Assembly (NCBI GenBank): GCA_945897315.1
Contig: CAMDFF010000001.1
Span: forward strand, 21,262 to 85,261
DNA length: 64,000 nucleotides
Direction of reading: 5' to 3'
Origin: a candidate division TM6 bacterium UASB124
GTDB taxonomy: Bacteria; Babelota; Babeliae; Babelales; RVW-14
Each line of letters starts with the position of its first letter. Within the stretch, counting starts at the first letter, position 1. Shown one piece after another: positions 1 to 64,000 of the stretch. The position numbers and the translations under genes were made by a program. Under the pieces are notes generated by a model. That model was not told where the DNA came from. It saw nothing but the letters and a program-made list of their open reading frames with translations, and did not search any database.

Positions 1-247
1 TAAGCAATTTTTTGCGTGCGCCTTCAAGCGTGTAACCTTGGTGGTATAATAAATCTTTGATGATTTGGAACGTTTGCAGATCTGCAATAGTATAGAAACG
101 GTAATTACTATCAGCTCGCTCAACAAAAAGCCCAAATTCCTGCTCCCAGAAGCGAATAACGAATTTTTTAACTTTTAGCTCATCCGCTAAGTCACCTATC
201 CGTAACTGACGTTGACCCGTGCTCATGGTGTGCTGTTGCATGCCCAT
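1..247 (-). CDS. MerR-family transcriptional regulator, N-terminal part only (runs off the window start)
   Basis: Absent from the ORF track because it has no stop codon inside the window. My minus-strand translation from the ATG at 247 is MGMQQHTMSTGQRQLRIGDLADELKVKKFVIRFWEQEFGLFVERADSNYRFYTIADLQTFQIIKDLLYHQGYTLEGARKKLL. This is a typical MerR winged-HTH N-terminus. It overlaps the 3' end of the upstream biotinyl-protein gene. Confidence 0.6.
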   Translation of the reverse strand, partial: MGMQQHTMSTGQRQLRIGDLADELKVKKFVIRFWEQEFGLFVERADSNYRFYTIADLQTFQIIKDLLYHQGYTLEGARKKLL

Positions 248-815
248 CTCCTTCATCCTCTAGTGATAATAAAACCTGATTGGGTTTTACCACATCACCA
301 TTATGAATGAAAATGATTTTGATACTCCCGTCAGCAGGAGCGCAGAGCTCATTCTCCATTTTCATGGATTCGATCATAAGCAAGGGTTGCCCACGTACGA
401 CAGACTGTCCCGGCAAAACCAATATTTTTGTAACACGTCCCGCAAGTGGACTCTTGACTGTCTTAGAATCGGCAGACTGCCCTGATAAGCTGGCCTGGTG
501 AGCTTGCGCAGGCAAGAAGAGTGATTGGTTGCGCTTATACTCAAGCGACTTTACGTATACTGCTTTCCCATCAGCTGCACATACCACAAACTGTTTGTTT
601 TGTTGATCAATAGAGGCTATACGCATAACATGGCGACGACCATTGCACATAAATTGAATAGTCTTATCGTCTGCAACATAGCGCACATCAGTCACGAGCA
701 AAGACTGTGCTGTACCATCAGGCTTAGTTACAACAACTGCAATGCTACCGTCATACTGCTTTATCGCTGCATAATGCCATTCTCGTGAACCTATCAGCAT
801 TTTTTTTATCGCCAT
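192..815 (-). CDS. Biotin carboxyl carrier (biotinyl-domain) protein with an N-terminal extension
   Basis: The C-terminal biotinyl domain carries the canonical biotinylation motif (PLLMIESMKMENEL). The likely start is the ATG at 815 (MAIKKML), preceded by GGAAGGGG and overlapping the stop of the biotin carboxylase gene by 10 nt, which suggests translational coupling. Confidence 0.8.
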   Translation of the reverse strand: MAIKKMLIGSREWHYAAIKQYDGSIAVVVTKPDGTAQSLLVTDVRYVADDKTIQFMCNGRRHVMRIASIDQQNKQFVVCAADGKAVYVKSLEYKRNQSLFLPAQAHQASLSGQSADSKTVKSPLAGRVTKILVLPGQSVVRGQPLLMIESMKMENELCAPADGSIKIIFIHNGDVVKPNQVLLSLEDEGDGHATAHHEHGSTSVTDR

Positions 816-2314
816 GACTGCCCCTTCCATCGACGACCCATAGACAGTACTTCTGTGGTGGGCAAAGGGATCTCAGCCATAGAAGATAGCACCATAGCCA
901 GCCCAGCATAGAGCTCATCATCAAGCGATAGTCGCTGTTCTTGGGTCAGCAAAAGAACCATATCAAAATCGGCGAGAGACTGCGTATGCAAGCCCCCATT
1001 GGCAAAAAGCGCAGACTGCAGAATACCCTGTAGTAGTTGCTGATTTGTACAGATACCCGCAATAAACAATCTTGAAAGCAAGCTCTGCATAATAATTTGT
1101 GCTTCTCCGCGATGGCTACCGTAACATAGTATCTTTGCAATCATTGGATCAAAAAATGGTGTGATTTCCATCCCTTCATGCAAATCATGCTCAAGTCGTG
1201 CACGTGGATGTAGTGGCCAGCTAATAGCCTGAATAGTACCTGTGGATGGCATAAATCGCTCACGCGGGTTTTCAGCGTACAGTCGGCATTGGATAGCATG
1301 GCCATGCAACTGTATATCTGCCTGCATAAGCGGAAGCTTGCCCGTCAGGGCCAAATCAATCTGTAGCCCAACTATATCAATTCCCGTAACCAGCTCAGTA
1401 ACACCGTGCTCAACCTGTAAGCGTGTATTCATTTCAAGGAAGTACCATTGCTCATCGGGAGTTACAATAAACTCAACAGTCGCAATGCTATCGTAGGCAA
1501 CAGCTAGGGCAAGGCGACAGGCTGCTTGATAGAGCTTATCTTTAAGCTCTTGGCTAATAAAAGACGCAGGAGCTTCTTCAATAATTTTTTGGTGCCTACG
1601 CTGAATCGAACATTCGCGTTCAAATAAATGGATAGCGCCCACACCATCAGCAGCAATTTGTACTTCAATGTGACGACCAGCAAGAATATATTTTTCAATT
1701 AACAGCGCACCTGTATTTGTTTGACGCGTTGCCTCAGCAATAACCATATCCCACGCAGCAGGAAAATCTGCTGCCGTCATGACACGGCGCATCCCTTTTC
1801 CACCGCCACCAAGCGGATCTTTAATAATTACAGGAAAGCCTATCTGTTCTGCTATGGCTCCTGCTTGCTGATATCCCTCAGAAGAAAGATCATTCACCAA
1901 AACACCCTCAAGCACAGAAACCCCCGCCTGCTGAGCAATCGCACGAGCACGCTCTTTGCTAGCCATGGCAATCATTGCTTGTGGTGCTGGCCCAAGCCAT
2001 ATCAACCCAGCGTCAATAACCCGCTGAGCAAACGAAGCTTGCTCAGAGAGAAAACCATACCCCGGGTGAACAGCATCTGCTCCGGCAATCTTAGCTATAG
2101 CAATAAGCTCGTCTTGCTGCAAGTACGCACTGCTCCCCTGTCCCTTTAATGGGTAAGCAGCTGTTGCATTAGCAACGTAGCTTAAACTAATATCTTCCGG
2201 TGCATAAACCGCTACCGTACACAATCCTCGCGTATGACATGTTGCCTGAATGCGCAAAGCAACCTCAGAGCGATTAGCGATAAGAACAGTATGTATCTTT
2301 TTATTCATACGCAA
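806..2314 (-). CDS. Biotin carboxylase (ATP-grasp) subunit of a biotin-dependent acyl-CoA carboxylase
   Basis: Motifs HPGYGFLSE, GGGGKGMR and FLEMNTRLQVEHGVTE. At 502 aa it is longer than a typical AccC, as if it included the linker region of MCC/PCC-type alpha subunits. Confidence 0.9.
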   Translation of the reverse strand: MRMNKKIHTVLIANRSEVALRIQATCHTRGLCTVAVYAPEDISLSYVANATAAYPLKGQGSSAYLQQDELIAIAKIAGADAVHPGYGFLSEQASFAQRVIDAGLIWLGPAPQAMIAMASKERARAIAQQAGVSVLEGVLVNDLSSEGYQQAGAIAEQIGFPVIIKDPLGGGGKGMRRVMTAADFPAAWDMVIAEATRQTNTGALLIEKYILAGRHIEVQIAADGVGAIHLFERECSIQRRHQKIIEEAPASFISQELKDKLYQAACRLALAVAYDSIATVEFIVTPDEQWYFLEMNTRLQVEHGVTELVTGIDIVGLQIDLALTGKLPLMQADIQLHGHAIQCRLYAENPRERFMPSTGTIQAISWPLHPRARLEHDLHEGMEITPFFDPMIAKILCYGSHRGEAQIIMQSLLSRLFIAGICTNQQLLQGILQSALFANGGLHTQSLADFDMVLLLTQEQRLSLDDELYAGLAMVLSSMAEIPLPTTEVLSMGRRWKGQSWR

Positions 2315-2319
2315 GACAA

Positions 2320-3738
2320 CTAGTCGCTTTCCGGTAGCACTAACGGCAACACAACAGGCTCCTCACCATAATCTAATATATCGCTTTTATCTTGAAGCGC
2401 CGTCGCGCAGGCATTTAAAAAATGTTGCGTATTATATTCTACAATTTTTTCAGGAGACTGCAGATATTCAATAAACTGATCATGAGGAAGGTGTAAAAAC
2501 AAGTCAGCAGCAAGCTTATAAAGCTCTTTTTGCTTAAAATGATTCCGGACATGATGATTTGAAGTGACAATGACCGCTTTGTCTGGTGCCGGAATAGCGT
2601 TATACAGCGTCTCAAATTCATAGCGACGGATCATATAATCGTTTTTTCCGAAGAAAAATAGCAAAGGCGTTTTGGTCAATGTAGAAACATAATCTAGTAA
2701 ATTAATATCAGAGTGATGCTGAATACCAATAACACGAGCAGCAATAAAATCTATGGCTTTTTTTACGCCTGAACGGCTAAAAAACCAATGCTTTGAGAAA
2801 CCGCCCGTTTGAGGGTTAACAAGCGTTGCAAAATCATTCTGAATTTTTTCTACAAATAGCGGTAGCGAAAGCCAGCACCCATCGAGAATAATTTTATCAA
2901 AAAGGCCATGTTCACGAATTTCTTTGTAATTTTTGAGTTGGTGATCAAGATGACTGAGCTCACGCTCTGCCGCATTGATCATTTTTGGATTGTGCGATTT
3001 CAATGCGTCTGGCAAACCAAAACGCACACGTTCGGTCAGAGCTGCCGTTTTAGCAAACACAAATGCTCCATAGCAAACACCAAGGCCATACACATGTGCA
3101 TACCCAGCCCCGTTATTATGTAACTTTTTACGCGCTCTAAAGCCTTCAACAACAGCAAAAACATCCAGATGCTCTTTCTCGCCAAAAGTAATGTCGCGTG
3201 GAGCTATGGCAAATATACGCTGAATTGGATCAATCACAAATTCTTCAGGGTTAAAACCATGACCACGCCAATCCATAAGTACAACGTCGTAATGTGGAAA
3301 CATATCCACAAATGGCGTCATCATTTCACGCTCATTCGTAAAGCCACCAGCCACAACGACTAACGTGTCACTATTCCGATTAAAGTATGTACACCCAAGC
3401 CGTACCTGATCTGCGGTGCTTGCCCAGTGTAACGTTGCAATATTCTCTTTGCAGGACTTTTTAGTGCTAACATGGTACTTGCGTACTTTTTTTACATCTT
3501 TAACAAATTCAGTATTAAAAAACATCGATTGATCAAGATCACGATTGATAATTTTTGCGACTTGATCAACACGATCATCAAGCCTAAAACCTTGCTGAGA
3601 GCCGTTAACAACTGCTGTCTTATAATCGTAAACAAAGTTTTTATTATGAGTAAATGCAGTTGGCCGTACCGCAGATTCTGCAGCAAGCGATGTTGTTATC
3701 ACCCCACATAGCAATAGCGCGAAACTCTTTAGATGCAT
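2320..3738 (-). CDS. Secreted alpha/beta-fold hydrolase, possibly with a Cys nucleophile
   Basis: N-terminal signal peptide (MHLKSFALLLCGVITTSLAAES). Alpha/beta-hydrolase-like core (VVVAGGFTNE...DVVLMDWRGHG). The nucleophile elbow reads G-V-C-Y-G rather than GxSxG. The gene ends 5 nt before the biotin carboxylase start. Confidence 0.55.
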   Translation of the reverse strand: MHLKSFALLLCGVITTSLAAESAVRPTAFTHNKNFVYDYKTAVVNGSQQGFRLDDRVDQVAKIINRDLDQSMFFNTEFVKDVKKVRKYHVSTKKSCKENIATLHWASTADQVRLGCTYFNRNSDTLVVVAGGFTNEREMMTPFVDMFPHYDVVLMDWRGHGFNPEEFVIDPIQRIFAIAPRDITFGEKEHLDVFAVVEGFRARKKLHNNGAGYAHVYGLGVCYGAFVFAKTAALTERVRFGLPDALKSHNPKMINAAERELSHLDHQLKNYKEIREHGLFDKIILDGCWLSLPLFVEKIQNDFATLVNPQTGGFSKHWFFSRSGVKKAIDFIAARVIGIQHHSDINLLDYVSTLTKTPLLFFFGKNDYMIRRYEFETLYNAIPAPDKAVIVTSNHHVRNHFKQKELYKLAADLFLHLPHDQFIEYLQSPEKIVEYNTQHFLNACATALQDKSDILDYGEEPVVLPLVLPESD

Positions 3739-3967
3739 TATTGTAATTCCTTAATAATATAGTTTTAATACCTGCCCACCCTACAAAAACCCTTACTGTA
3801 GCCCTAAACCAGTAAAAGCACTTCACTCTACTCAGCCATTTTTGATTTGTCAAATAAAAAAAATTACAGACTGAACTTTTAAAATAGCCGTTAGCGTAAA
3901 TGCGCACATTTGTTTATGCTAATGATGTCCTGATTGCAACTTCCCCCATTTATTTTGTACGATAAAA

Positions 3968-5203
3968 ATGAACCATTCAACTGTACGTAAAGATTTTCCT
4001 CTTATCAACCGCCTGCCACTGGTCTATCTTGACAATGCGGCAACTTCGCACAAACCGCAGATTATGCTTGATGCACTGCAACAGTTTTACGCTGACACTT
4101 ATGGTACCGTGCATCGCGGGCTGTATGCCTTAGGCGAAAACGCAACAACAAACTACGAGCAAGCACGAACAACCGTCGCCCAATTTATTAACACAACGGC
4201 TGAAAATATTATTTTCACCAAAGGCACGACCGAAAGCATAAATCTAGTTGCTGCTTCCTGGGGCATTGCTCATCTCAAAACTGGTGATGAAATTTTACTC
4301 ACAGAAGCCGAACACCATGCAAACTTGCTACCGTGGCAATGGGTTGCCGAGCAAACAGGTGCCAAACTTGTTTTTATCCCTCTCGACCACTCAACATTCT
4401 TGCTTCAAAACCCTGCTTCTTACCTCTCGGCTAAAACAAAACTCGTTGCCATTACCATGAATTCCAATGTTCTTGGCCCTATCTGGAAAGCAGGCGATCT
4501 TGCAAAAATCACCCAGCTAGCGCATCAATTTGGCGCTCTAGTCCTCCTCGACGCCGCGCAGGCCGTTGCACACCAACCTATTGACGCACAGGCGCTAGGC
4601 GCTGATTTTATCGTTTTTTCTGGTCACAAGCTTTTCGGTCCCACTGGCTCAGGCGTGCTGTATGCAAAATATGCCATTCAAGAGACGATGCAACCCTATC
4701 AACGGGGCGGAAGCATGGTGTACGAAGCATGGTTCGACCACGCAAGCTGGCAGCATGGCCCACAAAAATTTGAAGCCGGTACGCCGCTCATTGGGGAAGC
4801 CATTGGGCTCGCCGCATCAATTAATTACCTGCAAACGACGGTCAACTGGCAAACGCTTCATGAGCACGAAACATCCCTATGCAGACAACTGGTAACCGGA
4901 CTTGCCGCTATTCCCCGCGTGACAATTGTTGGCAACAAAGAGCTTCTCGCAAGCAATGGCCACCTTGTATCATTTGTCGTTCAGGGAATTCATGCACATG
5001 ATATTGCAAGCATGCTCGGCACCAGAAATATCGCCGTCCGCGCTGGCCACTTGTGTGCACAGCCACTTGTGAGAGCGTTAGGACACGAATCACTTGTGCG
5101 TGTCAGCGTTGCGCTATACAATACTGCGGCAGAAATAGACATCTTCTTACATGAACTTTCTGAAACTATTGCCCTTTTTAATCATCTTGTGGAGCGACCA
5201 TGA
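3968..5203 (+). CDS. sufS: Cysteine desulfurase, SufS type (class V aminotransferase fold)
   Basis: PLP-lysine motif FSGHKLFGPTGSGVLY and catalytic-Cys loop RAGHLCAQP. ATGA overlap with the downstream sufU. Confidence 0.9.
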   Translation: MNHSTVRKDFPLINRLPLVYLDNAATSHKPQIMLDALQQFYADTYGTVHRGLYALGENATTNYEQARTTVAQFINTTAENIIFTKGTTESINLVAASWGIAHLKTGDEILLTEAEHHANLLPWQWVAEQTGAKLVFIPLDHSTFLLQNPASYLSAKTKLVAITMNSNVLGPIWKAGDLAKITQLAHQFGALVLLDAAQAVAHQPIDAQALGADFIVFSGHKLFGPTGSGVLYAKYAIQETMQPYQRGGSMVYEAWFDHASWQHGPQKFEAGTPLIGEAIGLAASINYLQTTVNWQTLHEHETSLCRQLVTGLAAIPRVTIVGNKELLASNGHLVSFVVQGIHAHDIASMLGTRNIAVRAGHLCAQPLVRALGHESLVRVSVALYNTAAEIDIFLHELSETIALFNHLVERP

Positions 5204-5586
5204 GCAACGCCTTGTACCAAGAAAATTTGGTAGAGCACTTTAAATACCCACAGAACAAAAAAACTATTCCTGAAGCTGATTTTACAGTAGCTGATCATAA
5301 TCCGTCATGCGGTGATCGCATCAGCATGCAGGGCATAATAACTGATAATCTTTTAGCTGATGTTGGTTTTGATGGCTCTGGCTGCGTTATTAGCCAAGCA
5401 GCTGCATCAATGCTGACAGAACTCTGTTTAGGTAAAACAATTCCTGCTATACTCGCCCTAACAAGTAGCGATATTGCCGCGCTGGTGGCTATTCCGCTTG
5501 GCCCAACGCGACTTAAGTGTGCAGTTTTATCTTTACAAGCATTGCAACAAGGGCTTCGCGATTATCTCGCATCACAAAGCCTGTAG
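5200..5586 (+). CDS. sufU: Fe-S cluster assembly scaffold / sulfur acceptor, SufU/IscU family
   Basis: Three conserved Cys contexts (NPSCGDRISM, GSGCVISQAAASM, RLKCAVLSL). Translationally coupled to sufS. Confidence 0.85.
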   Translation: MSNALYQENLVEHFKYPQNKKTIPEADFTVADHNPSCGDRISMQGIITDNLLADVGFDGSGCVISQAAASMLTELCLGKTIPAILALTSSDIAALVAIPLGPTRLKCAVLSLQALQQGLRDYLASQSL

Positions 5587-5606
5587 TAGCGCAATGAAAG
5601 GATCTC

Positions 5607-7163
5607 ATGATTTCAGTTAAGCTAACGCAACAAGCTTTTTGGCAAAACAATGTCGAAGGCTATGTCATTCCTCTCAAAAAAGATTTGGCGCCTCTCAGCA
5701 CCGAAAATCTTTTAGAGCACATAGAAGAGCACTACTATCCACATCTCAAAGAGCTCTTAAAAAAACATCAATTTGATGGCGAAAAAGGACAGACCTTTAC
5801 ACTCACAGGCAAAAAAGCTGATACGCTCGTGCAATTTTTGTTCGTTGGTGTTGGCACCATGCTTGGATCTTGGCACCAAGAGCTTGAAACATTTCGTCGT
5901 GCAGTAGCCGCTGGTATCTTGATGGCAAAAAAAAATTATCTCAACGATGTGGCTATTGCCCTTCCTGCCGGCTCTATTTTCAATATAAGTGACAATGAGC
6001 TTGCCAAGCAAATGGCAATCCTTGCGCACATGGCAATTTACGAATTCACAACCTTTAAGACAGACAAAAAAAGGGCTCCATGGGCTGGCACACTCTTCCT
6101 GTGCCCCGCTCACCCTGAGCTTGTCGAACGGGCGAGCTCCCAGAGCGAGAAAGAGCGGGCTGTCGAAGTAGGCAATATTATCGGCGCAGCAATCAACCAA
6201 GCTCGTCACTGGGCAGACTTGCCAGCAAACCACATGACCCCTACTGTTCTTGCTAGCGAAGCAGAACGAATAGCAATAAAACATGGTTTTAAGGCAACTG
6301 TTTTCGGTCGAGAAAAAGCGCTAGAGCTTCAGATGGGCGGATTTTGCGCAGTTGATGCAGGCTCTGAGCAAGAGGGTAAATTTGTTGTACTTGAGTACAA
6401 AACAAAAGCACCAAATGCCCCAACTATTGCACTGTGCGGCAAGGGCGTTATTTTTGATACCGGCGGAATAAATCTTAAGCCAACAAGCGGCATTAGCGGC
6501 ATGAAATTTGATATGTCTGGCGCCGCTGCTGTGATCACCGTTATGGACATTATTGGCCAGCTCAAGCCAAATGTGAATGTTATCGGCCTCACCCCACTCG
6601 TAGAAAATATGCCAAGCGGCAAAGCAGCTCGCCCTGATGACGTTATTACCTGCATGAACGGCAAGACGGTAGAAATTCAAAATACTGATGCTGAAGGCCG
6701 CCTCATTCTTTCAGACACTCTGTGTTACGCAGAAAAGTATTTCAAGCCAGATGTAATGCTTGATATCGCAACACTTACCGGCGCAGTGCAGCACGCACTG
6801 GGCCATTTTTATACCGGCGTGATGACAAAAGATGATGCACTCGCAGATGCGCTTATTGCTATGGGTCGTAAGACTGGTGATCGCAGCTGGCAGCTACCAA
6901 TGGATGACGATTTCAAAGGTGCAATTCGCTCAGATGTTGCTGATATCCACAACAATGGCTCTTCGGCATATTTTGCTGGCACCATTGTCGGCGCAACATT
7001 CCTTTCAAACTTTGTAGAAAAAGCACGCTGGGCACACTTAGATATCGCTGGCACAGCACACGATGTTCCTGCGATAAATTATGTTGGCAAGGGATCAACA
7101 GGTGCAGGAATCAGACTTTTAACTGAATTCGTGATGACTTTTACTGAGCAAGCAAAAAACTAA
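5607..7163 (+). CDS. pepA: Leucyl aminopeptidase (M17 family)
   Basis: M17 signature NTDAEGRLILSD and metal-site region VIFDTGGINLKP. 518 aa. Confidence 0.9.
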   Translation: MISVKLTQQAFWQNNVEGYVIPLKKDLAPLSTENLLEHIEEHYYPHLKELLKKHQFDGEKGQTFTLTGKKADTLVQFLFVGVGTMLGSWHQELETFRRAVAAGILMAKKNYLNDVAIALPAGSIFNISDNELAKQMAILAHMAIYEFTTFKTDKKRAPWAGTLFLCPAHPELVERASSQSEKERAVEVGNIIGAAINQARHWADLPANHMTPTVLASEAERIAIKHGFKATVFGREKALELQMGGFCAVDAGSEQEGKFVVLEYKTKAPNAPTIALCGKGVIFDTGGINLKPTSGISGMKFDMSGAAAVITVMDIIGQLKPNVNVIGLTPLVENMPSGKAARPDDVITCMNGKTVEIQNTDAEGRLILSDTLCYAEKYFKPDVMLDIATLTGAVQHALGHFYTGVMTKDDALADALIAMGRKTGDRSWQLPMDDDFKGAIRSDVADIHNNGSSAYFAGTIVGATFLSNFVEKARWAHLDIAGTAHDVPAINYVGKGSTGAGIRLLTEFVMTFTEQAKN

Positions 7164-7172
7164 TGTTTTCAC

Positions 7173-7230
7173 ATATGCGGAATGGCAATCCTGATATTAG
7201 CACTAATATCAGGATTGCCATTCCGCATAT
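7173..7230. terminator. Perfect 28-bp-arm inverted repeat (hairpin) downstream of pepA
   Basis: atatgcggaatggcaatcctgatattag (7173-7200), then 'ca', then ctaatatcaggattgccattccgcatat (7203-7230). The arms are exact reverse complements. It begins 10 nt after the pepA stop and ends 90 nt before the ATPase start at 7320. There is no clear U-tract. Confidence 0.55.
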
Positions 7231-7319
7231 TATGCCTAAAATCTGGATTTGCGATCTCTTTTGTAGTAAAGTGAAAGAAAATACAGCTTTTCACTATGCT
7301 TAGGAAAAAGAGGAAGCCG

Positions 7320-8447
7320 ATGATTACACGGTATTTTTCGGATATCAATACGTTATTAGCACCTGGACAAGTTCTCATTATTTTTGGCCCACGGCGAGTA
7401 GGAAAGACAACCCTCATCAAACAGTTTTTAGAAACCACGCCATTAAAATACAAATTTGACACGGGTGACAGTATTCGCACGCAGCAGTTGCTTGGATCGC
7501 AAGATCTTGATCAAATTCTTGGTTATGCAGAAGGCTACCAATTATTGGTTATCGATGAAGCACAACAGATTCCAAATATCGGCATGGCACTCAAAATGCT
7601 TGTTGACCATGCACCACATCTGTTGATTATTGCAACAGGGTCATCTTCATTTGATCTGTCGCAAAATGTTGGCGAGCCACTTACGGGACGTAAGCGAACA
7701 ATAACTCTGTATCCTATTGCGCAGCTTGAACTTGCTGCTCGGTGGAATAAGCATGAACTGCGCGAACAGCTGCACGATTATTTGATTTTTGGTAGTTATC
7801 CCGCAATAGTCATGGCGGAAAGCAAACAAGAAAAAATGAGGCTATTGGCCGATCTTGTTGATTCGTACTTACTGAAAGATATCTTGGCGCTTGATAATAT
7901 TAAAAAATCTGAGGTGTTGTTGAACCTAGTTAAGTTATTGGCATTTCAGGTCGGCCAGCTAGTGTCACATAACGAGTTGGCCACTAAGCTGCGCATTGAT
8001 GCCAAAACCGTTGCTCGCTACCTTGATTTACTTGAAAAATCATTTGTGATTTGCAAGCTAGGGGCATTCAGCAGAAATCTACGTAACGAGCTCATGGGCA
8101 AGCATAAGTATTACTTTCTTGACCTTGGCGTGCGCAATGCTGTCATAGCAAACTTTAATGACGTACATACACGAGACGACCTGGGTGGGTTATGGGAAAA
8201 TTTTGTGTTCATAGAACGTCTAAAGTCAACCTCATATCGCGGTTTCTATGGCCATCGCTACTTCTGGCGAACGTACGAAGGTCACGAGGTTGATTTTATA
8301 GAAGACTTTAACCAACAGTTGAGTGGCTTTGAAGCGAAGTGGTCACCAACCAAAAAAGTTACTGCCCCAGCCCTCTGGAAGGAGACGTATCCTAACTCAT
8401 CCTTTACGGTAGTCTCGACGGATAATTATCTGGATGTGATCCTATAA
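7320..8447 (+). CDS. AAA-type ATPase with a DUF4143-like C-terminal domain (copy 1)
   Basis: Walker A GPRRVGKTT and Walker B LLVIDEAQ. C-terminal YYFLDLGVRN...WENFVFIERL...YFWRTYEGHEVDFI matches the paralog at 47365-48546. Start chosen at the ATG preceded by AAGAGGAAG (the ORF track starts at 7296). Confidence 0.8.
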   Translation: MITRYFSDINTLLAPGQVLIIFGPRRVGKTTLIKQFLETTPLKYKFDTGDSIRTQQLLGSQDLDQILGYAEGYQLLVIDEAQQIPNIGMALKMLVDHAPHLLIIATGSSSFDLSQNVGEPLTGRKRTITLYPIAQLELAARWNKHELREQLHDYLIFGSYPAIVMAESKQEKMRLLADLVDSYLLKDILALDNIKKSEVLLNLVKLLAFQVGQLVSHNELATKLRIDAKTVARYLDLLEKSFVICKLGAFSRNLRNELMGKHKYYFLDLGVRNAVIANFNDVHTRDDLGGLWENFVFIERLKSTSYRGFYGHRYFWRTYEGHEVDFIEDFNQQLSGFEAKWSPTKKVTAPALWKETYPNSSFTVVSTDNYLDVIL

Positions 8448-8510
8448 ACATACAGCAACGTACATTATTGCCCTTCAGGGAAAAATAGTTTGTTTTAGTG
8501 TAAAATTGTT

Positions 8511-8539
8511 TTGACGAACACACTTTTTTCAATTATTCT
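8511..8539 (+). promoter_or_regulatory. Candidate sigma-70-type promoter for the tRNA pair
   Basis: TTGACG (8511-8516), a 17-nt spacer, then TATTCT (8534-8539), about 30 nt upstream of tRNA-Val. Pattern match only. Confidence 0.3.
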
Positions 8540-8570
8540 TCGTAGACAATTGATTAATACAAGAATTTGA

Positions 8571-8647
8571 GGGCGAATAGCTCAGTTGGTTAGAGCATCT
8601 GCCTTACAAGCAGGGGGTCACAGGTTCGAATCCTGTTTCGCCCACCA
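8571..8647 (+). tRNA. tRNA-Val (anticodon UAC), CCA encoded
   Basis: Hand-folded cloverleaf: acceptor GGGCGAA/TTCGCCC, D arm GCTC-AGTTGGTTA-GAGC, anticodon stem TCTGC/GCAGG with loop CTTACAA, T arm ACAGG-TTCGAAT-CCTGT, 3' ACCA. Confidence 0.95.
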
Positions 8648-8735
8648 TTTTACGCTATGCACCTTCAGGGGTTTTTAGCTTAGAATGGCAAGTCAGTTTC
8701 ACCATAAACTGACCCCTCAAACAAGAAACTCTTAT

Positions 8736-8811
8736 TCCCCGATAGCTCAGTTGGTAGAGCAAACGACTGTTAATCGTTTTGTCGCAGGTTCGAATCCTGC
8801 TCGGGGAGCCA
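8736..8811 (+). tRNA. tRNA-Asn (anticodon GUU), CCA encoded
   Basis: Acceptor TCCCCGA/TCGGGGA, D arm GCTC-AGTTGGTA-GAGC, anticodon stem AACGA/TCGTT with loop CTGTTAA, T arm GCAGG-TTCGAAT-CCTGC, 3' GCCA. Confidence 0.95.
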
Positions 8812-8815
8812 GATT

Positions 8816-8849
8816 AAAAGCCTCGCTTAATCGCGAGGCTTTTTTGTTG
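8816..8849 (+). terminator. Rho-independent terminator after tRNA-Asn
   Basis: Stem gcctcgc (8820-8826) pairs with gcgaggc (8833-8839). It is flanked by an A-run and followed by ttttttgttg. Confidence 0.7.
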
Positions 8850-8964
8850 TCTATGTTTTTTACCCCACCTCTTTGCTAGAAACGCGCCAATCTGTTAGAA
8901 TTGTAAGGTATTATTAAGCGCGCGAGCTGCCACATTTAGGGATTCAAAGGGATTTAGTTTGATT

Positions 8965-9552
8965 ATGCAAAAACAACATATTTTAATTCTTCACACCACG
9001 ACACTTATACTGGCAGCCATCATTGGGACAACTCTCTACCCGCAACAACAGTTAAGCGCCCCTCTTAAACAACACCACGCAAGCATCAGCACTTCTCAGT
9101 CACCAAAAATTAATACTAAAACCGCAGCGGTTCAAGAATTTTTTCATTGTGAAAACTTAACCATACAAGACCCCATCGCTGCAGCTAAAACTACGAATTG
9201 CTATGAACTCTGCATGAAACCATGGAAAGCAAAATGCACAGCAGTTGCTTCGGTTTTGCATCTTAACCCTTGTAGCACAACCTCTTCACCGCAAGCATTT
9301 TCGTGGACTGATTTACATCCCCAAAAAAATATTCGAAACGTATGTTTTCCATTTATCACTGATAGTGCCTTGTCACCAAATATTGCGTCTATGAGGATAA
9401 AAATTGATACTGATGCTGCAACAATCTCTAACGTCTGTACTTTTGAGTACAGACAAATGAGAGCTCCTGATACTCTATCGCTGTACGGAAAACCCAATCC
9501 GAGAGATCTGGTGTATGACAAAATGCGGGCAGAGGCTATCCGACAGCCTTAA
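8965..9552 (+). CDS. Hypothetical exported Cys-containing protein
   Basis: ATG at 8965 preceded by AAGGGA. Hydrophobic N-terminal segment (ILILHTTTLILAAIIGTTL). I recognise no conserved domain. Confidence 0.4.
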   Translation: MQKQHILILHTTTLILAAIIGTTLYPQQQLSAPLKQHHASISTSQSPKINTKTAAVQEFFHCENLTIQDPIAAAKTTNCYELCMKPWKAKCTAVASVLHLNPCSTTSSPQAFSWTDLHPQKNIRNVCFPFITDSALSPNIASMRIKIDTDAATISNVCTFEYRQMRAPDTLSLYGKPNPRDLVYDKMRAEAIRQP

Positions 9553-9561
9553 TAACGCACT

Positions 9562-10605
9562 TTATTTTCTAAGTCTTATAATCGCACATCCATCGGCAAC
9601 ATCACATGAGTACAGCCGTGGTGCAAAGAGTGTAAACTGCTCAAGACGACTATCACCATCAACACGAACACTAGCAAGACAATCTGCATACACCGTACAA
9701 TGCCTCAATGATTCGCCTACATTGAGCAGTGTCAGATTTCCAACAACACGTTCCATTCGATGCCATCCACCAACTCCGTCCTGGTTGTAGTCTCTTAAGG
9801 TGCAAACAACATCAATAAGACCCTGTATCTGCACATCACGCTCTGGCAAATCGATTGGTAATTGTGCAAAATCAAGCGTAATAATTGAATGGCAATTTTG
9901 CGGCTGATAAAGCTCTTTCAGATTGATTTCATCGAGATTTTGGCTATACATGTTTAAAAATGCCATACGCAATGCCATATTGCGGTACATTGCACATTTA
10001 ATCCCATGCTCTCCAGCAACTGGCTCTTGCAAAAGCTGTTGCATAGCATTTTTAACAAACGCTTTGGCTGCAGGACACCGAGCAGAAGCATATTTATTTG
10101 TATGGCAACCAGAAGCAAGACAAACTTGATTGAAAGAGCTAACCATGCACTGTTGAAAAATTTGCCTTACAGTGCCTATAGCATCATAACAGAGCTCTCG
10201 ATCTGCCGTAAGCCTGTCATATATCCGTTTGGGTTCTACCAACGGATCGCGAAGAGAGCTCAACACCCTAAAGAATTCTTTGCTTGTTGCCGATAGCGCA
10301 AGCATGCTGTGCTCGTCTAAAAAGTCTCGACTCATACATTCCACAATAAGTGGGTCAAGTTGCATCATCATGTCTTCTGTATCAACAGGACCTAAATCAG
10401 TCTCTTCAGGCTGTACTGCTGGTAGTTGCACTTCAGGATCAATTACGGGGGCAGCTACGGCAACACGCAAGTCAGCACGCCGCTGTGCACGAGCATCACG
10501 AGCAGCATCTTGTGCAGTTTTTTGTTCGGTTCCTGCGGCTAATTCTACCGTCATCAAAAAGCTCACAACCAATATCGCAAGCGGCACTTTTTTCATAATT
10601 TCCAT
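9562..10605 (-). CDS. Hypothetical secreted protein with an F-box-like segment
   Basis: Signal peptide MKKVPLAILVVSFLMTVELAAG. The segment LDPLIVECMSRDFLDEHSMLALSATSKEFFRVL resembles an F-box (L-P-x-E-I...L......L..VSK.F). Start ambiguous (10620 GTG, 10605 ATG or 10596 ATG). Confidence 0.5.
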   Translation of the reverse strand: MEIMKKVPLAILVVSFLMTVELAAGTEQKTAQDAARDARAQRRADLRVAVAAPVIDPEVQLPAVQPEETDLGPVDTEDMMMQLDPLIVECMSRDFLDEHSMLALSATSKEFFRVLSSLRDPLVEPKRIYDRLTADRELCYDAIGTVRQIFQQCMVSSFNQVCLASGCHTNKYASARCPAAKAFVKNAMQQLLQEPVAGEHGIKCAMYRNMALRMAFLNMYSQNLDEINLKELYQPQNCHSIITLDFAQLPIDLPERDVQIQGLIDVVCTLRDYNQDGVGGWHRMERVVGNLTLLNVGESLRHCTVYADCLASVRVDGDSRLEQFTLFAPRLYSCDVADGCAIIRLRK

Positions 10606-10870
10606 GGTATTAACTTTCACAAACTATAATATCAAAATAGTATTTTTACCTTCAGCGTAGAATAACAAATTGAATGTAATAAACAAGACAAAAAACAAGT
10701 CCCACTACAGTAAAACATGCTCTAGCTAGGTACAAACAACAAGAAGGAGAGAGTCGCTGTATAACGTTGCTTTGTATGGTTTATTTTGACTTGCATTAAC
10801 GCTAGCCAAAGAAATGCTTCTGGTTTACCATGTATTGCAAAGATTATAAAGCGTTAAGCCTGAGGGCAAC

Positions 10871-12643
10871 ATGAATAAACAATTATCGCCAAGTTTATGG
10901 TGCTTCGTATGGCATTTTTTAAGCCCGTATAAACACATCGTGATACTTTATAGTAGCCTTGCCTTGCTTGCAGGATGCTGGGGGCCGTTTAATAGCCTGT
11001 TGATTAAATATATAATCAATGCTTTATCTGTATCGCACGCTGAATCTATCTCTTGGTTGGCTCGGCCAGCATCGTTACTGGTACTAAATTTTCTAGTTTT
11101 TGATAATGTTACATGGCGCTCAATGACATATTTAAATTATAAATATCAGCCCGTCATCAAAAATAACATTATTAGCGAGACATTCAGCTTTGTTCTTGGC
11201 GCCTCTCCTCAATTTTTTCATGATAATTTGTCGGGCCGTATAGCAGGTCAGATTAATACGCTTGCAGATAGTATAGAATGTATTGTACATAACATATCAG
11301 CTGCTTTTTTTCGGTGTTTCTCTATGCTATTGGTTGCGCTGCTTGGTATGTATTCTGTAAATCCGCTATTTTTTTACGTACTAGCGATATGGTTTTTTGT
11401 ATTTTCTTGGTTTAGCATAGCAATGTCAAAACATCTTGAGACACTGTCCAATGCTCATGCTGATGCTGAATCAGCAATTTCAGGACAACTGGTTGATAGC
11501 ATTACCAATGCGAATAGTGTAGCAATTTTTGCTAGAAGCCATTACGAAGCTTGTCGTCTTGACACCTATTTGCTTGTAGCAAAAAAAGCATTTCGAGCAA
11601 AAAAGCTATTCTTACTAAAACTACATGCTGTTCAAGGTGGATTGATCGCTGTAATGCTTGGTTTTTTAGTATATTTTCTAACTCATTTATACGGCAAACA
11701 GCTCATTAGCATTGGTGATTTTGCACTTATTCTAGGACTAGGCATGGAGGTTGGCCACATAACGTGGTATACAATGTCGCAAGTTGATGAGTTTTATCAG
11801 GCCGTTGGCAAATGCAAACAAAGCCTCTCCAAGCTCATAGTGCAACGAGACATCAACGACATAAAAGATGCGCACGATCTATCAGTTGCTGAGGGACAAA
11901 TCACCTTTTCTCATATGAATTTCTGCTACAAAGACACAGATTTGCTCTTTAAAAACACTTCTGTGACTATTGAGGCTGGACAAAAAGTTGGCCTCGTTGG
12001 TTATTCTGGTAGCGGTAAATCAACGTTCGTAAACCTGATTCTTCGACTTTACGATATAACCAATGGCCATATTTTTATAGATAGCCACGATATTCGTACC
12101 GTTACCCAAGATAGCTTGCACAGCAATATTGCTATGATTCCCCAAGACCCCTCTCTGTTCCATCGCAGCTTAATGGAGAATATTCGTTACGGACGCATTG
12201 AAGCAACTGATGACGAAGTGATTGAAGCTGCAAAAAAAGCACACGCTCATGAGTTTATCATGCTGCTGCCACAAGGCTATGCGTCTCCTGTTGGTGAACG
12301 AGGAGTCAAGCTCTCAGGTGGGCAGCGTCAACGAATTGCGATAGCCCGAGCTATATTAAAAAATGCTCCCATTTTAATTCTTGATGAAGCAACTTCTCAG
12401 CTTGATTCTGTTACTGAGCATGTTATCCAAGACAGTCTGTGGGAATTAATGCAAAACAAGACAACACTTATTATTGCGCATCGCTTATCAACATTGCTTA
12501 GCATGGACCGCATCATGGTGTTTGACCAAGGCAAGATTGTAGAAGATGGTACACATGCTGTGTTGCTTGCAGCTGGTGGTTTATACAAGACATTGTGGGA
12601 TGCACAAGTTGGCGGTTTTTTGCCTGACAAACGAAATGGATGA
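10871..12643 (+). CDS. ABC transporter, fused permease/ATPase exporter (MsbA/multidrug type)
   Basis: N-terminal six-TM-type domain. Walker A GYSGSGKST, signature LSGGQRQRIAIARA, Walker B ILILDEATSQLD, H-loop IIAHRLST. Confidence 0.9.
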   Translation: MNKQLSPSLWCFVWHFLSPYKHIVILYSSLALLAGCWGPFNSLLIKYIINALSVSHAESISWLARPASLLVLNFLVFDNVTWRSMTYLNYKYQPVIKNNIISETFSFVLGASPQFFHDNLSGRIAGQINTLADSIECIVHNISAAFFRCFSMLLVALLGMYSVNPLFFYVLAIWFFVFSWFSIAMSKHLETLSNAHADAESAISGQLVDSITNANSVAIFARSHYEACRLDTYLLVAKKAFRAKKLFLLKLHAVQGGLIAVMLGFLVYFLTHLYGKQLISIGDFALILGLGMEVGHITWYTMSQVDEFYQAVGKCKQSLSKLIVQRDINDIKDAHDLSVAEGQITFSHMNFCYKDTDLLFKNTSVTIEAGQKVGLVGYSGSGKSTFVNLILRLYDITNGHIFIDSHDIRTVTQDSLHSNIAMIPQDPSLFHRSLMENIRYGRIEATDDEVIEAAKKAHAHEFIMLLPQGYASPVGERGVKLSGGQRQRIAIARAILKNAPILILDEATSQLDSVTEHVIQDSLWELMQNKTTLIIAHRLSTLLSMDRIMVFDQGKIVEDGTHAVLLAAGGLYKTLWDAQVGGFLPDKRNG

Positions 12644-12663
12644 AAAATCAGGAATGAATGAGG

Positions 12664-13293
12664 TCATTGTACCTGGACCAGACTTTTTATTAACAACTGT
12701 GCAAGCCATTTTTCATATTCAGCAGGCTTCCATCCTTGCTCAACGACAAACATGCGATACATATCTCGCCCCGTAAAGGCCCACAAAATATCCCGCGCCT
12801 TGGTTACGCTCAGTCCTATTGCAAGAGATTTTTCTTTTACCATAGCTTTAATAGTATCTTCCTGTCGGTCATAGCGACGAAGCTCCCTTTCACGTTCAAA
12901 CTCTTTGAACTCAGGGGCTAAAACAGCCGCTCCTCGAAAAATATCCATTTGTTCTCGCTCGGCATCGTAGATTTGTCGTGCCATTTTAGCAGATATCGCA
13001 AGTCGGATTTCGGCTGATTCCGCAAGCATTGCCTGCTGAGCAAGAGCTTTGAATTGATCCGATGGAAGAGATTCATCCATCAAGGCACGAAGAATGCCTC
13101 GCTTAGACTGAAAAATCGCATAAATAGTGGGCGCAGAAACATTTGCTTCTCCCGCTAATTTTTCAATGGTCATAGACTCAAAGCCTTCAGCCTGAAATAA
13201 TTTTTTTGCTCCTGTAAGAATACGAAGTTTTGTTTGTGCTGCTTGGGTATCTCGAGCTTGAGAATTATACGTTCTTTTTTTGCGATCCGGCAT
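12664..13293 (-). CDS. TetR-family transcriptional regulator
   Basis: N-terminal TetR HTH (FESMTIEKLAGEANVSAPTIYAIFQSKRGIL). Divergent from the SnoaL/SDR pair and convergent with the ABC exporter. Confidence 0.85.
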   Translation of the reverse strand: MPDRKKRTYNSQARDTQAAQTKLRILTGAKKLFQAEGFESMTIEKLAGEANVSAPTIYAIFQSKRGILRALMDESLPSDQFKALAQQAMLAESAEIRLAISAKMARQIYDAEREQMDIFRGAAVLAPEFKEFERERELRRYDRQEDTIKAMVKEKSLAIGLSVTKARDILWAFTGRDMYRMFVVEQGWKPAEYEKWLAQLLIKSLVQVQ

Positions 13294-13456
13294 AAATTAT
13301 GAAACTCTTTTATTGGCCTATTAAAATGAAAAATAACACTATCTACAGTAGCATATATCTCAAAAACCTGAAATTTTAACGCCGTTTGACTGATTAGATA
13401 TAGTTTACTATATTGAATATAAGATATCAAAGAAATAGTCAAATAAGGAGTTTGTT

Positions 13457-13828
13457 ATGGTTGATAAAAATATGGCTATCGCGCAAGGTTACTACACTGC
13501 AATGGCACAAAAAGATGCTGCTGGCTTGGAACAGCGCCTGCATCCTGCTGTGCATTTTGTTAGTCCACTTGCAGAATTGCATGGAAAAGAGGATGTGTTT
13601 GCGGCAGTAAAAGGATTTATGGGCGCCTTCCAGGCGCTTACCATTCGTGCATCATTTGGTTCTGAAACACAAGCGATGTTGGCGATTGATACGCTATTTC
13701 CAGTACCGATTGGTAATTTGCGTACAGCTTCTTTGGTGACAATCAAGGATGGGTTGATCACAAAAATTGAGCTCTTTTATGATGGAAAGCAGCTGGAGAA
13801 AAAGAGCAGCGATATTTTTGGGAATTAG
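13457..13828 (+). CDS. SnoaL/NTF2-like fold small protein
   Basis: 123 aa with a strong SD (AAGGAG). The N-terminus AQGYYTAMAQKDAAGLEQRLHPAVHFVSPL is typical of SnoaL-like/ketosteroid-isomerase-like domains. Confidence 0.55.
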   Translation: MVDKNMAIAQGYYTAMAQKDAAGLEQRLHPAVHFVSPLAELHGKEDVFAAVKGFMGAFQALTIRASFGSETQAMLAIDTLFPVPIGNLRTASLVTIKDGLITKIELFYDGKQLEKKSSDIFGN

Positions 13829-13831
13829 AAC

Positions 13832-14653
13832 ATGAAAAAAATTGTTTTAGTCATATCTGTAATGCTTGTTGCAGGGTACCTATTTAATAGCATTGTGCTA
13901 GATTCTGTTTTTATAGATGCTCCTCTTCATGCTCAAAAAGCCATCGTGATTGGTGCAAGCTCTGGGATAGGTAAGGCTCTCGCCGAAGTGTTGGCTAATA
14001 ATGGCTACGAAGTTGGCCTAACCGGACGCAGGGCTGATCTATTACAAGGCTTACAACAAAAACTACCAACGAAGACGTTTGTTAAGCAGATGGATCTTAG
14101 AACACCCGAAAAATCTATGCAGCAGCTAGAAGAGCTTATTCAAGAAATGGGTGGCCTAGATCTAATTATCTTGAATGCTGGTTTTGCGCATGACGATAAA
14201 GACCTTGATTGGCAAAAATCCAAAGAAATTCTTGATGTTAATGTTATTGGTTTTGCGGCAATGGCAAATGTTGCTCTTAAATATTTTCTTCCGCAAAAGC
14301 ATGGTCATCTTGTTGGAGTCTCGTCAGTTTGTGCAGAGTATGCGTTCAAAGACGCCTTTACCTATGCTGCATCAAAATCTTTTGCTTCGGCTCTGTGTCA
14401 AGGCATCAGAAACACTGTACGGCCCACAGGTTTGCCAATTTACGTTACAGACATTAGGCCAGGTTTTGTTGATACTGCTATGGTTGCGAATTGCCCAGAC
14501 AAATATTGGGAGTCTTCTCCTCGTGAAGCTGCTGAACAAATTTATGATGCCATTCAGTCTCATAAAAAAATTGCTTATGTCACCAAGCGCTGGCGTATTA
14601 TTTCTTGGGCACTACAATTAGCCCCAGATTGGTTAATTGATTTCGTAGTCTGA
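13832..14653 (+). CDS. Short-chain dehydrogenase/reductase (SDR) with an N-terminal membrane anchor
   Basis: Cofactor motif GASSGIGKALA, catalytic YAASK, and NAG (ILNAGF). N-terminal hydrophobic helix. Confidence 0.85.
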   Translation: MKKIVLVISVMLVAGYLFNSIVLDSVFIDAPLHAQKAIVIGASSGIGKALAEVLANNGYEVGLTGRRADLLQGLQQKLPTKTFVKQMDLRTPEKSMQQLEELIQEMGGLDLIILNAGFAHDDKDLDWQKSKEILDVNVIGFAAMANVALKYFLPQKHGHLVGVSSVCAEYAFKDAFTYAASKSFASALCQGIRNTVRPTGLPIYVTDIRPGFVDTAMVANCPDKYWESSPREAAEQIYDAIQSHKKIAYVTKRWRIISWALQLAPDWLIDFVV

Positions 14654-14874
14654 AAAACGAAATTGTCCATGTTGCACCCAATAGAACTTGGCTATAAAAA
14701 ATCTTTTTAATTTCATTGCCATAGAAAATAAAAAACGTAAGATAACCGTTACTGGTGATAGCTTTTGCTCGATTCAATGATCAAAATTAAAATCCTGGAG
14801 CAGCAGGAAAATCTCTCAAAATATTAAACTAAGAATGTTGAGCCTTTATAAATTTTGTTAAGTACATTGTTTTC

Positions 14875-16446
14875 GTGAGCACTGTCCTGGGGTATTTTAA
14901 TATCGAATGCTCCATTCATGAATCTGCTCATACGCAAAAAATCAACTTCTTAAGTTATAATATCCAGCTCAGCGGCCTTGATGTTAATGGTCATGTATGG
15001 TGCGATAGAAAATATGCCGTGAGCACCTTACTTTCTTATGCAGACATTATTGCCTTACAAGAAATTACTCATGATCAGCTGATTGATTTAAAACAAATGT
15101 TGCCAGATTATCAGTTTGTTGGCTTTAACACCGTTACGGGAAAGAGCTTAGAAGTCGTTGCATCTGATACTCAAGAAGGACTTGTCATTGCATTTAAACG
15201 AGCTATGTACTCATTAAAATCAACTGAAATGATATGGTATTCAGATACTCCCGCTGTTCCATCACAGCGCTGGGGAAGCTGGGAAAGTGCATTTCCAAAA
15301 GCTTTGCAAAAAGCAACGCTTATTTTTTGTGCAAGCAATCACGAGCTAGATATTTTTAACAGCCACTTTGCCCATGATGATGATCTTTCAGGTGTAATTA
15401 ATCCTCGCTTATTATCGAGTGCTGTCGAACTTGAACTACTGAAAACTCGTACCAAGCGCTACTGGATTTCGGCAGGCGATCGCAATTTTCATGAACCACG
15501 CGACACTTCCGCTTACGAATTTTACAGCAAAAGCCCTGATGTTGCCGATTCAAGAACAAGCTCCCTTGAAAATCATGGCTTAGAAACCACCTTTATTGGT
15601 TATGAAGGCCACCCTCGCCTCAATGAAATTTTATCTGATGGTACATTTGCCAAAAAATACTATCTCGATATAGTTTTTCACAACCCCAACTTGATGATGA
15701 GTAATTACTGGGTTTCTCACCCAGGGGAATATGACGATAGCTTAAATCTACTACCTCTGGGCAACTGCAAACAGCCAAATAAACGTTTGTTCGCCTCTGA
15801 CCATACAGCCATTTTCGTAGAATATAGCCTGTACGATTTTTCAGGCACAGCCCAAGGCTTATCCGATAACAGTTATTCGTTTCTCAAAAAAACTCAACTA
15901 CCAATGAGAGTTTATATACAAATGCAACACAATTTCACCTTCACGCCCATCACCGAAAAAAACCTCCCATCGCTGCAGCCTTTACTCTACCAGTGGTTAC
16001 ATTCTCCGCATGTTGCGCAATGGTGGCCAGCACCCACAGACAACGAAGATTTTTTGAACTCATTTCTCAAGCGTATTCGCTCAGGAACGAAGCCGTACCT
16101 GGTTTCATGCAATGATGTGCCAATGGGGTATATTCAAACCTATGCTGTTGATCGACCTGGAACAGCTCCTTATGACAAGATGCTGCCAGAAAATTTAGTA
16201 GGCATCGACCAATTCATTGGGGAACTAGATTATTTGCATAAGGGGTTTGGTGCATTATTCATCAAGCAATTTATACAAGATTTGCTAGTGCAAGATCCAA
16301 CACAAACAATTATTCTAGACCCTACAGCAACCAATCTTGCAGCGATTCGATGCTATGAAAAAGTTGGTTTTCAGCGAATGGGTGAGTATGACCCGCCATA
16401 TGGGCCAGATGGGCCAGCATTGTTGATGGTGTATAAAGCAGAGTAA
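14875..16446 (+). CDS. Fusion protein: endonuclease/exonuclease/phosphatase (EEP) domain plus an AAC(6')/IucB-like GNAT acyltransferase domain
   Basis: N-terminal half: LSYNIQ, IIALQEI and C-terminal SDHTAIFVEY (EEP catalytic His context). C-terminal half: WLHSPHVAQWW, GYIQTY, IDQFIGE..YLHKGFG, ILDPTATNLAAIRCYEKVGF (Acetyltransf_8-like pattern). GTG start with no obvious SD. Confidence 0.7.
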   Translation: MSTVLGYFNIECSIHESAHTQKINFLSYNIQLSGLDVNGHVWCDRKYAVSTLLSYADIIALQEITHDQLIDLKQMLPDYQFVGFNTVTGKSLEVVASDTQEGLVIAFKRAMYSLKSTEMIWYSDTPAVPSQRWGSWESAFPKALQKATLIFCASNHELDIFNSHFAHDDDLSGVINPRLLSSAVELELLKTRTKRYWISAGDRNFHEPRDTSAYEFYSKSPDVADSRTSSLENHGLETTFIGYEGHPRLNEILSDGTFAKKYYLDIVFHNPNLMMSNYWVSHPGEYDDSLNLLPLGNCKQPNKRLFASDHTAIFVEYSLYDFSGTAQGLSDNSYSFLKKTQLPMRVYIQMQHNFTFTPITEKNLPSLQPLLYQWLHSPHVAQWWPAPTDNEDFLNSFLKRIRSGTKPYLVSCNDVPMGYIQTYAVDRPGTAPYDKMLPENLVGIDQFIGELDYLHKGFGALFIKQFIQDLLVQDPTQTIILDPTATNLAAIRCYEKVGFQRMGEYDPPYGPDGPALLMVYKAE

Positions 16447-16464
16447 GGTCGTTATTCAGATTCG

Positions 16465-16947
16465 TTATATTTTGCGCCAAGAGTTACTATTACTGCGACA
16501 GTGGGAACAAACTTGCTTTGTTTGATTGGCTACCCGTACCATAAAATCTACTATTTCTGAGATAGAGCCTGTTTTCATCATAATGACGCAATCATCTAGT
16601 ATCATTTTTGACTCAGCAACGCTGTCTTCCCCATTTTCTACTGATTTGAGAGCTTTACCAATAAGCCCTCCCGTAAATTCACCAAGCGTTAGTGCTTTGG
16701 TGGTACATTTGCCACACAAAATGCTGGGCTTTGTAGTATGTTTTTTCTCGAATTGTTCATTGCCTTCAATAAGAGAGGGCCAGTAAGAAAGAAACATTAA
16801 AAAATTGGTCGCTTTATCCGGCGCTAGAAATCTTGTTGGAGCTGGATCATTATTGGCGGCTGTTATGAGGCAACTACTCTGTGCAAAAGCAGCTATGGTT
16901 ATATTCATAAGCGTTATACACGCAATCGTCTTAATTTTTTTCTTCAT
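16465..16947 (-). CDS. Hypothetical secreted protein
   Basis: Signal peptide MKKKIKTIACITLMNITIAAFAQS. No recognisable domain. Confidence 0.4.
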   Translation of the reverse strand: MKKKIKTIACITLMNITIAAFAQSSCLITAANNDPAPTRFLAPDKATNFLMFLSYWPSLIEGNEQFEKKHTTKPSILCGKCTTKALTLGEFTGGLIGKALKSVENGEDSVAESKMILDDCVIMMKTGSISEIVDFMVRVANQTKQVCSHCRSNSNSWRKI

Positions 16948-16987
16948 TCTCGCCCTTCCCCCTTTAAATGATTTTTTAGGGTTTTAC

Positions 16988-17314
16988 TCAATGTTCTGTT
17001 TGGCTATTGTGTAAATTTTTTGTTCTACTTCCCTCTGCTTCTAGCTCAGCTACAGGGTCCCAACATTCAGTTTTTTTGCATTTTGGGCAAGAAATTAAGA
17101 AATTGTTAGCAAAGCCAACCATGCTTTCATCAATGACCCCCTTAGTGCCAGGCAGTAGCGCATGAGCTATTGCCGCAATAACTCTGGGAATAAGGGCGGG
17201 CGCCACTAGTTTTAAGAAATAAGCAACGGGATAAGTTGTTAATTCTGTTAGGCTCATTTTTCTGTTACAGTCACGACATTTCATGATCATAGGATGCCTA
17301 TTCTCGTAAAGCAT
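16988..17314 (-). CDS. Hypothetical small membrane protein with a split CxxC...CxxC zinc-ribbon-like arrangement
   Basis: CRDCNRKM near the N-terminus and CPKCKKTEC near the C-terminus, flanking a hydrophobic segment (YPVAYFLKLVAPALIPRVIAAIAHALL). Confidence 0.35.
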   Translation of the reverse strand: MLYENRHPMIMKCRDCNRKMSLTELTTYPVAYFLKLVAPALIPRVIAAIAHALLPGTKGVIDESMVGFANNFLISCPKCKKTECWDPVAELEAEGSRTKNLHNSQTEH

Positions 17315-17621
17315 TATACTGTTGCAGTGTTGACTTACACCACCCTATCAAAGCAACTAGCCTGGCGCAAGCAATTCTTGAATGGGGTGGTTAGGCTATT
17401 TTTAGTAAGCATTTTTTTACTATAAATGGGCGTACATAATGCGCCATACGGGCCAGCACTATAAAAATTGACGTAAACCAGCAGACTAGATCATCCATGC
17501 AGGCAAAAAGAGAATACGATTTTCTTTGTCATATAATAACTCTCCCATGTAACAAAAGACACCAATTGAAGCTTCTGAACACGCCGCCATAAACCCTTTG
17601 AGATTATTACGCTTCTTAGAT

Positions 17622-17816
17622 TCAATGTGAAAGGGTAATTACAACATCAACTTCGGCTCCTCCAGCAGTACGCCAAAAATAAATTTGCTGGTTTTCTGAT
17701 TGAGTATCAAGCCGGGTTTGTATCTCATTGAGAAACCAATTTTCAAATCTATGACCTATTAAGCCCGTCGTCTTAAAAATGGGAAAATCGTCGATCCCTG
17801 TTAAATAGCTAATCAA
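17622..17816 (-). pseudogene. 3' remnant of a third DUF4143 AAA ATPase gene
   Basis: The 64-aa ORF ...GLIGHRFENWFLNEIQTRL...QIYFWRTAGGAEVDVVI aligns by eye to the C-termini of the intact copies (FRGHLFENFIIADL...LYFWRDQNGRVEVDCLI and WENFVFIERL...YFWRTYEGHEVDFI). No Walker-A portion lies upstream. Confidence 0.6.
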
Positions 17817-17866
17817 ACCATTATTGATGATGTAGCCATTTTTGCTATGATATCACCCTAAAATAA

Positions 17867-17920
17867 CACTTTTGCGTGACAAAATTCACACGATCGTGAT
17901 AAAAATGTCATGCAAAAGTG
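17867..17920. repeat. Nested inverted repeat at the truncation point of the ATPase remnant
   Basis: cacttttgcgtgaca (17867-17881) versus tgtcatgcaaaagtg (17906-17920): 15-bp arms with 1 mismatch, enclosing the perfect 10-bp palindrome cacgatcgtg (17889-17898). Confidence 0.5.
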
Positions 17921-18065
17921 TCCAGCAATGGTAAAAATAGCGTTATGATACCGCAAAAAGGCCCTCTGTTTTGCTTGCCAGTAGATTTATGTTAAACTCA
18001 ACGGGTAAAAATTAACAAAACACCCTGCCTGCCGGGGTTTTTTACTCAAAAAAGATTTATTTTGA

Positions 18066-19091
18066 ATGAGGCTTACCACAATGACACCACAACAAGAAAA
18101 TGTGACTCCCGTAACACCTCTTATTCCAGCGCTCCTCGCATCGCTTGAAGCAGCTACGCTTCCTAGTACACCAACAGAAGCACCAATAACTACAGAGCAA
18201 ATACCGACTGTGAAACTGGACTATACCAAGCCATTGCCATCTGAGCTGGTTACTGTCTTAAAGAACGAGCTAGACGCGTTGGTAGCAAAACCCATAAACG
18301 GCTGGGATCAACAATACCCAACGCTTTATAGAACACTGCTCGATATCACCACTCAGCTTTGCGCAGAAGTAAACTGTCCTGTCCCTGGATTAGTCGTGCA
18401 GTGCACCGGAATAAACGCCAACCAAGGACTTGCAATGATCATGCAAGACGGTAGTACGCAACTCCACATTGGCGCTGCATTTATCTCATCATTTTTATTA
18501 GACTCAGCAACAGAGAATGCGCTACAGCGCCATCGCATATTTCGCTGGACAATTGCTCATGAGCTCGGCCATCTCTGTGACTCAACAATGCACTGGTGGG
18601 CATCCAAAGGGAAAATTCGCGATGGCATAGTAAGCATCACCGACATGCTGATTTCGTACGGCATCTTTGATGGCGTTTTTGCACATATTCCAGCACTTAC
18701 CCGCTTTTCCGGTGGCAACTATCAGTTCTATATAATTCTTGGGCTTGGACTCAAAATTGCGTATAAAACAACAGAAATTATTTTGCACCGTAATTTTGAA
18801 TACTTCGCTGATGCCGTTTCTGTAAAAACAGCTGAACAATTTTCAGCTCACGAAATCGAGCAGGGGCTAACAAGCATGACAACAGCAATTAAAAAATGTT
18901 TGGCAGCTGAGCAAAAGACTGCACGCGAAGCACTGGTGGCCACAAGCAAAACATCCGCACTGGGAACCCTTATGCTTCCTATTCTGCTTGTTATGCAGGC
19001 ATACAAAAATAAAGTGGCACAATTTAATCTATTTTTACTGCATCCTTCTGTTGCCAGCCGGCTTGCTGCAATCAAAAAGCACGTTATGTGA
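18066..19091 (+). CDS. M48-family (HtpX/Ste24-like) zinc metalloprotease homolog
   Basis: HExxH (IAHELGHLCD), downstream NFEYFADAVS (E..AD motif) and C-terminal LLHPSVASRLAAI (HPxxxxR). Hydrophobic segments lie between the motifs. The N-terminus is Thr/Pro-rich. Confidence 0.65.
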   Translation: MRLTTMTPQQENVTPVTPLIPALLASLEAATLPSTPTEAPITTEQIPTVKLDYTKPLPSELVTVLKNELDALVAKPINGWDQQYPTLYRTLLDITTQLCAEVNCPVPGLVVQCTGINANQGLAMIMQDGSTQLHIGAAFISSFLLDSATENALQRHRIFRWTIAHELGHLCDSTMHWWASKGKIRDGIVSITDMLISYGIFDGVFAHIPALTRFSGGNYQFYIILGLGLKIAYKTTEIILHRNFEYFADAVSVKTAEQFSAHEIEQGLTSMTTAIKKCLAAEQKTAREALVATSKTSALGTLMLPILLVMQAYKNKVAQFNLFLLHPSVASRLAAIKKHVM

Positions 19092-19278
19092 CCCTATCAA
19101 AACAGCGACCCAATAACTGCTCTGGATATGTCGACCCCATCCATTCCCCCAAGGGGCTGGGAATGATTATCTGAAGAGAGTATCCAGCGACTACCTGTGT
19201 AGTAAAAAAGCACAAACAAGAACAGAAAACTTTTTGTGTGCAGACTAGGCGAATATTTTATAAAGCGAGAAGCACAAT

Positions 19279-20283
19279 ATGCTAAAGCATGTATTTTTTA
19301 TCGGATGGCTTTTGCTGTCTGGCACTGTGCCACTATTAACTTCATCTGAGGCGCCAGCAGCGCACGTCACTATTTTTGCTCATGGGCTTGGTGGCGATGC
19401 AACACAGCGCCACCCCTACGAACCATTTATTGGTCCCATGATTGGCGAGAATGGACCAGAATGGAACGAAACCGTCTATGGCCATAAAGCTGGTCGATGG
19501 CAATCGTGCCTGGGGCAAGATGACGATGTCAAAGTCATTGCTAAACAAATTGCAGAACACACAGAAAAAAACATAATCTTAGCTGGCGTGTCGAAAGGTG
19601 CGGCTACTATCATTAATACGGTCGGGCACTTAGCAGAAATACGCCCTGACCTCTTAAGCAATGTTTCAGCTTTAATACTGGACGCACCATTTGATCGACC
19701 AGAAACTGCCGCCGCTCACATGGTAAAATCTGCCGCCCAACGTCAACGCACTGGTGGTAGTAGTCTCGGTTCGTTGCTCGCGTGGAGCATGGAAATAAGC
19801 GCAGCAAGCCCTCGCTTTGAGTCTATAGCACGTTATGCACAAACATGGCTCTATCGTTACAACCCTGCCGGCATCACCCCAATAAAAGCCGTTCTCTCAC
19901 AATGGCCTTTAATCACAAACAAGACAATGGTCATTGCTCTTGTTCACTCGCAAGATGATGAAGTTATTTCCGTTGATGCATCACGCCGTTTATATGTTGA
20001 GCTACAAGCGCTAGGCTTTAAAAATACGTACCTCGTTGAACCTGCACGAGGCTGGCACGCCAACGCATTTTGGGGATTAGACGCAGCGCATGTTAGTCTT
20101 GCTCTGCAGTATATTTACCAACGGCATGGGTTGCCACTTGCTGTAACGTCACCACGATACGCCCCCGCAACGCCTCTTTCTATTGACGAAGCAAGCTTCA
20201 TCAAAACTATACAGCCATCAGCTGAAGAAGTGCTCGCTCGCATGGCGCCAGTTACGGAAACAAGCAACACAACAAAGAAATAA
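19279..20283 (+). CDS. Secreted alpha/beta hydrolase
   Basis: Signal peptide MLKHVFFIGWLLLSGTVPLLTSSEA. HG motif IFAHGLGGD, nucleophile elbow G-V-S-K-G, later HSQDDEVI and WHANAF. Confidence 0.65.
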   Translation: MLKHVFFIGWLLLSGTVPLLTSSEAPAAHVTIFAHGLGGDATQRHPYEPFIGPMIGENGPEWNETVYGHKAGRWQSCLGQDDDVKVIAKQIAEHTEKNIILAGVSKGAATIINTVGHLAEIRPDLLSNVSALILDAPFDRPETAAAHMVKSAAQRQRTGGSSLGSLLAWSMEISAASPRFESIARYAQTWLYRYNPAGITPIKAVLSQWPLITNKTMVIALVHSQDDEVISVDASRRLYVELQALGFKNTYLVEPARGWHANAFWGLDAAHVSLALQYIYQRHGLPLAVTSPRYAPATPLSIDEASFIKTIQPSAEEVLARMAPVTETSNTTKK

Positions 20284-20291
20284 TCGCCATT

Positions 20292-20324
20292 AAAAAAGCC
20301 ACTCGATGATCGAGTGGCTTTTTT
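20292..20324. terminator. Bidirectional rho-independent terminator between convergent genes
   Basis: aaaaaa, then gccactcga (20298-20306), tga, tcgagtggc (20310-20318), then tttttt. Perfect 9-bp stem with an A-run and a T-run on either side. Confidence 0.75.
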
Positions 20325-20346
20325 AATACATTTATACGAGATCGTA

Positions 20347-21201
20347 CTATTTTTCTGGCTCTGTTGTCGCAACCAGATTCAGCCATATTCCAAGAAAATC
20401 ATCAAAGGTCATCTGCTGTGCACGTAAGCAAAGAACCTCTTCAGGAATAGCCACATGCGCTTTATAGTGCGTTGATTTCAAATTATTTCTGATCATTTGC
20501 CGCGGCTTACCAAAGCAAAATTTAACAAACTTCCAAAAATCTTCTTCATCAGGAATCGCAACAGGCGCTTGCTTAGGTTTAAAATATAATAGCCTGGAGT
20601 GCACCTTTGGTGGAGGGCTAAACGCTCCCGGTTCAATTCCTTCAAGCAATTTAAACTCAAAATGGTGCTGCAAAAACACTGACGTTGTATTGTACGTTCG
20701 TCCGTACGAAGCAACGATTTTTTGCGCCACTTCCTCTTGGATCATCACGACGCCCTCAGTGAACAGATGCTTATTTTTCTGCAGCAAGAACATAATCGGA
20801 AAGGTAATTTGATAGGGAAGATTTGCTAGTAAAACCCACGGCATGTGCTCACGCAATGGCTCAAGATTAGCATCCAAAATATTTTCCAAAAAGATCGTCA
20901 GTCGTGGATCGGTAACCCCATCGCGCACAACCTCTGCCCATTCAGGGTCAATTTCAAAACACCAAAGATTCTTACAGGGTGTTTGTGCCAAGATTGAACG
21001 TGTTAAAAATCCATCACCACAGCCAATTTCCATAACTGATGTTTCTGGGGTTACGGTGACAGCCGCAATCATATTGTCGACGACTGACTGTTTCCGCAGA
21101 AAGTGCTGCCCTAGAGATTTCTTCTTGAACGGCAACGGCTTGCCCGTGTGCGGGTCTATGTGATTTTTTACTGGCTTAGGGGTATATATGTGGTATTTCA
21201 T
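20347..21201 (-). CDS. rsmA: 16S rRNA (adenine1518/1519-N6)-dimethyltransferase
   Basis: LGQHFL, SAM motif EIGCGDGFLT and ANLPYQIT. Confidence 0.9.
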   Translation of the reverse strand: MKYHIYTPKPVKNHIDPHTGKPLPFKKKSLGQHFLRKQSVVDNMIAAVTVTPETSVMEIGCGDGFLTRSILAQTPCKNLWCFEIDPEWAEVVRDGVTDPRLTIFLENILDANLEPLREHMPWVLLANLPYQITFPIMFLLQKNKHLFTEGVVMIQEEVAQKIVASYGRTYNTTSVFLQHHFEFKLLEGIEPGAFSPPPKVHSRLLYFKPKQAPVAIPDEEDFWKFVKFCFGKPRQMIRNNLKSTHYKAHVAIPEEVLCLRAQQMTFDDFLGIWLNLVATTEPEK

Positions 21202-21340
21202 TAAAACAACGCCTGGTAGAGGGTAGGGTGCCCCCGCTTTTTAGGAAGAGCGGGAAGTACACAGCTTGCCATTGACTCACTGTAAATTTAACTGTTATAA
21301 TAGGCAGTATAGCACAATCGTGCTGATCTTTGAATCTTTT

Positions 21341-21743
21341 GGGGGCGTAATGGTCTCGACGTTTTATGGTAAGCGAGGAGAGCATGCCAAGGTTGCAGAA
21401 GCCCTTGTAAATCAAGTCTGTAGAAACATAAATGCAAATCATATTGCACCTGCTTTTGGAGGTGTCTTCGGACACAACCAAGCAGTAGCTTGTGCATAGT
21501 ATCTTTCAATAGATAGTGTATAAGCTCTTGGGCAACAGCGTGTTTATCAGCTGTTGCACTCGTATAACTTGATAAAACGACTATGTGTAGATTTTTTTGT
21601 TCTGTAAGCATAGGCGTAACACTGAACCGGCTCAGACCTCAGGGTGCTCTTGTCCAAGGGTTTGAGTATAATCAAGAGATAAGCATGTAGCGCTTTTCGT
21701 GAATTGTTTAACGGACATGGGTTCGATTCCCATCGCCTCCACC
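21341..21743 (+). ncRNA. ssrA: tmRNA (SsrA)
   Basis: The 5' end GGGGGCGTAATGGTCTCGACG pairs with the 3' acceptor CGCCTCC-A-CCA, including a G3:U wobble (alanine identity). The 3' end is tRNA-like (GGACATGGGTTCGATTCCCAT-CGCCTCCACCA). An internal tag frame at 21434-21499 reads GCA AAT CAT ... GCA TAG = ANHIAPAFGGVFGHNQAVACA*. Confidence 0.9.
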
Positions 21744-21824
21744 AGTCTTCGCTCTGTGTGTTAATGCTTTTAGCTGTAACCACTCTATGAGCGACCCACC
21801 AAACCACCACTCCGAAACAAAAAG

Positions 21825-21865
21825 AAAAAAGCCCGCACGCACTATTTGTTGCACGCGGGATTTTT
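21825..21865 (-). terminator. Rho-independent terminator of the mechanosensitive-channel gene
   Basis: On the minus strand: cccgcgtgc, then a loop, then gcgtgcggg (9 bp including two G:U pairs), followed by tttttt. It starts 3 nt after the stop codon. Confidence 0.5.
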
Positions 21866-21867
21866 AG

Positions 21868-24800
21868 TTACTTATCAAATTTAATTTCTATTGCCTTAGT
21901 TGAAGCGCCGGCTTGTCCGGGCTGTTCAAAGACAATAATTCGTTCTGCACGCGCAAGCTTAATGCCATGCTCTTTAAACGCGCGTATTAACTCAGTGCGA
22001 ATGTTCGCTGCAATTTCCCATTGCTCTTTAACGCGCCGCGCACTAACAAACGCACGAATCAAAAACACAAATGCATTTTCTTCAAATTCCTCAAGCCGAC
22101 CGACCACTCCTGGTACTTTGAGCACCAGAGGATGCGCTTGCACAACGCTAAAAATCACACGCTTTACAACGTCTGGATCTACCGTTGGATCAATTCGTAC
22201 ATTCAACTCAAAACCGATAGCATAACGACCATGGCCCCAATTGATGATCCATTTGGAAACCAAGTCACGATTGGGAATGATAACCGAATGATTTCTTGAT
22301 GTAATAATCGTTGTTGAACGAGCAGCGATACGATGCACGGTCCCTTTGATGTTATCAATTTCAACGTAGTTGCCAATTTCCAGCGGCCGCTCAATAAGCA
22401 CAAAAATGCCAGACAGTAGGTCTGCGCCAATATCTTTGAGTGCAAAACCAAGCGCGATACCAAATGATGCACCAACGTACAGCATGAACTGCTGCAGATG
22501 AATATTTATCATTGATAGAATAATCGCAATAAAAATAATGGTGTAATGACAAATCCGCGAGATCGTATTCTGAATGCCCGGCTCTGAGCGCAAAATATCG
22601 AATAATTTGGTTAAAATAAATCGATGTGTAATCGATGAAACAAAGAATCCGGCTGCAATAAAAAGACCGACTACCAGGAATTGAACAACCCCAATTTTAT
22701 GGTCAACACTAATGGGCACCACCCATGTTTCAGAAAGAGCGTACCAGATATCTGTTGGCGTATAATCAAAGCCCCAAATACGCGAAACTAACGTGAACGT
22801 AATAAACAGCAAGACAATAAAAGAGAAGATAACAAAAAAACCATAATATGCTTTAGCATGCTCAAACTTATCAACAAAGTCGTCATCATCCTCTTTCATG
22901 AACATAAAGACAGCATAACGCCTAATCACATGGTGAATGGTGAATAAAAAGTAACCGAGCAGTAATGACCCCGGCACAGCAAATGCAAGAAACCAAGCCA
23001 TATTTGAGTACCCAACATAAGGATTGGATAAAATAAATAAGCTAATCGCAAAAAAGAAAACGGGATAATAATGCTTATCAATTTTCCGCTTTAATAAAAT
23101 CATAACGCTGTTGCGTGTTGGTATCAGACGTAAAATATCATCCTTGCTAAACAAAAATGTAACGATCAGCACAGTAACAAGAGAATATGCCGCAAGAATA
23201 AGAGTTGCAAATGCAGATATCCGTGTATCGGTATAGGAAATCAGCGCAAGCCGCAAAGGAACCAAAATTGCTGTTGCATAACAAAAAAAACTCACAAGAA
23301 CAATAAAACGCGCTTGAAATTTTTCCGCAAATAACAAATAGCTCAGCTTTTCATTTACATCGCGCAAAAAACCAATAAAACGCGCTGTAAGATAAATGAG
23401 CAAGGGGATTGACGCCAGATGAAAAATAGCAATTGAGTAATGGCTTGCTAATGGACGCAGCGTGCTAAAGATATATGAAAAATCGAATGCTATATGAAAG
23501 AAGATAAATAGCCATGCAAAGAATAAGCCACAATAAGCCAACGCAAAATCAAAGAAGGCCAACAAGAGATGGAAATATAGATATCGAGCATGCCCCTTAA
23601 GCCGCTCGGTAATGGCACTCAGGCGAGCGCGCATAATGCGTAAGCCTTTTTTTAAAAATAAAAAAAGCCCTATGAATAAACAGATAAAACAGAGAAGCAT
23701 GAAAAAATCGTACAGATCAAATGACCTCACTAATGCAAAAATCGATGATGGTCGAATGTGCGAGGGAGTCTCCCAGTACAGCTTCTTTAGAAATGCTTCC
23801 CCTTCAAGAATAGCAGCAATAAGAGCTTCATATGATATGGCTTTTGGCGATCGCTTCCAAATGCTATAGTTGCGTAAGCGATGATCAATTTCGTACAAAA
23901 TCAGATCATACTGATTGATAATTTTTTCTTGATTCATAATGAGATCGGCATTCACTGCTAAGTACGATTGCGTAAAATCAAGCTGCCACATGAGATAATT
24001 ATTGGTCTCTTGCATAATAGATAACAGGTCGCGCGCATCAGCCATGCGCAATCTGATATGGTCACCCTGACCATCAACTTGCAGATTTTTTTGGTAATTT
24101 TTAATCCGCTCAATAGCACGATTTACCTCAATAAGGTGCGAAATAGCCTGTGTGCGCCTATCTTTAAACCCTCGTAGCGTACTAAAAGCAAGATCACGCT
24201 TATTTGAAAAAGCAGCATATAGTTCATCTAGATTGTCTGTTTCAAGCTTCAAGCGATAGCGCATCTCTACCATGTTATATTGCAACTCGCGCTCCGTAGC
24301 TGCCATATCAGCAAGATCTTTCTTTGCATCTAGCAGGGCAAGCTCTTTTTCTATCGCTTGTAGAAGTGCCGTAAGGCGCCTGACTTGTGCCTTAATCAAA
24401 ACAACATCAAACGACTCTTTGTCAGCCCCTGCCTTACCTTTAAACGTCGCAAGCTTACCACGTAAAAATTCTAATTCGGTAGCAACTTTTTCTTTGTTTT
24501 GTTTTTTCGGCTCTCGTAATGCGTTAAGCTTTTCTTTTACTACCAGGGCATTTTGCGCTTCAGCCTTCCAATCAATACGCGCAACATCAACATCCCCTTT
24601 CTCAAGAACTAGGCGCTGCTCGATATGAGAAAGAAGCAGTTTTTGCTCTTGATAGCGTTGCTGCGCCAGCTCAATAATATCTTCCCAGAGTCGTATCTCT
24701 ACTTCAATTTTATTGATATGCAGCTTGACCGATTCAACTGACTCTTCAATAGCCAAAATTTCTTGTGCAACATTATCCGCCTCCTGTCGCAGCGCTCCAG

Positions 24801-25464
24801 GATTTTCATTTTTTTCATGATCAGCGTTGCGGTCTACCTGTACACTGATACGCTCACGCTCTTTATTCTTTACAATAAGCTGCTGGCTAAGCGATGAAAG
24901 CAATTCATTATGCGCAATACGCTGCTTTTTAAGATTATCTTTTTTGATCTTGTTTAATTCAACTTTTTCATGTTGTTCTGCCAAGCGAATATGTGCATCA
25001 CGGAACTCTTTCCATGAATAGGCGTCTTTTGGATTGCTGGAAGATTTTTCCAAATATTCTAACAATTCGCTATGAATTTTAACACGTTGTTCATGTGTCT
25101 CAACTAGCTCGCGCCATGCATCTTGCTGGTCAATTTGCTTTTGCTTGCGATCGTTGAGAACAGCAATTTTTTTATTGAGAAGCTCAGCTTTAAGATCTGC
25201 CGCAGTCGTTAAAAGCTGATGGGCCTCTTGTAGCTCAGTTGAAATATGACTTAAATTGCCAAGAATAGACTTTTGCGCTTCTTCTGTGCGCTTTTTAATA
25301 TCAGTAACGGTTTTTTCTAGCTCTTCTTTTTGCGATTTACGCAACTCAGCATTATTAATAAGCGCCAACCCAACAGCGGTCATTTTTTCTGTTGCAGACA
25401 GAGGCAACATCACAAGTCCTGTCGCGACAATCACCAGTAGATAGAGTGTTCGTAACAATTTCAA
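21868..25464 (-). CDS. Large mechanosensitive channel, MscK/KefA (MscS superfamily) type
   Basis: C-terminal MscS core (GADLLSGIFVLIERPLEIGNYVEIDNIKGTVHRIAARSTTIITSRNHSVIIPNRDL), about 11 TM helices, and a long N-terminal coiled-coil periplasmic region after a signal peptide. The ORF track extends to 25575 and would overlap the upstream gene by 100 nt. I prefer the TTG at 25464 (LKLLRTLYLLVIVATG...), which is preceded by AAGGGG. Confidence 0.85.
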   Translation of the reverse strand: MKLLRTLYLLVIVATGLVMLPLSATEKMTAVGLALINNAELRKSQKEELEKTVTDIKKRTEEAQKSILGNLSHISTELQEAHQLLTTAADLKAELLNKKIAVLNDRKQKQIDQQDAWRELVETHEQRVKIHSELLEYLEKSSSNPKDAYSWKEFRDAHIRLAEQHEKVELNKIKKDNLKKQRIAHNELLSSLSQQLIVKNKERERISVQVDRNADHEKNENPGALRQEADNVAQEILAIEESVESVKLHINKIEVEIRLWEDIIELAQQRYQEQKLLLSHIEQRLVLEKGDVDVARIDWKAEAQNALVVKEKLNALREPKKQNKEKVATELEFLRGKLATFKGKAGADKESFDVVLIKAQVRRLTALLQAIEKELALLDAKKDLADMAATERELQYNMVEMRYRLKLETDNLDELYAAFSNKRDLAFSTLRGFKDRRTQAISHLIEVNRAIERIKNYQKNLQVDGQGDHIRLRMADARDLLSIMQETNNYLMWQLDFTQSYLAVNADLIMNQEKIINQYDLILYEIDHRLRNYSIWKRSPKAISYEALIAAILEGEAFLKKLYWETPSHIRPSSIFALVRSFDLYDFFMLLCFICLFIGLFLFLKKGLRIMRARLSAITERLKGHARYLYFHLLLAFFDFALAYCGLFFAWLFIFFHIAFDFSYIFSTLRPLASHYSIAIFHLASIPLLIYLTARFIGFLRDVNEKLSYLLFAEKFQARFIVLVSFFCYATAILVPLRLALISYTDTRISAFATLILAAYSLVTVLIVTFLFSKDDILRLIPTRNSVMILLKRKIDKHYYPVFFFAISLFILSNPYVGYSNMAWFLAFAVPGSLLLGYFLFTIHHVIRRYAVFMFMKEDDDDFVDKFEHAKAYYGFFVIFSFIVLLFITFTLVSRIWGFDYTPTDIWYALSETWVVPISVDHKIGVVQFLVVGLFIAAGFFVSSITHRFILTKLFDILRSEPGIQNTISRICHYTIIFIAIILSMINIHLQQFMLYVGASFGIALGFALKDIGADLLSGIFVLIERPLEIGNYVEIDNIKGTVHRIAARSTTIITSRNHSVIIPNRDLVSKWIINWGHGRYAIGFELNVRIDPTVDPDVVKRVIFSVVQAHPLVLKVPGVVGRLEEFEENAFVFLIRAFVSARRVKEQWEIAANIRTELIRAFKEHGIKLARAERIIVFEQPGQAGASTKAIEIKFDK

Positions 25465-25474
25465 AGTAACCCCT

Positions 25475-26206
25475 TTATATGGTCTTATACACAAATGATA
25501 ACGTCTTAAAGCCGCTAATCCGTGGATGTGTGTTGAGGCATGCGAGAAGCCATGCGTGATACTGCACAAAGTCATCCTGTTGCAGCATAGCAGCGGAACA
25601 TGTGAGCAATTCTAGATTCTGATGGCTCGTAAAGTCAATAGTCATTGCAAGCAATCTATTTACGGTGTTAAGCGTATTTACAAAGCGCGCAGGAGGGTAA
25701 AACCCAAAAAGCATAAACAAGCACCCAATTAAACAGTACTGAACACGCGTTAAACCATGTGTCCACAGACCCAATGGGCCTGGATCATGTGATGATGCCA
25801 CAAAAAGCTTATCTGGCAAGCTGTTGCCATTATTGCCCTCTTGAGAAAATAGGCTAGGCAACCGATGCAACAGCTGCAAGCATTTTTCAAGAACCACATA
25901 GACCTCCCCTGCGGGCTGATGCATAGGGCAAAAAAAATAACTGATTTCAAGAAGATGATGAAACCAGCCTAAGTCATTATAGCTCAAACTTGGTTGCGCT
26001 AATAATTCAACTGATTGCACAATGAATGAGTTATGCTGATCATGCAGCACAACACTACGCACAAAATTCCCAAGACCCATACGTACACGCTGATGATGCT
26101 TAAAAACCATCAAGGGAATCTTGCCATACTCGTGCGTCAGCATACAAATTTTAGGGGAGCCACTGAGTGGCATTTTGACTATTACGCCATGAATAATTTC
26201 TTGCAT
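25475..26206 (-). CDS. Hypothetical protein, possibly a divergent RecO
   Basis: 243 aa, with size and layout resembling RecO (N-terminal OB-like HGVIVKMPLSGSPKICMLTHEYGKIPLMV, helical middle, C-terminal ...GFKTLSFV). Weak by-eye similarity only. Confidence 0.35.
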   Translation of the reverse strand: MQEIIHGVIVKMPLSGSPKICMLTHEYGKIPLMVFKHHQRVRMGLGNFVRSVVLHDQHNSFIVQSVELLAQPSLSYNDLGWFHHLLEISYFFCPMHQPAGEVYVVLEKCLQLLHRLPSLFSQEGNNGNSLPDKLFVASSHDPGPLGLWTHGLTRVQYCLIGCLFMLFGFYPPARFVNTLNTVNRLLAMTIDFTSHQNLELLTCSAAMLQQDDFVQYHAWLLACLNTHPRISGFKTLSFVYKTI

Positions 26207-26284
26207 TTCTCGCTTTCACCGTATGCTCTGAGTATATACTATAAAACGGGATATGCGCACAGGGATTATGATATTGGGGGAGAC

Positions 26285-27415
26285 ATGACATTCGGACTAA
26301 TACTATTTTTATACTGCACATTGTATAGCTGTTTCTTACAAGCATTCCACCTTGACAGCACTGGCACACAGTTTATTGCAAAACGCTTGGGGCACTATGC
26401 ACCACTTGAAGTGGGTAATTTTTTTGAAAAGAAAAAATTCTATCTCACCACAGAACAAATTATCACCGACCCCCTTGCTTTACAACAAGTAGCCAAAGAC
26501 ACTCTGCGCTATATCAAGCGCCACGAAGCAACACATATTCACACCGTCGACCCCGTTGGCTTTGCAGCAATTTTGTCGCTACAAAGCGTCAAAAACACGC
26601 TGCAATTTATTTGCCAAACTGTTGAGGAAGACAAGAAAACAGGTCGGCACAGACTTCTTCAACAACCATTTATCAATAAGCATTTTAGCTCTGTTGCATG
26701 GCGCGCTGATACAAGAGCAGCAACATACAGCAATATTACCTTGCCAGACGATAATCACATCAGACTAACAACCTATGCTGTTTTTAATATGCAGGGCAGC
26801 AGGCATAAAACAGAAAAATATAATTGCGGGCTATACGCCCTACATGATGACACACTAGCAAAACGCTTTACCAAACAACAAATTATTGCCGGTGCGCTCG
26901 AACACGTATCATATCTCAAAAAACGTACCCCGCTTGCCTGGGTAACGCAGCAGGCACTTGAAGATGCGCTGATGCATGGAACCATGCTAGTTGCCTTTCC
27001 TGACGATGGATCACGGTTGCTCAACGTGCATAAAAACAATGGCATTGCATACGACCGCAGCATTAAGGATCGTACCGAGCAACGACGCTACTGGTTTTTT
27101 AAAGATATTGGCACGAAGACTCATGAAGCTGCTAGCCGTATTGAAAAGATTAAAAATCGTAAAGACGTTATTTTTGCTGGAGACTTGCACAACATTGGCT
27201 TTGGCAAGCTCATTGCTCTGCGACATGAAAATCCACAAACGCGCCAACTAGAAATGCGCTTAGGCATTTTGGCTGACACAGGCAGTGCATTTTATAATAA
27301 TTTATATCAACTCGATTACTTCGCAGGGCTTGCCGAAGGGTATGATGACTTACGACACATCATTCGTCAGCGCCCAACTTTCACAAAAGCATGTATTTTG
27401 TATAAAAAGGGATAG
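26285..27415 (+). CDS. MltA-like lytic murein transglycosylase (3D-domain C-terminus)
   Basis: C-terminal LGILADTGSAFYNNLYQLDYFAG resembles the MltA/3D-domain motif (DTGgAI.g..r.D.f.G). Start set at the ATG at 26285 after GGGGGAG, because the ORF-track 5' extension (from 26033) overlaps the minus-strand gene. The N-terminus MTFGLILFLYCTLYSCFL is hydrophobic. Confidence 0.5.
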   Translation: MTFGLILFLYCTLYSCFLQAFHLDSTGTQFIAKRLGHYAPLEVGNFFEKKKFYLTTEQIITDPLALQQVAKDTLRYIKRHEATHIHTVDPVGFAAILSLQSVKNTLQFICQTVEEDKKTGRHRLLQQPFINKHFSSVAWRADTRAATYSNITLPDDNHIRLTTYAVFNMQGSRHKTEKYNCGLYALHDDTLAKRFTKQQIIAGALEHVSYLKKRTPLAWVTQQALEDALMHGTMLVAFPDDGSRLLNVHKNNGIAYDRSIKDRTEQRRYWFFKDIGTKTHEAASRIEKIKNRKDVIFAGDLHNIGFGKLIALRHENPQTRQLEMRLGILADTGSAFYNNLYQLDYFAGLAEGYDDLRHIIRQRPTFTKACILYKKG

Positions 27416-27470
27416 TTTCTGCATCGCTTAAATCCATGAATTACAACTAACAAAAATCGGAGTGTTTATC

Positions 27471-27905
27471 ATGAACAAAGCCAATATATTGTTTAGTTTT
27501 ACCCTCATGACCTGTCTTATGGTTTGCACGGCACACACAGCGACACTGCGCGCATACGCGGACTGGAAATGCACGAGATGTTTCACGATTCACAGTTGGG
27601 GACCATCACAATGTACCGAGTGCTCCAAGTATCGTCCTGAAATATGGGCCTGTACCGCATGTGGAAAGGCCATTAACCATCCGTGCAGACCAACGTGCCT
27701 CAATTGCAAGGCGCCAAGCCCATTCCTTGCTCCTTGGGCATGTGCGCTGTGCGAGACCGTAAATAATCCCTGCGCAGAAGAATGTGAATCGTGTACAGAA
27801 GCTAAGACCTGGAGCTGCTCTACACCATGCTGTCGTGGCAAAAATGCTTATTGCGCCATACAGTGCTTACGGTGCAAAATTCCGCGAAGCTTCGGTTGCA
27901 AATAA
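27471..27905 (+). CDS. Secreted protein with four tandem RanBP2-type (W-x-C-x2-C-x3-N-x6-C-x2-C) zinc-finger-like repeats
   Basis: Signal peptide MNKANILFSFTLMTCLMVCTAHTA. Repeats: WKCTRCFTIHSWGPSQCTEC, WACTACGKAINHPCRPTCLNC, WACALCETVNNPCAEECESC (exact consensus) and WSCSTPCCRGKNAYCAIQCLRC. ATG at 27471 preceded by GGAG. Confidence 0.65.
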   Translation: MNKANILFSFTLMTCLMVCTAHTATLRAYADWKCTRCFTIHSWGPSQCTECSKYRPEIWACTACGKAINHPCRPTCLNCKAPSPFLAPWACALCETVNNPCAEECESCTEAKTWSCSTPCCRGKNAYCAIQCLRCKIPRSFGCK

Positions 27906-27907
27906 AT

Positions 27908-27956
27908 TTCTGGAGGCTCTTTAGTAGTTGTAACGGCTACCAAAGAGCCTCCAGAA
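27908..27956. terminator. Perfect 15-bp-stem hairpin between convergent genes
   Basis: ttctggaggctcttt (27908-27922) pairs exactly with aaagagcctccagaa (27942-27956). It begins 3 nt after the stop of the zinc-finger gene. There is no clean U-tract. Confidence 0.5.
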
Positions 27957-28001
27957 AAAAGCTTCAAAAAACATCTCAATATACCGACCAGATCATCAGA
28001 T

Positions 28002-29198
28002 TTAGCCAAGAATACCTGAAATTATTGTTTTAATCTCAGACGCATTCTTCATGCCTGTCACCACAAGATTAATGAGCAGCGTAGCAATAACCACTTCTTT
28101 GATGTAATTAAATCCCCAAAAAACATATGCGGCGTTGGCTAGAGAAAGTACAATTAAGGCCGGATAACAAATAACTACTAGTGGCTCCATCACAGCCTCA
28201 ATGCCACTAAACCCAAGATTGGTCATAGCAAAATTCATAGCTACTGTAATCATCAAAGCGTGTATATATTTTATACGGGCGCCACACAACTCGCTAGCCA
28301 GATACTCCGCAAAAACTGTAGTTAGTGCTATCGCCGTTGAAAGACACGCAACGACGGTGGTAATATTTGCTAAAATACTTGCAGGCGCGCCAAGCACCTC
28401 AGCAGCAAGAGCGCTGAGCAATTGTCTTTTTTCTATAAACGCTATCGCTAGCCCATGCTGCGCAGCAACCACACTAAAGCCAATATATACCAAGCCAAGC
28501 AGTGAACCACCAATCACGCCAGCCTTAAGGCCATAGAGAGCAACAGCTGCTTGATCACCCTGCTCTTCTGGTTTCATACTTGCTCTAATCGAGCGAACAA
28601 TAAGAGCAGAAAAGAAAATTGTCGCTATCAAATCAAGCGTTAAATAGCCATCCGTAAAGCCTCTGGTAAAAGCTGTTCCGCTGTCCAAGACTGTTGTAAG
28701 TGGTGCAGCGGTAGCGAAGAGACCACATATAATAATAAGAAATAGGAGGGCTAATTTAATTGGACCAAAAACTTTTCCCATTAACTCAACGACCATGCTG
28801 CGCCGCATGGTAGCAAAAAAGATTAGCACAGCAGTAACCACGCTAAATATAAACAGAGAGATCGCCGGTACATGCCAATGGACCGCGCCGTGCGCCAAGG
28901 TAATACACCGCGGCGTCGCGCCTAATGGCCCAAGCAATAACATGCATATAAATGCTATGATCATCCCTGGCCAACGACCAGCCATTCCTAAAAATCTTTT
29001 GTAGTCGCCATTAAACAGTGCTGCTGAAATAAGGCCAATCAGAGGAACTAATACTCCTGTGACAATAAACCCTGCAACTGCAAACAACACCATGCTGCCC
29101 GCATCACGACCAAGACAAAGGGGATATACAACGCTACCTGCACCAAAGAGCATTGCAAAAATAGCCAGGCCCAACTGGACTAAGCGAAAAGGCTGCAT
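28002..29198 (-). CDS. brnQ: Branched-chain amino acid transport system II carrier (LIVCS family), copy B
   Basis: 398 aa, about 12 TM helices, N-terminal FAMLFGAGSVVYPLCLG motif typical of BrnQ. Near-identical length and sequence to the adjacent copy. Confidence 0.85.
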   Translation of the reverse strand: MQPFRLVQLGLAIFAMLFGAGSVVYPLCLGRDAGSMVLFAVAGFIVTGVLVPLIGLISAALFNGDYKRFLGMAGRWPGMIIAFICMLLLGPLGATPRCITLAHGAVHWHVPAISLFIFSVVTAVLIFFATMRRSMVVELMGKVFGPIKLALLFLIIICGLFATAAPLTTVLDSGTAFTRGFTDGYLTLDLIATIFFSALIVRSIRASMKPEEQGDQAAVALYGLKAGVIGGSLLGLVYIGFSVVAAQHGLAIAFIEKRQLLSALAAEVLGAPASILANITTVVACLSTAIALTTVFAEYLASELCGARIKYIHALMITVAMNFAMTNLGFSGIEAVMEPLVVICYPALIVLSLANAAYVFWGFNYIKEVVIATLLINLVVTGMKNASEIKTIISGILG

Positions 29199-29234
29199 AA
29201 TCGCTTCCTTAGAAAATAATTTTTAAACGATACA

Positions 29235-30431
29235 TTAGCCAAGCAGTGCAGCAAGCATTGTTTTAATCTCAGGCGCATGCTTCATGCCAGTCACCACAAG
29301 ATTAATGAGCAGCGTGCCAATAACTACTTCTTTAATATAGTTAAAGCGCCAAAAAACATGTGCAGCATTTGCCAGAGAAAGAACGATCAGCGCAGGATAA
29401 CAAACAACTACTAATGGCTCCATCACATGAGCAAGACCACTAAAGCCTAAGTTTGTCATCGCCAGATTCATTACTACTGTTACAACAAGTGCATGAATAT
29501 ATTTAATGCGGCCACCAAATAATTCACTAGCCATATATTCCGCAAACACTGCAGTCAATGCTATCGCCGTTGAAAGACATGCGATCGTTGTAGTAATATT
29601 GGCCAAGATGCTAGCACGAGCACCAAGCACCATCTCTGCAAGCGCGCTCAGAAGCTCTGTTTTATCTACAAACTCAAGTGCTATTCCATGCTTAGCCGCA
29701 GCAAAACTAAATCCGACATAAACAAGTCCAAGTAGCGAACCACCAATCACCCCAGCCTTGAGACCATACCAAGCGATAGCCGCTTGATCATCACGCTCTT
29801 CTGGCTTCATACTTGTCCGGATAGAACGAATGATAAGCGCAGAGAAGAATATCGTACCGATCAAATCAAGCGTCAAATACCCATCTGCAAATCCACGTGC
29901 AAATGCGGTACTACCCGTCAATACAGTTGTCAATGGCGCCGCTGTTGCAAGCAACCCGAGAGTAATAATAATAAAAAGCAAAACTAATTTAATAGGGCCA
30001 AAGACCTTGCCCATAAGCTCAACAACCATGCTCCGACGAATAGTAGAAAAAAATATCAGAACCGCAGTGATCAAACTAAAAACAAACAGAGATATAGTGG
30101 GTAAATGCCAATGCACAGCACCATGAGCCAATGTAATACACCGTGGCGTGGCGCCTAACGGCCCCAGAAGCAACATACATATAAATGCAATGATCATACC
30201 TGGCCAACGACCAGCCATGCCTAAGAATTTTTTATAATCACCGTTAAACAGTGCGGCCGAGACAAGACCAATAAGCGGCACTACAACACCAGTAATGATA
30301 AAGCCAATAACAGCAAACATTACCATACTCCCGGCATCGCGGCCAAGACAGAGGGGGTAAACGACATTGCCCGCACCAAATAGCATTGCAAATATTGCAA
30401 GCCCTAATTGGATCAAACGAGATGTTTGCAT
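29235..30431 (-). CDS. brnQ: Branched-chain amino acid transport system II carrier (LIVCS family), copy A
   Basis: 398 aa, FAMLFGAGNVVYPLCLG. Colinear with and highly similar to 28002-29198. Confidence 0.85.
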   Translation of the reverse strand: MQTSRLIQLGLAIFAMLFGAGNVVYPLCLGRDAGSMVMFAVIGFIITGVVVPLIGLVSAALFNGDYKKFLGMAGRWPGMIIAFICMLLLGPLGATPRCITLAHGAVHWHLPTISLFVFSLITAVLIFFSTIRRSMVVELMGKVFGPIKLVLLFIIITLGLLATAAPLTTVLTGSTAFARGFADGYLTLDLIGTIFFSALIIRSIRTSMKPEERDDQAAIAWYGLKAGVIGGSLLGLVYVGFSFAAAKHGIALEFVDKTELLSALAEMVLGARASILANITTTIACLSTAIALTAVFAEYMASELFGGRIKYIHALVVTVVMNLAMTNLGFSGLAHVMEPLVVVCYPALIVLSLANAAHVFWRFNYIKEVVIGTLLINLVVTGMKHAPEIKTMLAALLG

Positions 30432-30672
30432 AAACGTTCCTTTGAGGAATGAATTGTGAAAAGAAGTAGCACGACCAACACACTACAAGTGCTCGGGCTA
30501 AGCAATTCATAGTGATGGCAAATTATCGTACCAGTATAGAAAGTCACAAAAAAAATACAAGATTGCCTAACTGAAATACTCGCAAAAACACCCTTCTAAT
30601 CAACATAAACCACTTACTGATAAGCGTATCCACGAGCACTACACGCAAGAAAAACTTTATCTCTCGTTTAAT

Positions 30673-30708
30673 AAAAAAGGGCCACCTCTTACGAGACAGC
30701 CCTTTTTT
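30673..30708 (-). terminator. Probable terminator downstream of groEL
   Basis: aaaaaagggc...gccctttttt with an imperfect internal stem (gggccacctc ttac gagacagccc), 26 nt after the groEL stop. Confidence 0.4.
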
Positions 30709-30733
30709 ATTAACTTGCTTTACGTTTGTGTGA

Positions 30734-32377
<1,644 letters not shown>

Positions 32378-32392
32378 CTAGTGATTGATTGG

Positions 32393-32689
32393 TTACTGGT
32401 TAACAACAGCCAAAAGCTCGTCTTCACGCAATACCAAAAATTCATCGCTACCAACTTTAATTTCTGTGCCAGCGTATTTGCCGAACACAACTTTATCGCC
32501 ATGCTTAACGCTTAGCCCGCGAAGTGAACCATCGTTCAATAATTTGCCTTCGCCAGCAGCAACAACAGCACCCATTTGGGTTTTTTCTTGTGCTGTATCA
32601 GGGATAATAATGCCCCCTGCTGAAACTTGTTCGCTCTCAAGGCGTTTTACCAATACGCGGTCGTATAAAGGTCTGATTGAAGATGTCAT
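32393..32689 (-). CDS. groES: Co-chaperonin GroES (Cpn10)
   Basis: 98 aa, IRPLYDRVLVKRLE...GGIIIPDTAQEK. Lies 30 nt upstream of groEL. Confidence 0.95.
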   Translation of the reverse strand: MTSSIRPLYDRVLVKRLESEQVSAGGIIIPDTAQEKTQMGAVVAAGEGKLLNDGSLRGLSVKHGDKVVFGKYAGTEIKVGSDEFLVLREDELLAVVNQ

Positions 32690-32949
32690 AAAAATCCTCC
32701 GAACAATGTATTTTATTTTATAGGTTTTGTGCGGTAGTCTGAAATCAGCCAGTCCTCACATTTTTGTCTACATTTTAAGTCTATTTTCAGTTTACAGCCT
32801 TCACGTAAAAATGCAACCGACTTCTGATAGCAACAGACTAAGATATTATCAACCACCGCACGCATAGTTTGAATGTCGACAAAAGACGATTTGGTCGTGT
32901 TTTACAACATATTTTACCCAGAAATCATTTACCCCTAGGACTTTTTTTA

Positions 32950-34113
32950 ATGATTAAAAACAAACTGATTTATATGCGAGCCGCCCTAGCAATATTCCTC
33001 TTGCCCGCCAGCAGCTCACTGTGCACCGCCACCGCCTCCGCAAAAGATAAAAACTCTGACAAAATAGCCAGCACCTGGAGAGAAACAAAGCAACGCCTCC
33101 CGTTATTTGTGCGATTCCCATCTCTTGCCGAAAAAATCGCCTATATGCCTCTTGGCCTCTTGCCAACACCACTAGACAATTGCGCTGCGCTAGCACAAAA
33201 GTTGCAAACTGAAACTCTCTTGATCAAGCGCGATGATCTTTCTGGTGAGCTTTTCGGGGGCAACAAAGTGCGAAAACTGGAATTTTTGCTGAGCGAAGCC
33301 TGCGCGCGCGGCGCTGAGCACGTAGTGACCTGGGGCACGCCAGGGTCGCCACACACCACGGCAACGGCAATTTATTGCCACAATTTAAAACTCCCCTGCA
33401 CGTGCATGTACCTACCCAGCCCAAAACTATCCGTAAATGAGCACAACGCGCAGCTCACGAAAGCACATCAGGCAATAGAAGAGACTTATCGCGGATTTGG
33501 CCACCGCGAACAAGCTCTCTACAAGAAGAACAAAGAGTTTCGCGAGCAAACTGGAAAATCTCTGTATTTTATTCCCGAGGGCGGCTCTGACGTGCTCGGT
33601 GCACTCGGCTTCGTCAATGCAGTGTGCGAACTTACGGAACAACTAAAAGCACAACAGGCGCCCTTTCCTGATTACATTTATTTGCTTTCTGGTAGCTCTG
33701 GCTCTGCTGCTGGTTTTCTTGCGGGCCTTGATTTGTTACACATCAAAACAACGCCTGTTATTGTTGCGCTTGCACCGGACAAATACCCACATCAACAGCA
33801 AGACAAAATAGAAAAGCTGTACGCTGAAATAATGGCATATGTGATGCACTTGGATCTAAGAATTCACACATGCAAAACACCGCAAAACACTGTTTTATAC
33901 AATCATGGCTTTTCTCGCGCAAGCGATAACCAGCTGCAAGCTACGGCAATCACAACACAGGACTTGTGTAAGAAAATCACTAGCTATTCTCTCGATCCTA
34001 TTTTCAGCACAAGACTCTGGACGGCTTTTTTGCTAGACTGCAATGCTGAATTATTACAGAATAAGCGCGTTCTTTTGTGGAATACAGGGTCATTGACCAC
34101 TATTAAAAATTAG
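32950..34113 (+). CDS. Signal-peptide-bearing PLP enzyme of the ACC deaminase / D-cysteine desulfhydrase family (paralog 1)
   Basis: Family-defining PLP-lysine motif FGGNKVRKLEFLLSEA, EGGSDVLGALGFV and SGSSGSAAGFLAGL. N-terminus MIKNKLIYMRAALAIFLLPASSSLCTATASA. The ORF track starts at an upstream TTG (32869). Confidence 0.7.
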   Translation: MIKNKLIYMRAALAIFLLPASSSLCTATASAKDKNSDKIASTWRETKQRLPLFVRFPSLAEKIAYMPLGLLPTPLDNCAALAQKLQTETLLIKRDDLSGELFGGNKVRKLEFLLSEACARGAEHVVTWGTPGSPHTTATAIYCHNLKLPCTCMYLPSPKLSVNEHNAQLTKAHQAIEETYRGFGHREQALYKKNKEFREQTGKSLYFIPEGGSDVLGALGFVNAVCELTEQLKAQQAPFPDYIYLLSGSSGSAAGFLAGLDLLHIKTTPVIVALAPDKYPHQQQDKIEKLYAEIMAYVMHLDLRIHTCKTPQNTVLYNHGFSRASDNQLQATAITTQDLCKKITSYSLDPIFSTRLWTAFLLDCNAELLQNKRVLLWNTGSLTTIKN

Positions 34114-34123
34114 GGGATTTAAT

Positions 34124-35287
34124 ATGAAATTATTTCGTTTTTTATTATTGCTCACGCTTGTAAGCACTGTGCACTTGTGCGACGCCACATCATTGTTTCG
34201 CGCATATCCAGCGCTCAAAGAAACTGTTCCCCATGTCTCACTTTGTTCCCCTTCAACCCCGGTAAGAAAGCTCTCGCTCTTCGCATCTTGGCCAGAGGCC
34301 CCAGAAATTTATGTCAAAGACGATAACTGGAGCACGAGCACTTTTGCAGGCAACAAACCTCGCAAACTTGAATTTTTACTCGCTGATGCAAAAGCAAAAG
34401 GATGCGCACACATTGTGACTTCTGGGTCAACTGGTTCAAACTTTGGTTGTGCCACTGCCGTTTTTGCAAAGAAGCTAGGGTTTGCATCGTGCACATGCAT
34501 TTACTCACCACAGATCAATACTAAATATTTACAACGCAATGCATTATGGGCAACGCTCGCAGGAGCTCAATTTGTATTTTGCAAGGATCGTGACGAGCGA
34601 CAAGAGCAGTGCGAAAAAGCCCTTACTTGTGCATCAAGCCGACGTACAAAAACATATTATATTCCTAGTGGCGGATCCAATGCTCTTGGGTCGTTAGGAT
34701 TTGTAAATGCAGCGTTTGAACTCAAAGCACAAATTGACGCAGGCACGCTTCCAGCCCCTGATGAAATATTTCTTACCTTTGGTTCTGGTGGCAGCGTATC
34801 TGGCTTGCTCCTTGGCCTCAAGGCAGCAGGATTGCCGTGTCGCGTGATCACGACATGTGTTGTTAGCGACCCAGACAAAACGGCCTATGATGACATCAAA
34901 AAACTGTTTGACCAAACCAACGATTTATTACAAGACAGCGACCCTTCATTCCCTCGTTTTGCATTAACCAGAGAAGACGTAACCGTTGACCACGACCATT
35001 ATTACGGGGAATACGCACAAATGAACGAGCAAGAATCTCGCGCAATTAGTTACTTACACGCATTAGACGGCATTAAGACCGATGGCACCTACGCAGGAAA
35101 AACACTAGTCACCCTTTTTCATTGGATTCCACGGCTTGCAGGTAAAAAAATCCTCTTTTGGAATACGTTTTGCAGTGGCAACCCAATGGAACAATTTTAT
35201 GATAAATACACCACACTACTAGCACCTGAGTGGCACCCATATTTTGATGGTACCATCCCACTACAAACGCTCGATCAAGGTCTATAA
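34124..35287 (+). CDS. Signal-peptide-bearing PLP enzyme of the ACC deaminase / D-cysteine desulfhydrase family (paralog 2)
   Basis: FAGNKPRKLEFLLADA, SGGSNALGSLGFVNAA and FGSGGSVSGLLLGL. N-terminus MKLFRFLLLLTLVSTVHLCDA. Confidence 0.7.
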   Translation: MKLFRFLLLLTLVSTVHLCDATSLFRAYPALKETVPHVSLCSPSTPVRKLSLFASWPEAPEIYVKDDNWSTSTFAGNKPRKLEFLLADAKAKGCAHIVTSGSTGSNFGCATAVFAKKLGFASCTCIYSPQINTKYLQRNALWATLAGAQFVFCKDRDERQEQCEKALTCASSRRTKTYYIPSGGSNALGSLGFVNAAFELKAQIDAGTLPAPDEIFLTFGSGGSVSGLLLGLKAAGLPCRVITTCVVSDPDKTAYDDIKKLFDQTNDLLQDSDPSFPRFALTREDVTVDHDHYYGEYAQMNEQESRAISYLHALDGIKTDGTYAGKTLVTLFHWIPRLAGKKILFWNTFCSGNPMEQFYDKYTTLLAPEWHPYFDGTIPLQTLDQGL

Positions 35288-35291
35288 AGAC

Positions 35292-36143
35292 ATGACAACG
35301 CAACTAATCGGCTCACACGTGTCTGGCGCAGGCGGGCTGCATAACGCAATCGAGCGCGGTACTTCCATTGGTGCCACCGCTATACAAATTTTCACCAAAA
35401 GCAATCGGCAGTGGTTTGAAAAAAACATTACTGACGCCGACGCTGATTTATTTAAAAAAGCATGGGCTATTTCTCCCATAAAAGAAGTGGTGGTGCATGC
35501 GGCATATTTGATCAATCTTGGCTCTGCAAATGCCGATGTCGCAACAAAATCAATCAAAGCCCTTGCTGACGAAATTAATCGTTGCGCACAGCTTGGCATC
35601 AAATATTTAGTACTTCATCCTGGATCACATTTGGGCGCTGGCGTCGAGCCATGCTTAGCGCAAATTGCGCGCAATCTCGACACTGTTTTTGAATCATGCT
35701 CACCAGGTGTGATGGTACTACTTGAGACCATGGCGGGGCAAGGAACCAATGTCGGTTTCAGATTTGAGCATCTTGCACACGTGCGCGCTTTAACAGCGCA
35801 TAAAAATCGCGTTGGCGCTTGTCTTGATACATGCCACGTATTTTGTGCGGGATATGACATCAGCACGAACGAAGGCTGGGATGCGATGGTCACAAACATC
35901 GATACCTCCATCGGACTAGAAAATGTAAAGGCTATTCACGTCAACGATTCGCAAACAGCGTGTGCTTCAAACAAAGATCGCCACGCTCCTCTCGGTGAAG
36001 GCTTAATTCCACTGAATACTTTTAAACACATGATGCTTGATGCAAGACTAGCGCACATACCAAAGATCTTAGAAACCCCCTCTGATCCAGCCATGGCATT
36101 ATGGGCTAAAGAGATCGCGTTACTCAAAACATTTGTGCGGTAG
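35292..36143 (+). CDS. nfo: Endonuclease IV (AP endonuclease, Nfo family)
   Basis: IGSHVSGAGG, VVHAAYLINL, LVLHPGSH, CLDTCH and IHVNDS...DRHAPLGEG. Start at the ATG at 35292, just after the upstream stop (the ORF track starts at 35244). Confidence 0.9.
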   Translation: MTTQLIGSHVSGAGGLHNAIERGTSIGATAIQIFTKSNRQWFEKNITDADADLFKKAWAISPIKEVVVHAAYLINLGSANADVATKSIKALADEINRCAQLGIKYLVLHPGSHLGAGVEPCLAQIARNLDTVFESCSPGVMVLLETMAGQGTNVGFRFEHLAHVRALTAHKNRVGACLDTCHVFCAGYDISTNEGWDAMVTNIDTSIGLENVKAIHVNDSQTACASNKDRHAPLGEGLIPLNTFKHMMLDARLAHIPKILETPSDPAMALWAKEIALLKTFVR

Positions 36144-36166
36144 TAATTAAATCAAGGAATCATATC

Positions 36167-37051
36167 ATGCGATTATATATTTTAGTTGGTATACTTACGC
36201 TTTCTGGCTGTTCATTTTTTAAGCAAAAACAAGAACCGGTGCCTACTGTGAAAACATTACTCAACGAATTTACTCTTTATAAACTCGACAATCAAAAGCG
36301 CCTCCACGCGGGTGATTTATACGAGCACTCGCTCTGGACACACTATGCCGCAACAGGCCTCATCGAAGACAACAGCCCTTGGTCCACAGGCTTTGATTTT
36401 TCGCAACGCGACAAAGAGCTTTTAAGCCTTGCAGCCCTGTTGCACGATGTTGGCAAAGCAGGTCGAGGAGATCTTTTTGATGGCACACACGCAACCTTGA
36501 AATACCGCCTAGCAATTGATCAAGCGGGAACACCAACAAAAATTACTTACACCAGCGACCATGAAGAACATGTGCTTATTGGATTTGATTATTTGAGTGG
36601 GCTATGGGCACCGCTCGAACAAGGCCGCCAATTTATCTCTTCGCGCAGCATGCCAATTGCCATTCAGCCACTTTTTACACAGCTTAATGTCTCGCTCGAA
36701 GAGCAAAAGCTCGTTGCCATTCTAGTCGGCATGCACTACTCCTTTGGTAGAATTCTACGCGGCGATATGACTTTTGATGATTTTTTGAATGAACTTAAGC
36801 AGTACGCACGCTTTGTAGATTATCAGCCCATTGATGAGAAATTATTGCGATTATCAGTGCTTGTGCAAGTTGCTGATGTAACAGGCATGAGTTACGTTAA
36901 ACCACGGCCAACATGGGTAATACCATCACCAGACGAATGTCCTGTTGCGCATCACAATGTGCCATCAGCCTATGAGCGCTTTGGTTATAACACCAACAGA
37001 CCATTAACAGTTTTTAAAGAATTATTGGCATACTTCAGCATACAAAAATAA
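36167..37051 (+). CDS. Lipoprotein with an HD (metal-dependent phosphohydrolase) domain
   Basis: Lipobox LTLSGC at residues 11-16. H...HD motif (HSLWTH ... LAALLHDVGKAG). Confidence 0.55.
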   Translation: MRLYILVGILTLSGCSFFKQKQEPVPTVKTLLNEFTLYKLDNQKRLHAGDLYEHSLWTHYAATGLIEDNSPWSTGFDFSQRDKELLSLAALLHDVGKAGRGDLFDGTHATLKYRLAIDQAGTPTKITYTSDHEEHVLIGFDYLSGLWAPLEQGRQFISSRSMPIAIQPLFTQLNVSLEEQKLVAILVGMHYSFGRILRGDMTFDDFLNELKQYARFVDYQPIDEKLLRLSVLVQVADVTGMSYVKPRPTWVIPSPDECPVAHHNVPSAYERFGYNTNRPLTVFKELLAYFSIQK

Positions 37052-37187
37052 GATAAAAATTACGCGCATACGCCTGCAAAGAGTTATGACTTGCCATTCC
37101 CTGCAGGCGCTGGATCTAGCTATCCAATCGCTATTATCAAGCGCACCATATTCCATCACAATGATGGTCCAGCAATGCTTATAGTGC

Positions 37188-38246
37188 TTATCTATCTACT
37201 ATTTTTTGTAAAAAAATCATATAAACCCAACTTGCTACCACTGTCAAAAACCCTGCTGTCAGAACATAAAAACTCACCACGCGTAGTGCCAGCATAAACG
37301 CCAGCAAGGCCATGGCAATAGATGCATGCACTGAAAAAAGTAGCACAGCCCATTTCGACCAACCTCGTTTTTGCAAGTAGATTGAAAAGTGGTGCGGGCT
37401 GCCATTGTAAAATGGAATGCCCAACTTGGTACGAATAATAAATAAACCAACAACTTCTAGCAGCGGTATGCCAAGCACAAGCGCCGGAATAAAAAATACT
37501 TCGCACAGCGGCCTGACCATGTTATCGTACCACGCATAATGCCAGGAGGTGGCAAAAATGGTTGGTTCCCATGAAAGCAGCAATGGAACGGCTGCTAAAA
37601 GCCCGCCAATAAACATTGACCCGGCATCGCCCAGATAGATCCGCGCATTCGGTTTGTTGTATACGAAAAATGCGGCAACCGATCCAATAAACACTGTGAG
37701 CAAAAGACTGACGGTGTACGCTTGTTGCATAAGCGCAAAAATCAAAAACACTGTCGCTGAGCAAATAGCAAGCGTGCTACACAAGCCATCCATGACATCA
37801 ACTAAATTGAATGCATTGATGATGGTAAGCAGCCACAGCAACGAGGCCCCAATATTTATGAACGACGTTAAGAATGGCGTCTTGAGCGAAAATCCGCCTT
37901 TTAAAAAACAAAGCGTTGCTATGAATTGCCCAAAGAATTTTTGACTTGGTTTCAGTACCTTTAAATCATCAATTAGGCCAACAAATAATAGAAGCGTAAT
38001 TCCTAATAATAACCACAAGACGCAATTATCAAACGGAAAACATAAACCGAGAGTTGCAATAAAGGGGATAAAGATAGCGACACCGCCCAAATAGGCGACG
38101 GGTGTTTTTTGCAGTTTTAAGCGCCCGTCAGGAGCGTCCATAAACCCTATTTTCAGGGCAGCTTTGATAATAATGGGGACAAGATAAAGCCCCAATAAAA
38201 ACGAAATTACACCGGCAAATAAATGTCGTATCACTACCGCATGCAT
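37188..38246 (-). CDS. Polyprenyl-phosphate N-acetylhexosamine-1-phosphate transferase (GT4, WecA/MraY superfamily)
   Basis: FMDAPDGRLKLQKTPVAYLGGVAI, GLIDDLKVL, NAFNLVDVMDGL and LGDAGSMFIGGLLA. Start at the ATG at 38246 after AGGAG (the ORF track extends to 38366). Confidence 0.8.
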   Translation of the reverse strand: MHAVVIRHLFAGVISFLLGLYLVPIIIKAALKIGFMDAPDGRLKLQKTPVAYLGGVAIFIPFIATLGLCFPFDNCVLWLLLGITLLLFVGLIDDLKVLKPSQKFFGQFIATLCFLKGGFSLKTPFLTSFINIGASLLWLLTIINAFNLVDVMDGLCSTLAICSATVFLIFALMQQAYTVSLLLTVFIGSVAAFFVYNKPNARIYLGDAGSMFIGGLLAAVPLLLSWEPTIFATSWHYAWYDNMVRPLCEVFFIPALVLGIPLLEVVGLFIIRTKLGIPFYNGSPHHFSIYLQKRGWSKWAVLLFSVHASIAMALLAFMLALRVVSFYVLTAGFLTVVASWVYMIFLQKIVDR

Positions 38247-38447
38247 AAAATCTCCTCTCTTCGTGCGCTGTTCTCTTTTTTTAACTATAACGCGTACACG
38301 AAAAAAAACCACTGTGCCTGCTTGTGCTTTCTTGCGCACTAAAAATAGTACGCCAATATTGCTCACAAAATTGAGAATAATGTTATACTAGTTATTAATG
38401 CAGAAGCAGCAACCACATTGGTTTAATCTTTATGATGACTGGAAAGT

Positions 38448-39461
38448 ATGAATTTTTTTAGATTTTTAAGTATTATTTTCTTGCTCAGCTCATGCTGCCC
38501 ATTAATGCCCATGGCCCCAGAAGCAACACCACCAGAAAGCTCTGTAGAAAAACAAATCAGGCGCAATCAAGCCGTTATCAAGTGCCTCAAAACATCTGGC
38601 CTTTTGCGTGAAATTTATTCTTATTTGCCTGTGCAAGATCAACGAACCTTTGCTCGCACTTCAAAAGAAAATTTCAAAGCTGAGTTACATTTTTTAAAAG
38701 AAAAAATAATCCTGCCTTTCATACCAGGCAAAACGCCAAAACAAATCAACAAAGTCAAATCCTTTCTGGCTCATTTGCTGTTTATTGGCTGTAATATTCC
38801 GCATACAACGATAGATGAAAAGGGTGAATATCATGTGCCTGCAATTGTTGCTGAGTGTGCATGTCAAGAGACAGCCAGATCTATGCCAACTACTCAAGCA
38901 GAGTTAGACAAAATGCTACGTAAGCCTAGCGTCACAAACTGTCCCGAATTTCGCGTTCTCAATGCTCTCAACCATGGAGCAAACCCCAACATACGTAGCA
39001 AATGGGGCGCCCCCATTCTTTATAGCACCACTTCTGCAGCAGCTGATTATCCGATGATTTTGCTTGCGTATGGCGCCAATCCAAACTTACAGGATAAAGA
39101 TTATTCCCCAAGAACTGCGCTTCATTCCGCAATAGTAAATCGCGATAGATTCGTATTATTTCTTAATTATGGAGCAGATGTTGAAACACGTTGTCCTCAA
39201 ACGGGTCGTTCTATCCTGCATGATGTTTGCCAACTGGAATTAGAATCTTATATTTTAAATAAAGCTGTACTTTTAGAGCACGCAACCGAGCTCATCAAGC
39301 GTGGGGCACGTGCTCGCTCAGACATGCTCTCACCTCGTAACTCATCTGAAATGAGAAGCTTAATTCTTAATGCTGTAGCACGACAAGAAGCTAATGCCGC
39401 TGTTGCTCTCGGTCCCGTTGTTAACGGAGGAGCTGGTGGCGGAATAGGCGATGTCGATTAG
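38448..39461 (+). CDS. Ankyrin-repeat protein with a signal peptide and an F-box-like segment
   Basis: N-terminus MNFFRFLSIIFLLSSCCPLMPMA. F-box-like LLREIYSYLPVQDQRTFARTSKENF. At least three ankyrin repeats (LNHGANPNIRSKWGAPILY, LLAYGANPNLQDKDYSPRTALHSAIV, LNYGADVETRCPQTGRSILHDV). Confidence 0.8.
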   Translation: MNFFRFLSIIFLLSSCCPLMPMAPEATPPESSVEKQIRRNQAVIKCLKTSGLLREIYSYLPVQDQRTFARTSKENFKAELHFLKEKIILPFIPGKTPKQINKVKSFLAHLLFIGCNIPHTTIDEKGEYHVPAIVAECACQETARSMPTTQAELDKMLRKPSVTNCPEFRVLNALNHGANPNIRSKWGAPILYSTTSAAADYPMILLAYGANPNLQDKDYSPRTALHSAIVNRDRFVLFLNYGADVETRCPQTGRSILHDVCQLELESYILNKAVLLEHATELIKRGARARSDMLSPRNSSEMRSLILNAVARQEANAAVALGPVVNGGAGGGIGDVD

Positions 39462-39464
39462 TTT

Positions 39465-40577
39465 TTATTGCTCACACAATAGAACAAGCTGCTCGCGAGC
39501 CTGTTCATTAAGCAGCTTGTAGCGCACATGTAAAACATACCAACGCAATGGCGCATGCAAGCCCTGTGCAAGCACAAGCGGCGCAAGCTTAACCCAGTCT
39601 TTGGTAGTCGTAATTACAGCTTCTGCGCCAACGGCTTGTGCCTGTTCGTAAATTGTTTCAAGATCACGTTCACGATATGGCGCATGATTTGGAAAAACAC
39701 ACACAGCAGACGCCGCAAGATTAATTTTTTTGAGTGACTGTTCGACATTAGTTGGTGTGCCAATGCCTGCAACCATCACAAACTTTTTGCCCACAAAAAA
39801 TTCTGGTGAAACGAGCTCTTCGTTATTGCGATACAAACCATCAATTGCATGTTTCCCCCAAAATATGGGTTTGTTGTCTGTTTGCTTTTGGAGCTTTGCT
39901 TGCAATGCATCACGCTGCTGTTGAGTAATCTGATCACTATGCGTCATCATGATAAAACTCGCACGCGATAAATCTTTTTCACGCAAGCGCCCTGCCGGCA
40001 AGCAGTGACCATTATCAAACGGCTTGCGCGCATCAAGCAGTACAATATCGATATCTTTTTTTACTGAGTGGTGCTGGTAAGCATCATCAAGAATGACGTA
40101 TTTTATGTGCGGCAATAAGTCTCTAACAAGAACACATCCGTGCACACGTTGAGCGCTGACAACCACCGGACACGTAAGCTGTGTCGCGTGCATAACTGCC
40201 TCATCGCCGGCAACACTCACCGAACAGAACAACTGATTTCCATCGCCCACCAGGATTTGTTTGCCTGCACGTTCTTGGCTGCCACCATATCCTCGCATCA
40301 CAATCACACATCGATCTTCACTGAGCAGTTTTACTAGGAATGGGACGACTACCGACTTTCCGGTGCCGCCAACGGTCAAATTGCCAACGCTGATAATTTT
40401 AAAGCGGTAACCAGTTTTGTTGCCACGATATTTTTTCCACGCTTGGTCGATAAAAAAAATCAGGCGATAAAGATACTCGAGCGGGATAAGCACAAAAAAA
40501 AGTACCCGCTCGCAAAACTTTTTTGCGAGCGGGTACAGATTATTCAAAAACAAATTAGTCGATTTTGGTTTCTGCAT
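39465..40577 (-). CDS. lpxK: Tetraacyldisaccharide 4'-kinase (lipid A biosynthesis)
   Basis: P-loop ISVGNLTVGGTGKSVVVPFL and N-terminal LIPLEYLYRL (compare the LPLSWLYG region of LpxK). The start is uncertain. The ATG at 40577 overlaps infB by 23 nt and places the infB terminator hairpin inside the ORF. The GTG at 40493 lies just after the hairpin. The ORF-track start at 40832 is not credible. Confidence 0.75.
   Translation of the reverse strand: MQKPKSTNLFLNNLYPLAKKFCERVLFFVLIPLEYLYRLIFFIDQAWKKYRGNKTGYRFKIISVGNLTVGGTGKSVVVPFLVKLLSEDRCVIVMRGYGGSQERAGKQILVGDGNQLFCSVSVAGDEAVMHATQLTCPVVVSAQRVHGCVLVRDLLPHIKYVILDDAYQHHSVKKDIDIVLLDARKPFDNGHCLPAGRLREKDLSRASFIMMTHSDQITQQQRDALQAKLQKQTDNKPIFWGKHAIDGLYRNNEELVSPEFFVGKKFVMVAGIGTPTNVEQSLKKINLAASAVCVFPNHAPYRERDLETIYEQAQAVGAEAVITTTKDWVKLAPLVLAQGLHAPLRWYVLHVRYKLLNEQAREQLVLLCEQ
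40493..40536 (-). terminator. Strong rho-independent terminator after infB
   Basis: On the minus strand: GTACCCGCTCGCAAAA, aag, TTTTGCGAGCGGGTAC (16-bp perfect stem, 40502-40536), followed by T8 (40494-40501). It starts 19 nt after the infB stop. Confidence 0.75.
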
Positions 40578-42858
40578 AGCAAAGAACGGTATCGCCCTCT
40601 TTCCATTCATTAAACCCATCAACGGTAAAGCCGCATTCATAACCGGAATGGACCTCTTTAACCGTTTTGCGATCGCGCTGCAATGAAGTAATTTTGCCTT
40701 CGCCAATTTTCTTATTACCACGGATACACTCGACCTTGTTGCCACGGCTGATGACCCCATCACGCGCATAACAACCAGCAATAATGCCAATCCCTTTGAT
40801 ATCAAATACTTTAAGAACGTTAGCTTCGCCAACTTTGTTCCATGAGTACTGAATCTCTTTTTTGGATTGTAGCAATTTGCTTAAGTACTCGATCATTTCA
40901 TAAATAATGCCATACAGCTCGACCTTTACGCCCATCTCTTTTCCAAGAGACAGTGCATTTTTTTCGATCTTTACGTGAAGACCAATAATAATTGAGTCGG
41001 TGCCTTCAGCAAGCTCAATATCGCCTTCGGTGATATCACCAATGCCGGTATTTACGATAACAATTGGACACTTAATATCTTTAAATGCTTTCACCACTTT
41101 ATCAATAGAACCCATGACCGCTTCTTTGGATCCACGGGTATCGGTCTTGATAATAAGATTAATAGCTTTTTGGGGTGCTGCTTTTTGAGTTGCCTTCTGC
41201 AAAGAAACAACGGGAGCCATTTGTGGCGCCGAAAATGTTTGCTCTGCTTGCACTTTTTGAGAACGCACTTTATTGTACTCAGCCTGAGGAACAACGGAAA
41301 GCTCGTCACCAAGATCAGCAACTGAATCAAAGCCGATGAGTTGTGCGGGTACTGATGGACCAGCCTCGGTAATTTTTTTACCATACGTATCAATCAGAAT
41401 ACGTACCTTGCCTGAACAATTACCAACGGTGAAGTAATCACCAACACGCAACACACCATCACGAGCAATAACAGTTGCAACAGCGCCAAGGCCTTTTTCT
41501 ACATGTGATTCAAGAATGAATGCATGTGCTGGCTTGTCGGTTGTTGCCTTTAAATCCATCATTTGCGATTGCAACAAAATCATATCAAGCAAGTGATCAA
41601 CACCCAGCCCTGTTTTTGCTGAAATCGGTGCAATAATGGTCTGGCCGCCCCAATCTTCTGGCATTAATTCATGCTGTGCAAGTTGACGCTTAATCGTCTC
41701 AACTGCTGACGGAGAAGTAACTTTATCAATTTTATTTATTGCAACGATAATAGGCACGCCAGCTTTTTTTGCATGCTCAAGCGCTTCGATTGTCTGTGGC
41801 ATCATACCATCATCAGCCGCTATAACAAGAATTGCTATATCGGTAATCTTTGAGCCTTGCTGACGCATATACGAAAACGCTTCATGGCCAGGAGTGTCCA
41901 AAAATACAATTTTACCCTGTGGGTGCTTAACTTCCCATGCTCGTAAATGCTGTGTGATACCGCCTTTTTCGCTAGCAGCAACATTCATTTTACGAATAAA
42001 ATCAAGCAATGTCGTTTTGCCATGATCAACGTGACCCATCACAACAACAATCGGGGCTCTGGTTAAACCATCCGCGTTATTTTTCTTCACAAAAACAGCT
42101 GCTTGCTGGCCTGTAAGAGGAACTCTAACGGTCACAGGAATATTAAATGCTTCACCTAGCGAGCGGATAACGTCTTGTCCGATGGTAGCATTAAGATTGC
42201 AAACCATGCCTTTTTTCAGCAAAACCATGATTACATCACTTGCTTGCTTGCCAAAAAGCTTTGCTACGTCGCAAACAGCCATTGACCCAGGATCGATAGT
42301 TGCTTGTGTTACGGCTACTTTTGGCGCCTCTCTGACAGGCATAGGGCGCGCTCTACGACGCTTACGTCGACGAGGACCCTGGTGTCCCATTGCTGGCAAG
42401 CCAACGAGGGCGCTTACGCTAATTAACCGCTTAATGCGCTCTTGTTCGCGTAGCTCGGCGTCTTCCTCTTCTTCAAAAGAAAGCACTCGTGGTGCACGAG
42501 GCGGGGTTGCAGGGATTGGTCCGGTCGTAACGGGCCGCTGATTGTGTACGGGCACATGATGTGGTTTAGCCACTAAAGGTGCAGTTGTTTTTATGTTGGC
42601 AGCGGTACTAGCTACCGATTTATGTGGGGCAATATGAGCCTCCTGTGGAGCCTTCTTTTCAGACTCATGCTTGGTGTTAACATTAATTGCCTGTTTTTCA
42701 GACGTAGAAACTGTCGAAAACTTTTTTTCAAGGAATGATAGTGCTTCTGGTGACAGCACGGCCATATGATTTGGTAACGCAAAGCCACCGATTTTAAGAG
42801 CAGCTAAGACATCTTTGCTGGCCATCTCAAGCTTTTTTGCAAATTCATACACACGCAT
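40555..42858 (-). CDS. infB: Translation initiation factor IF-2
   Basis: GTPase motifs VVMGHVDHGKTTLLD, DTPGHEAF and NKIDK. 767 aa with a low-complexity N-terminal region. Confidence 0.95.
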   Translation of the reverse strand: MRVYEFAKKLEMASKDVLAALKIGGFALPNHMAVLSPEALSFLEKKFSTVSTSEKQAINVNTKHESEKKAPQEAHIAPHKSVASTAANIKTTAPLVAKPHHVPVHNQRPVTTGPIPATPPRAPRVLSFEEEEDAELREQERIKRLISVSALVGLPAMGHQGPRRRKRRRARPMPVREAPKVAVTQATIDPGSMAVCDVAKLFGKQASDVIMVLLKKGMVCNLNATIGQDVIRSLGEAFNIPVTVRVPLTGQQAAVFVKKNNADGLTRAPIVVVMGHVDHGKTTLLDFIRKMNVAASEKGGITQHLRAWEVKHPQGKIVFLDTPGHEAFSYMRQQGSKITDIAILVIAADDGMMPQTIEALEHAKKAGVPIIVAINKIDKVTSPSAVETIKRQLAQHELMPEDWGGQTIIAPISAKTGLGVDHLLDMILLQSQMMDLKATTDKPAHAFILESHVEKGLGAVATVIARDGVLRVGDYFTVGNCSGKVRILIDTYGKKITEAGPSVPAQLIGFDSVADLGDELSVVPQAEYNKVRSQKVQAEQTFSAPQMAPVVSLQKATQKAAPQKAINLIIKTDTRGSKEAVMGSIDKVVKAFKDIKCPIVIVNTGIGDITEGDIELAEGTDSIIIGLHVKIEKNALSLGKEMGVKVELYGIIYEMIEYLSKLLQSKKEIQYSWNKVGEANVLKVFDIKGIGIIAGCYARDGVISRGNKVECIRGNKKIGEGKITSLQRDRKTVKEVHSGYECGFTVDGFNEWKEGDTVLCYAETKID

Positions 42859-42882
42859 GCTTACACCACCCGAGCAAAATTA

Positions 42883-43971
42883 TTATTCATCTGTCCGTTC
42901 ATGGTCATAGTCTCTCTCGTCTTCCTCTGCGTCATCAAGCGTGATGGTCTGTTCAGGTCTAGCAAGGTCTTGAAGTTGAATCTCAAGCCCAACCAGCTTT
43001 GACGCGAGGTTAATATTTTGGCCCATCTTACCAATCGCATAAGAGCGTTGATCTGGCGCAAGCCACACTGTAACCTTGCCACCATCCATAACCTCAACGC
43101 GGTCAATTTCTGCAGGCTTAAGGCTATAGCGTACCAATTTTTCCATGGAATCAGTGGCTTGAATAAGATCAATCTTTTCCTGGCCAAGCTCACGTAAGAT
43201 AGGTTTAATACGTGCGCCGCCTACCCCAACACAGGTACCAACAGGATCAATTTCTTTTCTATTCGATGCAACAATTATTTTAGTTTTATAGCCAGGAATA
43301 CGTACGACTGTTTGAATTTCCACAAGGCCTTCAAAAACCTCTGGGATTTCTATTTCCAGGAGACGTTGAACGAAGTCACCTGATACGCGGTCAAGAACAA
43401 GCTGATAGTCACCACGGGCAACTTGATACACTTCTTTAAGCAGGGCTCGAACGGGGTGCCCTATGCGTACGACTTCTTGAGGAATAACATTCTCAAAAGG
43501 CAGTATTGCAAGCACTTCGCCAACGCTAACAGCGTAGCCAGCACGTTCGCGCTTATGCACCATGCCAGTGACAATGGTGTCTTCCTTGTCTTTGTATTCT
43601 TCGTAAATGGCAAGCTGCTCAAGGTCACGAATTTTACTAGCAATCATCTGTTTTGCAGTCAAAATTTCGATACGACCAACCGGCTCTTCAAAAGGCACCT
43701 GAAGGATGACGCCTAGCGCAGCAGTTTGATCAACTGTTTTTGCCCTGCGCAGTGTGATCTCAAAGTCCTCATCGGTCACTACGGCTACAACTTCTTTGTC
43801 TGAAGCAACGTCCAGATTTCCAGTTTTTTTATTGTAGGTAACATAAAAAGTGACCCCGGGGTATTTTTTGCTATAAGCTGCCGATATGCCTTCGCATACA
43901 ATCGCAACAACTTTTTCACGATCAAGACCACGCTCTTCTACAAGACTATCGATGACGTCAGTAAGATTCAC
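42883..43971 (-). CDS. nusA: Transcription termination/antitermination factor NusA
   Basis: N-terminal domain, S1 domain (GMVHKRERAGYAVSVG) and KH domains (IDPVGTCVGVGGARIKPI; AIGKMGQNINLASKL). Lies 24 nt upstream of infB. Confidence 0.95.
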   Translation of the reverse strand: MNLTDVIDSLVEERGLDREKVVAIVCEGISAAYSKKYPGVTFYVTYNKKTGNLDVASDKEVVAVVTDEDFEITLRRAKTVDQTAALGVILQVPFEEPVGRIEILTAKQMIASKIRDLEQLAIYEEYKDKEDTIVTGMVHKRERAGYAVSVGEVLAILPFENVIPQEVVRIGHPVRALLKEVYQVARGDYQLVLDRVSGDFVQRLLEIEIPEVFEGLVEIQTVVRIPGYKTKIIVASNRKEIDPVGTCVGVGGARIKPILRELGQEKIDLIQATDSMEKLVRYSLKPAEIDRVEVMDGGKVTVWLAPDQRSYAIGKMGQNINLASKLVGLEIQLQDLARPEQTITLDDAEEDERDYDHERTDE

Positions 43972-44172
43972 TGTATTTTAACCTTTGTCGCTAGACGGCT
44001 TTTTTACGAAAGCCACATGAATATAGAAATGTTTCTTAAGTATCAAATTTTTGAATAACCATCAGTCTACTGCTTTTCCCAAAAAAGTGAAGCATTCCTC
44101 CAGAGTTGCCATACATCTATCATTGACTATCAGGCAATAGTCTCTTCCTGTGAAAAAGTTATCCACAACGCC

Positions 44173-44217
44173 TATTATTATTACTCTATAATATTATATT
44201 AATTATAATACTAATAA
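44173..44217. other. AT-rich tract (candidate DNA unwinding element) bracketed by inverted DnaA boxes
   Basis: tattattattactctataatattatattaattataatactaataa contains only 3 C and no G. It begins with a TAT TAT TAT TAC trinucleotide run, 5 nt (acgcc) after the box at 44159-44167. Confidence 0.55.
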
Positions 44218-44295
44218 GGGGCGCGTTTTTTGTGGATAACTTTGTTTTTTTTCGCTCTATCTATCGATCCAATCGGCCTAAGCAGGACAAAAAAA

Positions 44296-44340
44296 CTTGT
44301 GGATAACTTGTGGATAACTTGTTGATAACTTGTGGATAAC
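44296..44340. repeat. Four tandem 11-bp repeats, each containing a DnaA box (TGTGGATAA orientation)
   Basis: cttgtggataa cttgtggataa cttgttgataa cttgtggataa c, with an exact 11-bp period. Confidence 0.9.
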
Positions 44341-44436
44341 TTTTCACTAGCCAGTGAAACACTGATCCAGTCGGCTATTTGAAGTAAAAAATGCAGGATA
44401 GTTAGACCTAATAGGTTTTTACAATATTATGATAAA

Positions 44437-44481
44437 AGTTATTAACAAGTTATCAACAAGTTATCCACAAGTTATCCACAA
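44437..44481. repeat. Four tandem 11-bp repeats, each containing a DnaA box (TTATCCACA orientation); inverted copy of 44296-44340
   Basis: agttattaaca agttatcaaca agttatccaca agttatccaca a. Its reverse complement differs from the first array at only two bases, in the outermost box. Confidence 0.9.
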
Positions 44482-44574
44482 TTTCTATGTGCATTAAGCG
44501 CCTATTTAATTGCACAACTGGCAAAAATTGACGTTTTTGCCACAGAAAGTAAATTTTTATGCGGAGAAATAGTA

Positions 44575-45699
44575 ATGGGAAAAATATTTTTAGCGCTGTT
44601 AATACATTGTAACATCGTAGCGTTAACCTCTGCGCCAGTATTTTTGAGGGTTAAGGACCCTGTTTTAAGTGTGTGGATTGCTCCCCATGAGCTTCAGGGA
44701 CCCTTTGAGTACCCGTCTTTTCGCAATCCACGCAAACCTGGCGCTGTGTCGCTCAAAACACATCTTACGCAGTTATTATACGGTGAATGTGTGATTTTTT
44801 TAGGGGGTGGGGATGGTGCGAGTGGTATGCTTCACATTAGTATCCCTTCGCAGTTGTACTGTAATCAGGTGACAAAAGCATGGGGCAGCACAGAGGGGTA
44901 TGCTCATGAGCGGCACTTTGCGATTTGTCGCGAGCAAGCGCTCGTCACCATGGTTGTGCAAGCGGTAACGGCACGCGTGCACGCTGAGCCATCAGAGCAA
45001 GGGGCTCTTCTCATATCTTTGCCGCTGGGGGCTGTCGTACAACATGCTACCCATGAAATCATTAATGGGTATGTAAAAATTACGCTGCTGGATGGTAATA
45101 GTGGTTTTATGCGCTGTTGTGATCTGCAGGTTATATCAGAGCATGTTGGCGACATAGCAATCTTGCGTAACGCACTCTGTGAAAACGCAAAAAAGCTGAT
45201 AGGTATGCCTTACTGCTGGGGAGGCCGCAGCCCCTTTTTTGGTGAAATTGGTGCTCGTTCTCAGAGTGATTATGCAATCCCAACAAGCGTTGACTGTTCC
45301 GGCGTTGTGAGCTTATTGATGCACAGTATTGGCCTTTTTGTGCCAAGAAATAGCACAGGGCAATATGCCGTTGCTACTGTGGTAGAGCCAGCAGCAATGC
45401 AGCCTGGTGACATTTTTTTTCTCCAATCAGAGCTGGCACACGTTTCAAATCATATGTTGATATACCTTGGGGATGGCTTAGTATTTGAGGCGCGAGGCTC
45501 AGATGGGTCTGCTTCAAGCGTTCGTGTATCCCCTATTGAAAAACGTTTTGGGATGCGTCTCGAGGCGCTTCGCAATAATGAATATATTGACAACACACAC
45601 AAAGCGCACCGGCTATTGTGTGGTAGTTTTTTTTCTAGTCAAGAAACAGTCCAGCATCGGCGCAATTCTTTTCTTCTTCATCTTGGACACGCTAACTAA
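44575..45699 (+). CDS. NlpC/P60 (C40) cell-wall peptidase with an N-terminal SH3-like region, paralog 1
   Basis: Signal peptide MGKIFLALLIHCNIVALTSA. Catalytic context PYCWGGRSPF...VDCSGVVSLLMHSIGL, with HMLIYLGDG as the His motif. Confidence 0.8.
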   Translation: MGKIFLALLIHCNIVALTSAPVFLRVKDPVLSVWIAPHELQGPFEYPSFRNPRKPGAVSLKTHLTQLLYGECVIFLGGGDGASGMLHISIPSQLYCNQVTKAWGSTEGYAHERHFAICREQALVTMVVQAVTARVHAEPSEQGALLISLPLGAVVQHATHEIINGYVKITLLDGNSGFMRCCDLQVISEHVGDIAILRNALCENAKKLIGMPYCWGGRSPFFGEIGARSQSDYAIPTSVDCSGVVSLLMHSIGLFVPRNSTGQYAVATVVEPAAMQPGDIFFLQSELAHVSNHMLIYLGDGLVFEARGSDGSASSVRVSPIEKRFGMRLEALRNNEYIDNTHKAHRLLCGSFFSSQETVQHRRNSFLLHLGHAN

Positions 45700-45768
45700 T
45701 TTTACTTGTCAGGTAGTTATGAGATGCTTTAGTCTGTGGCAGCCCAATAAATATCCAAGGAGATAGAA

Positions 45769-46917
45769 GTGATTATTGTCAGTGTTTTTTTTCTTCTGCT
45801 GGTTAATAGCGCTTTCTGTGCTGCTGTCGAGAGTCGACAGGTCTGTGTGGTTAAAGACCCTATCGCCAGCGTCTGGTCAACCCCACGGGAGGTCAGGGGC
45901 CCGTTTCGCTATCCCCTTGTGCCATCATGGCTACCTGCTGTTGCACAAGCGCACGAGGGAGCTGTTTCCTTGGCAACGCATGATTCACAGCTCTTGTATG
46001 GTGAGCATGTTACGATTCTTAAAAATTGTGGTTCGATGTACAAAGTGGCTATCCCGTCGCAATGTTCGTTTGATGGGAAAACAGCACAGCCTGCTGTAGG
46101 GTATGTGCAGAAGAAGCATCTTGTGCGATGCGCAATGTCTGCAGACTTGGCTACTTGGGTTGTACAAACAATAAAAGCACCAGTAGCAATACCACGGCAA
46201 AAACGCTTCTTGCCCTTTGGAGCAATTATACAGACAGGAGGGGTTGATTTTGTTGGGGACGATCATGTGGCGATAACATTGCTGAGCGGAAAACGTGGGA
46301 AAATTCATCTAGACGATGTGCGCTATGTTTTATCGGTGGTTGAAGATGCGAGCTCTTTGCGTGAAGCGGTGTGCATTAATGCTAAAAAATTTCTTGGCGT
46401 CCCGTACTGCTGGGGAGGGCGTAGCCCGTTTTTTGGTCGTATTGGCAGGGTGCCTGTCAGTAATTATTTGGTGCCATCAGGGGTTGATTGCTCGGGATTT
46501 ATTAGCCTGTTGATGCATAGTGTCGGCCTTATGGTGCCGCGTAATAGCGGGGCACAATATCTTTTTGCTAACCCTGTCGATCCTGCGGCTATGGAGCCAG
46601 GAGACGTGTTTTATATGGGCCCAACGGGTATGGGCTATCCACGGCACATCCTCATGTATTGTGGTTATGGAATGGTCATCGAAGCTGCTGGTGGTGATGG
46701 CGCAGCATCGTGTGTTTGTTTGTCCTCTGTTGAAAAACGATTTGGCCGGCCGCTTGCAGCGCTTGAAAACGGGATGGACATAGTTTCTGCTGGCAGGGGA
46801 CGAGCTTTTAAATTATATTGCGGCAGTTTTTTTAGGGATCCTGTCACATTGCAACAGATGAGAACAAATTTTTTAGCAAATATTGGACAAAACGCCAACG
46901 CTGAAAACGTTTATTAG
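45769..46917 (+). CDS. NlpC/P60 (C40) cell-wall peptidase with an N-terminal SH3-like region, paralog 2
   Basis: GTG start after AAGGAG. Signal peptide IIVSVFFLLLVNSAFCAA. PYCWGGRSPF...VDCSGFISLLMHSVGL, HILMYCGYG. Colinear with paralog 1. Confidence 0.8.
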   Translation: MIIVSVFFLLLVNSAFCAAVESRQVCVVKDPIASVWSTPREVRGPFRYPLVPSWLPAVAQAHEGAVSLATHDSQLLYGEHVTILKNCGSMYKVAIPSQCSFDGKTAQPAVGYVQKKHLVRCAMSADLATWVVQTIKAPVAIPRQKRFLPFGAIIQTGGVDFVGDDHVAITLLSGKRGKIHLDDVRYVLSVVEDASSLREAVCINAKKFLGVPYCWGGRSPFFGRIGRVPVSNYLVPSGVDCSGFISLLMHSVGLMVPRNSGAQYLFANPVDPAAMEPGDVFYMGPTGMGYPRHILMYCGYGMVIEAAGGDGAASCVCLSSVEKRFGRPLAALENGMDIVSAGRGRAFKLYCGSFFRDPVTLQQMRTNFLANIGQNANAENVY

Positions 46918-47100
46918 CAGGTGCCTAAGCACCACGACCCTTGGATAACCTCTACCGGTAGATTAATCCAGAGGCCCCAGGGAAGGGTGGGTGTTTTTAT
47001 GCGTATGTGATAGCGCTTTTTGTACAAAAAATCAAAGCTGCGCTACACTAGCTCTCTTGATCGACAGGTAAGTTTTTCTTTGCAGTAGGGTTGAATCTAT

Positions 47101-47343
47101 ATGAATTGTTTGTACTATCAGGGGTATCTTGAGCGTGAAAAAATTTGGTTTGTTGTTGGCGCTTTGCGCAACGAAGACCATCTTTGCTTTGAGCGAACGG
47201 TAGACAAGCATACCAATCTCTTTGAGTTTTTTGTACCTGCTGGCAACGAACAATATTTTACCCATCTCATGGATTACTTTGTTGCTCAGGGTTATGTTTT
47301 TAATCTTGAGAAAAAAGAGGCTGGGATTCTCCCTCCTCAGTGA
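47101..47343 (+). CDS. Hypothetical small protein
   Basis: 80-aa ORF with non-repetitive, plausible protein composition (MNCLYYQGYLEREKIWFVVGALRNEDHLCFERTVD...). I cannot assign a domain with confidence. Confidence 0.35.
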   Translation: MNCLYYQGYLEREKIWFVVGALRNEDHLCFERTVDKHTNLFEFFVPAGNEQYFTHLMDYFVAQGYVFNLEKKEAGILPPQ

Positions 47344-47364
47344 TTATTCTAGTAAGTCTGTATG

Positions 47365-48546
47365 CTAAATATTTTCGATCAGAGACCCTGCGTCTTGCCA
47401 GCCCATAATTGTTCCAGCGCTATGCACTTGCGCTTGGTTGTTGCCACCATAAACCACATAGCTTTGCTCGCCAGTTTTTTCGGTAATTTCTTGCCATGCA
47501 ATGAGCTGATCAAAGTAATCGCTACTGATGGTGCTGCTAGACTTTATTTCTACAGGGACAAGTGTTACGCCAGTATTGATGAGGCAATCTACCTCGACGC
47601 GGCCATTTTGATCTCGCCAAAAATAGAGCGGGGGTGTGCGGCCAATATTGAGATATTGTTTATAGAGATCAGCGATTATAAAATTTTCAAATAAATGACC
47701 CCTAAAAGGACTTAGTGAGAGTGATTTGGTATCTGTAATGCCCAAGAGAGAACAGGCAAGGCCTGTATCATAAAAATAAAGCTTAGGGGTTTTGGTGACT
47801 CGTTTATTGAAATTATTGAAGTAGGGTGGCAACCTGAAAACAATATAACTTGCTTCTAGCACAGAAAGCCATGCCTCTACGCTTTCTCGGCTGATACCGC
47901 AATTTGTTGCAATATCGGCAATATTAAGTTGTTGTCCAGTTCTGCCTGCGCATAGCTCCATAAATTTTTGGAAAACAATTAAGTCTCCGACCTTGACTAA
48001 ATCGCGCACATCGCGCTCCAAGTAAGTGTGGATATATGAAGGGTAAAATGCTGCCGGGGCTATGTTTTCATCAAATATACGTGGGTAACAGCCACTGAAA
48101 ATCACGTCGTCAATATTATTTTTTTGCAGGTTATTACTTCGTAGCTCATGAATTGAAAACGGAAGCAGTGTTAAAATGCCAACGCGGCCAGCAAGCGACT
48201 GGGTAATTCGCTTGTTCATGAGAAAATTTTGCGACCCACTCAACACGAAATAACCTGGTCGTTTTTTACGATCTACTTCAAGTTGAACATATGAAAGCAA
48301 ATCGGGAACATACTGAAATTCGTCTAAGATAATACCATGTTCGTTTTCATGCATAGATAAAAATCGTTCTGGGTCATTAATTGCAAGGCTGCGCAATCTG
48401 GGATCCTCAAGGCAGAGGTACGCGTGCTTAGGGAATGTATTTATTGCCAGGGTAGTTTTCCCAGATTGACGAGGGCCCAAAAAGGCTACTACTGGAAATT
48501 TTACATATTCTTGTAATGAGTTAGCTAAGTCGCGCTTTAAAAACAT
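47365..48546 (-). CDS. AAA-type ATPase with a DUF4143-like C-terminal domain (copy 2)
   Basis: Walker A GPRQSGKTT and Walker B IILDEFQ. C-terminal KLYFYDTGLACSLLG...FRGHLFENFIIADL...LYFWRDQNGRVEVDCLI. Confidence 0.85.
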   Translation of the reverse strand: MFLKRDLANSLQEYVKFPVVAFLGPRQSGKTTLAINTFPKHAYLCLEDPRLRSLAINDPERFLSMHENEHGIILDEFQYVPDLLSYVQLEVDRKKRPGYFVLSGSQNFLMNKRITQSLAGRVGILTLLPFSIHELRSNNLQKNNIDDVIFSGCYPRIFDENIAPAAFYPSYIHTYLERDVRDLVKVGDLIVFQKFMELCAGRTGQQLNIADIATNCGISRESVEAWLSVLEASYIVFRLPPYFNNFNKRVTKTPKLYFYDTGLACSLLGITDTKSLSLSPFRGHLFENFIIADLYKQYLNIGRTPPLYFWRDQNGRVEVDCLINTGVTLVPVEIKSSSTISSDYFDQLIAWQEITEKTGEQSYVVYGGNNQAQVHSAGTIMGWQDAGSLIENI

Positions 48547-48646
48547 AGCGTTGCTCCTCTTGAGGGGTGTGTTGTGCGAATTGACTCCTTAAGTAGTAAT
48601 TTAGCACAACACGCTGAATTACTTCAACCAAAGCGTTGTTTCAAAG

Positions 48647-48688
48647 ATTTGTGCGAATCTACTTGTCGACAAGTAGATTCGCACAAAT
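48647..48688. terminator. Perfect 42-bp palindrome (21-bp arms, no spacer) downstream of gltX and upstream of ATPase copy 2
   Basis: atttgtgcgaatctacttgtc|gacaagtagattcgcacaaat. It lies 51 nt after the gltX stop and 101 nt before the ATPase start codon. The core TGTGCGAA also occurs at about 48573 and about 48723. Confidence 0.5.
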
Positions 48689-48738
48689 TATCTCTAATTC
48701 ATTATCTGATCGCGTGATTCATCTGTGCGAAGTATAAT

Positions 48739-50175
48739 TTAAGTCGCACCCAAAAAACACTTGATTCGCTGTGTAATTTCTTCAGCTGAAAGCATGCTGA
48801 CAAGATCGTTTATCCCGATTCCCTGGGCGCTGCCCGTTAAAATCAGTCGTACTGATCCAAGAATCTCTTTTGTTTTGAGTCCCGCTGCAAGGCCATCGGC
48901 TTTGATTGCATCGATCATCGCAGGAATATTGCTGGTCCTACTGTGCTTGTGTAAAATGGTGGTCACGGTGTCTGCTGCATGTTCGCCAACAGCAGAGATT
49001 AGTTCGTGTTTGCTGACGATTGGGGCTACAAACATAAAGCTAAGCGCTTGAACCATCTCGGGTAGCGTGTACACATCGCCTTTAATTTTGCTCACTAGAT
49101 GCGTTAATGTTGCATCATCGAGCGCTGTGCTTTCCTGGATGGTTGCATACAAAATTGGCTTAATGGATGGAAGGAGGGTGCTTGCTTCGAGGCGATTGAA
49201 CCATTTGTGGTTGAACCATTTAAGCTTTTCAACATCATAACGAATGCCGCCTGTGTGGTGAATAGCATCGAAGTTATAGTTGTTGATAAGCTCTTCAAGT
49301 GACTGAACCTCTTCAGCAAATGAGACGCCAACGGTTGCCATGTAGTTTAAAATAGCAATGGGCAAGTAGCCAGCCTGTTTTAAATCTTCCAGGCTGAATC
49401 CAAAGTCACGCTTAGAGAGCTTCTCGCCTTCTTTGTTGCAGATAATTTGTACGTGCCAATAGGTCGGTAGTGGTAGTGCAAAAGCGTCGAACAGAGCGGC
49501 TTGTAGTGCCGTATTTGATAAATGATCTTCGCCGCGAATAACGTGGGTGATCTTCATGAGCCAGTCGTCGACAAAATTAGCAAACATAAAAGTACAGGTG
49601 CCATCTTGGCGTGTGAGTGCAAAATCACTAAAATTTTTCATATCAAAATTAATAGTGCCGCGGGCTATATCGCGAATTTCAATGCCTTGGTCGTAGTTTA
49701 GCTTAAAGCGCCAAATAAATGCTATGCCAGCAGCAATTTTTGCTTTTGCTTTGTCATCGCCAAGGAGCATGCATGTGCGGTCATAGCGAGGTGGTTTTCC
49801 CATGGCAATTTGCTTTTGACGCTTAGCATCAAGCTCTTCTGGCGTACAAAAACAGCGATACACTTTGGCGTTATTAATCAGTTCGTTCAGCTGTTCTTGA
49901 TAGATTTCATGGCGCTCGGACTGGAGGTAGGGGCCATAGTTGCCGCCAACCACAGGGCCTTCTTGGCAAGGGAGATTAAGCCACTGCATGTCTTCAATAA
50001 TTTTGGTGCGAGCAACATCGAGATTGCGTGCTGCATCGGTGTCTTCGATGCGTAGCACAAAAGTGCCGTTATGTTTTTTGGCAAAAAGATAATTTAGTAA
50101 CGCTACGCGAACACTCCCCAAATGCATAAAACCAGTGGGTGATGGCGCAAAACGGACGCGTACAGGTGGTGTCAT
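48739..50175 (-). CDS. gltX: Glutamyl-tRNA synthetase
   Basis: RFAPSPTGFMHLGS (HIGH-type motif) and KLSKR (KMSKS-type motif). The ORF-track start at 50211 is a TTG. I prefer the ATG at 50175 (MTPPVRVRFAPSPTG), which is preceded by AGGA. Confidence 0.9.
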   Translation of the reverse strand: MTPPVRVRFAPSPTGFMHLGSVRVALLNYLFAKKHNGTFVLRIEDTDAARNLDVARTKIIEDMQWLNLPCQEGPVVGGNYGPYLQSERHEIYQEQLNELINNAKVYRCFCTPEELDAKRQKQIAMGKPPRYDRTCMLLGDDKAKAKIAAGIAFIWRFKLNYDQGIEIRDIARGTINFDMKNFSDFALTRQDGTCTFMFANFVDDWLMKITHVIRGEDHLSNTALQAALFDAFALPLPTYWHVQIICNKEGEKLSKRDFGFSLEDLKQAGYLPIAILNYMATVGVSFAEEVQSLEELINNYNFDAIHHTGGIRYDVEKLKWFNHKWFNRLEASTLLPSIKPILYATIQESTALDDATLTHLVSKIKGDVYTLPEMVQALSFMFVAPIVSKHELISAVGEHAADTVTTILHKHSRTSNIPAMIDAIKADGLAAGLKTKEILGSVRLILTGSAQGIGINDLVSMLSAEEITQRIKCFLGAT

Positions 50176-50338
50176 GATAATGTTCCTGTGATTATATGAA
50201 TGTTTACTCAAAACTTTAGGTTAGTGTACAGTATGAGAACGCAATGTAAAATAAGCAAAAAAGGTAGAAAGCATCGAGAAAAATAGTTAAAATGGTGCTG
50301 GCAATCTATTCAATGTGCAAACAAAAAGGATTTTAATC

Positions 50339-51325
50339 ATGGCTATCAGGAATAAATTTAAAACCATATTGGGTAGCATTGGCAATACGCCACTCATGCG
50401 TTTGGAGTTTGATGTAAAGCCAACAATTTTAGCGAAGCTTGAAATGTTGAACCCTGGTGGCAGCTTAAAAGACCGTACAGCGTTGCACATGGTGGAAGTT
50501 GCTGAGCGCGCTGGCAAACTTAAGCCTGGCGGTACTATTGTTGAAGCAAGCTCTGGTAGTCAGGGTATTTCGCTAGCTATGGTTGGCAAGGTCAAAGGCT
50601 ATCGCGTTATTATCACCGTTCCTGACCGTACAGCATCAGAAAAAGTTGCGGTGCTACGTGCGTATGGTGCAGAGGTGTATGTTTGTCCAAATACCGACAG
50701 GCACGATGACCCACGCAACTACCATACATTTGCAGAACATTTAGCCCGTACGATTCCTGGTGCATTTATGCCAGACCAATACTTCAACAAAGAGAACCCT
50801 CGCGCACACTATTTGAGCACGGGCCCAGAAATTTGGGCACAGACAGAAGGTAAAATTACCCATTTTGTGTGTGGTGCTGGTAGTTGCGGTATGATTTCTG
50901 GCGCAGGCCGATATCTCAAGGATCAAAATCCTGTCGTAAAAGTAATTGGTGTTGATGCAGCGACATCAATGTACTCAGCAAAAGATCCAAAAGCGTATGC
51001 TGTTGAGGGTTTGGGAATAGATGTTATTAGTGATACTTTCGATGTAACAGCCTTTGATGTGATGGTGCCCATTTCTGATGCGGATGCATTTTCTATGACA
51101 AAACGCTTAGCAATGGACCATGGTTTGTTAGTGGGAATTAGCACTGGTGCTGTTATGCATGTGGCCCTTGATCAGGCAAAAAATTTGACTGAAGATGATG
51201 TGATGGTAGTTATTTTTGGTGATTCGGGTCGCAACTACCTCAGCAAGATTTTTGCAGATGAAGTTAAAAATATAAAACATGTTGAAGCAGCGCTTGCGCA
51301 TGGTGTCGTTACCATGCCTGAGTAA
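50339..51325 (+). CDS. Cysteine synthase / cystathionine beta-synthase-family PLP enzyme (CysK-like)
   Basis: GNTPLMRL, PLP-lysine context LNPGGSLKDR and EASSGSQGISLA. ATG at 50339 after AAGGA (the ORF track starts at the GTG at 50315). Confidence 0.85.
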   Translation: MAIRNKFKTILGSIGNTPLMRLEFDVKPTILAKLEMLNPGGSLKDRTALHMVEVAERAGKLKPGGTIVEASSGSQGISLAMVGKVKGYRVIITVPDRTASEKVAVLRAYGAEVYVCPNTDRHDDPRNYHTFAEHLARTIPGAFMPDQYFNKENPRAHYLSTGPEIWAQTEGKITHFVCGAGSCGMISGAGRYLKDQNPVVKVIGVDAATSMYSAKDPKAYAVEGLGIDVISDTFDVTAFDVMVPISDADAFSMTKRLAMDHGLLVGISTGAVMHVALDQAKNLTEDDVMVVIFGDSGRNYLSKIFADEVKNIKHVEAALAHGVVTMPE

Positions 51326-51351
51326 GGTGTGTTTTTTGCAAAGGGGAAGTG

Positions 51352-52206
51352 ATGTCGCTGCTCAAGGAGTTTGTAAAATACCAGTCACTTGGAAATGATT
51401 TTGTTATTTTTGACTGGCTTAAGAAACCAGCATTATTTGGCCAGGTTGAGCTGAGCGGGGGCCATTTTAGCAGCATGGTTCAGCGCTTGTGTGATCGTCA
51501 TTGTGGGATTGGGGCTGACGGAGTGTTGGTGATTACGAACCACTCTGAGCTCGGGATTCCCGTCGTTGTAATTTATAACGCAGATGGGAGCAGGGCTGAA
51601 AATTGTTTGAATGGGCTTCGGTGTGTCGCTGATTATTTATTTAAAACATACCATCTGCCTGCAGAATTTCAGATCAAGTTAGGCGAGCGCTTTGTTGCCT
51701 GTATTGTGCATCAAGAGCTCGATCGCACACGTACGATTGTGACGCATGTTGGCAGCGCAACGGTTCTTGGGGCGGAATCAGTGATAACGCCAGCAGGGAC
51801 ATTTTCGGGGACCATGGTTTCTATAGGCAACCCACATTTTTTTATTGATCAGCAGGTATCGCTTGATTGGCTTGCGCAGCATGGCAGAGCGATTGAATCT
51901 CATGAGGCGTTTCTGCATAAAACAAATGTTGAATTTTTTTGGGAATATCCAGTGCCGGTCATCATTGATGTTTCTCGTTCTTATGGAATCAATGTCTTTG
52001 AGCGTGGCTCAGGTGTTACGCTTGCATGCAGCTCTGGGGCTGCTGCTTTTGCTGGACTATTGCACTCTTTGGGTACAATTAACAACGATGAGAAAATAAG
52101 TATCACCATGCCTGGCGGCAGTGTTATTGCGTGGTGTGATGCTCACGGTGCGATTAGTTTACAAGCCACAGCGCAAGAAGTTTTTTCAGGGATTCTTGAG
52201 AATTAA
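51352..52206 (+). CDS. dapF: Diaminopimelate epimerase
   Basis: SLGNDFVIFD, catalytic Cys contexts ENCLNGLRCVA and GVTLACSSGAAA, and GNPHFF. Confidence 0.9.
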   Translation: MSLLKEFVKYQSLGNDFVIFDWLKKPALFGQVELSGGHFSSMVQRLCDRHCGIGADGVLVITNHSELGIPVVVIYNADGSRAENCLNGLRCVADYLFKTYHLPAEFQIKLGERFVACIVHQELDRTRTIVTHVGSATVLGAESVITPAGTFSGTMVSIGNPHFFIDQQVSLDWLAQHGRAIESHEAFLHKTNVEFFWEYPVPVIIDVSRSYGINVFERGSGVTLACSSGAAAFAGLLHSLGTINNDEKISITMPGGSVIAWCDAHGAISLQATAQEVFSGILEN

Positions 52207-52229
52207 AAAGAGCAAGAAAGAGAGGGGTG

Positions 52230-53120
52230 ATGATAGTTCCAAGTAGTGTGCCTAAGGCAATGGAAGCGCGCTATCTACAAAATTTATCTACGGCAACGCG
52301 TCGTACAGGGCGGCTATTTTTATTTGCTGGCGATCAAAAAATTGAACATCTTAACGATGATTTTTACGGCACAGCGCCTGAGGCTGAGTATCCAGATTAT
52401 CTTTTTACGTTAGCGGGCCAAACACGCATTGGCGTATTCGCAACACAATTAGGCTTGATTGCACGCTATGGCGCTGCGTATCGACATATACCATTCTTAG
52501 TTAAAATGAGCGCCAAGACGAACCTTGGTGGCCTAGAGCATGATGATCCGATGAGCTATCCCCTCGCGACGGTTGCAGATGTTGTGCGTATGCGCGATGA
52601 GCATAAAGTAAATATTCTTGGTGTTGGGATGACCATTTATTTGGGTAGCCGATATGAAGGCCAGATGCTTGCCAGTGCTGCGCGGCTTGTGCTTGACGCT
52701 CACGCACAAGGGCTGATTTGTGTGCTCTGGATCTATCCACGTGGCAAGGCAGTGAAAAATGAGCGGTCAGAAAGTATTATTGCCGGTGCTGCGGGCGTTG
52801 CTCACGCACTGGGAGCTGATTTTGTTAAGGTGAATGCGCCGATAAACGAGCAGGGCGATGCAGCGCCAGAACTATTACTGCAAGCAACGCGGGCTGCAGG
52901 CACAACTCGTGTGATTTGTTCTGGTGGCTCGTCGATTGATGCAAAAGATTTTTTAACAACACTGCATGGACAATTGCATCGGGGTGAGACAGCAGGCGCA
53001 GCCATTGGGCGGAATGTGTACCAAAAGTCACAGCGCCAAGCCGAATCTTTTTGCGAAGCTGTGGCATCGTTGATTTATGATAACGCTGATCTGGAATCCG
53101 CGATTTCAAAACTAAAATAG
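52230..53120 (+). CDS. Class I (Schiff-base) aldolase of the DhnA/FbaB-LsrF family
   Basis: FLFAGDQKIEHL at the N-terminus and ADFVKVN (Schiff-base Lys context). About 296 aa. The substrate cannot be assigned from sequence alone. Confidence 0.65.
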   Translation: MIVPSSVPKAMEARYLQNLSTATRRTGRLFLFAGDQKIEHLNDDFYGTAPEAEYPDYLFTLAGQTRIGVFATQLGLIARYGAAYRHIPFLVKMSAKTNLGGLEHDDPMSYPLATVADVVRMRDEHKVNILGVGMTIYLGSRYEGQMLASAARLVLDAHAQGLICVLWIYPRGKAVKNERSESIIAGAAGVAHALGADFVKVNAPINEQGDAAPELLLQATRAAGTTRVICSGGSSIDAKDFLTTLHGQLHRGETAGAAIGRNVYQKSQRQAESFCEAVASLIYDNADLESAISKLK

Positions 53121-53142
53121 TTTTCTGGGGGAAGGGGATATC

Positions 53143-53868
53143 ATGCTTAGGGCACGCTTAGCTGAGTACTTTAAATTTTTACGCAGTTTGTTTGTGACGA
53201 CATGGCGATTACTTTTTGGGATGTGGCGCTTAACGCGATTTCCTCAACCCGCCATTACTATTTTTGGTAGTGCGCGCACCCAGGCAGATAGTCCATTTTC
53301 AAAAACAGCACGAGAGCTTGCTAAAATGCTTGCTGGGCATGGCTTTTCTATTATTACAGGTGGTGGACCAGGCATCATGGAAGCTGCTAACGAAGGAGCA
53401 ATTGACTGCTTGCGAGAATGTAGGCTCGATGATGAACAATGTCGATATAGGCTTGTTTCGGCGGGTATTGGACTCGTGCGCTTAAACAAAGAAAAATCAA
53501 ATGAATACGTGCAAGAAAATATTGTGATGGCTCACTTCTTTGCGCGTAAGTGGCTCCTTGTGCGATATTCAGTTGGTTTTGTTGTTTTCCCGGGCGGCTT
53601 TGGAACACTGGATGAGCTTTTTGAAATTGTTACGCTTGTGCAGTGTAACCGCATGGCGAAGGTCCCCATTATTTTGATGAACAAAGATTTTTGGCACCCA
53701 CTTGAGCAGTGGATTGAGTCGCATATTTTTCCGAATGGATTAATTGGGGCAGAAGATAGAAAAATAATTTCAATTGTTGATACAGCCGAAGAAGCTTTCA
53801 ATATTTTACGCCTCTATTGCAGCCATAAAGAAGAATCTATTACGTACGACCCCGAAGGCAAGTCATAA
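53143..53868 (+). CDS. LOG-family (TIGR00730) nucleotide phosphoribohydrolase-like protein
   Basis: ITIFGSAR, ITGGGPGIMEAANEGA and PGGFGTLDELFE. Confidence 0.85.
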   Translation: MLRARLAEYFKFLRSLFVTTWRLLFGMWRLTRFPQPAITIFGSARTQADSPFSKTARELAKMLAGHGFSIITGGGPGIMEAANEGAIDCLRECRLDDEQCRYRLVSAGIGLVRLNKEKSNEYVQENIVMAHFFARKWLLVRYSVGFVVFPGGFGTLDELFEIVTLVQCNRMAKVPIILMNKDFWHPLEQWIESHIFPNGLIGAEDRKIISIVDTAEEAFNILRLYCSHKEESITYDPEGKS

Positions 53869-53921
53869 AAAACTGTTTTTACCTGCTGTCAAAACCATCT
53901 CGTTCTGCGCGCTGCAAATTC

Positions 53922-56306
53922 TTACGCCGTGTGCGTCTGTTGCGCGTGCTGAGCTCGAGCAAGCTTGCGGTCACGTTTTGCCTTCTCTAAAGACTCGCTG
54001 ACTTTGAAATAAGGGTCAAGGTGCACATTTACTGTTTTCGGTCGTGTGCGTCCATACGTAAAGTCATCAATAGGGCGTAAAATACCCTGAGCAGCATCAG
54101 CAAGTTTGCTCTTGATGGTTTGGTGTGCGGGCTTAAAATAAAAGCGCTGAATAGGATCTTTATCTTTAACGTAAGAATCATTTTTCATGATTTGGTATTT
54201 TGCGTAATCAAGTTTGAGCTGTGTGTATTCATCAGCGGTGCCGTCAAATTGTGGTTTCATAACGCTCGGCCGAATAAACACAAATAAGTTTGATTCTGTT
54301 TTCTTTTTATCTTTTGATTTAAAGAGCGATCCGAATAGTGGAATTTCGCTTAAGATAGGGGTTTTGTACGATGTTTCCGTAATTTTGCTTTTTTTTAGAC
54401 CACCAATAACCAGTACTTCACCTGTAGCCATTGATGTTTTAGTAATAATCTGGCGATCATTGGTGTCGGCGCCTTCTATCGCATCAGTTTGAAAATCAGT
54501 TGCTGTAACATCAATAGTAAGATCAACATTACCTGATAAATTTATATTGGGTGTAATCTTAATGGTTACACCTGCAGCGACCGGAGCGTATTTTTGTAGA
54601 GGATTATTTGTTTTGCTATAATCGATAGAATCTTTTACTTTGCGCCTCTCTTCAACGATTACGGTACATTCTTGATTATTATTAACTACTTGATAGGGCT
54701 GTGAGACCACTTGTGAGTTTTTAATGCTGAAGGTTGCTCGTATGAGTCCCCAGATATTGCCTGGCGTTGGAGTGGTGGTGCCGGCTTCTCCAAGAGAAAT
54801 AAAGCTAGATGAATCACGACTGGCCGCTGCGATGCTCAAATAGGGGGGAGTTGTAGATGTAGAGTTATTGTAGCGCGCTACGTCACCATTTAAATTTAAA
54901 AACTCAGCGTTTATGCCTGGACTGAAAGGTTTGCCTTTCAGGTTGAAAATTTGTGTCCCAAGGTTTCGAATCTGGTCAATGGAGACATCAACGATCATTG
55001 CTTCTATGGCTACTTGAGGTTGTGGCTTATCGAGCTTATCAATAAAACTTTCAAGCCTGCCCCAGTCATCATGATTCGCTGCAATAATTAATCGATTTCC
55101 GCTTCCTCTGCTGCCAGATGCTCCGTCGTCATCCTGCTCTGCTGCAATAATAACATCTTCAAATACTTTTATTCCGCCCTCGGTAATTAAGCTTTTTTCG
55201 GTAGCTGATCTTGGCAGCCTAATAATATCGTCTAAGATTGGTTTAATATCCTGAGCTCTGATATAGCGCAACTCTTTGATATGTAGCCGTGACGCGGCGT
55301 TGTCTATCGGGATATCAATATATTCTGAGATAAATTTTTTGATGCGATTAATATTTTTTTGCGTGCCCAAAAGAATGACCTTATTGCGAATCGGCTCAGG
55401 GATAATTTTTGTTTGGCGAGAAAAATACGTTGCTTCGCGTTGTGAAGCAATTCCTGAAAAACGAATGATGCGATCTTGTTGTGTATCGCCGGATGATCCT
55501 AAAACATCATCAAAAACTTTTTTGACATAGTCAGCATTGGTGAAAGAAAGGGGGATAATTTCTATTGCTTCTCGTAGTCCACCAAGGTCTAGCTCTTTAA
55601 TGATTTTAAAAGCTGCTTTAATGTTGAGGCTCGTATCTTTAATGACAATTGAGTTAAGGTCTTTGTTGTCAATTAAGCTTTTGCTATCAACCATTTTTTC
55701 TAAAATGCCTTTTGCGGTATCAGTTTTCATATTTTTTAAAAAATAAATATAGCGAATAACCGTATCGTTATCAGGTAAGTCTTCTGGTTGTGTGCCGCTA
55801 TATGATGAGTAAATCGGCAATACTTCTTGGCCGTTATGTTCTGTTTTTACTACACGATACATGTTGGGACCTTTTACCAAGCTAAAGCCATTTACTTCCA
55901 TGAGCGTGAGTAAAACATCCCATGCTTGCGGCATAGTCATAGCGTTTCGCGTGCTTAAGCTGACTTTAACGGCATCAAGATCTTTGTGCGGAATAACATT
56001 AATTTTTTTTTGCTCGCCAAGATAATTAAGAATGCTTGAGAGTGCTGCTCCTTCAAAATTAAGATAGATCGAAGACTCAAGTTTCTGGTGTTGTTGGGTG
56101 AGGGCAGGTATCTGGTTCGCTTGTGTAACAAGGGCTTCATCTGCAAGCAAAGGAATAGCTGATGCTGTTGATGTATTCCAGCTAATATCATCTGGAGGTG
56201 GGGGCGGGACTTGTTGTGCGTCAATAACTACATTAGGCGCTGCGGTGTGTGCTATTTTTACAACAAAAGAAGAAAGGCTTATAAGTAATAAAAATAATAT
56301 TTTCAT
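53922..56306 (-). CDS. Secretin, GspD-type (secretin B, 794 aa)
   Basis: Signal peptide. GspD-like N0 domain (IYLNFEGAALSSILNYLGEQKKINVIP...NMYRVVK). Repeated N-domains. C-terminal secretin core (TGEVLVIGGLKKSKITETSYKTPILSEIPLFGSLFKSKDKKKTESNLFVFIRPSVM). Confidence 0.85.
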   Translation of the reverse strand: MKILFLLLISLSSFVVKIAHTAAPNVVIDAQQVPPPPPDDISWNTSTASAIPLLADEALVTQANQIPALTQQHQKLESSIYLNFEGAALSSILNYLGEQKKINVIPHKDLDAVKVSLSTRNAMTMPQAWDVLLTLMEVNGFSLVKGPNMYRVVKTEHNGQEVLPIYSSYSGTQPEDLPDNDTVIRYIYFLKNMKTDTAKGILEKMVDSKSLIDNKDLNSIVIKDTSLNIKAAFKIIKELDLGGLREAIEIIPLSFTNADYVKKVFDDVLGSSGDTQQDRIIRFSGIASQREATYFSRQTKIIPEPIRNKVILLGTQKNINRIKKFISEYIDIPIDNAASRLHIKELRYIRAQDIKPILDDIIRLPRSATEKSLITEGGIKVFEDVIIAAEQDDDGASGSRGSGNRLIIAANHDDWGRLESFIDKLDKPQPQVAIEAMIVDVSIDQIRNLGTQIFNLKGKPFSPGINAEFLNLNGDVARYNNSTSTTPPYLSIAAASRDSSSFISLGEAGTTTPTPGNIWGLIRATFSIKNSQVVSQPYQVVNNNQECTVIVEERRKVKDSIDYSKTNNPLQKYAPVAAGVTIKITPNINLSGNVDLTIDVTATDFQTDAIEGADTNDRQIITKTSMATGEVLVIGGLKKSKITETSYKTPILSEIPLFGSLFKSKDKKKTESNLFVFIRPSVMKPQFDGTADEYTQLKLDYAKYQIMKNDSYVKDKDPIQRFYFKPAHQTIKSKLADAAQGILRPIDDFTYGRTRPKTVNVHLDPYFKVSESLEKAKRDRKLARAQHAQQTHTA

Positions 56307-56319
56307 GTTCCGGCCTTTA

Positions 56320-56871
56320 TCATTCTAAACTTGATTTGTAGCATTTTGTTGCCATGGTTACCGAAACTGCAATTTTTTTACTGGTGCCAGTTTTGATTTG
56401 TAGCTCTTTTAGGTAGACAATTTCTTCTTTATTGAGGGCATCAAGAATCTTGACCAATTTGTTCGACGTAAGATCTTTAAAGCGTGCTGTTAAAATAATC
56501 TCATCAAATATATCGCTAACGTGTTCAGCCGGGCGTGCAGCCCACCCTGTTTCTGCTGTAATGTTTTGATCACGGCAAAATTGTTCAAAAAATGCTTGGA
56601 TCGAGAATCCTCTTTTCTGTTCTAATAGGTTCTTTAGGCGCTGTTCATCTTTTGCTAGGCGCCGATTGCTATCAATAATATGACAGCTTTTAACTGCTAG
56701 CTTATTTAATATCTGCAGCTGAGAAATGAGATCATGTTTGCTGCTGTGAATGTAGTATAAAAGCATACTAGCAACTAGTATGATGCCGGCAAAAAAGGCA
56801 CATACGTGTAATCTAAAATTATGACGATCGAGCGCTTCGATATACCCAACAATTCTATTTAATGCTTCCAT
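56320..56871 (-). CDS. Bitopic inner-membrane protein, PilO/GspM-like
   Basis: 183 aa with a single N-terminal TM helix (HVCAFFAGIILVASMLLYYI), a coiled-coil-like segment and a small C-terminal domain. The gene sits between the PilMN/GspL-like gene (1-nt gap) and secretin B. The call rests on architecture and context. Confidence 0.45.
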   Translation of the reverse strand: MEALNRIVGYIEALDRHNFRLHVCAFFAGIILVASMLLYYIHSSKHDLISQLQILNKLAVKSCHIIDSNRRLAKDEQRLKNLLEQKRGFSIQAFFEQFCRDQNITAETGWAARPAEHVSDIFDEIILTARFKDLTSNKLVKILDALNKEEIVYLKELQIKTGTSKKIAVSVTMATKCYKSSLE

Positions 56872-56872
56872 G

Positions 56873-58546
56873 CTATTCGTCTCTTTGTATCATGTTAACA
56901 CTAAAATCTACCCCGCCCTCTGGTGCTGGGTTTTCGTTAAAATCAACAAACTTTAGCCCTTGTGCCGCTCTAAACCGTGCAATAAGTCCGGTGAAGTCTG
57001 CGAAGTGCTCGCCAGTTTTTGATTTAAATAAGCCATCAACTTCTAGCTTTGGCTTCCCATCATCTTTGGTGGCGATAGAAATTTCTTTGATAGTTACATC
57101 AAACTGTTTTTTATTAATAATAATCGTTAGCTGTAGCCATATCTCTAGGGCATTCATACGCGCTTGAGTGAAAGGGGCCCACAGATTATTTTTTTCTCTG
57201 ACAAAGCGTTCAGCCTCACGAATAACTTTTGTGAGCACCGGATTTTTGGGGAATTTATCTTTTGGGAAAATATTTTCACCCTTAAACTTATTTATTTCTC
57301 GTTGTTCTATCAGCGTGACTTCGTTCTGTAGATCACGTAAATCAAGATATCCTTTGAGGCCGATAATGATAAAGAGTAAGAGCGTAATGCCGCCAGCAAC
57401 AAGAAGTTGTTTTCTGGCCAGACTTTTTTGATGAAAAACAAATGTCTTGCGACGTAGATCAAAATCATAGTGTAAGGGATGGACAATTGCTGTTCCTAAG
57501 GCATAGGTAAATGCAGTCCAATTGTGTGGATCTTGTGCTATTTTTGTCTGTATTGTTTTAAGGGCAGTCATTTTTTGTGGTTCGAAAATAGCACAAGGGA
57601 TTTGCATGGTGGCGCTGCAAAACTCTACAAACCCTTTTACCTTCTGCAATGATCCAGTGAGCAAAATGCGACTAATTTCTTCGCTAAGCGCGAGTTTCAT
57701 GCTAAACGAGTTTAGCGTAAACTGGATGTCATTGACCAGAAGAGCGAAATGCTCCAGAGCACTTCTATTGAGCGCCTCACTGCCAAGAGAGTTTATGCCA
57801 AGTTGTGACAATTTTAGCTCAAGATCTTCCATCGATGTTTGTGTCTCGTCAGAAATTTGTTTTAAGACGCTTATCAAGCCCCGTGGCAAATGGCGCGTTA
57901 GTCTGAGTTCGCCGTTGCTAATTAAGGCTATGCGTACGGTATTGAGCCCAAGATCAACTAAGGCAACGGTTTGAGGTTGTCGGTTGCTTTCGCTAATAAA
58001 AGCAAACAGGCCATACTCTGCAAATAAATCGATAGTGATGCTCGTTGGATTGATATGTGCGGCGCTAAATATATCAAGATAGTCCGCTAAATCTTGATTT
58101 CGAATAGCAGCTACGAGTACTTGGGATGTTTGTGTTGCCGGGTCGCTTTTGGTGACTATAAAATCAATGATGGCATCTTTTGGCGAGAACGGCAGCATTG
58201 ATTCAACTTCATATTCAAGAACCATGCGTATTTTTTCATGATCAATAAAATGAAGAGAAATTTCTTTGAATACCACTAAGGATGATGGTACGGCCACTCG
58301 AATTTCATCGGCATTTTTTAATACGGCGGATGTCTGAGTTAGGGCCTCAATGGTGCGTTCTTTCTGTGTCTCTTGGGGTCCTGGCGTCAATGGAAATTCG
58401 ACAAGAGATTCAAGTATTGTTTTTCGACTTTTTGCGTATACAACGGCAATACGCACAGCATCGTCATGAACAGTAATGCCAATAATACGTTCTGAGAGGA
58501 GTCGACGAGTGCCGATGCGATCAGGTAAAAAGAGTGCTTTCAGCAT
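56873..58546 (-). CDS. PilM-PilN fusion / GspL-like assembly-platform protein
   Basis: 557 aa. An approximately 380-aa cytoplasmic region has a PilM-like beginning (IIGITVHDDAVRIAVVY...VALVDLGLNTVRIALI), followed by one TM helix (LLVAGGITLLLFIIIGL) and an approximately 150-aa periplasmic domain. Confidence 0.55.
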   Translation of the reverse strand: MLKALFLPDRIGTRRLLSERIIGITVHDDAVRIAVVYAKSRKTILESLVEFPLTPGPQETQKERTIEALTQTSAVLKNADEIRVAVPSSLVVFKEISLHFIDHEKIRMVLEYEVESMLPFSPKDAIIDFIVTKSDPATQTSQVLVAAIRNQDLADYLDIFSAAHINPTSITIDLFAEYGLFAFISESNRQPQTVALVDLGLNTVRIALISNGELRLTRHLPRGLISVLKQISDETQTSMEDLELKLSQLGINSLGSEALNRSALEHFALLVNDIQFTLNSFSMKLALSEEISRILLTGSLQKVKGFVEFCSATMQIPCAIFEPQKMTALKTIQTKIAQDPHNWTAFTYALGTAIVHPLHYDFDLRRKTFVFHQKSLARKQLLVAGGITLLLFIIIGLKGYLDLRDLQNEVTLIEQREINKFKGENIFPKDKFPKNPVLTKVIREAERFVREKNNLWAPFTQARMNALEIWLQLTIIINKKQFDVTIKEISIATKDDGKPKLEVDGLFKSKTGEHFADFTGLIARFRAAQGLKFVDFNENPAPEGGVDFSVNMIQRDE

Positions 58547-58548
58547 GG

Positions 58549-61299
58549 CTAACTCCCACCTAGCATGGCAGATGTGCTGGTGTTGTTTTGTACTGTTGCA
58601 GGACTAGCAGCCAAAAATTCTTTAAGACTATTACGCTTGTTTGGATCAACAATAAGGTCAAAAGATGTTTCCTGCGCAGGGATTATCTTTGCTGGATCGC
58701 CAGGGACTGAAGAAGGCGGGGCTTCTTGGGCAGGAGTCGCCAAAATCCGTCGTAGCTCTAGCCGTTGGGCATCTAAAGAGGGATCGTTATTATTGGTAAC
58801 TATTGGTGCATGAAGCGGCGGTATTATGATTGCATCTGTTGTTGGATCCAAGGGGGTTGGTGTGGGGGCTACTGGAATGAGAGGGGCTTGTTGCCCATAA
58901 GCATATTCTATCTGTGATGCTTCAGGAGCTGCTGTGATGTGCGGTGGCAATACTGCTTCAAGTACAGATTGTTTTTTTGTTTGATCATGACGCTCTGTTG
59001 TTTGGTCATCATCGACTGCACTGCGATAGAAAGAGTCATTTTTAATATCTACCGTGGTTGGCTGGTAGCGAGCATTAGCAAAATCAATAACCTTGTGAGA
59101 GTAGTTTTCTTTTTCTGCATTGAAGTACCAGTTATGCACAGGATCAATGGTGCGCTTAGTTTCGACTGCGTCTTCAACGCTCGCTGTTGCCTCGTGAAGT
59201 TTCATCTTGGTGTACAGATTCATACCAGGCGTTTCGCGAGGTTTGACGATAGTAGGAGCAAGAAATACAAAAATATACTGTTTAAGAATGGTACGATTTT
59301 GATTTTTAAAGAACCAGCCAATAAGAGGAATTTTCCCTAAAAGAGGCGTTTCATCTTTACTTTCAGCAACGCTTGTCTTAATAAAACCACCCAGAGCTAA
59401 TACTTGGCCATCAGCAACCGTTACTTTTGATGCTAAAGTTTGATTGCTTATATTGTCACCAGATAAGTCGAGAAAATCTTCAATGACAATGTTAATTTTC
59501 ATGCGAATAATGCCATCTAGGTTTATTTGAGGGGTAATTTCTACAGATGTTGTAGCCTTAACATCCTTGAAACTCTGTGGTGCAGAGGGGTCTCCGCTGC
59601 CAGTGTTTTCATATGATACTCGCTTGCTTTCGCCAACAGTAATGGTGCCCTTTGTTTTATTGGCAACGGTAATAAATGGCTGAGATAAAACTGAGCTATT
59701 GTCTTGCGTTTTGAGCGCTCGGAGAGCTCCCCAAATAGTGTTTTTCCCAAAAGACAAAACAGTTGCGCCAGTAGCCGATGTGAGTTGTCCAAGCATGTTT
59801 CCTAATAAACTAACAGGGCTGTTTTCGTCACCCTCTAATGATAATTTGCCTGAAATCGAAGCAGATTGAAAATCGATGTTTTTGCCAAGTTGTCCATGTT
59901 TTTTATTACGAACAGCGCCGCCCAATTGATTAATTTCGCTAGCATTAATACTAACAATCATGCTTTCAATAGCGACTTGTGGTTGTGGTTTGTCCAAATC
60001 AATAATTGTTTTTTTCACAAGCTCCCAGTCTTGCGGATCTGGGCAGTTAGCAATGAGTCTGTTACCATCTTTGTCGATATTAAAAGTCATGCTTTTGAAA
60101 TATTTTACTCCACCGCGAATAGCCCCGTATTTTCCGGCAACTTGCCCCGTTGCAGAGTCAGGCTGAGCGGTAACGAGCTTTAAAATTTCCATCACCTGGG
60201 CAGCATCAATATGCTGTAGCTCGTAGATATGTAACGGTGATTTTGCTGCTTTAAGGTCAGTGTCGATATGATTGCTGATAAAATCAATAACCTTGTCTAC
60301 CGATTTTTTTGTCCCAAGTAAAATTAGTGAATTGCTACGTTCTTCAGCGATAACCCGTGTTGTGGCAGAAAAATATTCAGTGCTGCCCTCAGTTGTTTTG
60401 CCCAGTAAGCGCGCAAGAGGGTTAGTGTCTGGTTTTTGAATGAGAGCATCCAATAGCGTTTTTGCGTCAGCAGCATTAATGCGCTTCAGCCGCATTACCG
60501 TAACATTTTCTGGTGTACCCATGCTGTCGAGCTCGTGCAGCAGTTTGACCGCAGAGCGAATATTAAGTGCCTTATCGGTAATGACAAAAGCATTCATTTC
60601 TTTGTTTTCATAAATTGCATTTGGTTGGCTGAGCATGCTTTCTAGGAGAGGCTGCACATCGGTTGTTGGAATATTTGATAAAAAGAAAACATAGCGAATG
60701 GTGAGATCATTATCCGGTAATTTTTCGTAGGGAGTATTTATAAAAGCGGGCAACGGCTGTTGGATTTTTTTATCTTTGGGTACAACTTTGTGCACAAGGC
60801 CGGTTTTAACAATACTAAACCCAGACATTTCTAGTACGGTAATGAAGACATTCCATGCGCCGGTTACAGATAAGGGATCGCGAATGGTGAGTGATATTTT
60901 TGACCCCTCAATTGATTTATCAAGAAGGATATTAAGTTTTTTAAGCTCGGCTATATAATCAATGAAATTTGCTAAGTCAGTGTTTTCAAAATTAAGATAA
61001 ATATTTTTTTTCTCGTCGTCTTGGGAAAGGGCCGCGCTCTCTTCTCCTGTTGAAGGATTGTCTAAGGAAGGTGTGCTGCTGAGCTGAATTGATGATGTTC
61101 TAGCGCTGATCATTTGATCCATAGGGACAGGTGGAAGCGTCACGCCAGGCTGCGTAGTCATTGGTTGCGAAGGATCAAGTTGTTGCACGTTGTTTTGCAT
61201 CTGTGAAGGAGGAAGCACGCCTGCACGCAATGTTTGATCAATGCTAGAGCACATTATGCTAAAGCACCATACATGTAACAGCCAGTAAAATAGTGACAT
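58549..61299 (-). CDS. Secretin, GspD-type (secretin A, 916 aa) with a Pro-rich C-terminal extension
   Basis: N0 domain (IYLNFENTDLANFIDYIAELKKLNILL...LVHKVVPK). Secretin core (DGQVLALGGFIKTSVAESKDETPLLGKIPLIGWFFKNQNRTILKQYIFVFLAPTIV). About 190 aa of extra low-complexity P/T/A-rich C-terminus. Confidence 0.85.
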   Translation of the reverse strand: MSLFYWLLHVWCFSIMCSSIDQTLRAGVLPPSQMQNNVQQLDPSQPMTTQPGVTLPPVPMDQMISARTSSIQLSSTPSLDNPSTGEESAALSQDDEKKNIYLNFENTDLANFIDYIAELKKLNILLDKSIEGSKISLTIRDPLSVTGAWNVFITVLEMSGFSIVKTGLVHKVVPKDKKIQQPLPAFINTPYEKLPDNDLTIRYVFFLSNIPTTDVQPLLESMLSQPNAIYENKEMNAFVITDKALNIRSAVKLLHELDSMGTPENVTVMRLKRINAADAKTLLDALIQKPDTNPLARLLGKTTEGSTEYFSATTRVIAEERSNSLILLGTKKSVDKVIDFISNHIDTDLKAAKSPLHIYELQHIDAAQVMEILKLVTAQPDSATGQVAGKYGAIRGGVKYFKSMTFNIDKDGNRLIANCPDPQDWELVKKTIIDLDKPQPQVAIESMIVSINASEINQLGGAVRNKKHGQLGKNIDFQSASISGKLSLEGDENSPVSLLGNMLGQLTSATGATVLSFGKNTIWGALRALKTQDNSSVLSQPFITVANKTKGTITVGESKRVSYENTGSGDPSAPQSFKDVKATTSVEITPQINLDGIIRMKINIVIEDFLDLSGDNISNQTLASKVTVADGQVLALGGFIKTSVAESKDETPLLGKIPLIGWFFKNQNRTILKQYIFVFLAPTIVKPRETPGMNLYTKMKLHEATASVEDAVETKRTIDPVHNWYFNAEKENYSHKVIDFANARYQPTTVDIKNDSFYRSAVDDDQTTERHDQTKKQSVLEAVLPPHITAAPEASQIEYAYGQQAPLIPVAPTPTPLDPTTDAIIIPPLHAPIVTNNNDPSLDAQRLELRRILATPAQEAPPSSVPGDPAKIIPAQETSFDLIVDPNKRNSLKEFLAASPATVQNNTSTSAMLGGS

Positions 61300-61327
61300 A
61301 TTTCTTCTTCCTCAAATTCAGTCGCGT

Positions 61328-62482
61328 TTAGGCAGGGGGTCTTTGCTGGTGTAATCGGTCGTGTAATCCTTCAAGGATACGACGTCTTATCTCCATCATA
61401 GTCTGCTGATTTTTCTGTGGATTTACATGCTGATGTTGAAATTCACGTACAGTTGCTTCTCGTTGCTGGATACGATTCATTTTCATTGTTTCATCCGGAG
61501 TAGGTTTTTCAGTAGCATAACGCACCCCTGGAAACATTGATTTGCGAGGCTTGTTAATTCTAGCAAGTTTATACGATAAGAGAATATCTTTATCTGCTCG
61601 GCGGATGCTTACATCTACATTGCTGCCAAGGGGGAGCTGTATAACCGCTTCATAAGCAGCGAGCCTGGCTTCGGGCTGGCCAATAGCAATACCATTTATG
61701 GAAACAATGATGTCATTTTCACTAAGTCCAAGGGCTGTTGCAACATCATTAGGATTAATACTGCTGACGCGTAAGCCAATTGATTTTCCATCGTGAAAGG
61801 CGCTGCCAATAATGCCAGAACGCTCTATGAAGTTGCCAAGGGTACTTACTTCTTTGCTAAAGGCTTCAGGGTCTAGATCAAAAGTTTGCTCACTGGTTTT
61901 TTTAACAATGTGTTGCCACTTTTCTAAAGGCTTGTCTTCAAGAGGCATGTCGTCTTTGCGTAAATAAAAAGTTTCTTGCTGCCCATTGGCCCTGAGTAAA
62001 ACGATCCGATTATGAGCTATTTTAATGAGCTGGGCATCTTTTATTTTCTCTCCCAGATGGTACATACCTTCTTTGTTGGCTTCGTCAGCGATCATTGCAA
62101 CATTGCGATCTTCATCACTCCCTGCAATTACCCCTTTGAGCGTTATAGTGAGCGCGGCAATAAATTCTTGCTTTTCAACTTTTGGTAGAGCAGGAATGAC
62201 TACTTGCTTTTGCTCTGGAACAGGTGTTACAAGGCTTTGCTTAACCGCTTTTGTTTCTTGCGCTGTATACGTACCGAAAAGATCATCTAGGTAGATTTTT
62301 TCCCAGGTAAGATCATTTGTTGGAGTTGCATTTAGCGTAGATGTTACGGTTGTATCTTGTAGTAGGGCTAGCTTTGGTGTGCGCCATAGAGGCACTACGG
62401 GATCAAAGGCATGATATGCGCTTATAATCGCCGTAACAACTAGTAATAATGAACTATTAACCAACCACAAGTCTTGTTTCAT
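61328..62482 (-). CDS. GspC-like protein (TM helix, HR domain, PDZ domain)
   Basis: N-terminal TM helix (LVNSSLLLVVTAIISAY). HR-like domain (LKGVIAGSDEDRNVAMIADEANKEGMYHLGEKIKDAQLIKIAHNRIVLLRANGQQETF). PDZ domain (GLRVSSINPNDVATALGLSENDIIVSINGIAIG). Confidence 0.7.
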   Translation of the reverse strand: MKQDLWLVNSSLLLVVTAIISAYHAFDPVVPLWRTPKLALLQDTTVTSTLNATPTNDLTWEKIYLDDLFGTYTAQETKAVKQSLVTPVPEQKQVVIPALPKVEKQEFIAALTITLKGVIAGSDEDRNVAMIADEANKEGMYHLGEKIKDAQLIKIAHNRIVLLRANGQQETFYLRKDDMPLEDKPLEKWQHIVKKTSEQTFDLDPEAFSKEVSTLGNFIERSGIIGSAFHDGKSIGLRVSSINPNDVATALGLSENDIIVSINGIAIGQPEARLAAYEAVIQLPLGSNVDVSIRRADKDILLSYKLARINKPRKSMFPGVRYATEKPTPDETMKMNRIQQREATVREFQHQHVNPQKNQQTMMEIRRRILEGLHDRLHQQRPPA

Positions 62483-62566
62483 AAACCCGTACCCTTTTGC
62501 TAAAGAACGAAGATACTTTTAGATCTTCTAGTCTGTCAAGCCAGAAGAAGATCTAACTGCTTTTGC

Positions 62567-63544
62567 CTATGGTGCTGGAATTGTACGCAATAATATTTGA
62601 ATTATCGCATCAGTGTTTAAGCCATCAGCTTCTGCCTCATAAGAAACAGTAATGCGGTGTCGCAAAACATCGGGTGCAATTGCTTTAATATCGTCTGGAA
62701 TAACGAAATGGCGCTTTTTTAAAAAAGCATATGCTTTTGCTGCATAGGTGAGTGCAAGCGTGGCGCGCGGGGATGCACCAAAAGCAATGGCATTTTGTAG
62801 GCTATCTAATTTATAATCACGGGGGTTTCTTGTTGCAAAAACCAAGCTTAAAATATAATCGAGAACTTTGTCATCCATGTAGACATCTTTTATTAGCGCC
62901 TGTGCTTCTATTATCTCGCTTGCCTGCAAAACAGTAGAAACAGTCTGGTGACTAAATGATTTTGTGACGACTTCTTTCTCTTCTGCAAGTTTTGGATATG
63001 TCAGCAATACTTTGAACATGAAGCGATCAAGCTGAGCTTCTGGAAGGCGATAGGTCCCTTCTTGATCGATAGGATTTTGTGTTGCTAAAACCAAGAACGG
63101 CTCGTCAAGATGGTGCGTAAAATCACCAATGGTCACTTGGTGCTCTTGCATTGCTTCCAGCAGGGCAGATTGCACTTTTGCTGGCGCACGGTTAATTTCA
63201 TCGGCAAGAATTATCTGAGCAAAGATAGGCCCTTTTTTAACCTGAAACTCTTGTGTTTTTTGGTTGTAAATAAGAGTTCCTACAACATCAGCAGGAAGAA
63301 GATCAGGAGTAAATTGTATGCGCTGAAAAGAAAGACTAATGGCCTGCGCAATGGTTTTAATCAGTGTTGTTTTTGCAAGTCCTGGGACGCCTTCCAGGAG
63401 AATGTGCCCTGAGGTAAGGAGTCCAATGAAAATGCGATCGATCACATGATCCTGGCCAACGATAACCTTACGGATTTCATTTTTTAACTCAGACCAACGT
63501 GCGCTTTTTTCTTTAATTAAATCAGCAGAAACGGTTGTTGTCAT
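62567..63544 (-). CDS. MoxR-family AAA+ ATPase
   Basis: Walker A GVPGLAKTT, Walker B and following region ILADEINRAPAKVQSALLEAMQE, and the typical MoxR C-terminus. Confidence 0.9.
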   Translation of the reverse strand: MTTTVSADLIKEKSARWSELKNEIRKVIVGQDHVIDRIFIGLLTSGHILLEGVPGLAKTTLIKTIAQAISLSFQRIQFTPDLLPADVVGTLIYNQKTQEFQVKKGPIFAQIILADEINRAPAKVQSALLEAMQEHQVTIGDFTHHLDEPFLVLATQNPIDQEGTYRLPEAQLDRFMFKVLLTYPKLAEEKEVVTKSFSHQTVSTVLQASEIIEAQALIKDVYMDDKVLDYILSLVFATRNPRDYKLDSLQNAIAFGASPRATLALTYAAKAYAFLKKRHFVIPDDIKAIAPDVLRHRITVSYEAEADGLNTDAIIQILLRTIPAP

Positions 63545-63558
63545 GGTAACCCTCTTGA

Positions 63559-64000
63559 TTAATGCAAAACAATATGCAATTTATGCATAGTATCATGTAA
63601 TGTGTCTACAGAAATATTTAAATATTCAGCAAGCTGATGAATATCATAGCGGTATTTTTTGAGTAAATGAGATACATATTCGCGTTGAAACTCTTGTGTT
63701 GCGCCATCAATCGAATCAAAGCGTGTGTATGATTGCTCTTCAAAAAATGAAGAGGGACTCTCTGGAAGCAGTCTTTTTAGGTATACAGAGTCAAGAACTG
63801 TTGGCATAGGGCTTGCCTGGGCGACAAGGTTTTCTGTGAAGTGTTTAATTTGTGCAACGTCCCCTGTCCATTGATGATTGCGCAAGAGGCGGATAGCATC
63901 TGGAGAAAGTGTTATCTGTTTGCTGTTTATTTTGTTAGCTTCTGCAATAAAACTACTAACTAGTCGTGGAACATCATAGCGTCGTTTAGTAATGGCGGCT
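63559..64000 (-). CDS. C-terminal part of a sigma-54-activator-like (NtrC/PilR-type) AAA+ regulator with a Fis-type HTH (runs off the window end)
   Basis: The reading frame stays open to position 64000 (my translation: AAITKRRYDVPRLVSSFIAEANKINSKQITLSPDAIRLLRNHQWTGDVAQIKHFTENLV...). The pattern 'ls.eA...L..y.WpGNVrEL.n' is recognisable but degenerate. C-terminal HTH: YDIHQLAEYLNISVDTLHDTMHKL. Confidence 0.55.
   Translation of the reverse strand, partial: AAITKRRYDVPRLVSSFIAEANKINSKQITLSPDAIRLLRNHQWTGDVAQIKHFTENLVAQASPMPTVLDSVYLKRLLPESPSSFFEEQSYTRFDSIDGATQEFQREYVSHLLKKYRYDIHQLAEYLNISVDTLHDTMHKLHIVLH

Follow-up and report, generated by a model that had tools for sequence, protein, structure and literature searches.

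RanBP2-type zinc fingers are compact eukaryotic modules that bind ubiquitin, Ran and RNA. The locus described here raises the question of whether a bacterium carries an array of such fingers behind an export signal, and which ligand and compartment such a protein would serve. It lies in a 64,000-nucleotide stretch of DNA (the window), for which an earlier note had described an open reading frame (ORF) at 27471-27905, encoding 144 amino acids with a Sec signal peptide followed by four tandem RanBP2-type repeats. The host genome belongs to Candidatus Dependentiae (TM6), as its IF-2 shares 81% identity with a protein of Candidatus Dependentiae, and the more distant named IF-2 matches are almost all from TM6/Babeliales. 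The cultured members of this phylum parasitise protists.

The reading frame, its signals and its four repeats

Direct translation confirmed a genuine ORF on the + strand, with an ATG at 27471 and 144 codons before the stop. It is preceded at a distance of 8 nt by a Shine-Dalgarno-like GGAG, and an alternative GTG start at 27462 would give a version of 147 amino acids. The identical 144-amino acid protein is recorded twice, in a 200-kb NCBI/ENA contig and in a Logan assembly. The features of the locus are listed in Table 1.

Table 1. Features of the finger-encoding locus, in window positions
Feature	Position	Strand	Basis
Genome-specific segment with the ORF and hairpin, between p376 (MltA-like?) and brnQ	27414..28001	.	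synteny breaks in L002 and L003
Shine-Dalgarno-like GGAG, 8 nt 5' of the ATG	27459..27462	+	sequence letters
ORF, signal peptide and four RanBP2-type fingers	27471..27905	+	read from sequence
Sec-type signal peptide (predicted), residues 1-30, alternative cleavage after A21	27471..27560	+	hand rule only
Finger 1, W32-C51, WKCTRCFTIHSWGPSQCTEC; His instead of the conserved Asn, no fifth Cys	27564..27623	+	motif and alignment
Finger 2, W59-C79, WACTACGKAINHPCRPTCLNC; one extra residue before Asn, extra C72	27645..27707	+	motif and Pfam
Finger 3, W89-C108, WACALCETVNNPCAEECESC; exact consensus, extra C101	27735..27794	+	motif and finger HMM
Finger 4, W114-C135, WSCSTPCCRGKNAYCAIQCLRC; C-x4-C variant, extra C120 or C121 and C128	27810..27875	+	motif
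Strong hairpin between the convergent ORF and brnQ	27907..27957	.	folding against shuffles, inverted repeat

The N-terminus has the anatomy of a signal peptide, as had been claimed for it. A positive n-region (MNK) is followed by an uncharged h-region of 16 residues (I6-A21), and by two sites resembling those of SPase I, between CTA and H and between AYA and D, with small residues at -3 and -1. This agrees with the hand rule applied for Sec (SPase I) substrates, namely a positive n-region, an h-region of 7-16 residues and small residues at -3/-1. Lipoprotein export was rejected since there is no lipobox, and Tat export since there is no twin arginine (RR). The protein is probably exported through the Sec route.

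Downstream of the stop codon, the hairpin has a folding energy of -35 kcal/mol and a z-score of -8.5 against shuffled sequences. It corresponds to an inverted repeat with 21-nt arms that are 95% complementary. A canonical U-tract is absent from it on the + strand, and a simple terminator scan did not pick it up. From its sequence, this structure is a probable terminator or 3'-end stabiliser.

The portion that follows the signal peptide is built of four tandem copies of the general unit W-x-C-x2-4-C-x3-4-[N/H]-x6-C-x2-C. A relaxed regular expression run over the six-frame translation of the window recovered these four units and one unrelated match only; four units within ~104 residues are therefore far beyond chance. 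The published RanBP2-type consensus is W-x-C-x2-4-C-x3-N-x6-C-x2-C (PMC6384913). All four repeats have their four cysteines in the C-x2-4-C ... C-x2-C spacing, and the tryptophan two residues before the first cysteine is invariant (W32, W59, W89 and W114). The asparagine, expected three residues after the second cysteine and six before the third, is exactly placed in repeats 3 and 4, stands one residue further on (x4) in repeat 2 and is replaced by histidine in repeat 1. The earlier description of repeat 3 as an exact match, and of repeats 1 and 2 as deviating, was borne out. Repeat 4 had also been called deviant, but it fits the published consensus when C121 is taken as the second ligand (C-STPC-C-RGK-N). 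Its tail, KIPRSF, resembles the MPRHF of TAB2.

The 114 residues after the AYA site hold 21 cysteines, of which 16 are canonical and five are extra (C72, C101, C128, one of C120/C121, and C143). An additional cysteine had been reported inside every x6 segment; it is present at Asn+3 in repeats 2, 3 and 4, but not in repeat 1, where the segment reads SWGPSQ. RanBP2-type fingers each bind one Zn(II); given the predicted export and the five extra residues, zinc loading is putative here, with disulfides as the alternative.

Relationship to RanBP2-type fingers

The Pfam zf-RanBP profile (PF00641), which had been proposed as a check on the family assignment, scores below its gathering threshold of 27 bits. 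The whole protein reaches 17.8 bits (E 0.0019) and repeat 2 alone 21.6 bits (E 1.2e-4), while repeats 1, 3 and 4 scanned singly gave no match to this profile. PF00641 is the sole Pfam family found on the whole protein, and the NCBIfam rubredoxin-like RCKP model, whose cutoff is 45 bits, gives a weak score of 14. A home-made finger HMM gave 13.1 bits for Finger 1 (first knuckle only), 24.9 bits for Finger 3 and a weak 2.6 bits for Finger 4.

The family relationship is carried by the wider searches. Exhaustive phmmer against 1.84 billion representative proteins returned the protein itself and 11 others, with E-values from 1e-7 to 5e-4. Ten of these 11 were scanned with Pfam, and nine passed PF00641, at 70-233 bits. 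Those that are named come from Leishmania, Euglena, MMETSP protist transcriptomes, Monocercomonoides and Sphaeroforma, which answers the question, raised beforehand, of whether the nearest homologues are eukaryotic. A profile made from the four repeats only, when compared with the PDB, matched the NZF fingers of TAB2 (E 2.4e-6), Npl4 (6.5e-5) and TAB3 (3.8e-4) and the fingers of Nup153, these four with E-values up to 7e-3. It also matched MDM2, HOIL-1L, TRABID, FUS, RanBP2 and ZRANB2. Fingers of these proteins make up 28 of its 34 PDB matches at E<=1. Finger 3 was matched to the TAB3 NZF in the PDB (E 0.012), and Finger 2 has the NHP turn of the TAB2 NZF.

Cysteine spacing alone does not produce this signal. 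In shuffles that kept the cysteine positions, the best score fell from 36-48 bits to 4.8 bits or less. The similarity rests on the non-cysteine hallmarks that have been kept, namely the tryptophan, the asparagine, the N-x-P turn and the P-R-x-F tail. The bacterial double zinc ribbon (DZR, PF12773) and other generic zinc ribbons were considered as well; this reading was rejected, as no DZR, DZR_2 or zinc_ribbon family of Pfam matched even at E<=10 and the phmmer relatives are of the PF00641 type. These lines of evidence agree with the original reading, and the assignment of the repeats to the RanBP2/NZF type holds at the level of sequence, despite the sub-threshold PF00641 score.

No homologue of the same architecture was found in a word-indexed search of 5.8 billion sequences, the 1.84-billion phmmer search, or the metagenome and IMG/VR scans. 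The word-indexed search and these two scans each returned the protein itself only.

Structure prediction by AF2 with an 8-row alignment gave a pLDDT of 83-91 over residues 31-110, and low values for Finger 4. In a Foldseek search, this model was superimposed on the fingers of RanBP2, Nup153, TRABID, TAB2 and MDM2 at 0.5-0.7 A over 25-28 residues. A RanBP2-type finger is a zinc ribbon of two short beta-hairpins, and for fingers 1-3 this fold is a tentative prediction, as the alignment rows on which the model depends are themselves RanBP2 fingers. A model made without an alignment was all-helical, with a pLDDT of 47, and was discarded. In a fold search of BFVD, the best matches were multi-finger proteins of giant viruses, with E-values from 4e-6 to 9e-3.

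Genomic setting and origin

The ORF and its hairpin occupy a segment of ~590 bp that is missing from both relatives available for comparison. One of these (L003) is collinear with the window over 21085-27413, and its homology ends at the stop codon of the upstream neighbour, p376. The other (L002), the one relative recovered by a brnQ search of genome contigs, is collinear from the opposite side, as far as the 3' end of brnQ. Neither holds any sequence resembling the finger ORF. At the corresponding site of L002, brnQ is flanked by two proteins with signal-peptide-like N-termini, one an ankyrin protein and the other, across brnQ from it, an IQ-motif protein. Within the sequences compared, the gene is a unique, lineage-specific orphan of a Dependentiae genome. 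In translation, p376 seems to begin like a signal peptide and to carry an MltA/3D-like motif at its C-terminus; a PDB search with it gave no match.

The GC3 of the ORF is 0.50, which places it in the top 3.5% of gene windows of the same size, and its synonymous codon use scores lower than 99% of such windows. Its neighbours are typical in both respects. There are no flanking direct or inverted repeats around the ORF that would point to a mobile element. The GC3, the codon use and the absence from both relatives are counted in favour of a putative foreign origin. A close donor sequence for the fingers was not found, the best identity being 31-45% over short stretches. On the fold matches described above, giant viruses of protists are possible donors.

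Export of such proteins would not be out of character for the phylum. In the cultured member Chromulinavorax destructans, 44% of the coding sequences have signal peptides, 98 ankyrin proteins are present, and the predicted secretome is enriched in ORFans with Sec signals and in eukaryote-like repeat (ankyrin) proteins (PMC6561590).

Candidate ligands, competing explanations and known systems

Binding of ubiquitin or RNA had been suggested for the repeats, but the residues that mark either function are missing from every finger. The ubiquitin-binding NZF is defined by a Thr-Phe/Tyr dipeptide directly after the second cysteine (PMC11372445). This dipeptide, T-F in TAB2, is absent from all four fingers, which have F-T, G-K, E-T and R-G. 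[quoted passage not shown] The pairs there are TE, LN, ES and LR, with leucine in repeats 2 and 4 at the first x, which may not be the position required. The fingers of ZRANB2, FUS and EWS that bind single-stranded RNA have an aromatic residue after the conserved asparagine, at “position 17” (PMC6384913). None of the four fingers has an aromatic residue after its Asn or His, the residues being S42, H70, N99 and A126. Fingers crystallised with Ran-GDP in the PDB read CLVQN, CLVRN, CCVSN and CYVRN, which amounts to [L/C/Y]-V after the second cysteine. Partridge and Schwartz, in 2009, are said to have found that this dipeptide contacts Ran. It is likewise absent from all four fingers (CFTIH, CGKAIN, CETVN and CRGKN). 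As all known ligand signatures are missing, a further, fourth binding mode of the RanBP2 fold may be involved.

The preferred explanation, which is given about an even chance, is that of a Sec-exported four-finger protein, horizontally acquired and serving the Dependentiae bacterium as a host-binding module. In this protein of ~12 kDa, the mature part would be an array of four Cys4 zinc-ribbon fingers of the RanBP2/NZF type with short linkers between them. The likeliest source of the array would be the protist that serves as host, or else a giant virus infecting it, and the array would have been put behind a bacterial signal peptide, as Dependentiae do with ankyrin and other eukaryote-type modules. 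Once exported, it would bind multivalently, either mimicking the RanBP2-type fingers of the host or competing with them. Within this explanation, the predicted ligand is none of the ubiquitin I44 patch, GGU RNA and Ran-GDP in canonical mode.

Exported proteins of bacteria seldom have Cys4 zinc sites, and the 21 cysteines could instead be in disulfides. The protein would then be a disulfide-rich component of the envelope or periplasm, with a RanBP2-like scaffold whose cysteines are oxidised within and between fingers after Sec export, and would serve the bacterium itself, e.g., as a cross-linked envelope part or as a periplasmic metal or redox buffer. The signal peptide would direct the protein to an oxidising compartment, four zinc sites would use 16 cysteines and leave five over (three at Asn+3 in fingers 2-4), the fingers have no known ligand signature, and the putative signal-peptide-like start and MltA/3D-like motif of p376 suggest an envelope context. 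This reading is nevertheless judged unlikely. The hallmarks of the zinc fold that bear the similarity signal have been kept, the odd number of cysteines would leave one unpaired, and Dependentiae routinely put Sec signals on host-directed proteins; moreover, the gene is missing from relatives and is therefore no core envelope part. A more elaborate form of the effector proposal draws on the same extra cysteines. In it, the captured array would be delivered through Sec, and the fifth cysteine that fingers 2-4 have in common would join with C120/C121 and C143 in an additional zinc site between fingers, or else serve with them as a redox switch. Oxidised on its way through the periplasm, the protein would be loaded with zinc in the reducing cytosol of the host and act there as a rigid clamp of four fingers, with a binding mode new to RanBP2 fingers. 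This elaboration is rated improbable.

The atypical codon use and the low coding score (<5th percentile) are also compatible with an ORF that is young or has no function. In this reading, part of a multi-finger gene from a eukaryote or a giant virus could have landed at a hypervariable junction, where it is recent or decaying and merely still open, its N-terminal hydrophobic stretch being fortuitous. Such a fragment would account for the orphan status in the 5.8- and 1.84-billion-sequence searches, the absence from both relatives, the codon use outside 99% of gene windows, the degeneracy of fingers 1 and 4, and a promoter scan that gave no site above chance. This, too, is judged unlikely. The fingers are just 23-30% identical in pairwise comparison and no DNA-level repeats were found among them, yet all 16 ligand cysteines and all four tryptophans are intact. 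The ATG is clean, the GGAG properly spaced, the n-, h- and c-regions well formed and the stop followed by a strong hairpin, and the coding score is in part artificially low, owing to a cysteine content of 16%. The slimmest chance is given to a membrane-anchored zinc-ribbon protein, in which an uncleaved hydrophobic segment would hold the fingers facing the cytoplasm, where they would act on nucleic acid or protein of the bacterium in the manner of its ordinary zinc ribbons. The cytoplasm is the normal place of Cys4 zinc sites, and R27, K33 and R36 give the flank after the segment a net charge of +2 versus +1 before it. On the other hand, an h-region of 16 residues with AXA-type sites is typical of a cleaved signal, no bacterial zinc-ribbon family of Pfam (e.g., DZR) matched even at E<=10, and the nearest relatives, in a library spanning public genomes and metagenomes, are eukaryotic RanBP2 fingers.

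If the host-binding explanation is true, the repertoire of eukaryote-like effectors would gain a new class of module, in the form of a bacterial RanBP2-type finger that follows an export signal. At ~12 kDa, the protein would be a compact candidate effector for studying how the little-understood Dependentiae manipulate their protist hosts, and a test case of whether Cys4 zinc ribbons can be exported by an oxidising route. At present its value remains limited, since what is on record is one orphan ORF, from a metagenome-assembled genome, whose expression is putative.

The closest PDB matches to the four-repeat profile, the NZF fingers of TAB2, TAB3 and Npl4, are ubiquitin-binding and have the RanBP2 fold. 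They share with the ORF the pattern W-x-C-x2-C-x3-N-x6-C-x2-C, the N-x-P turn (NHP, NNP) and a P-R-x-F-like tail, whereas the ORF protein lacks the Thr-Phe/Tyr dipeptide, has a signal peptide and extra cysteines, and is bacterial. Nup153 and RanBP2/Nup358 carry tandem arrays of the same finger type, which bind Ran-GDP, and phmmer aligns residues 27-113 of the ORF protein to 3gj8_B, a Nup153 chain with two fingers. Their fingers have [L/C/Y]-V, which the ORF protein lacks, as well as longer linkers and a cytoplasmic or nuclear-pore location. The closest sequences among the 1.84 billion are the multi-finger proteins of protists (Leishmania, Euglena, Monocercomonoides “cabeza”, Sphaeroforma and MMETSP), some of which, e.g., P0007 and P0012, have equally tight finger spacing. 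These proteins have 180-730 amino acids, and many belong to the N-V-N-F-x-R-R type, which binds RNA, or have N-termini resembling organelle-targeting sequences. They have neither a Sec signal nor the fifth cysteine, and are 31-45% identical to the ORF protein over short stretches.

Giant viruses (Edafosvirus, Fadolivirus, Hyperionvirus, Tupanvirus and Yasminevirus) encode the structurally similar multi-finger proteins found in BFVD and, like cultured Dependentiae, infect protists. Their proteins are larger and multidomain and have no signal peptide, and the IMG/VR scan gave no relative at the sequence level. Literature searches turned up no precedent for RanBP2 or zf-RanBP proteins in bacteria, nor any report of a RanBP2-type finger in a bacterial secreted protein. 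A parallel in design exists with the secreted eukaryote-like proteins of Dependentiae, which belong to the same phylum, combine a Sec signal with a eukaryote-type module and are often ORFans. The ORF protein, its secretion being predicted, fits this pattern by sequence, and it differs from the ankyrin set in that its module is a RanBP2-type zinc finger.

Repeat architecture and family membership

The target ORF opens with an ATG, and after a hydrophobic N-terminus its product carries four tandem units, WKCTRCFTIHSWGPSQCTEC, WACTACGKAINHPCRPTCLNC, WACALCETVNNPCAEECESC and WSCSTPCCRGKNAYCAIQCLRC (R1 to R4), just as the earlier note had described. When all six reading frames of the 64-kb window are scanned with a relaxed regular expression, the only matches are these four units and an unrelated one at 46194 (-), so the cluster is not due to chance. 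Set against the published RanBP2 finger consensus, Trp-X-Cys-X2-4-Cys-X3-Asn-X6-Cys (PMC6384913), R1 has His in place of Asn and R2 has one added residue ahead of Asn. R3 is an exact fit, as claimed; R4, which had been counted among the deviating repeats, is exact as well if C121 is the second ligand. The extra Cys at Asn+3, claimed for every repeat, is present in R2, R3 and R4 and absent from R1. Downstream of the putative AYA cleavage site there are 21 Cys, 16 of them canonical and five extra.

PF00641 (Zn_ribbon_RanBP) is the sole Pfam family matched by the whole protein. The match reaches 17.8 bits (E 0.0019), under the curated cut-off of 27 bits, which leaves the proposed zf-RanBP check borderline. 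R2 scanned alone scores 21.6 bits, also under the cut-off, and R1, R3 and R4 scanned singly give no PF00641 match. Besides the target, a phmmer search of 1.84 billion cluster representatives finds 11 proteins (E 1e-7 to 5e-4), and nine of the ten matches scanned pass PF00641 at 70-233 bits. The nearest homologues, for which the earlier note had left the choice between eukaryotes and related endosymbionts, are eukaryotic: all source-named matches come from Leishmania, Euglena longa, MMETSP protist transcriptomes, Monocercomonoides exilis and Sphaeroforma arctica. No bacterial zinc-ribbon protein in this collection is nearer.

A profile made only from the four repeats (alignment A2) was run against all PDB sequences. 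Its best matches are the NZF fingers of TAB2 (E 2.4e-6), Npl4 (6.5e-5) and TAB3 (3.8e-4) and Nup153 (0.0065), followed by MDM2, HOIL-1L, TRABID, FUS, RanBP2 and ZRANB2; RanBP2/NZF-family fingers account for 28 of the 34 matches at E<=1. Against the same proteins the real target reaches 36-48 bits, and 40 shuffles of its mature part with every Cys fixed never exceed 4.8. Cys spacing is thus not the source of the similarity, which lies in the Trp, the Asn, the N-x-P turn and the tails. A home-made HMM of 77 canonical fingers drawn from the matches gives 24.9 bits for R3, 14.5 for R2, 13.1 for R1 (first knuckle only) and 2.6 for R4. Judged by sequence, the repeats are RanBP2/NZF-family fingers, R3 and R2 being good members and R1 and R4 divergent ones; the phmmer matches, the profile and the shuffle control bear out the earlier assignment.

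The AF2 model from the single sequence is of no use (pLDDT 47). With alignment A1, eight rows comprising the target and the collinear finger stretches of the phmmer matches, residues 31-110 form short beta-hairpin units at pLDDT 83-91; finger 4 stays low even then. Foldseek matches these to single fingers of RanBP2, Nup153, TRABID, TAB2, MDM2 and ZRANB2 in the PDB (0.5-0.7 A over 25-28 residues); probabilities are 0.95-1.0, but the domain is so small that the E values stay at 0.15-1. As the A1 rows are themselves RanBP2 fingers, this agreement indicates compatibility rather than independent proof. The best matches among predicted viral structures are multi-finger proteins of the giant viruses Edafosvirus (4e-6) and Fadolivirus (8e-6), with further ones in Hyperionvirus, Tupanvirus and Yasminevirus; all of these infect protists.

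The locus and the origin of the gene

No homologue of similar architecture is found in 5.8 billion clusters, JGI metagenome contigs or IMG/VR; the sole other copy, on a Logan contig, is 100% identical and thus uninformative. L002, from a related Dependentiae genome (uncultured bacterium LaPlata_bin-3921; GroEL 95%, brnQ 85% aa identity), is collinear with the window over groES-groEL-brnQ and divergent thereafter. A second contig, L003 (Ga0194129_10007179), is collinear with 21085-27413 through ksgA, tmRNA, the MscS-like gene (81% aa identity), p243 and p376. Its homology ends at the p376 stop codon, and the last 250 bp of the contig hold no ORF and nothing target-like. These synteny breaks make 27414-28001, the ORF with its hairpin, specific to this genome, and the junction differs across all three genomes. 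The matching L002 junction holds two paralogues of 328 and 441 aa with signal-peptide-like N-termini; the longer has calmodulin-binding IQ motifs of eukaryotic type (PF00612, 33 bits). Across brnQ from them in L002 lies an ankyrin-repeat protein whose N-terminus is likewise signal-peptide-like. The brnQ-side junction looks like a hot spot of eukaryote-like exported proteins.

Ranked against 227 same-size windows taken from 30 genes of the window, the target is within the top 3.5% for GC3 (0.50), and its synonymous-codon log-likelihood falls under 99% of them; codon usage is typical in p376, p201 and the MscS-like gene. No similarity between the fingers is found at the DNA level, and their pairwise identity is just 23-30% (A2), so they did not arise by recent duplication in place. 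No flanking repeats were found around the target. Together, the genome-specific segment, the atypical codons and the diverged fingers favour acquisition from outside of an array that had diverged already.

Coordinates of the target, its signals and other features (window numbering unless L002 is named)
Feature	Position	Strand	Remarks
AAA_14 + DUF4143 ATPase genes	7296-8447; 47365-48546	+; -	two paralogues
tmRNA gene	21341-21744	+	Rfam 145.6 bits
MscS-family channel	21868-25575	-	1235 aa; N-terminal extension very long, with coiled-coil and multi-pass parts
p243	25475-26206	-	243 aa
460-aa ORF	26033-27415	+	probable start M85 at 26285 (MTFGLILFLYCTLYSCFLQA...), giving p376 (376 aa)
GGAG	27459-27462	+	before target ATG
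Target ORF	27471-27905	+	144 aa
Extra Cys of target	C72, C101, C128, one of C120/C121, C143
Hairpin	27907-27957		21-bp arms; dG -35 kcal/mol, z -8.5
brnQ tandem duplicates	28002-29198; 29235-30431	-	branched-chain amino-acid transporter
GroEL	30734-32362	-	C-terminus closes on Cys
PALP-family (PLP-dependent) adjacent enzyme pair	32869-35287; L002 4450-6772	+; -
Cumulative GC skew minimum	~43000-45000		near 44 kb, rising after
Secretin cluster	53922-63544	-	two GspD/PilQ-type (794, 916 aa), long PilM-like protein (557 aa)
Genes for proteins with signal-peptide-like N-termini around L002 brnQ	L002 11260-13706; 9167-9742	-; +

The hairpin begins two bases past the target stop, where the target and brnQ genes converge. 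Upstream, promoter-like matches do not outnumber those in shuffles; p376 lies on the same strand at a distance of 56 bp, which hints that the two may be co-transcribed. The p376 product has a signal-peptide-like start and a C-terminal ILADTGSAF...QLDYFAG reminiscent of MltA/3D-domain lytic transglycosylases; it has no match in Pfam or PDB. p243 overlaps the upstream part of the 460-aa ORF; since their DNA is shared, both are conserved in L003, and probably only one of them is a true call there.

The L002 locus has one brnQ copy, nearer the second window copy (85% vs 78% aa). The predicted tmRNA tag peptide, ANHIAPAFGGVFGHNQAVACA, is unusual in ending ACA, the commoner ending being LAA. GroEL lacks the usual C-terminal GGM repeats (GHQHGMGGMC in L002), and the L002 PALP enzymes have signal-peptide-like N-termini, unusual in this family. 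Genes lie on the - strand until 43971 and on the + strand from 44575, and this region, with its skew minimum, is possibly an origin or terminus of replication.

Probable export, possible role and known systems

The N-terminus reads MNK, with one basic residue, followed by an uncharged hydrophobic core (I6-A21, 16 residues) and two SPase-I-like sites, CTA-H and AYA-D; it has neither lipobox nor twin arginine. This predicted anatomy fits the Sec signal peptide of the earlier note and resembles a cleaved signal, not a membrane anchor, and a membrane-anchored zinc ribbon facing the cytoplasm is quite improbable. The window holds the Gram-negative markers lpxK, msbA, two GspD/PilQ-type secretins and pilM. 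The secretin cluster may encode a type II secretion or type IV pilus apparatus, which could take Sec-exported proteins across the outer membrane.

The most likely reading, at about an even chance, is that the protein would be a Sec-exported, horizontally acquired four-finger array of RanBP2 type, serving as a binding module aimed at the host. A disulfide-rich periplasmic or envelope protein working for the bacterium itself is an unlikely alternative, which the oxidising route of export and the five additional Cys would favour; the Cys of the target may bind zinc or form disulfides. A young or decaying ORF without function would agree with the orphan status and the atypical codon usage; yet all 16 ligand Cys and all four Trp are intact despite the low identity between fingers, and this explanation is rather doubtful. 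The array may be regarded as a clean candidate effector, though its basis is a single orphan ORF whose Pfam score is sub-threshold and whose genome is metagenome-assembled.

The suggested binding of ubiquitin or RNA is not supported, as the NZF dipeptide and the aromatic residue of RNA-binding fingers are missing from all four fingers. What defines NZF fingers is a Thr-Phe/Tyr dipeptide following the second Cys, together with a hydrophobic residue within the second CxxC (PMC11372445); the four fingers have F-T, G-K, E-T and R-G in place of the dipeptide. In PMC6384913, putative RNA-binding fingers were picked by whether an aromatic residue follows the conserved Asn; S, H, N and A occupy that position here. 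The Nup153 and RanBP2 fingers crystallised with Ran-GDP all carry [L/C/Y]-V after the second Cys in their PDB sequences, a pair absent from the target. With the signatures of all three characterised ligands missing, one has to assume either that the ligand is non-canonical or that the role is purely structural. The closest subgroup overall is nevertheless NZF, which shares the NHP/NNP turn and the PR-x-F tail and differs in the ubiquitin-binding dipeptide.

RanBP2 fingers and Dependentiae Sec-signal effectors are each known; no literature precedent was found for a RanBP2/NZF array that has both a conserved fifth Cys and a bacterial signal for export, and no second example in the sequence collections searched. 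The organism belongs to the Dependentiae (TM6), as its IF-2 is 81% identical to a Candidatus Dependentiae bacterium protein and nearly all remoter named matches are from TM6 or Candidatus Babeliales. This phylum has a long history as parasites of eukaryotic microbes (PMC6561590). Chromulinavorax destructans has signal peptides on 44% of its CDS, and its secreted set is enriched in ORFans and ankyrin-repeat proteins, 78% of the latter with a signal peptide (PMC6561590). An ORFan that joins a Sec signal to a binding module of eukaryote type thus follows the usual style of the phylum, and only the module, a RanBP2-type finger, is unusual.

Follow-up and report, generated by a model that had tools for sequence, protein, structure and literature searches.

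A tandem pair of DcyD/ACC deaminase-superfamily genes with predicted Sec-type export signals in a Dependentiae-like genome

Two adjacent genes in the window (here, the whole 64,000-nucleotide stretch of DNA analysed) probably represent a translationally coupled pair of Dependentiae (Babeliales-like) origin, encoding Sec-exported proteins of an uncharacterised clade of the DcyD/ACC deaminase superfamily. The superfamily comprises fold-type II PLP enzymes, and export has not been reported for any member of the DcyD/ACC deaminase group: the literature yielded no paper in which a DcyD or ACC deaminase is periplasmic or bears a signal, and none joining Dependentiae with a desulfhydrase. The statement in the first-pass annotation that all characterised members are cytoplasmic agrees with this search. 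The evidence for the pair comes from its fold and active-site residues, from the conservation of its N-termini among homologues, and from the arrangement of neighbouring genes.

Family membership and active sites

ORF1 and ORF2 (Table 1) are tandem paralogues with 31% identity over 348 columns. For ORF1, public gene callers place the start at ATG 32974 rather than 32950; a longer version from TTG 32869 was rejected because no ribosome-binding motif precedes it and the orthologous proteins begin at the equivalent of 32950. Both proteins exceed the gathering score of 35 for Pfam PALP (PF00291), with 74.6 bits for ORF1 and 89.6 bits for ORF2, and for both, the DcyD/ACC deaminase group supplies the best matches in NCBIfam and the PDB. 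The top PDB matches of the AlphaFold model of ORF1 (pLDDT 95.0) were the D-cysteine desulfhydrases 7ysl and 4d9e (TM 0.71–0.79), and those of the ORF2 model (pLDDT 95.7, pTM 0.94) were DcyD structures 7ysl, 7ysk, and 4d8t (TM 0.75–0.85). Foldseek returned E values of 1e-24 to 1e-25 for the two models, with TM 0.71–0.85 to 7ysl, 7ysk, 4d8t, and 1rqx. PLP-lysine motifs are present in both (GGNKVRKLEFLL in ORF1, AGNKPRKLEFLL in ORF2), as are glycine-rich phosphate loops (GSSGSAAG and GSGGSVSG, respectively); the Asn-Lys Schiff-base motif reads GGNK106VRKLEF in ORF1 and AGNK78PRKLEF in ORF2, and its lysine column is invariant in the alignments. The first-pass annotation had described two tandem, divergent genes of this fold, each with the PLP-lysine motif and the glycine-rich loop; its coordinates were right, and the identity, PALP scores, and structure matches bear the description out.

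Table 1. Positions of the paired genes and of their sequence features within the window
Feature	Position	Strand	Remarks
ORF1, putatively exported DcyD-like PLP-fold protein, divergent 5' paralogue	32950..34113	+	387 aa
ORF2, putatively exported DcyD-like PLP enzyme, near-complete DcyD catalytic set	34124..35287	+	387 aa
ORF1 ribosome-binding motif AGGA	32937..32940	+	9 nt 5' of ATG 32950
ORF1 predicted signal peptide, residues 1-31, MIKNKLIYMRAALAIFLLPASSSLCTATASA	32950..33042	+	predicted cleavage after ASA
ORF1 Lys106, PLP Schiff-base lysine (= Lys51 of Salmonella DcyD)	33265..33267	+	invariant column
ORF1 Asp326, replacing Tyr261	33925-33927	+	alignment
ORF1 Phe352, at DcyD catalytic Tyr287	34003..34005	+	alignment
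ORF2 ribosome-binding motif AGGGGA	34112..34117	+	overlaps ORF1 stop TAG (34111-34113)
ORF2 predicted signal peptide, residues 1-21, MKLFRFLLLLTLVSTVHLCDA	34124..34186	+	predicted mature start TSLFRAYP
ORF2 Lys78, PLP Schiff-base lysine	34355..34357	+	AGNKPRKLEF, invariant column
ORF2 Tyr297 = DcyD Tyr261	35012-35014	+	StDcyD alignment; invariant in alignment A2
ORF2 Tyr323 = DcyD Tyr287	35090..35092	+	StDcyD alignment; invariant in alignment A2
ORF2 C-terminal extension, ~38 residues, FCSG...LAPEWHPYFDGTIPLQTLDQGL	35171..35284	+	alignment

DcyD (Salmonella 4D8T, Pectobacterium 7YSK; EC 4.4.1.15) shares fold-type II and the Asn-Lys motif with both ORFs, but the window proteins are only 22–30% identical to it. 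DcyD is cytoplasmic, whereas ORF1 and ORF2 have predicted N-terminal export signals; it lacks the C-terminal extension of ORF2, and ORF1 in turn lacks two of its tyrosines. Against the DcyD equivalog models (NF003029, NF003030, and NF003032; cut-offs 429–610 bits), ORF1 scored 77–102 bits and ORF2 105–131 bits. ACC deaminase AcdS (Pseudomonas 1RQX/1TZ2, Hansenula 1F2D) has the same superfamily and fold, and equivalents of its lysine, Ser78, and Tyr294 were found in ORF2; however, its determinants Glu295 and Leu322 are missing from both ORFs, with Ala/Ser at the first position and Thr at the second (the Thr315/Leu322 position), and the TIGR01274 scores of the two ORFs, 71.9 and 97.7 bits, fall short of its cut-off of 392. 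Given the missing determinants and the low scores, ACC deamination, which had been put forward in the first-pass annotation, is unlikely. Scores against TIGR01275 (ACC_deam_rel) were 142.9 and 149.0 bits for the two ORFs, under its cut-off of 289.4. The top NCBIfam models for both ORFs were those of CuyA, a D-cysteate sulfo-lyase (NF052482), and XcbE of CoM biosynthesis (NF052537), at 135–154 bits and so far below cut-offs of 450 bits; CuyA and XcbE are cytoplasmic, and none of the gene neighbourhoods examined contained sulfonate-pathway genes. Naming by NCBIfam equivalog (CuyA, XcbE, DcyD, or AcdS) was rejected because every score was far under its cut-off. By these sequence comparisons, both ORFs are assigned to a separate, unnamed clade of the DcyD/ACC deaminase superfamily. 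For annotation, they are not to be called ACC deaminases, and the label D-cysteine desulfhydrase is unproven for either.

The catalytic and specificity residues of DcyD were taken from PMC3344862 (Lys51, Gln77, Ser78, His80, Tyr261, Tyr287, Thr288, and Thr315), and neither ORF has the full set. The active-site signature is KGSPHDFST in ORF1, KGSNFYYAT in ORF2, and KGSNHYYTT in the family consensus, from which DcyD differs only at Gln77. ORF2 retains Lys51, Ser78, Asn79, Tyr261, Tyr287, and Thr315, and departs from DcyD with Gly for Gln77, Phe for His80, and Ala for Thr288; because residues 77, 80, and 288 differ and the NCBIfam scores are so low, the substrate of DcyD is not transferable to it. 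ORF1 retains the PLP lysine, Ser78, Thr315, and the phosphate loop, and departs at Gly77, Pro79, Asp261, and Phe287. The Y287F substitution abolishes activity in Salmonella DcyD (StDcyD; PMC3344862). Beta-elimination, first suggested for both proteins, is therefore doubtful for ORF1, in which both catalytic tyrosines are replaced, while for ORF2 the suggestion gains from the retention of most DcyD catalytic residues. Alignment to DcyD and AcdS, the check originally proposed for substrate-specifying residues, found most of the DcyD catalytic set in ORF2 and the ACC determinants in neither protein. The C-terminal extension of about 38 residues is typical of the family clade of ORF2, absent from DcyD and AcdS, and lost in ORF1; in ORF2 it is modelled as two helices (pLDDT 89–97).

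Predicted export signals and their distribution

A Sec signal was defined by a positive n-region, an uncharged hydrophobic core of 7–15 residues, and small residues at −3/−1. ORF1 begins with MIKNKLIYMRAALAIFLLPASSSLCTATASA followed by KDK (charge +3, uncharged core of 14 residues, A-S-A at −3 to −1), and ORF2 with MKLFRFLLLLTLVSTVHLCDA followed by TSLF (charge +2, uncharged core of 13 residues, CDA). By this heuristic check both N-termini fit the Sec/signal peptidase I pattern, which is also kept in orthologues. A single-sequence signal rule that we wrote ourselves was positive for both ORFs but also for 27 of the 48 ORFs in the window, some clearly cytoplasmic; being too permissive, it was dropped as evidence, and the case for export was built on homologue comparison.

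Signal-like N-termini were found in all ten ORF1 orthologues, among them one (P0128) that begins MIKKTRTF..., matching the MIKNKLIY... of ORF1, and PDB homologues align to ORF1 only from residue 61–71. ORF2 orthologues follow the pattern M-K/x...hydrophobic...C/G-x-A, then (A/G)SLF. Matches from tblastn mostly start at ORF2 residue 23–24, its predicted mature end (at least 80 species genomes among the matches listed), and cytoplasmic relatives start M-I-P-LF at the same point. Upstream of the coding sequence, AGGAG with a T-rich spacer also precedes the ATG of the ORF1 orthologue at two other loci (L084 and L085), and AGGAG or AAGGA is found at equal spacing before the ORF2 orthologues at three (L084, L085, and L086). 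Two other signal types were considered and rejected. A Tat signal requires S/T-R-R-x-F-L-K before the core, and neither chosen N-terminus has RR; the KRRF in the TTG-started longer ORF1 is about 35 residues before the hydrophobic core. A lipoprotein signal is a poor fit, as SSLC (ORF1) and VHLC (ORF2) do not match the lipobox [LVI][ASTVI][GAS]C; the cysteine of the signal region varies among orthologues (e.g. Gly in P0007).

Homologues are of two kinds, those that start at a conserved "PLF.AYP" motif and those with an added hydrophobic stretch at the N-terminus. The first-pass annotation had proposed a search for homologues with and without the extension; among 227 homologues, the extension was hydrophobic in 98, absent from 102, and non-hydrophobic in 27, and its presence tracked phylogeny. 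Signal-bearing and signal-less homologues separated almost perfectly on a neighbour-joining tree, where the trait required 9 Fitch steps as compared to a mean of 66.7 and a minimum of 53 in shuffles (n = 500). A wider homologue set contained 132 Sec-like, 11 lipobox-like, and 2 Tat-like sequences and 142 without an extension. Signal-bearing forms were present at five of six Dependentiae/Babeliales loci and almost absent from other phyla, and those with taxonomic labels were mostly Dependentiae/Babeliales. Judged by sequence, then, the pair is not peculiar to one genome but appears to be part of an extensive exported branch within the family, comprising at least 130 protein clusters. Homologues also occur in the cultured Dependentiae Vermiphilus, Babela, and Chromulinavorax. 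In Chromulinavorax, 44% of proteins have signal sequences (PMC6561590), a proportion that makes an exported DcyD-like pair in this phylum less surprising.

These comparisons bear directly on the choice of start codons. If the starts were wrong, the hydrophobic N-termini would be untranslated and both proteins cytoplasmic, with internal starts near the PLF motif. Candidate codons exist: codon 24 of ORF2, exactly where the domain begins, is an in-frame TTG, ORF1 has an in-frame GTG directly after the PLF motif, and about 40% of family members are cytoplasmic, with their starts at that point. However, the codon-24 TTG of ORF2 is not conserved, one orthologous locus (L085) has no internal start in the first 90 codons, and another (L084) has none near the boundary. 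Four of four genomes keep the 5' ATG together with an AGGAG-type ribosome-binding motif; the 5' frame remains open and hydrophobic, with its C/G-x-A site, in orthologues down to 45% identity; and signal presence follows phylogeny. Misplaced starts are, in our judgement, very improbable. The same segments might instead serve as uncleaved signal anchors, tethering the proteins to the inner membrane so that their catalytic domains project into the periplasm. Cleavage is only predicted, and a linker of 20–50 residues, common in tethered proteins, follows the hydrophobic segment in ORF1 and many relatives. On the other hand, uncharged cores of 13–14 residues are short for a membrane span, a proline lies inside the ORF1 core, and the small −3/−1 residues (ASA, CDA) are kept among orthologues, so that we rate anchoring as improbable. 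Homologue comparison, start-site conservation, and phylogeny support the interpretation, already made in the first-pass annotation, that the N-terminal segments of ORF1 and ORF2 are genuine export signals; they are conserved and predicted to be of Sec type.

Gene context and possible role of the pair

GroEL encoded in the window shares 94% identity with its counterpart on a contig named Candidatus Dependentiae and 85% with the one in a Babeliales genome; the taxonomic placement was drawn from this identity together with synteny. The gene order, groEL-groES next to PALP1-PALP2-nfo-HD, recurs in four other contigs, and in these an ORF1-type gene always adjoins an ORF2-type gene. Related genomes have one signal-bearing copy in the same groES/nfo slot; a single PALP gene occupies it at L005 and L006. 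The operon context is uninformative with regard to function because nfo, the partner gene, encodes a DNA-repair enzyme of the cytoplasm. The 130 proteins flanking 73 cytoplasmic relatives matched 157 Pfam families, the commonest of which (Pyr_redox_2) occurred only seven times, and gave no functional clue; at seven signal-bearing loci the only repeated neighbours were groEL, groES, and nfo. One penicillin-binding protein and one beta-lactamase-fold protein were seen beside signal-bearing loci, too thin an observation to use. A VanX-type D-Ala-D-Ala dipeptidase is fused to a Babeliales relative, which hints at D-amino-acid or cell-wall chemistry.

The fold, the active-site residues, the conserved signals, the synteny, and the split on the tree are observations; from them we infer export and cleavage, compartment, PLP loading, and substrate as follows. 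The precursors of ORF1 and ORF2 would cross the inner membrane unfolded via Sec, and signal peptidase I would cut about 31 residues off ORF1 and about 21 off ORF2. The mature proteins would then reach their fold outside the cytoplasm (the periplasm is the likeliest place, though sites further out are possible), with PLP bound at Lys106 in ORF1 and Lys78 in ORF2. A PLP enzyme exported by Sec would have to take up its cofactor outside the cytoplasm. To our knowledge, PLP enzymes that work there are rare; a precedent is BsrV, the broad-spectrum racemase of Vibrio cholerae, a periplasmic PLP enzyme acting on cell-wall-linked D-amino acids, and with it PLP chemistry outside the cytoplasm exists. 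BsrV is a racemase, not a lyase, has no sequence relationship to ORF1 or ORF2, and has a fold of the alanine racemase type, unlike theirs. In ORF2, a Tyr phenolate would most likely take the alpha-proton from a small (probably D-) amino acid, and alpha,beta-elimination would most likely yield a keto acid and ammonia, with or without H2S. ORF1 is an older-looking but equally conserved copy, and the loss of its C-terminal tail and of both tyrosines suggests either different chemistry or a non-catalytic role alongside ORF2 as its partner. Export would predate the duplication.

How far ORF1 has departed from catalysis, and how far the proteins travel, can each be read in another way. ORF1 could be a dead pseudoenzyme that forms a heterodimer with ORF2 in a structural or regulatory role. 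Asp and Phe replace Tyr261 and Tyr287, its whole clade is without Tyr261 and half of it without Tyr287, and StDcyD, inactive as Y287F, is a dimer (PMC3344862); moreover, ORF1 is as conserved between genomes as ORF2 and always adjoins it, and in one relative (P0230) two family domains are naturally fused head to tail. Set against this are the retained PLP lysine, Ser78, Thr315, and phosphate loop, with which ORF1 could still bind PLP and use the lysine as a base on L-substrates, and we entertain the pseudoenzyme only tentatively. As to destination, the proteins might exit the bacterium through an outer-membrane secretin or in vesicles and act on host amino acids, for example by degrading host cysteine or serine and freeing H2S, ammonia, or pyruvate beside host mitochondria. 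The Dependentiae, parasites that live inside host cells, have outer-membrane vesicles and secretomes predicted to be very large (PMC6561590), and signal-bearing ankyrin proteins are encoded nearby in the window. Yet no sequence feature of ORF1 or ORF2 specifies passage of the outer membrane; the VanX-type fusion, which is the sole functional link found, points to the parasite's own envelope, as do the penicillin-binding or beta-lactamase-like neighbours (two loci), and lipobox or Tat exported relatives also occur among sequences unlike those of Dependentiae. A host-directed role, one of the options raised in the first-pass annotation, is unlikely on this evidence, and the periplasm is the preferred site.

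A broader reading, which we offer as no better than possible, is that Dependentiae, and independently a few lipoprotein or Tat lineages, moved a DcyD-like clade outside the cytoplasm as an amino-acid-degrading module with the ORF1-type protein as partner subunit. Its targets might be cell-wall-derived D-amino acids, a possibility suggested by the VanX D-Ala-D-Ala dipeptidase fusion, or host cysteine or serine. Were this true, an unknown route would supply PLP to the Sec-exported apo-enzyme. If active, the pair would mean that a parasite with almost no metabolism of its own breaks down amino acids (possibly D-amino acids, or with release of H2S) in its periplasm or in the host compartment; the pair would also need PLP delivery across the inner membrane, and would provide a clean natural case of an enzyme family relocated via an added signal peptide. 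The locus offers an entry point to the exported branch, which in the sample examined would number more than 130 protein clusters and is centred on poorly known intracellular parasites of the Dependentiae. The two carriers of a Tat motif are distant relatives (P0369 and P0271).

The gene pair and its surroundings

ORF1 and ORF2, the tandem genes under study, are separated by 10 nt and share 31% identity at the protein level. Both match the PALP family (Pfam PF00291; 74.6 bits for ORF1 and 89.6 for ORF2, threshold 35), and the closest solved structures by sequence are the Salmonella and Pectobacterium D-cysteine desulfhydrases (DcyD) and a Pyrococcus ACC deaminase homologue (E ~1e-20 to 1e-25). 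AlphaFold models of the mature parts reached a pLDDT of 95.7 for ORF2 and 95.0 for ORF1; in Foldseek searches with both models, DcyD structures ranked first (TM 0.71-0.85) and ACC deaminases next. The first-pass annotation had described a tandem, divergent pair of PLP enzymes with this fold, an observation confirmed in every detail, since the ORF coordinates, PALP scores, solved structures and models all agree. The two proteins are structural members of the DcyD/ACC deaminase superfamily and would work like it. Among NCBIfam models, both scored best against CuyA (D-cysteate sulfo-lyase), TIGR01275 (ACC_deam_rel), XcbE (coenzyme M biosynthesis), DcyD and AcdS (ACC deaminase), with all scores two- to eight-fold under the curated cut-offs. 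Membership in the DcyD, AcdS, CuyA or XcbE equivalogs was rejected because both the scores and the residue tests failed. The family is of considerable size, with 638 proteins at E <= 1e-30 in a library of 50% representatives, among which we found no characterised member.

Features of the window, with positions on the whole stretch
Feature	Position	Strand	Remarks
tRNA genes (two)	8571-8644; 8736-8808		
tmRNA gene	21341-21744		145.6 bits
brnQ paralogues (two, tandem)	28002-29198; 29235-30431	-	neighbours of groEL
groES + groEL	30734-32689	-	upstream of ORF1, opposite strand
ORF1	32950-34113	+	387 aa
ORF2 ribosome-binding motif AGGGGA	34112-34117	+	overlaps ORF1 stop codon
ORF2	34124-35287	+	387 aa
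nfo (endonuclease IV)	35292-36143	+	begins five bases past ORF2 stop
HD-domain protein	36167-37051		downstream of nfo; Pfam HD, 27.6 bits; lipoprotein-type signal MRLYILVGILTLSGC
Ankyrin-repeat protein	38448-39461		hydrophobic, lipobox-like N-terminus MNFFRFLSIIFLLSSCC
DnaA-box cluster	44159-44480	both	seven perfect and three one-mismatch boxes (TTATCCACA)
Third PALP-fold gene	50339-51325		237 bits to PALP; without signal

The HD-domain protein always follows the pair and nfo in related contigs, and appears from its N-terminus to be a second exported enzyme of a normally cytoplasmic type. The BrnQ paralogues (branched-chain amino-acid transporters) score 209 and 213 bits to Pfam Branch_AA_trans; one copy also occupies this groEL-side position in related contigs.

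Start codons, signal peptides and the age of export

A hand-made signal rule applied to single sequences flagged 27 of the 48 ORFs in the window and was thus non-discriminating; the case for export was therefore built on comparison with homologues. Alignments to solved homologues begin only at residue 31-36 of ORF2 and 61-71 of ORF1, and tblastn matches in at least 80 species genomes mostly start at ORF2 residue 23-24. Many relatives start with M-I-P-L-F-x-x-Y-P, right at the domain's first conserved motif; in the remainder an extension precedes it. When homologues with and without an N-terminal extension were compared, as had been suggested, 102 of 227 had none, 98 had a hydrophobic one (8-residue hydrophobicity peak >=2.2) and 27 a non-hydrophobic one. 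A wider set that included 50%-identity representatives contained 142 sequences with no extension, 132 Sec-like, 11 lipobox-like, 2 Tat-like and 48 other. In a neighbour-joining tree rooted on Salmonella DcyD, signal-bearing and signal-less sequences formed two nearly clean blocks; the trait required 9 parsimony changes, whereas 500 shuffles needed 66.7 on average and never fewer than 53.

The N-termini of ORF2 orthologues (MKLFRYGLLFTVFILRFCNA-ASLF, MKTLHYFLLLIAVAAHTGNA-ASLF and MMLRQLFLLPLLIASLCKA-GSLF) keep their pattern while the sequence drifts, and the predicted C/G-x-A cleavage site is conserved; cleavage there would restore the N-terminus of the cytoplasmic relatives, give or take one or two residues. 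The signal-side ATG is preceded at normal spacing by AGGAG, AAGGA or AGGGGA in the window and in three related loci (L084, L085 and L086). With 13-14 residues each, the two hydrophobic cores are probably too short to span the membrane. Twin-arginine motifs and lipoboxes are absent from both ORFs, and in neither case do orthologues keep the cysteine that lies close to the predicted cleavage site. The signal peptides proposed earlier for both ORFs are upheld by an extension that follows phylogeny and by the conserved cleavage site and start signals, and export of both proteins is very probable.

The alternative is that the hydrophobic N-termini are artefacts of wrong start choice, as the first-pass annotation itself had considered. 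Cytoplasmic forms would need internal starts, for which ORF2 offers an in-frame TTG at codon 24 and ORF1 a GTG after its PLF motif. Neither is conserved in orthologues, and the wrong-start reading therefore fails. The public gene call places the ORF1 start at 32974; we prefer the ATG at 32950 because the orthologue P0128 begins MIKKTRTFLHLALAII and because the upstream AGGA and T-rich spacer match those of L084.

The GroEL encoded in the window is 94% identical to that on the contig of P0007 (a homologue named Candidatus Dependentiae bacterium at NCBI) and 85% identical to that of L006, a Babeliales genome. The order groEL-groES, divergent from the pair, nfo and the HD gene, was found on four further contigs, whose proteins share 43-73% identity with their counterparts in the window; in one, a NUDIX gene is inserted between the two paralogues. 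Among the matches listed in the species-genome scan, five of six Dependentiae/Babeliales/Vermiphilus loci have the signal, and family members without the extension come from Chloroflexota, Deltaproteobacteria, Hydrogenedentota, Asgard and other archaea, and elsewhere. In L005 and L006 a single PALP gene occupies the groES/nfo slot, with a signal, a canonical active site and the C-terminal tail. Because this single-copy gene already bears a signal, export would predate the tandem duplication. L005 (CAZLQB010000013.1) is labelled 'uncultured Pseudomonadota bacterium', yet it has this synteny; its GroEL and the one encoded in the window share 80% identity, and the label is probably wrong.

A few relatives that are not Dependentiae-like carry Tat motifs (P0369, SRRVFLT; P0271, TRRDFLN) or lipoboxes (AAPAC and LGGC, among P0319 and P0362). 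Enzymes of this type seem to have become exported several times by different routes, in some cases seemingly by the one expected for a cofactor-preloaded protein. Many signal-bearing homologues, including P0284, P0328, P0350 and P0290, have an extra 40-50 residues between signal and enzyme domain; the segment has recurring motifs (e.g. DDWI.ELN) and looks like a small N-terminal module. The AlphaFold model of ORF1 shows a helical linker that is shorter, at about 20 residues.

Active sites and possible function

Active sites were compared at Lys51, Gln77, Ser78, Asn79, His80, Tyr261, Tyr287, Thr288 and Thr315 of Salmonella DcyD, whose roles have been described (PMC3344862). ORF2 reads K G S N F Y Y A T and ORF1 K G S P H D F S T at these positions, against K G S N H Y Y T T for the consensus of the family. 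In the alignment to DcyD and AcdS that had been proposed, ORF2 retains the lysine of the Schiff base, the Ser-Asn that binds the carboxylate, the threonine contacting the pyridine nitrogen and the Tyr-Tyr pair, in DcyD the source of the phenolate that takes the alpha-proton from D-substrates (PMC3344862); it lacks Glu295 and Leu322, the marks of ACC deaminase, but differs from DcyD at positions 77, 80 and 288, which influence specificity in that enzyme. The most economical reading of these residues is that ORF2 would carry out alpha,beta-elimination as DcyD does, with a small amino acid, probably of the D-form, as substrate.

ORF1 and all nine of its orthologues have lost Tyr261 as well as the C-terminal tail, which is about 38 residues long, and in half of this group, ORF1 included, Phe replaces Tyr287. 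The Y287F substitution in Salmonella DcyD abolished activity on every substrate (PMC3344862). Between genomes ORF1 is conserved as much as ORF2 (73, 71, 60, 53 and 43% identity to orthologues, against 64, 62, 62, 50 and 45% for ORF2 and its partners on the same contigs); the fold is modelled with high confidence, and the PLP lysine and phosphate loop are kept. By these comparisons ORF1 would be a maintained protein with altered catalysis or none. A heterodimer of the paralogues is plausible by analogy, since the 761-aa homologue P0230 joins two complete family domains, each with a C-terminal tail, head to tail after a single hydrophobic N-terminus, and since the Salmonella enzyme is reported to be dimeric (PMC3344862); the fusion is a hint of paired action among paralogues of the family.

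The gene context of cytoplasmic relatives gave no functional clue. For the exported clade a single functional link emerged, P0136 (Candidatus Babeliales; L002/L003, 6001-7659), in which a signal peptide and a DcyD-like PLP domain are fused to a C-terminal VanX-type D-Ala-D-Ala dipeptidase (PF01427, 126.9 bits). The dipeptidase domain contains HNRGCAVDL and EWWHF, which we take to be VanX-type zinc-site motifs. This fusion is a hint that at least some exported members have to do with periplasmic D-amino acids and cell-wall peptides; BsrV of Vibrio, a periplasmic PLP enzyme using D-amino acids, is a precedent. The host-directed role raised in the first-pass annotation is kept as something the pair may have, because Dependentiae export so many proteins (44% of coding sequences in Chromulinavorax; PMC6561590).

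Our literature search returned no paper joining Dependentiae with a desulfhydrase, and none on a DcyD or ACC deaminase that is periplasmic or has a signal. The relocalisation of DcyD-like enzymes is well supported by the homologue comparisons and is without earlier description in the literature searched. The pair would represent a familiar fold in an unusual compartment, within a large unrecognised exported clade and with a tyrosine-less paralogue; its significance is limited in that signal peptides are very common in the phylum and nothing points to a new mechanism.

Signal-bearing ankyrin-repeat proteins, such as the one at 38448-39461, are typical of the predicted Dependentiae effector repertoire (PMC6561590). 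The third PALP-fold gene looks like an ordinary cytoplasmic CysK or cystathionine beta-synthase. The DnaA-box cluster, which no dnaA gene was seen to adjoin, sits in the stretch that separates a nusA-like gene from the gene of an NlpC/P60 protein with a signal, and coincides exactly with the cumulative GC-skew minimum near 44 kb; it is probably the chromosomal replication origin.

What the first reader, a model, noticed from the sequence alone, without database searches (positions are those of the whole stretch)
53922..62482. Dual-secretin T2SS-like envelope module (GspC - secretin A - PilMN/GspL-like - PilO/GspM-like - secretin B) without ATPase, platform or pseudopilin genes
Five minus-strand genes are packed with gaps of 1-28 nt, which indicates one operon. 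In transcription order they are a GspC-like TM-HR-PDZ protein, a 916-aa GspD-type secretin with a long Pro-rich tail, a 557-aa PilM+PilN-type fusion (functionally GspL-like), a 183-aa PilO/GspM-like bitopic protein and a second 794-aa GspD-type secretin. Canonical T2SS operons run C-D-E-F-G-H-I-J-K-L-M with one secretin, and T4aP operons run pilMNOPQ. Here the E/F/pseudopilin block is absent and the platform genes sit between two paralogous secretins that both have GspD-type N0 domains. Possible explanations are a hetero-oligomeric or alternating outer-membrane pore, two pores sharing one inner-membrane platform, or a hybrid T2SS/T4P machine. I know of no described system with this gene order.
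Basis: partly seen in the sequence, partly recalled or inferred. Interest (0 to 1): 0.7.

Follow-up and report, generated by a model that had tools for sequence, protein, structure and literature searches.

The report
Two-secretin secretion operon of Dependentiae
This is a real five-gene operon, conserved in all 45 related loci of the parasitic phylum Dependentiae (TM6) examined, that encodes the envelope-spanning parts of a type II secretion / type IV pilus-like machine with two old paralogous outer-membrane pores, while the motor and pilin genes appear to lie elsewhere in the genome.

Summary
Five tightly packed minus-strand genes encode a GspC-like protein, a 916-aa GspD-type secretin (SecA), a PilM–PilN fusion, a PilO/GspM-fold protein and a 794-aa GspD-type secretin (SecB).

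The window comes from a Dependentiae (TM6/Babeliales) bacterium. The same gene order occurs in all 45 related species-representative loci and in a more distant ~540-aa PilMN lineage. A conserved promoter, TTGACA-N18-TATCTT, sits in front of gspC.

SecA and SecB are collinear paralogs (32% identity). Each forms its own clade and they were co-inherited (mirror-tree r = 0.95), so the duplication predates the sampled radiation.

No ATPase, platform or pseudopilin gene lies in the window or within 10 kb in any locus. This is genome scatter, not a motor-less machine. Published COG counts for Babela and TM6SC1 give 2 PulE, 2 PulF, 1 PulO and 1 PilM. The Dependentiae PulF is an orphan gene.

"Two gspD copies in all TM6 genomes" was already noted in 2016. 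I found no description of the operon architecture.

Most likely there are two specialised pores: SecA coupled to GspC for secretion, and SecB as a second outlet. Both would be served by the single PilMN/PilO platform.

This is a new variant of a known kind, of moderate interest.

The parts
62510..62539 (-). Sigma-70-type promoter TTGACA-N18-TATCTT in the 84-nt MoxR/gspC spacer
   Evidence: Best-scoring promoter-like site in 53-64 kb (10/12). TTGACN-N18-TA(T/C)xxT with invariant 18-nt spacing occurs in 30 of 34 orthologous spacers.
62519..62556 (.). 11-nt perfect inverted repeat (TTAGATCTTCT / AGAAGATCTAA) bracketing the -35 hexamer. Candidate operator or hairpin.
   Evidence: Relative L002 has a 15-nt version with different inner bases that keep complementarity.
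61328..62482 (-). GspC-like protein: N-terminal TM, HR (T2SSC) domain, PDZ domain, ~80-aa C-terminal extension
   Evidence: Pfam T2SSC 4e-13 and PDZ_6/PDZ_2. NCBIfam GspC_delta 2.5e-26, but 93 bits is below the 150-bit cut-off. Present in the same position in the related loci.
58549..61299 (-). Secretin A (916 aa): signal peptide, low-complexity linker, N0, N1-N3, secretin domain, conserved ~70-aa C-terminal extension, disordered tail
   Evidence: best PDB match is full-length T2SS GspD 5wln, 5.9e-39. Hallmark motifs GG and PLLGKIPLIGWFF are visible. Conservation profile.
58552..59022 (-). SecA-specific Pro-rich, poorly conserved tail (residues ~760-916) carrying the short motif KRNSLKEFL (nt 58612-58638)
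   Evidence: The motif KRxxLK[ED]F[LI] occurs 1-4 times in 32/40 SecA orthologs and 0/34 SecB.
56873..58546 (-). PilM-PilN fusion (architecturally GspL-equivalent): actin-like cytoplasmic domain 1-355, TM + coiled coil 374-423, periplasmic ferredoxin-like domain 466-554
   Evidence: The start usually overlaps the SecA stop by 4 nt in relatives.
56320..56871 (-). PilO/GspM-fold bitopic protein (183 aa)
   Evidence: No HMM hit. AF2 model plus Foldseek gives PilO 2rjz/5uvr, EpsM 1uv7 and Amuc_1100.
53922..56306 (-). Secretin B (794 aa): signal peptide, N0, N1-N3, secretin domain, conserved C-terminal extension, short basic tail
   Evidence: best PDB match is full-length GspD 5zdh, 2.2e-35. 32% identical and collinear with SecA over residues 68-768.
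62567..63544 (-). MoxR-type AAA+ ATPase immediately upstream. Conserved neighbour; membership in the system is unproven.
   Evidence: Pfam AAA_3 3e-67. Upstream of gspC in most loci, with a constant ~80-90-nt spacer. The wider region is also syntenic.
63559..64000 (-). 3' end of a REC + Sigma54_activ_2 + HTH response-regulator gene cut by the window end

Best explanation
The five genes form one operon, transcribed from a conserved sigma-70-type promoter in front of gspC. It encodes the non-motor, envelope-spanning parts of the type IV-filament-class machinery of a Dependentiae (TM6) bacterium. These parts are a GspC-like connector (TM-HR-PDZ), a PilM-PilN fusion that occupies the GspL position, a PilO/GspM-fold partner, and two anciently duplicated GspD-type secretins.

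The energising and filament parts are encoded at scattered loci elsewhere in the genome. These are the GspE/PilB ATPases, the GspF/PilC platforms, the prepilin peptidase and the (pseudo)pilins.

The two secretins most likely assemble into two separate homo-oligomeric outer-membrane pores with different jobs. SecA would be coupled to GspC through its N0 domain and act as the T2SS-type outlet for the many Sec-exported effectors of these parasites. SecB would be a second outlet, probably standing in for the missing PilQ for a pilus-like filament. Both would rely on the single PilMN/PilO alignment complex of the genome.

Shown: gene content, folds, operon conservation, the age of the paralogy, and absence of motor genes from the locus. 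Inferred: separate pores, division of labour, and a shared platform.
For: - Identity and anatomy.
- Organism: source names Candidatus Babeliales/Dependentiae/TM6; record titles.
- Conservation: the same order GspC-SecA-PilMN-p183-SecB occurs in all 45 loci and in a more distant ~540-aa PilMN lineage.
- Junctions: typically -4, 1-4 and 3-30 nt.
- Promoter: TTGACN-N18-TATCTT in 30/34 spacers.
- Ancient paralogy: SecA vs SecB is 32% identical and collinear. NJ bootstrap is 99/100 for each clade (excluding one deep genome) and 87/100 for A+B against E. coli GspD/HofQ. Mirror-tree r = 0.95 over 30 genomes.
- Divergence between the two pores: SecB evolves faster in every domain. The disordered tail with the repeated KRxxLK[ED]F[LI] motif is SecA-only. 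GspC-HR distances track SecA-N0 (partial Mantel r = 0.39, p = 4e-4) but not SecB-N0 (r = -0.14, p = 0.82).
- Motor genes elsewhere: none in the window or within +/-10 kb in 45 loci. Babela/TM6SC1 COG counts are PulE 2/2, PulF 2/2, PulO 1/1, PilM 1/1, PulD 3/2, PilT 0/0 (PMC4378268 Additional file 11). The Dependentiae T2SSF gene is isolated.
- Literature: T2SS is the only secretion system found in Babela. Two gspD and no pilQ occur in all TM6 genomes.
Against: - No experiment or structure exists for any Dependentiae secretin.
- The genome of this window could not be searched beyond 64 kb. A second GspL/M/C or a PilP elsewhere is therefore not excluded for this organism. The PilM = 1 count comes from two other genomes and from COG assignment only.
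- Both secretins are in one operon and so are co-expressed. This gives no transcriptional basis for alternate use.
- Both are GspD-type by architecture, and neither looks like PilQ (no AMIN domain; PilQ models score lower).
- No pili were seen on Babela by EM.
- Partial Mantel tests on phylogenetically related sequences are known to be liberal, and the N0 domains are short.
Confidence: 0.5

Rival explanations
1. There is a single T2SS with two alternative secretins and no pilus. The one C/L-like/M-like platform docks to either SecA or SecB pores. The pores differ in gating, substrate class, localisation or assembly pathway. A comparable case, from my own knowledge, is the orphan secretin XqhA, which can stand in for XcpQ in Pseudomonas aeruginosa.
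For: - The operon contains exactly one canonical set C + L-equivalent + M-equivalent, plus one extra D.
- Both secretins have the full GspD architecture N0-N3 + secretin, and GspD is the best model and best PDB match for both.
- T2SS is the only secretion system reported in Babela, and no pili were seen.
- About 44% of the proteins in Chromulinavorax carry signal peptides, so export demand is high.
Against: - Two PulE/PilB-type ATPases and two PulF/PilC-type platforms per genome suggest two filament machines rather than one.
- PilV/PilE-type pilins are annotated in Babela.
- GspC-HR co-varies only with SecA-N0, which argues against equivalent docking of both pores to GspC.
Confidence: 0.25
2. 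Two independent machines are simply encoded side by side. gspC-gspD would be the outer half of a T2SS. pilM/N-pilO-secretin would be the alignment complex plus secretin of a T4P-like pilus, in the order of pilMNO(P)Q, mshIJ(K)L or Akkermansia Amuc_1101-1098. No components are shared.
For: - The order is exactly gspC-gspD followed by pilM(N)-pilO-secretin.
- The cytoplasmic domain is PilM-like, not GspL-like (4e-25 vs 1e-9).
- There are weak NCBIfam hits to Amuc_1101 and Amuc_1098, and a Foldseek hit of p183 to Amuc_1100.
- GspC tracks SecA only.
- There are two E and two F genes per genome.
Against: - Each half would be incomplete. The T2SS half has no GspL/GspM, and the T4P half has no PilP. 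Only one PilM-family gene is counted in Babela and TM6SC1.
- The supposed boundary between the two halves (SecA stop / PilMN start) is the tightest junction of the operon, with a 4-nt overlap in most genomes.
- There is no internal conserved promoter.
- SecB is a sister paralog of SecA, not a PilQ-type secretin.
Confidence: 0.15
3. SecA and SecB co-assemble into one hetero-oligomeric, or two-layer stacked, outer-membrane channel.
For: - The two have been strictly co-inherited and co-transcribed since before the radiation of the sampled lineages.
- The secretin domains of the two paralogs show a residual distance correlation (partial r = 0.46).
- The C-terminal extension (~residues 690-760) is conserved in both.
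Against: - As far as I know, no hetero-oligomeric secretin has been described, and none was found in the literature search.
- At 32% identity, with different evolutionary rates, a SecA-only tail and different coupling to GspC, the two look like distinct assemblies.
- From my own knowledge, solved T2SS secretins are C15 rings, an odd number that is incompatible with strict alternation.
Confidence: 0.07
4. This is a self-contained envelope module that works without any GspE/F/pseudopilin-type motor, which is the literal reading of the first-stage title.
For: No motor or pilin gene lies in the window or within 10 kb in 45 genomes. A MoxR AAA+ ATPase is a conserved upstream neighbour.
Against: - Dependentiae genomes do encode PulE, PulF, PulO and pseudopilins elsewhere.
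- From established knowledge, the PilM/GspL-type cytoplasmic domain exists to bind such motors.
- MoxR is separated from gspC by the conserved promoter, and the whole neighbourhood is syntenic (TIM-SecG-MlaEF upstream, LOG-DeoC-DapF downstream). Its conservation is therefore not specific to the module.
Confidence: 0.03

Closest known systems
Canonical type II secretion system (gspC-M/O operons of Klebsiella, Vibrio, E. coli; compared here with E. coli K-12 gspC-O)
   Same: GspC with HR + PDZ. GspD-type secretin with N0, N1-N3 and secretin domain. A bitopic L-position protein with an actin-like cytoplasmic domain and a ferredoxin-like periplasmic domain. An M-position bitopic protein of the same fold. 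gspC is immediately followed by gspD.
   Different: - There are two secretins instead of one.
- E, F, G-K and O are absent from the locus and scattered in the genome.
- The L-position protein is a full PilM-type domain rather than the reduced GspL cytoplasmic domain.
- All NCBIfam equivalog scores fall below their cut-offs (GspD 286/270 vs 351; GspC_delta 93 vs 150).
- The secretins carry a conserved ~70-aa C-terminal extension, and SecA also has a long disordered tail.
Type IVa pilus alignment subcomplex plus secretin (pilMNOPQ; E. coli hofMNOPQ)
   Same: The order M, N, O, secretin. The PilM fold (Foldseek E = 4e-25, TM 0.74-0.76 to PilM structures). The PilO fold for the 183-aa protein. A PilN-like N-terminal 'FLP' peptide motif.
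   Different: - PilM and PilN are fused.
- There is no PilP; GspC is the only HR-type protein.
- The secretins are GspD-type (four N domains, no AMIN) and score lower on the PilQ model (145/133 bits vs cut-off 284).
MSHA pilus mshI-J-K-L block (from my own knowledge: MshI is a PilM/PilN-type fusion, MshJ is PilO-like, MshL is the secretin)
   Same: A fused M/N protein, followed by an O-like protein, then a secretin.
   Different: Not tested here beyond the weak TIGR02519 MshL hits (76-80 bits vs cut-off 250). There is no MshK/PilP equivalent. A second secretin and a GspC are present.
Akkermansia Amuc_1098-Amuc_1102 type IV pilus-like cluster
   Same: A long PilM-like protein with a membrane segment (Amuc_1101 family hit 3.9e-13). 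A PilO-fold protein (Foldseek hits to Amuc_1100 6lad/6kny). A secretin (Amuc_1098 family hit ~1e-13).
   Different: All scores are far below the family cut-offs (49 vs 650 bits; 48-50 vs 750 bits). The Akkermansia cluster has a single secretin and no GspC.
Orphan or alternative secretins serving an existing T2SS (P. aeruginosa XqhA replacing XcpQ; from my own knowledge)
   Same: More than one GspD-type secretin is available to one inner-membrane platform.
   Different: In Pseudomonas the second secretin is an unlinked orphan and a recent, dispensable back-up. Here both are in the same operon, diverged long ago, and are retained in every locus examined.

Membership tests
Type II secretion system (Gsp) | Outer-membrane secretin GspD with N0-N3 and a C-terminal secretin domain | tested here: met
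   Both SecA and SecB hit Pfam N0, Secretin_N and Secretin above gathering scores (SecB N0 is borderline: 26.9 vs 27). TIGR02517 aligns end to end. The best PDB relatives are full-length GspD. NCBIfam equivalog cut-offs are not reached (286 and 270 vs 351).
Type II secretion system (Gsp) | GspC with a TM, HR domain and PDZ (or coiled coil) next to gspD | tested here: met
   T2SSC 49.8 bits (cut-off 27) and PDZ. GspC_delta aligns 5-309/311 but is below its cut-off.
Type II secretion system (Gsp) | GspL and GspM assembly-platform proteins | tested here: inconclusive
   The architecture and folds match, but the cytoplasmic domain is PilM-type. The TIGR01709 GspL hit is only E = 0.01. Some orthologs carry a precomputed PF05134 T2SSL hit. 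p183 matches both PilO and EpsM folds.
Type II secretion system (Gsp) | GspE ATPase, GspF platform, pseudopilins GspG-K and prepilin peptidase in the same genome | not testable with these tools
   Absent from the window and from +/-10 kb in 45 loci. The rest of this genome is not available. Relatives have them according to PMC4378268 Additional file 11.
Type II secretion system (Gsp) | One secretin per system | tested here: not met
   Two paralogous secretins sit in the operon in every locus examined.
Type IVa pilus machine (PilMNOPQ) | PilM actin-like protein, with PilN and PilO bitopic partners | tested here: met
   PilM_2 85 bits (cut-off 27). Foldseek top hits are PilM structures. The periplasmic domain and p183 have the PilN/PilO ferredoxin-like fold. 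PilM and PilN are fused here.
Type IVa pilus machine (PilMNOPQ) | PilP lipoprotein linking PilNO to PilQ | tested here: not met
   There is no ORF between p183 and SecB (13-nt gap). The only HR-type protein is GspC. HofP tblastn gave no hit.
Type IVa pilus machine (PilMNOPQ) | PilQ-type secretin (AMIN domains, N0-N1 only) | tested here: not met
   TIGR02515 PilQ scores are 145 and 133 vs cut-off 284 and cover the secretin part only. The GspD model fits full length. Yeoh et al. also report pilQ absent in TM6.
Amuc_1098/1101 pilus-like cluster (Verrucomicrobia) | NCBIfam equivalog scores for Amuc_1098_fam and Amuc_1101_fam | tested here: not met
   48-50 bits vs 750, and 49 bits vs 650.

The most novel reading that the evidence does not exclude
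A single inner-membrane alignment complex (GspC + PilM-N fusion + PilO-like) may be shared by two different secretin pores, and possibly by two different ATPase/platform motors. That would make a dual-outlet type IV-filament machine, combining T2SS-type effector secretion and a pilus-like function in a minimal-genome intracellular parasite. In the more extreme form, the two secretins would build one hetero-oligomeric channel. Neither arrangement has been described for any characterised T2SS or T4P.
Probability: 0.3. Interest if true: 0.75.

Novelty: new variant of a known kind. Interest (0 to 1): 0.5.

Why it matters
Dependentiae are obligate parasites of protists with tiny genomes. A T2SS-type apparatus is the only secretion system reported in them, although they export hundreds of candidate effectors, including ankyrin-repeat proteins with signal peptides. 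The machine encoded here is therefore probably central to how the phylum infects its hosts.

A two-secretin operon retained since before the radiation of the sampled lineages suggests both pores are needed. It gives a natural system for two questions: how one PilM/N/O-GspC platform chooses between two outer-membrane outlets, and how T2SS and T4P functions can be merged or divided in a minimal genome.

It also clarifies annotation. These genes are variously named PilM, GspL or hypothetical in public records. The locus lacks E/F/G because the system is scattered, so tools that require co-localisation may miss or split it.

Tried and rejected
- Looked for the window's own contig through exact-protein look-up, to inspect the rest of the genome. 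It is not on record.
- HMM identification of the 183-aa protein failed with the single sequence and with a 33-member profile (Pfam, NCBIfam, PDB sequences). Only the fold comparison worked.
- I suspected that the 398-aa pair and the 542-aa ORF at 28-32 kb might be GspF/GspE. They are BCAA transporters and GroEL.
- A 'GPTGSGKT' Walker motif upstream in L002 looked like GspE. It belongs to the REC-AAA+-HTH response regulator.
- Sigma-54 promoter in the gspC spacer: no TGGCAC-N5-TTGC-like site on inspection. The conserved element is sigma-70-like.
- MoxR as part of the system: not adopted. It lies upstream of the conserved promoter, and the whole neighbourhood is syntenic.
- Literature: the McLean 2013 TM6 paper is not held. 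The Yeoh supplementary table is not held. No paper on dual-secretin operons or on Babelota T2SS architecture was found.
- GspC PDZ binding to the SecA tail motif or C-terminus was considered but is only an idea. Mirror-tree values for the PDZ domain are near zero.

Full report
**1. Observation**

The gaps between them are 28, 2, 1 and 13 nt.

Profile searches confirm four of the five assignments directly.
- The first protein has a T2SSC (HR) domain and a PDZ domain. It aligns over its whole length to the NCBIfam GspC_delta model.
- Both large proteins have a GspD-type N0 domain, Secretin_N repeats and a Secretin domain. They align end to end with the GspD model TIGR02517 (E = 7.6e-85 and 4.1e-80).
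- The 557-aa protein matches PilM_2 over 336 of 340 model positions.

None of the NCBIfam equivalog cut-offs is reached. These are divergent members at the domain and family level, not close orthologs of characterised proteins.

The 183-aa protein has no sequence-level match, even with a 33-sequence profile. An AlphaFold model built from 12 homologs (pLDDT 80) shows an N-terminal TM helix continuing into a coiled coil, then an alpha-beta-beta-alpha-beta-beta domain. Its best structural matches are PilO of P. aeruginosa and M. xanthus and EpsM (GspM) of V. cholerae.

The model of the 557-aa protein (pLDDT 81) has three parts: a complete actin-like domain at 1-355, a TM/coiled coil, and a periplasmic ferredoxin-like domain. 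The cytoplasmic part is much closer to PilM (E = 4e-25, TM 0.74-0.76) than to the reduced GspL/EpsL cytoplasmic domain (1e-9, rank 37). 'PilM+PilN fusion in the GspL position' is therefore an accurate description.

**2. Source organism and conservation**

Homologs of the fusion protein carry source names such as Candidatus Babeliales, Candidatus Dependentiae and candidate division TM6. A scan of one genome per GTDB species returned 45 loci with those record titles.

In every locus long enough to judge, the order is GspC - SecA - PilMN - p183 - SecB. It is usually preceded by a MoxR AAA+ ATPase and a response regulator. A search of 1.84 billion cluster representatives found 384 relatives at E <= 1e-30. 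One member of a more distant, ~540-aa tier again showed MoxR - GspC - secretin - PilMN - 187-aa protein - secretin.

Gene junctions are tight throughout. SecA/PilMN typically overlap by 4 nt, PilMN/p183 are 1-4 nt apart, and p183/SecB are 3-30 nt apart. The MoxR/gspC spacer stays at ~80-90 nt.

That spacer carries the best sigma-70-like site of the region in the window, TTGACA-18-TATCTT. The same element, always with an 18-nt spacing, is present in 30 of 34 orthologous spacers. I take this as good evidence for a five-gene transcription unit starting at gspC. In the window the -35 hexamer lies inside an 11-nt perfect inverted repeat, a candidate operator.

**3. The two secretins**

SecA and SecB are collinear from N0 to a conserved ~70-aa extension beyond the secretin domain (32% identity). 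Both keep the hallmark secretin motifs.

In a neighbour-joining tree of 40 SecA, 34 SecB, E. coli GspD and HofQ:
- each paralog forms its own clade (99/100 bootstraps each, leaving out one very deep genome);
- the two together separate from the outgroups (87/100);
- the pairwise distances of the two paralogs across 30 genomes correlate at r = 0.95.

The duplication therefore predates the sampled Dependentiae radiation, and both copies have been inherited together since. They are not equivalent.
- SecB evolves faster in every domain.
- SecA alone has a long, Pro-rich, poorly conserved tail. The tail carries 1-4 copies of a short motif, KRxxLK[ED]F[LI], in 32 of 40 SecA orthologs and in none of 34 SecB.
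- After controlling for MoxR and PilM distances, the GspC HR domain co-varies with the N0 domain of SecA (partial Mantel r = 0.39, p = 4e-4) but not with that of SecB (r = -0.14, p = 0.82).

The last result is only suggestive. The domains are short, and partial Mantel tests are liberal on related sequences.

**4. The missing motor**

No GspE, GspF, pseudopilin or prepilin-peptidase gene is in the 64-kb window. This rests on a Pfam survey of all ORFs of 150 aa or more, a prepilin motif scan and tblastn with E. coli proteins. None lies within 10 kb of the module in any of the 45 loci either.

This reflects scattering, not absence. The COG table of Pagnier et al. 2015 (PMC4378268, Additional file 11) gives these counts for Babela massiliensis / TM6SC1:

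| COG family | Babela | TM6SC1 |
|---|---|---|
| PulD | 3 | 2 |
| PulE/PilB | 2 | 2 |
| PulF | 2 | 2 |
| PulG | 3 | 0 |
| PulO | 1 | 1 |
| PilM | 1 | 1 |
| PilT | 0 | 0 |

The Babela PulF gene and its relatives in other Dependentiae contigs stand alone among unrelated genes. I could not inspect the rest of the genome that this window comes from.

**5. What is already known**

- Yeoh et al. 2016 (PMC4776705) state that T2SS, and possibly type IV pilus, components belong to the TM6 core. They report that pilQ is absent and that two gspD copies are present in all genomes. They suggest one copy may have replaced pilQ and call this an open question.
- Pagnier et al. predict that the T2SS is the only secretion system of Babela.
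- Deeg et al. [quoted passage not shown]

I found no paper that describes the operon, its order, the fused PilMN, the PilO-fold protein, the promoter or the divergence between the two secretins. The 'two secretins' fact is therefore not new. The architecture and its universality among the loci examined appear to be undescribed.

**6. Mechanism**

The operon holds exactly one canonical set of T2SS envelope parts (C, an L-equivalent, an M-equivalent and D), plus a second D. Two more facts bear on the mechanism: there are two E and two F genes per genome but only one PilM-family gene in the two genomes with published counts, and SecA and SecB have clearly diverged.

The reading I favour (about 0.5) is two separate homo-oligomeric pores. 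SecA would be coupled to GspC as the T2SS-type outlet for Sec-exported effectors. SecB would be a second outlet, possibly for a pilus-like filament. Both would depend on the single PilMN/PilO platform.

The rivals are:
- one T2SS with two alternative pores and no pilus (0.25);
- two independent machines that merely sit side by side (0.15). Against this, each half would lack essential partners, and the supposed boundary is the tightest junction of the operon;
- a hetero-oligomeric or stacked pore (0.07);
- a truly motor-less module (0.03).

None of these can be settled without complex prediction, biochemistry or cryo-ET.

**7. Verdict**

The domain calls, the operon and the unusual order are right. 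The 'no ATPase/platform/pseudopilin' framing overstates the case, and the dual secretin had been noted in passing in 2016.
- This is a new variant of a known kind (T2SS/T4P-class machinery). It is conserved across all the Dependentiae loci examined and is probably central to a poorly studied group of intracellular parasites.
- Interest is 0.5.

Noticed in passing
window 63559-64000 (-): The ORF listed as 108 aa is really the C-terminal end of a ~400-450-aa response regulator that runs off the window end. Its domains are REC, a degenerate Sigma54_activ_2 AAA+ domain with Walker A GPTGSGKT, and an HTH. It lies upstream of MoxR in most related loci.
   Followed up: partly
window 62519-62529 and 62546-62556: An 11-nt perfect inverted repeat brackets the -35 hexamer of the conserved gspC promoter. 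Relative L002 (6005-6040) has a 15-nt version whose inner bases differ but stay complementary. It could be an operator for a dimeric regulator or a hairpin ending the MoxR transcript.
   Followed up: partly
window 58612-58638 (SecA residues 888-896) and SecA tails in loci L001-L044: A short linear motif, KRxxLK[ED]F[LI], is repeated 1-4 times in the otherwise unconserved, Pro-rich C-terminal tail of SecA (32/40 orthologs). It is never found in SecB (0/34). Many tails also end in a basic stretch plus R(S/G)LA. The binding partner is unknown.
   Followed up: partly
window 58502-58546 (PilMN residues 1-15): The N-terminus of the PilM-PilN fusion, M[IL]Kx[IL]FLPEKIG, has F6 and P8 invariant and L7 nearly invariant. 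It resembles the PilN N-terminal peptide that binds the PilM groove (E. coli HofN: MNPPINFLPWR). The PilM domain may therefore be inserted between the PilN peptide and the PilN TM segment.
   Followed up: no
loci L050 (10001-11164), L051 (10001-11200), L052 (1934-3133): The Dependentiae T2SSF/PulF platform gene is an orphan. It is preceded by a conserved PF1765-like (COG1872) gene, and no ATPase, pilin or secretin gene lies within 10 kb. The parts of the system are scattered around these genomes.
   Followed up: partly
loci L001-L045, +/-10 kb around the module: The whole neighbourhood is syntenic across the phylum: TIM - SecG - MlaE - MlaF - response regulator - MoxR upstream, and convergent LOG-like - DeoC - DapF - PALP enzyme downstream. 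Conservation of MoxR next to gspC is therefore not by itself evidence of a functional link.
   Followed up: partly
window 44575-46917; 28002-30431; 7296-8447 and 47365-48546: There are three pairs of paralogs: two tandem NlpC/P60 proteins, two tandem 398-aa branched-chain amino-acid transporters, and two AAA_14/DUF4143 ATPases.
   Followed up: no
window 21868-25575 (-) and 38448-39461 (+): A 1235-aa protein matches a family only in its C-terminal ~185 residues (an MscS-type channel domain). Separately, there is an ankyrin-repeat protein, the class of candidate effectors typical of Dependentiae.
   Followed up: no
window 39465-40832 (-) vs 40555-42858 (-): The LpxK ORF as listed (TTG start, 455 aa) overlaps the IF-2 gene by ~280 nt. 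The Pfam match starts at residue 113, so the real start is probably further downstream. LpxK indicates that lipid A synthesis, and hence an outer membrane for the secretins, is present.
   Followed up: no
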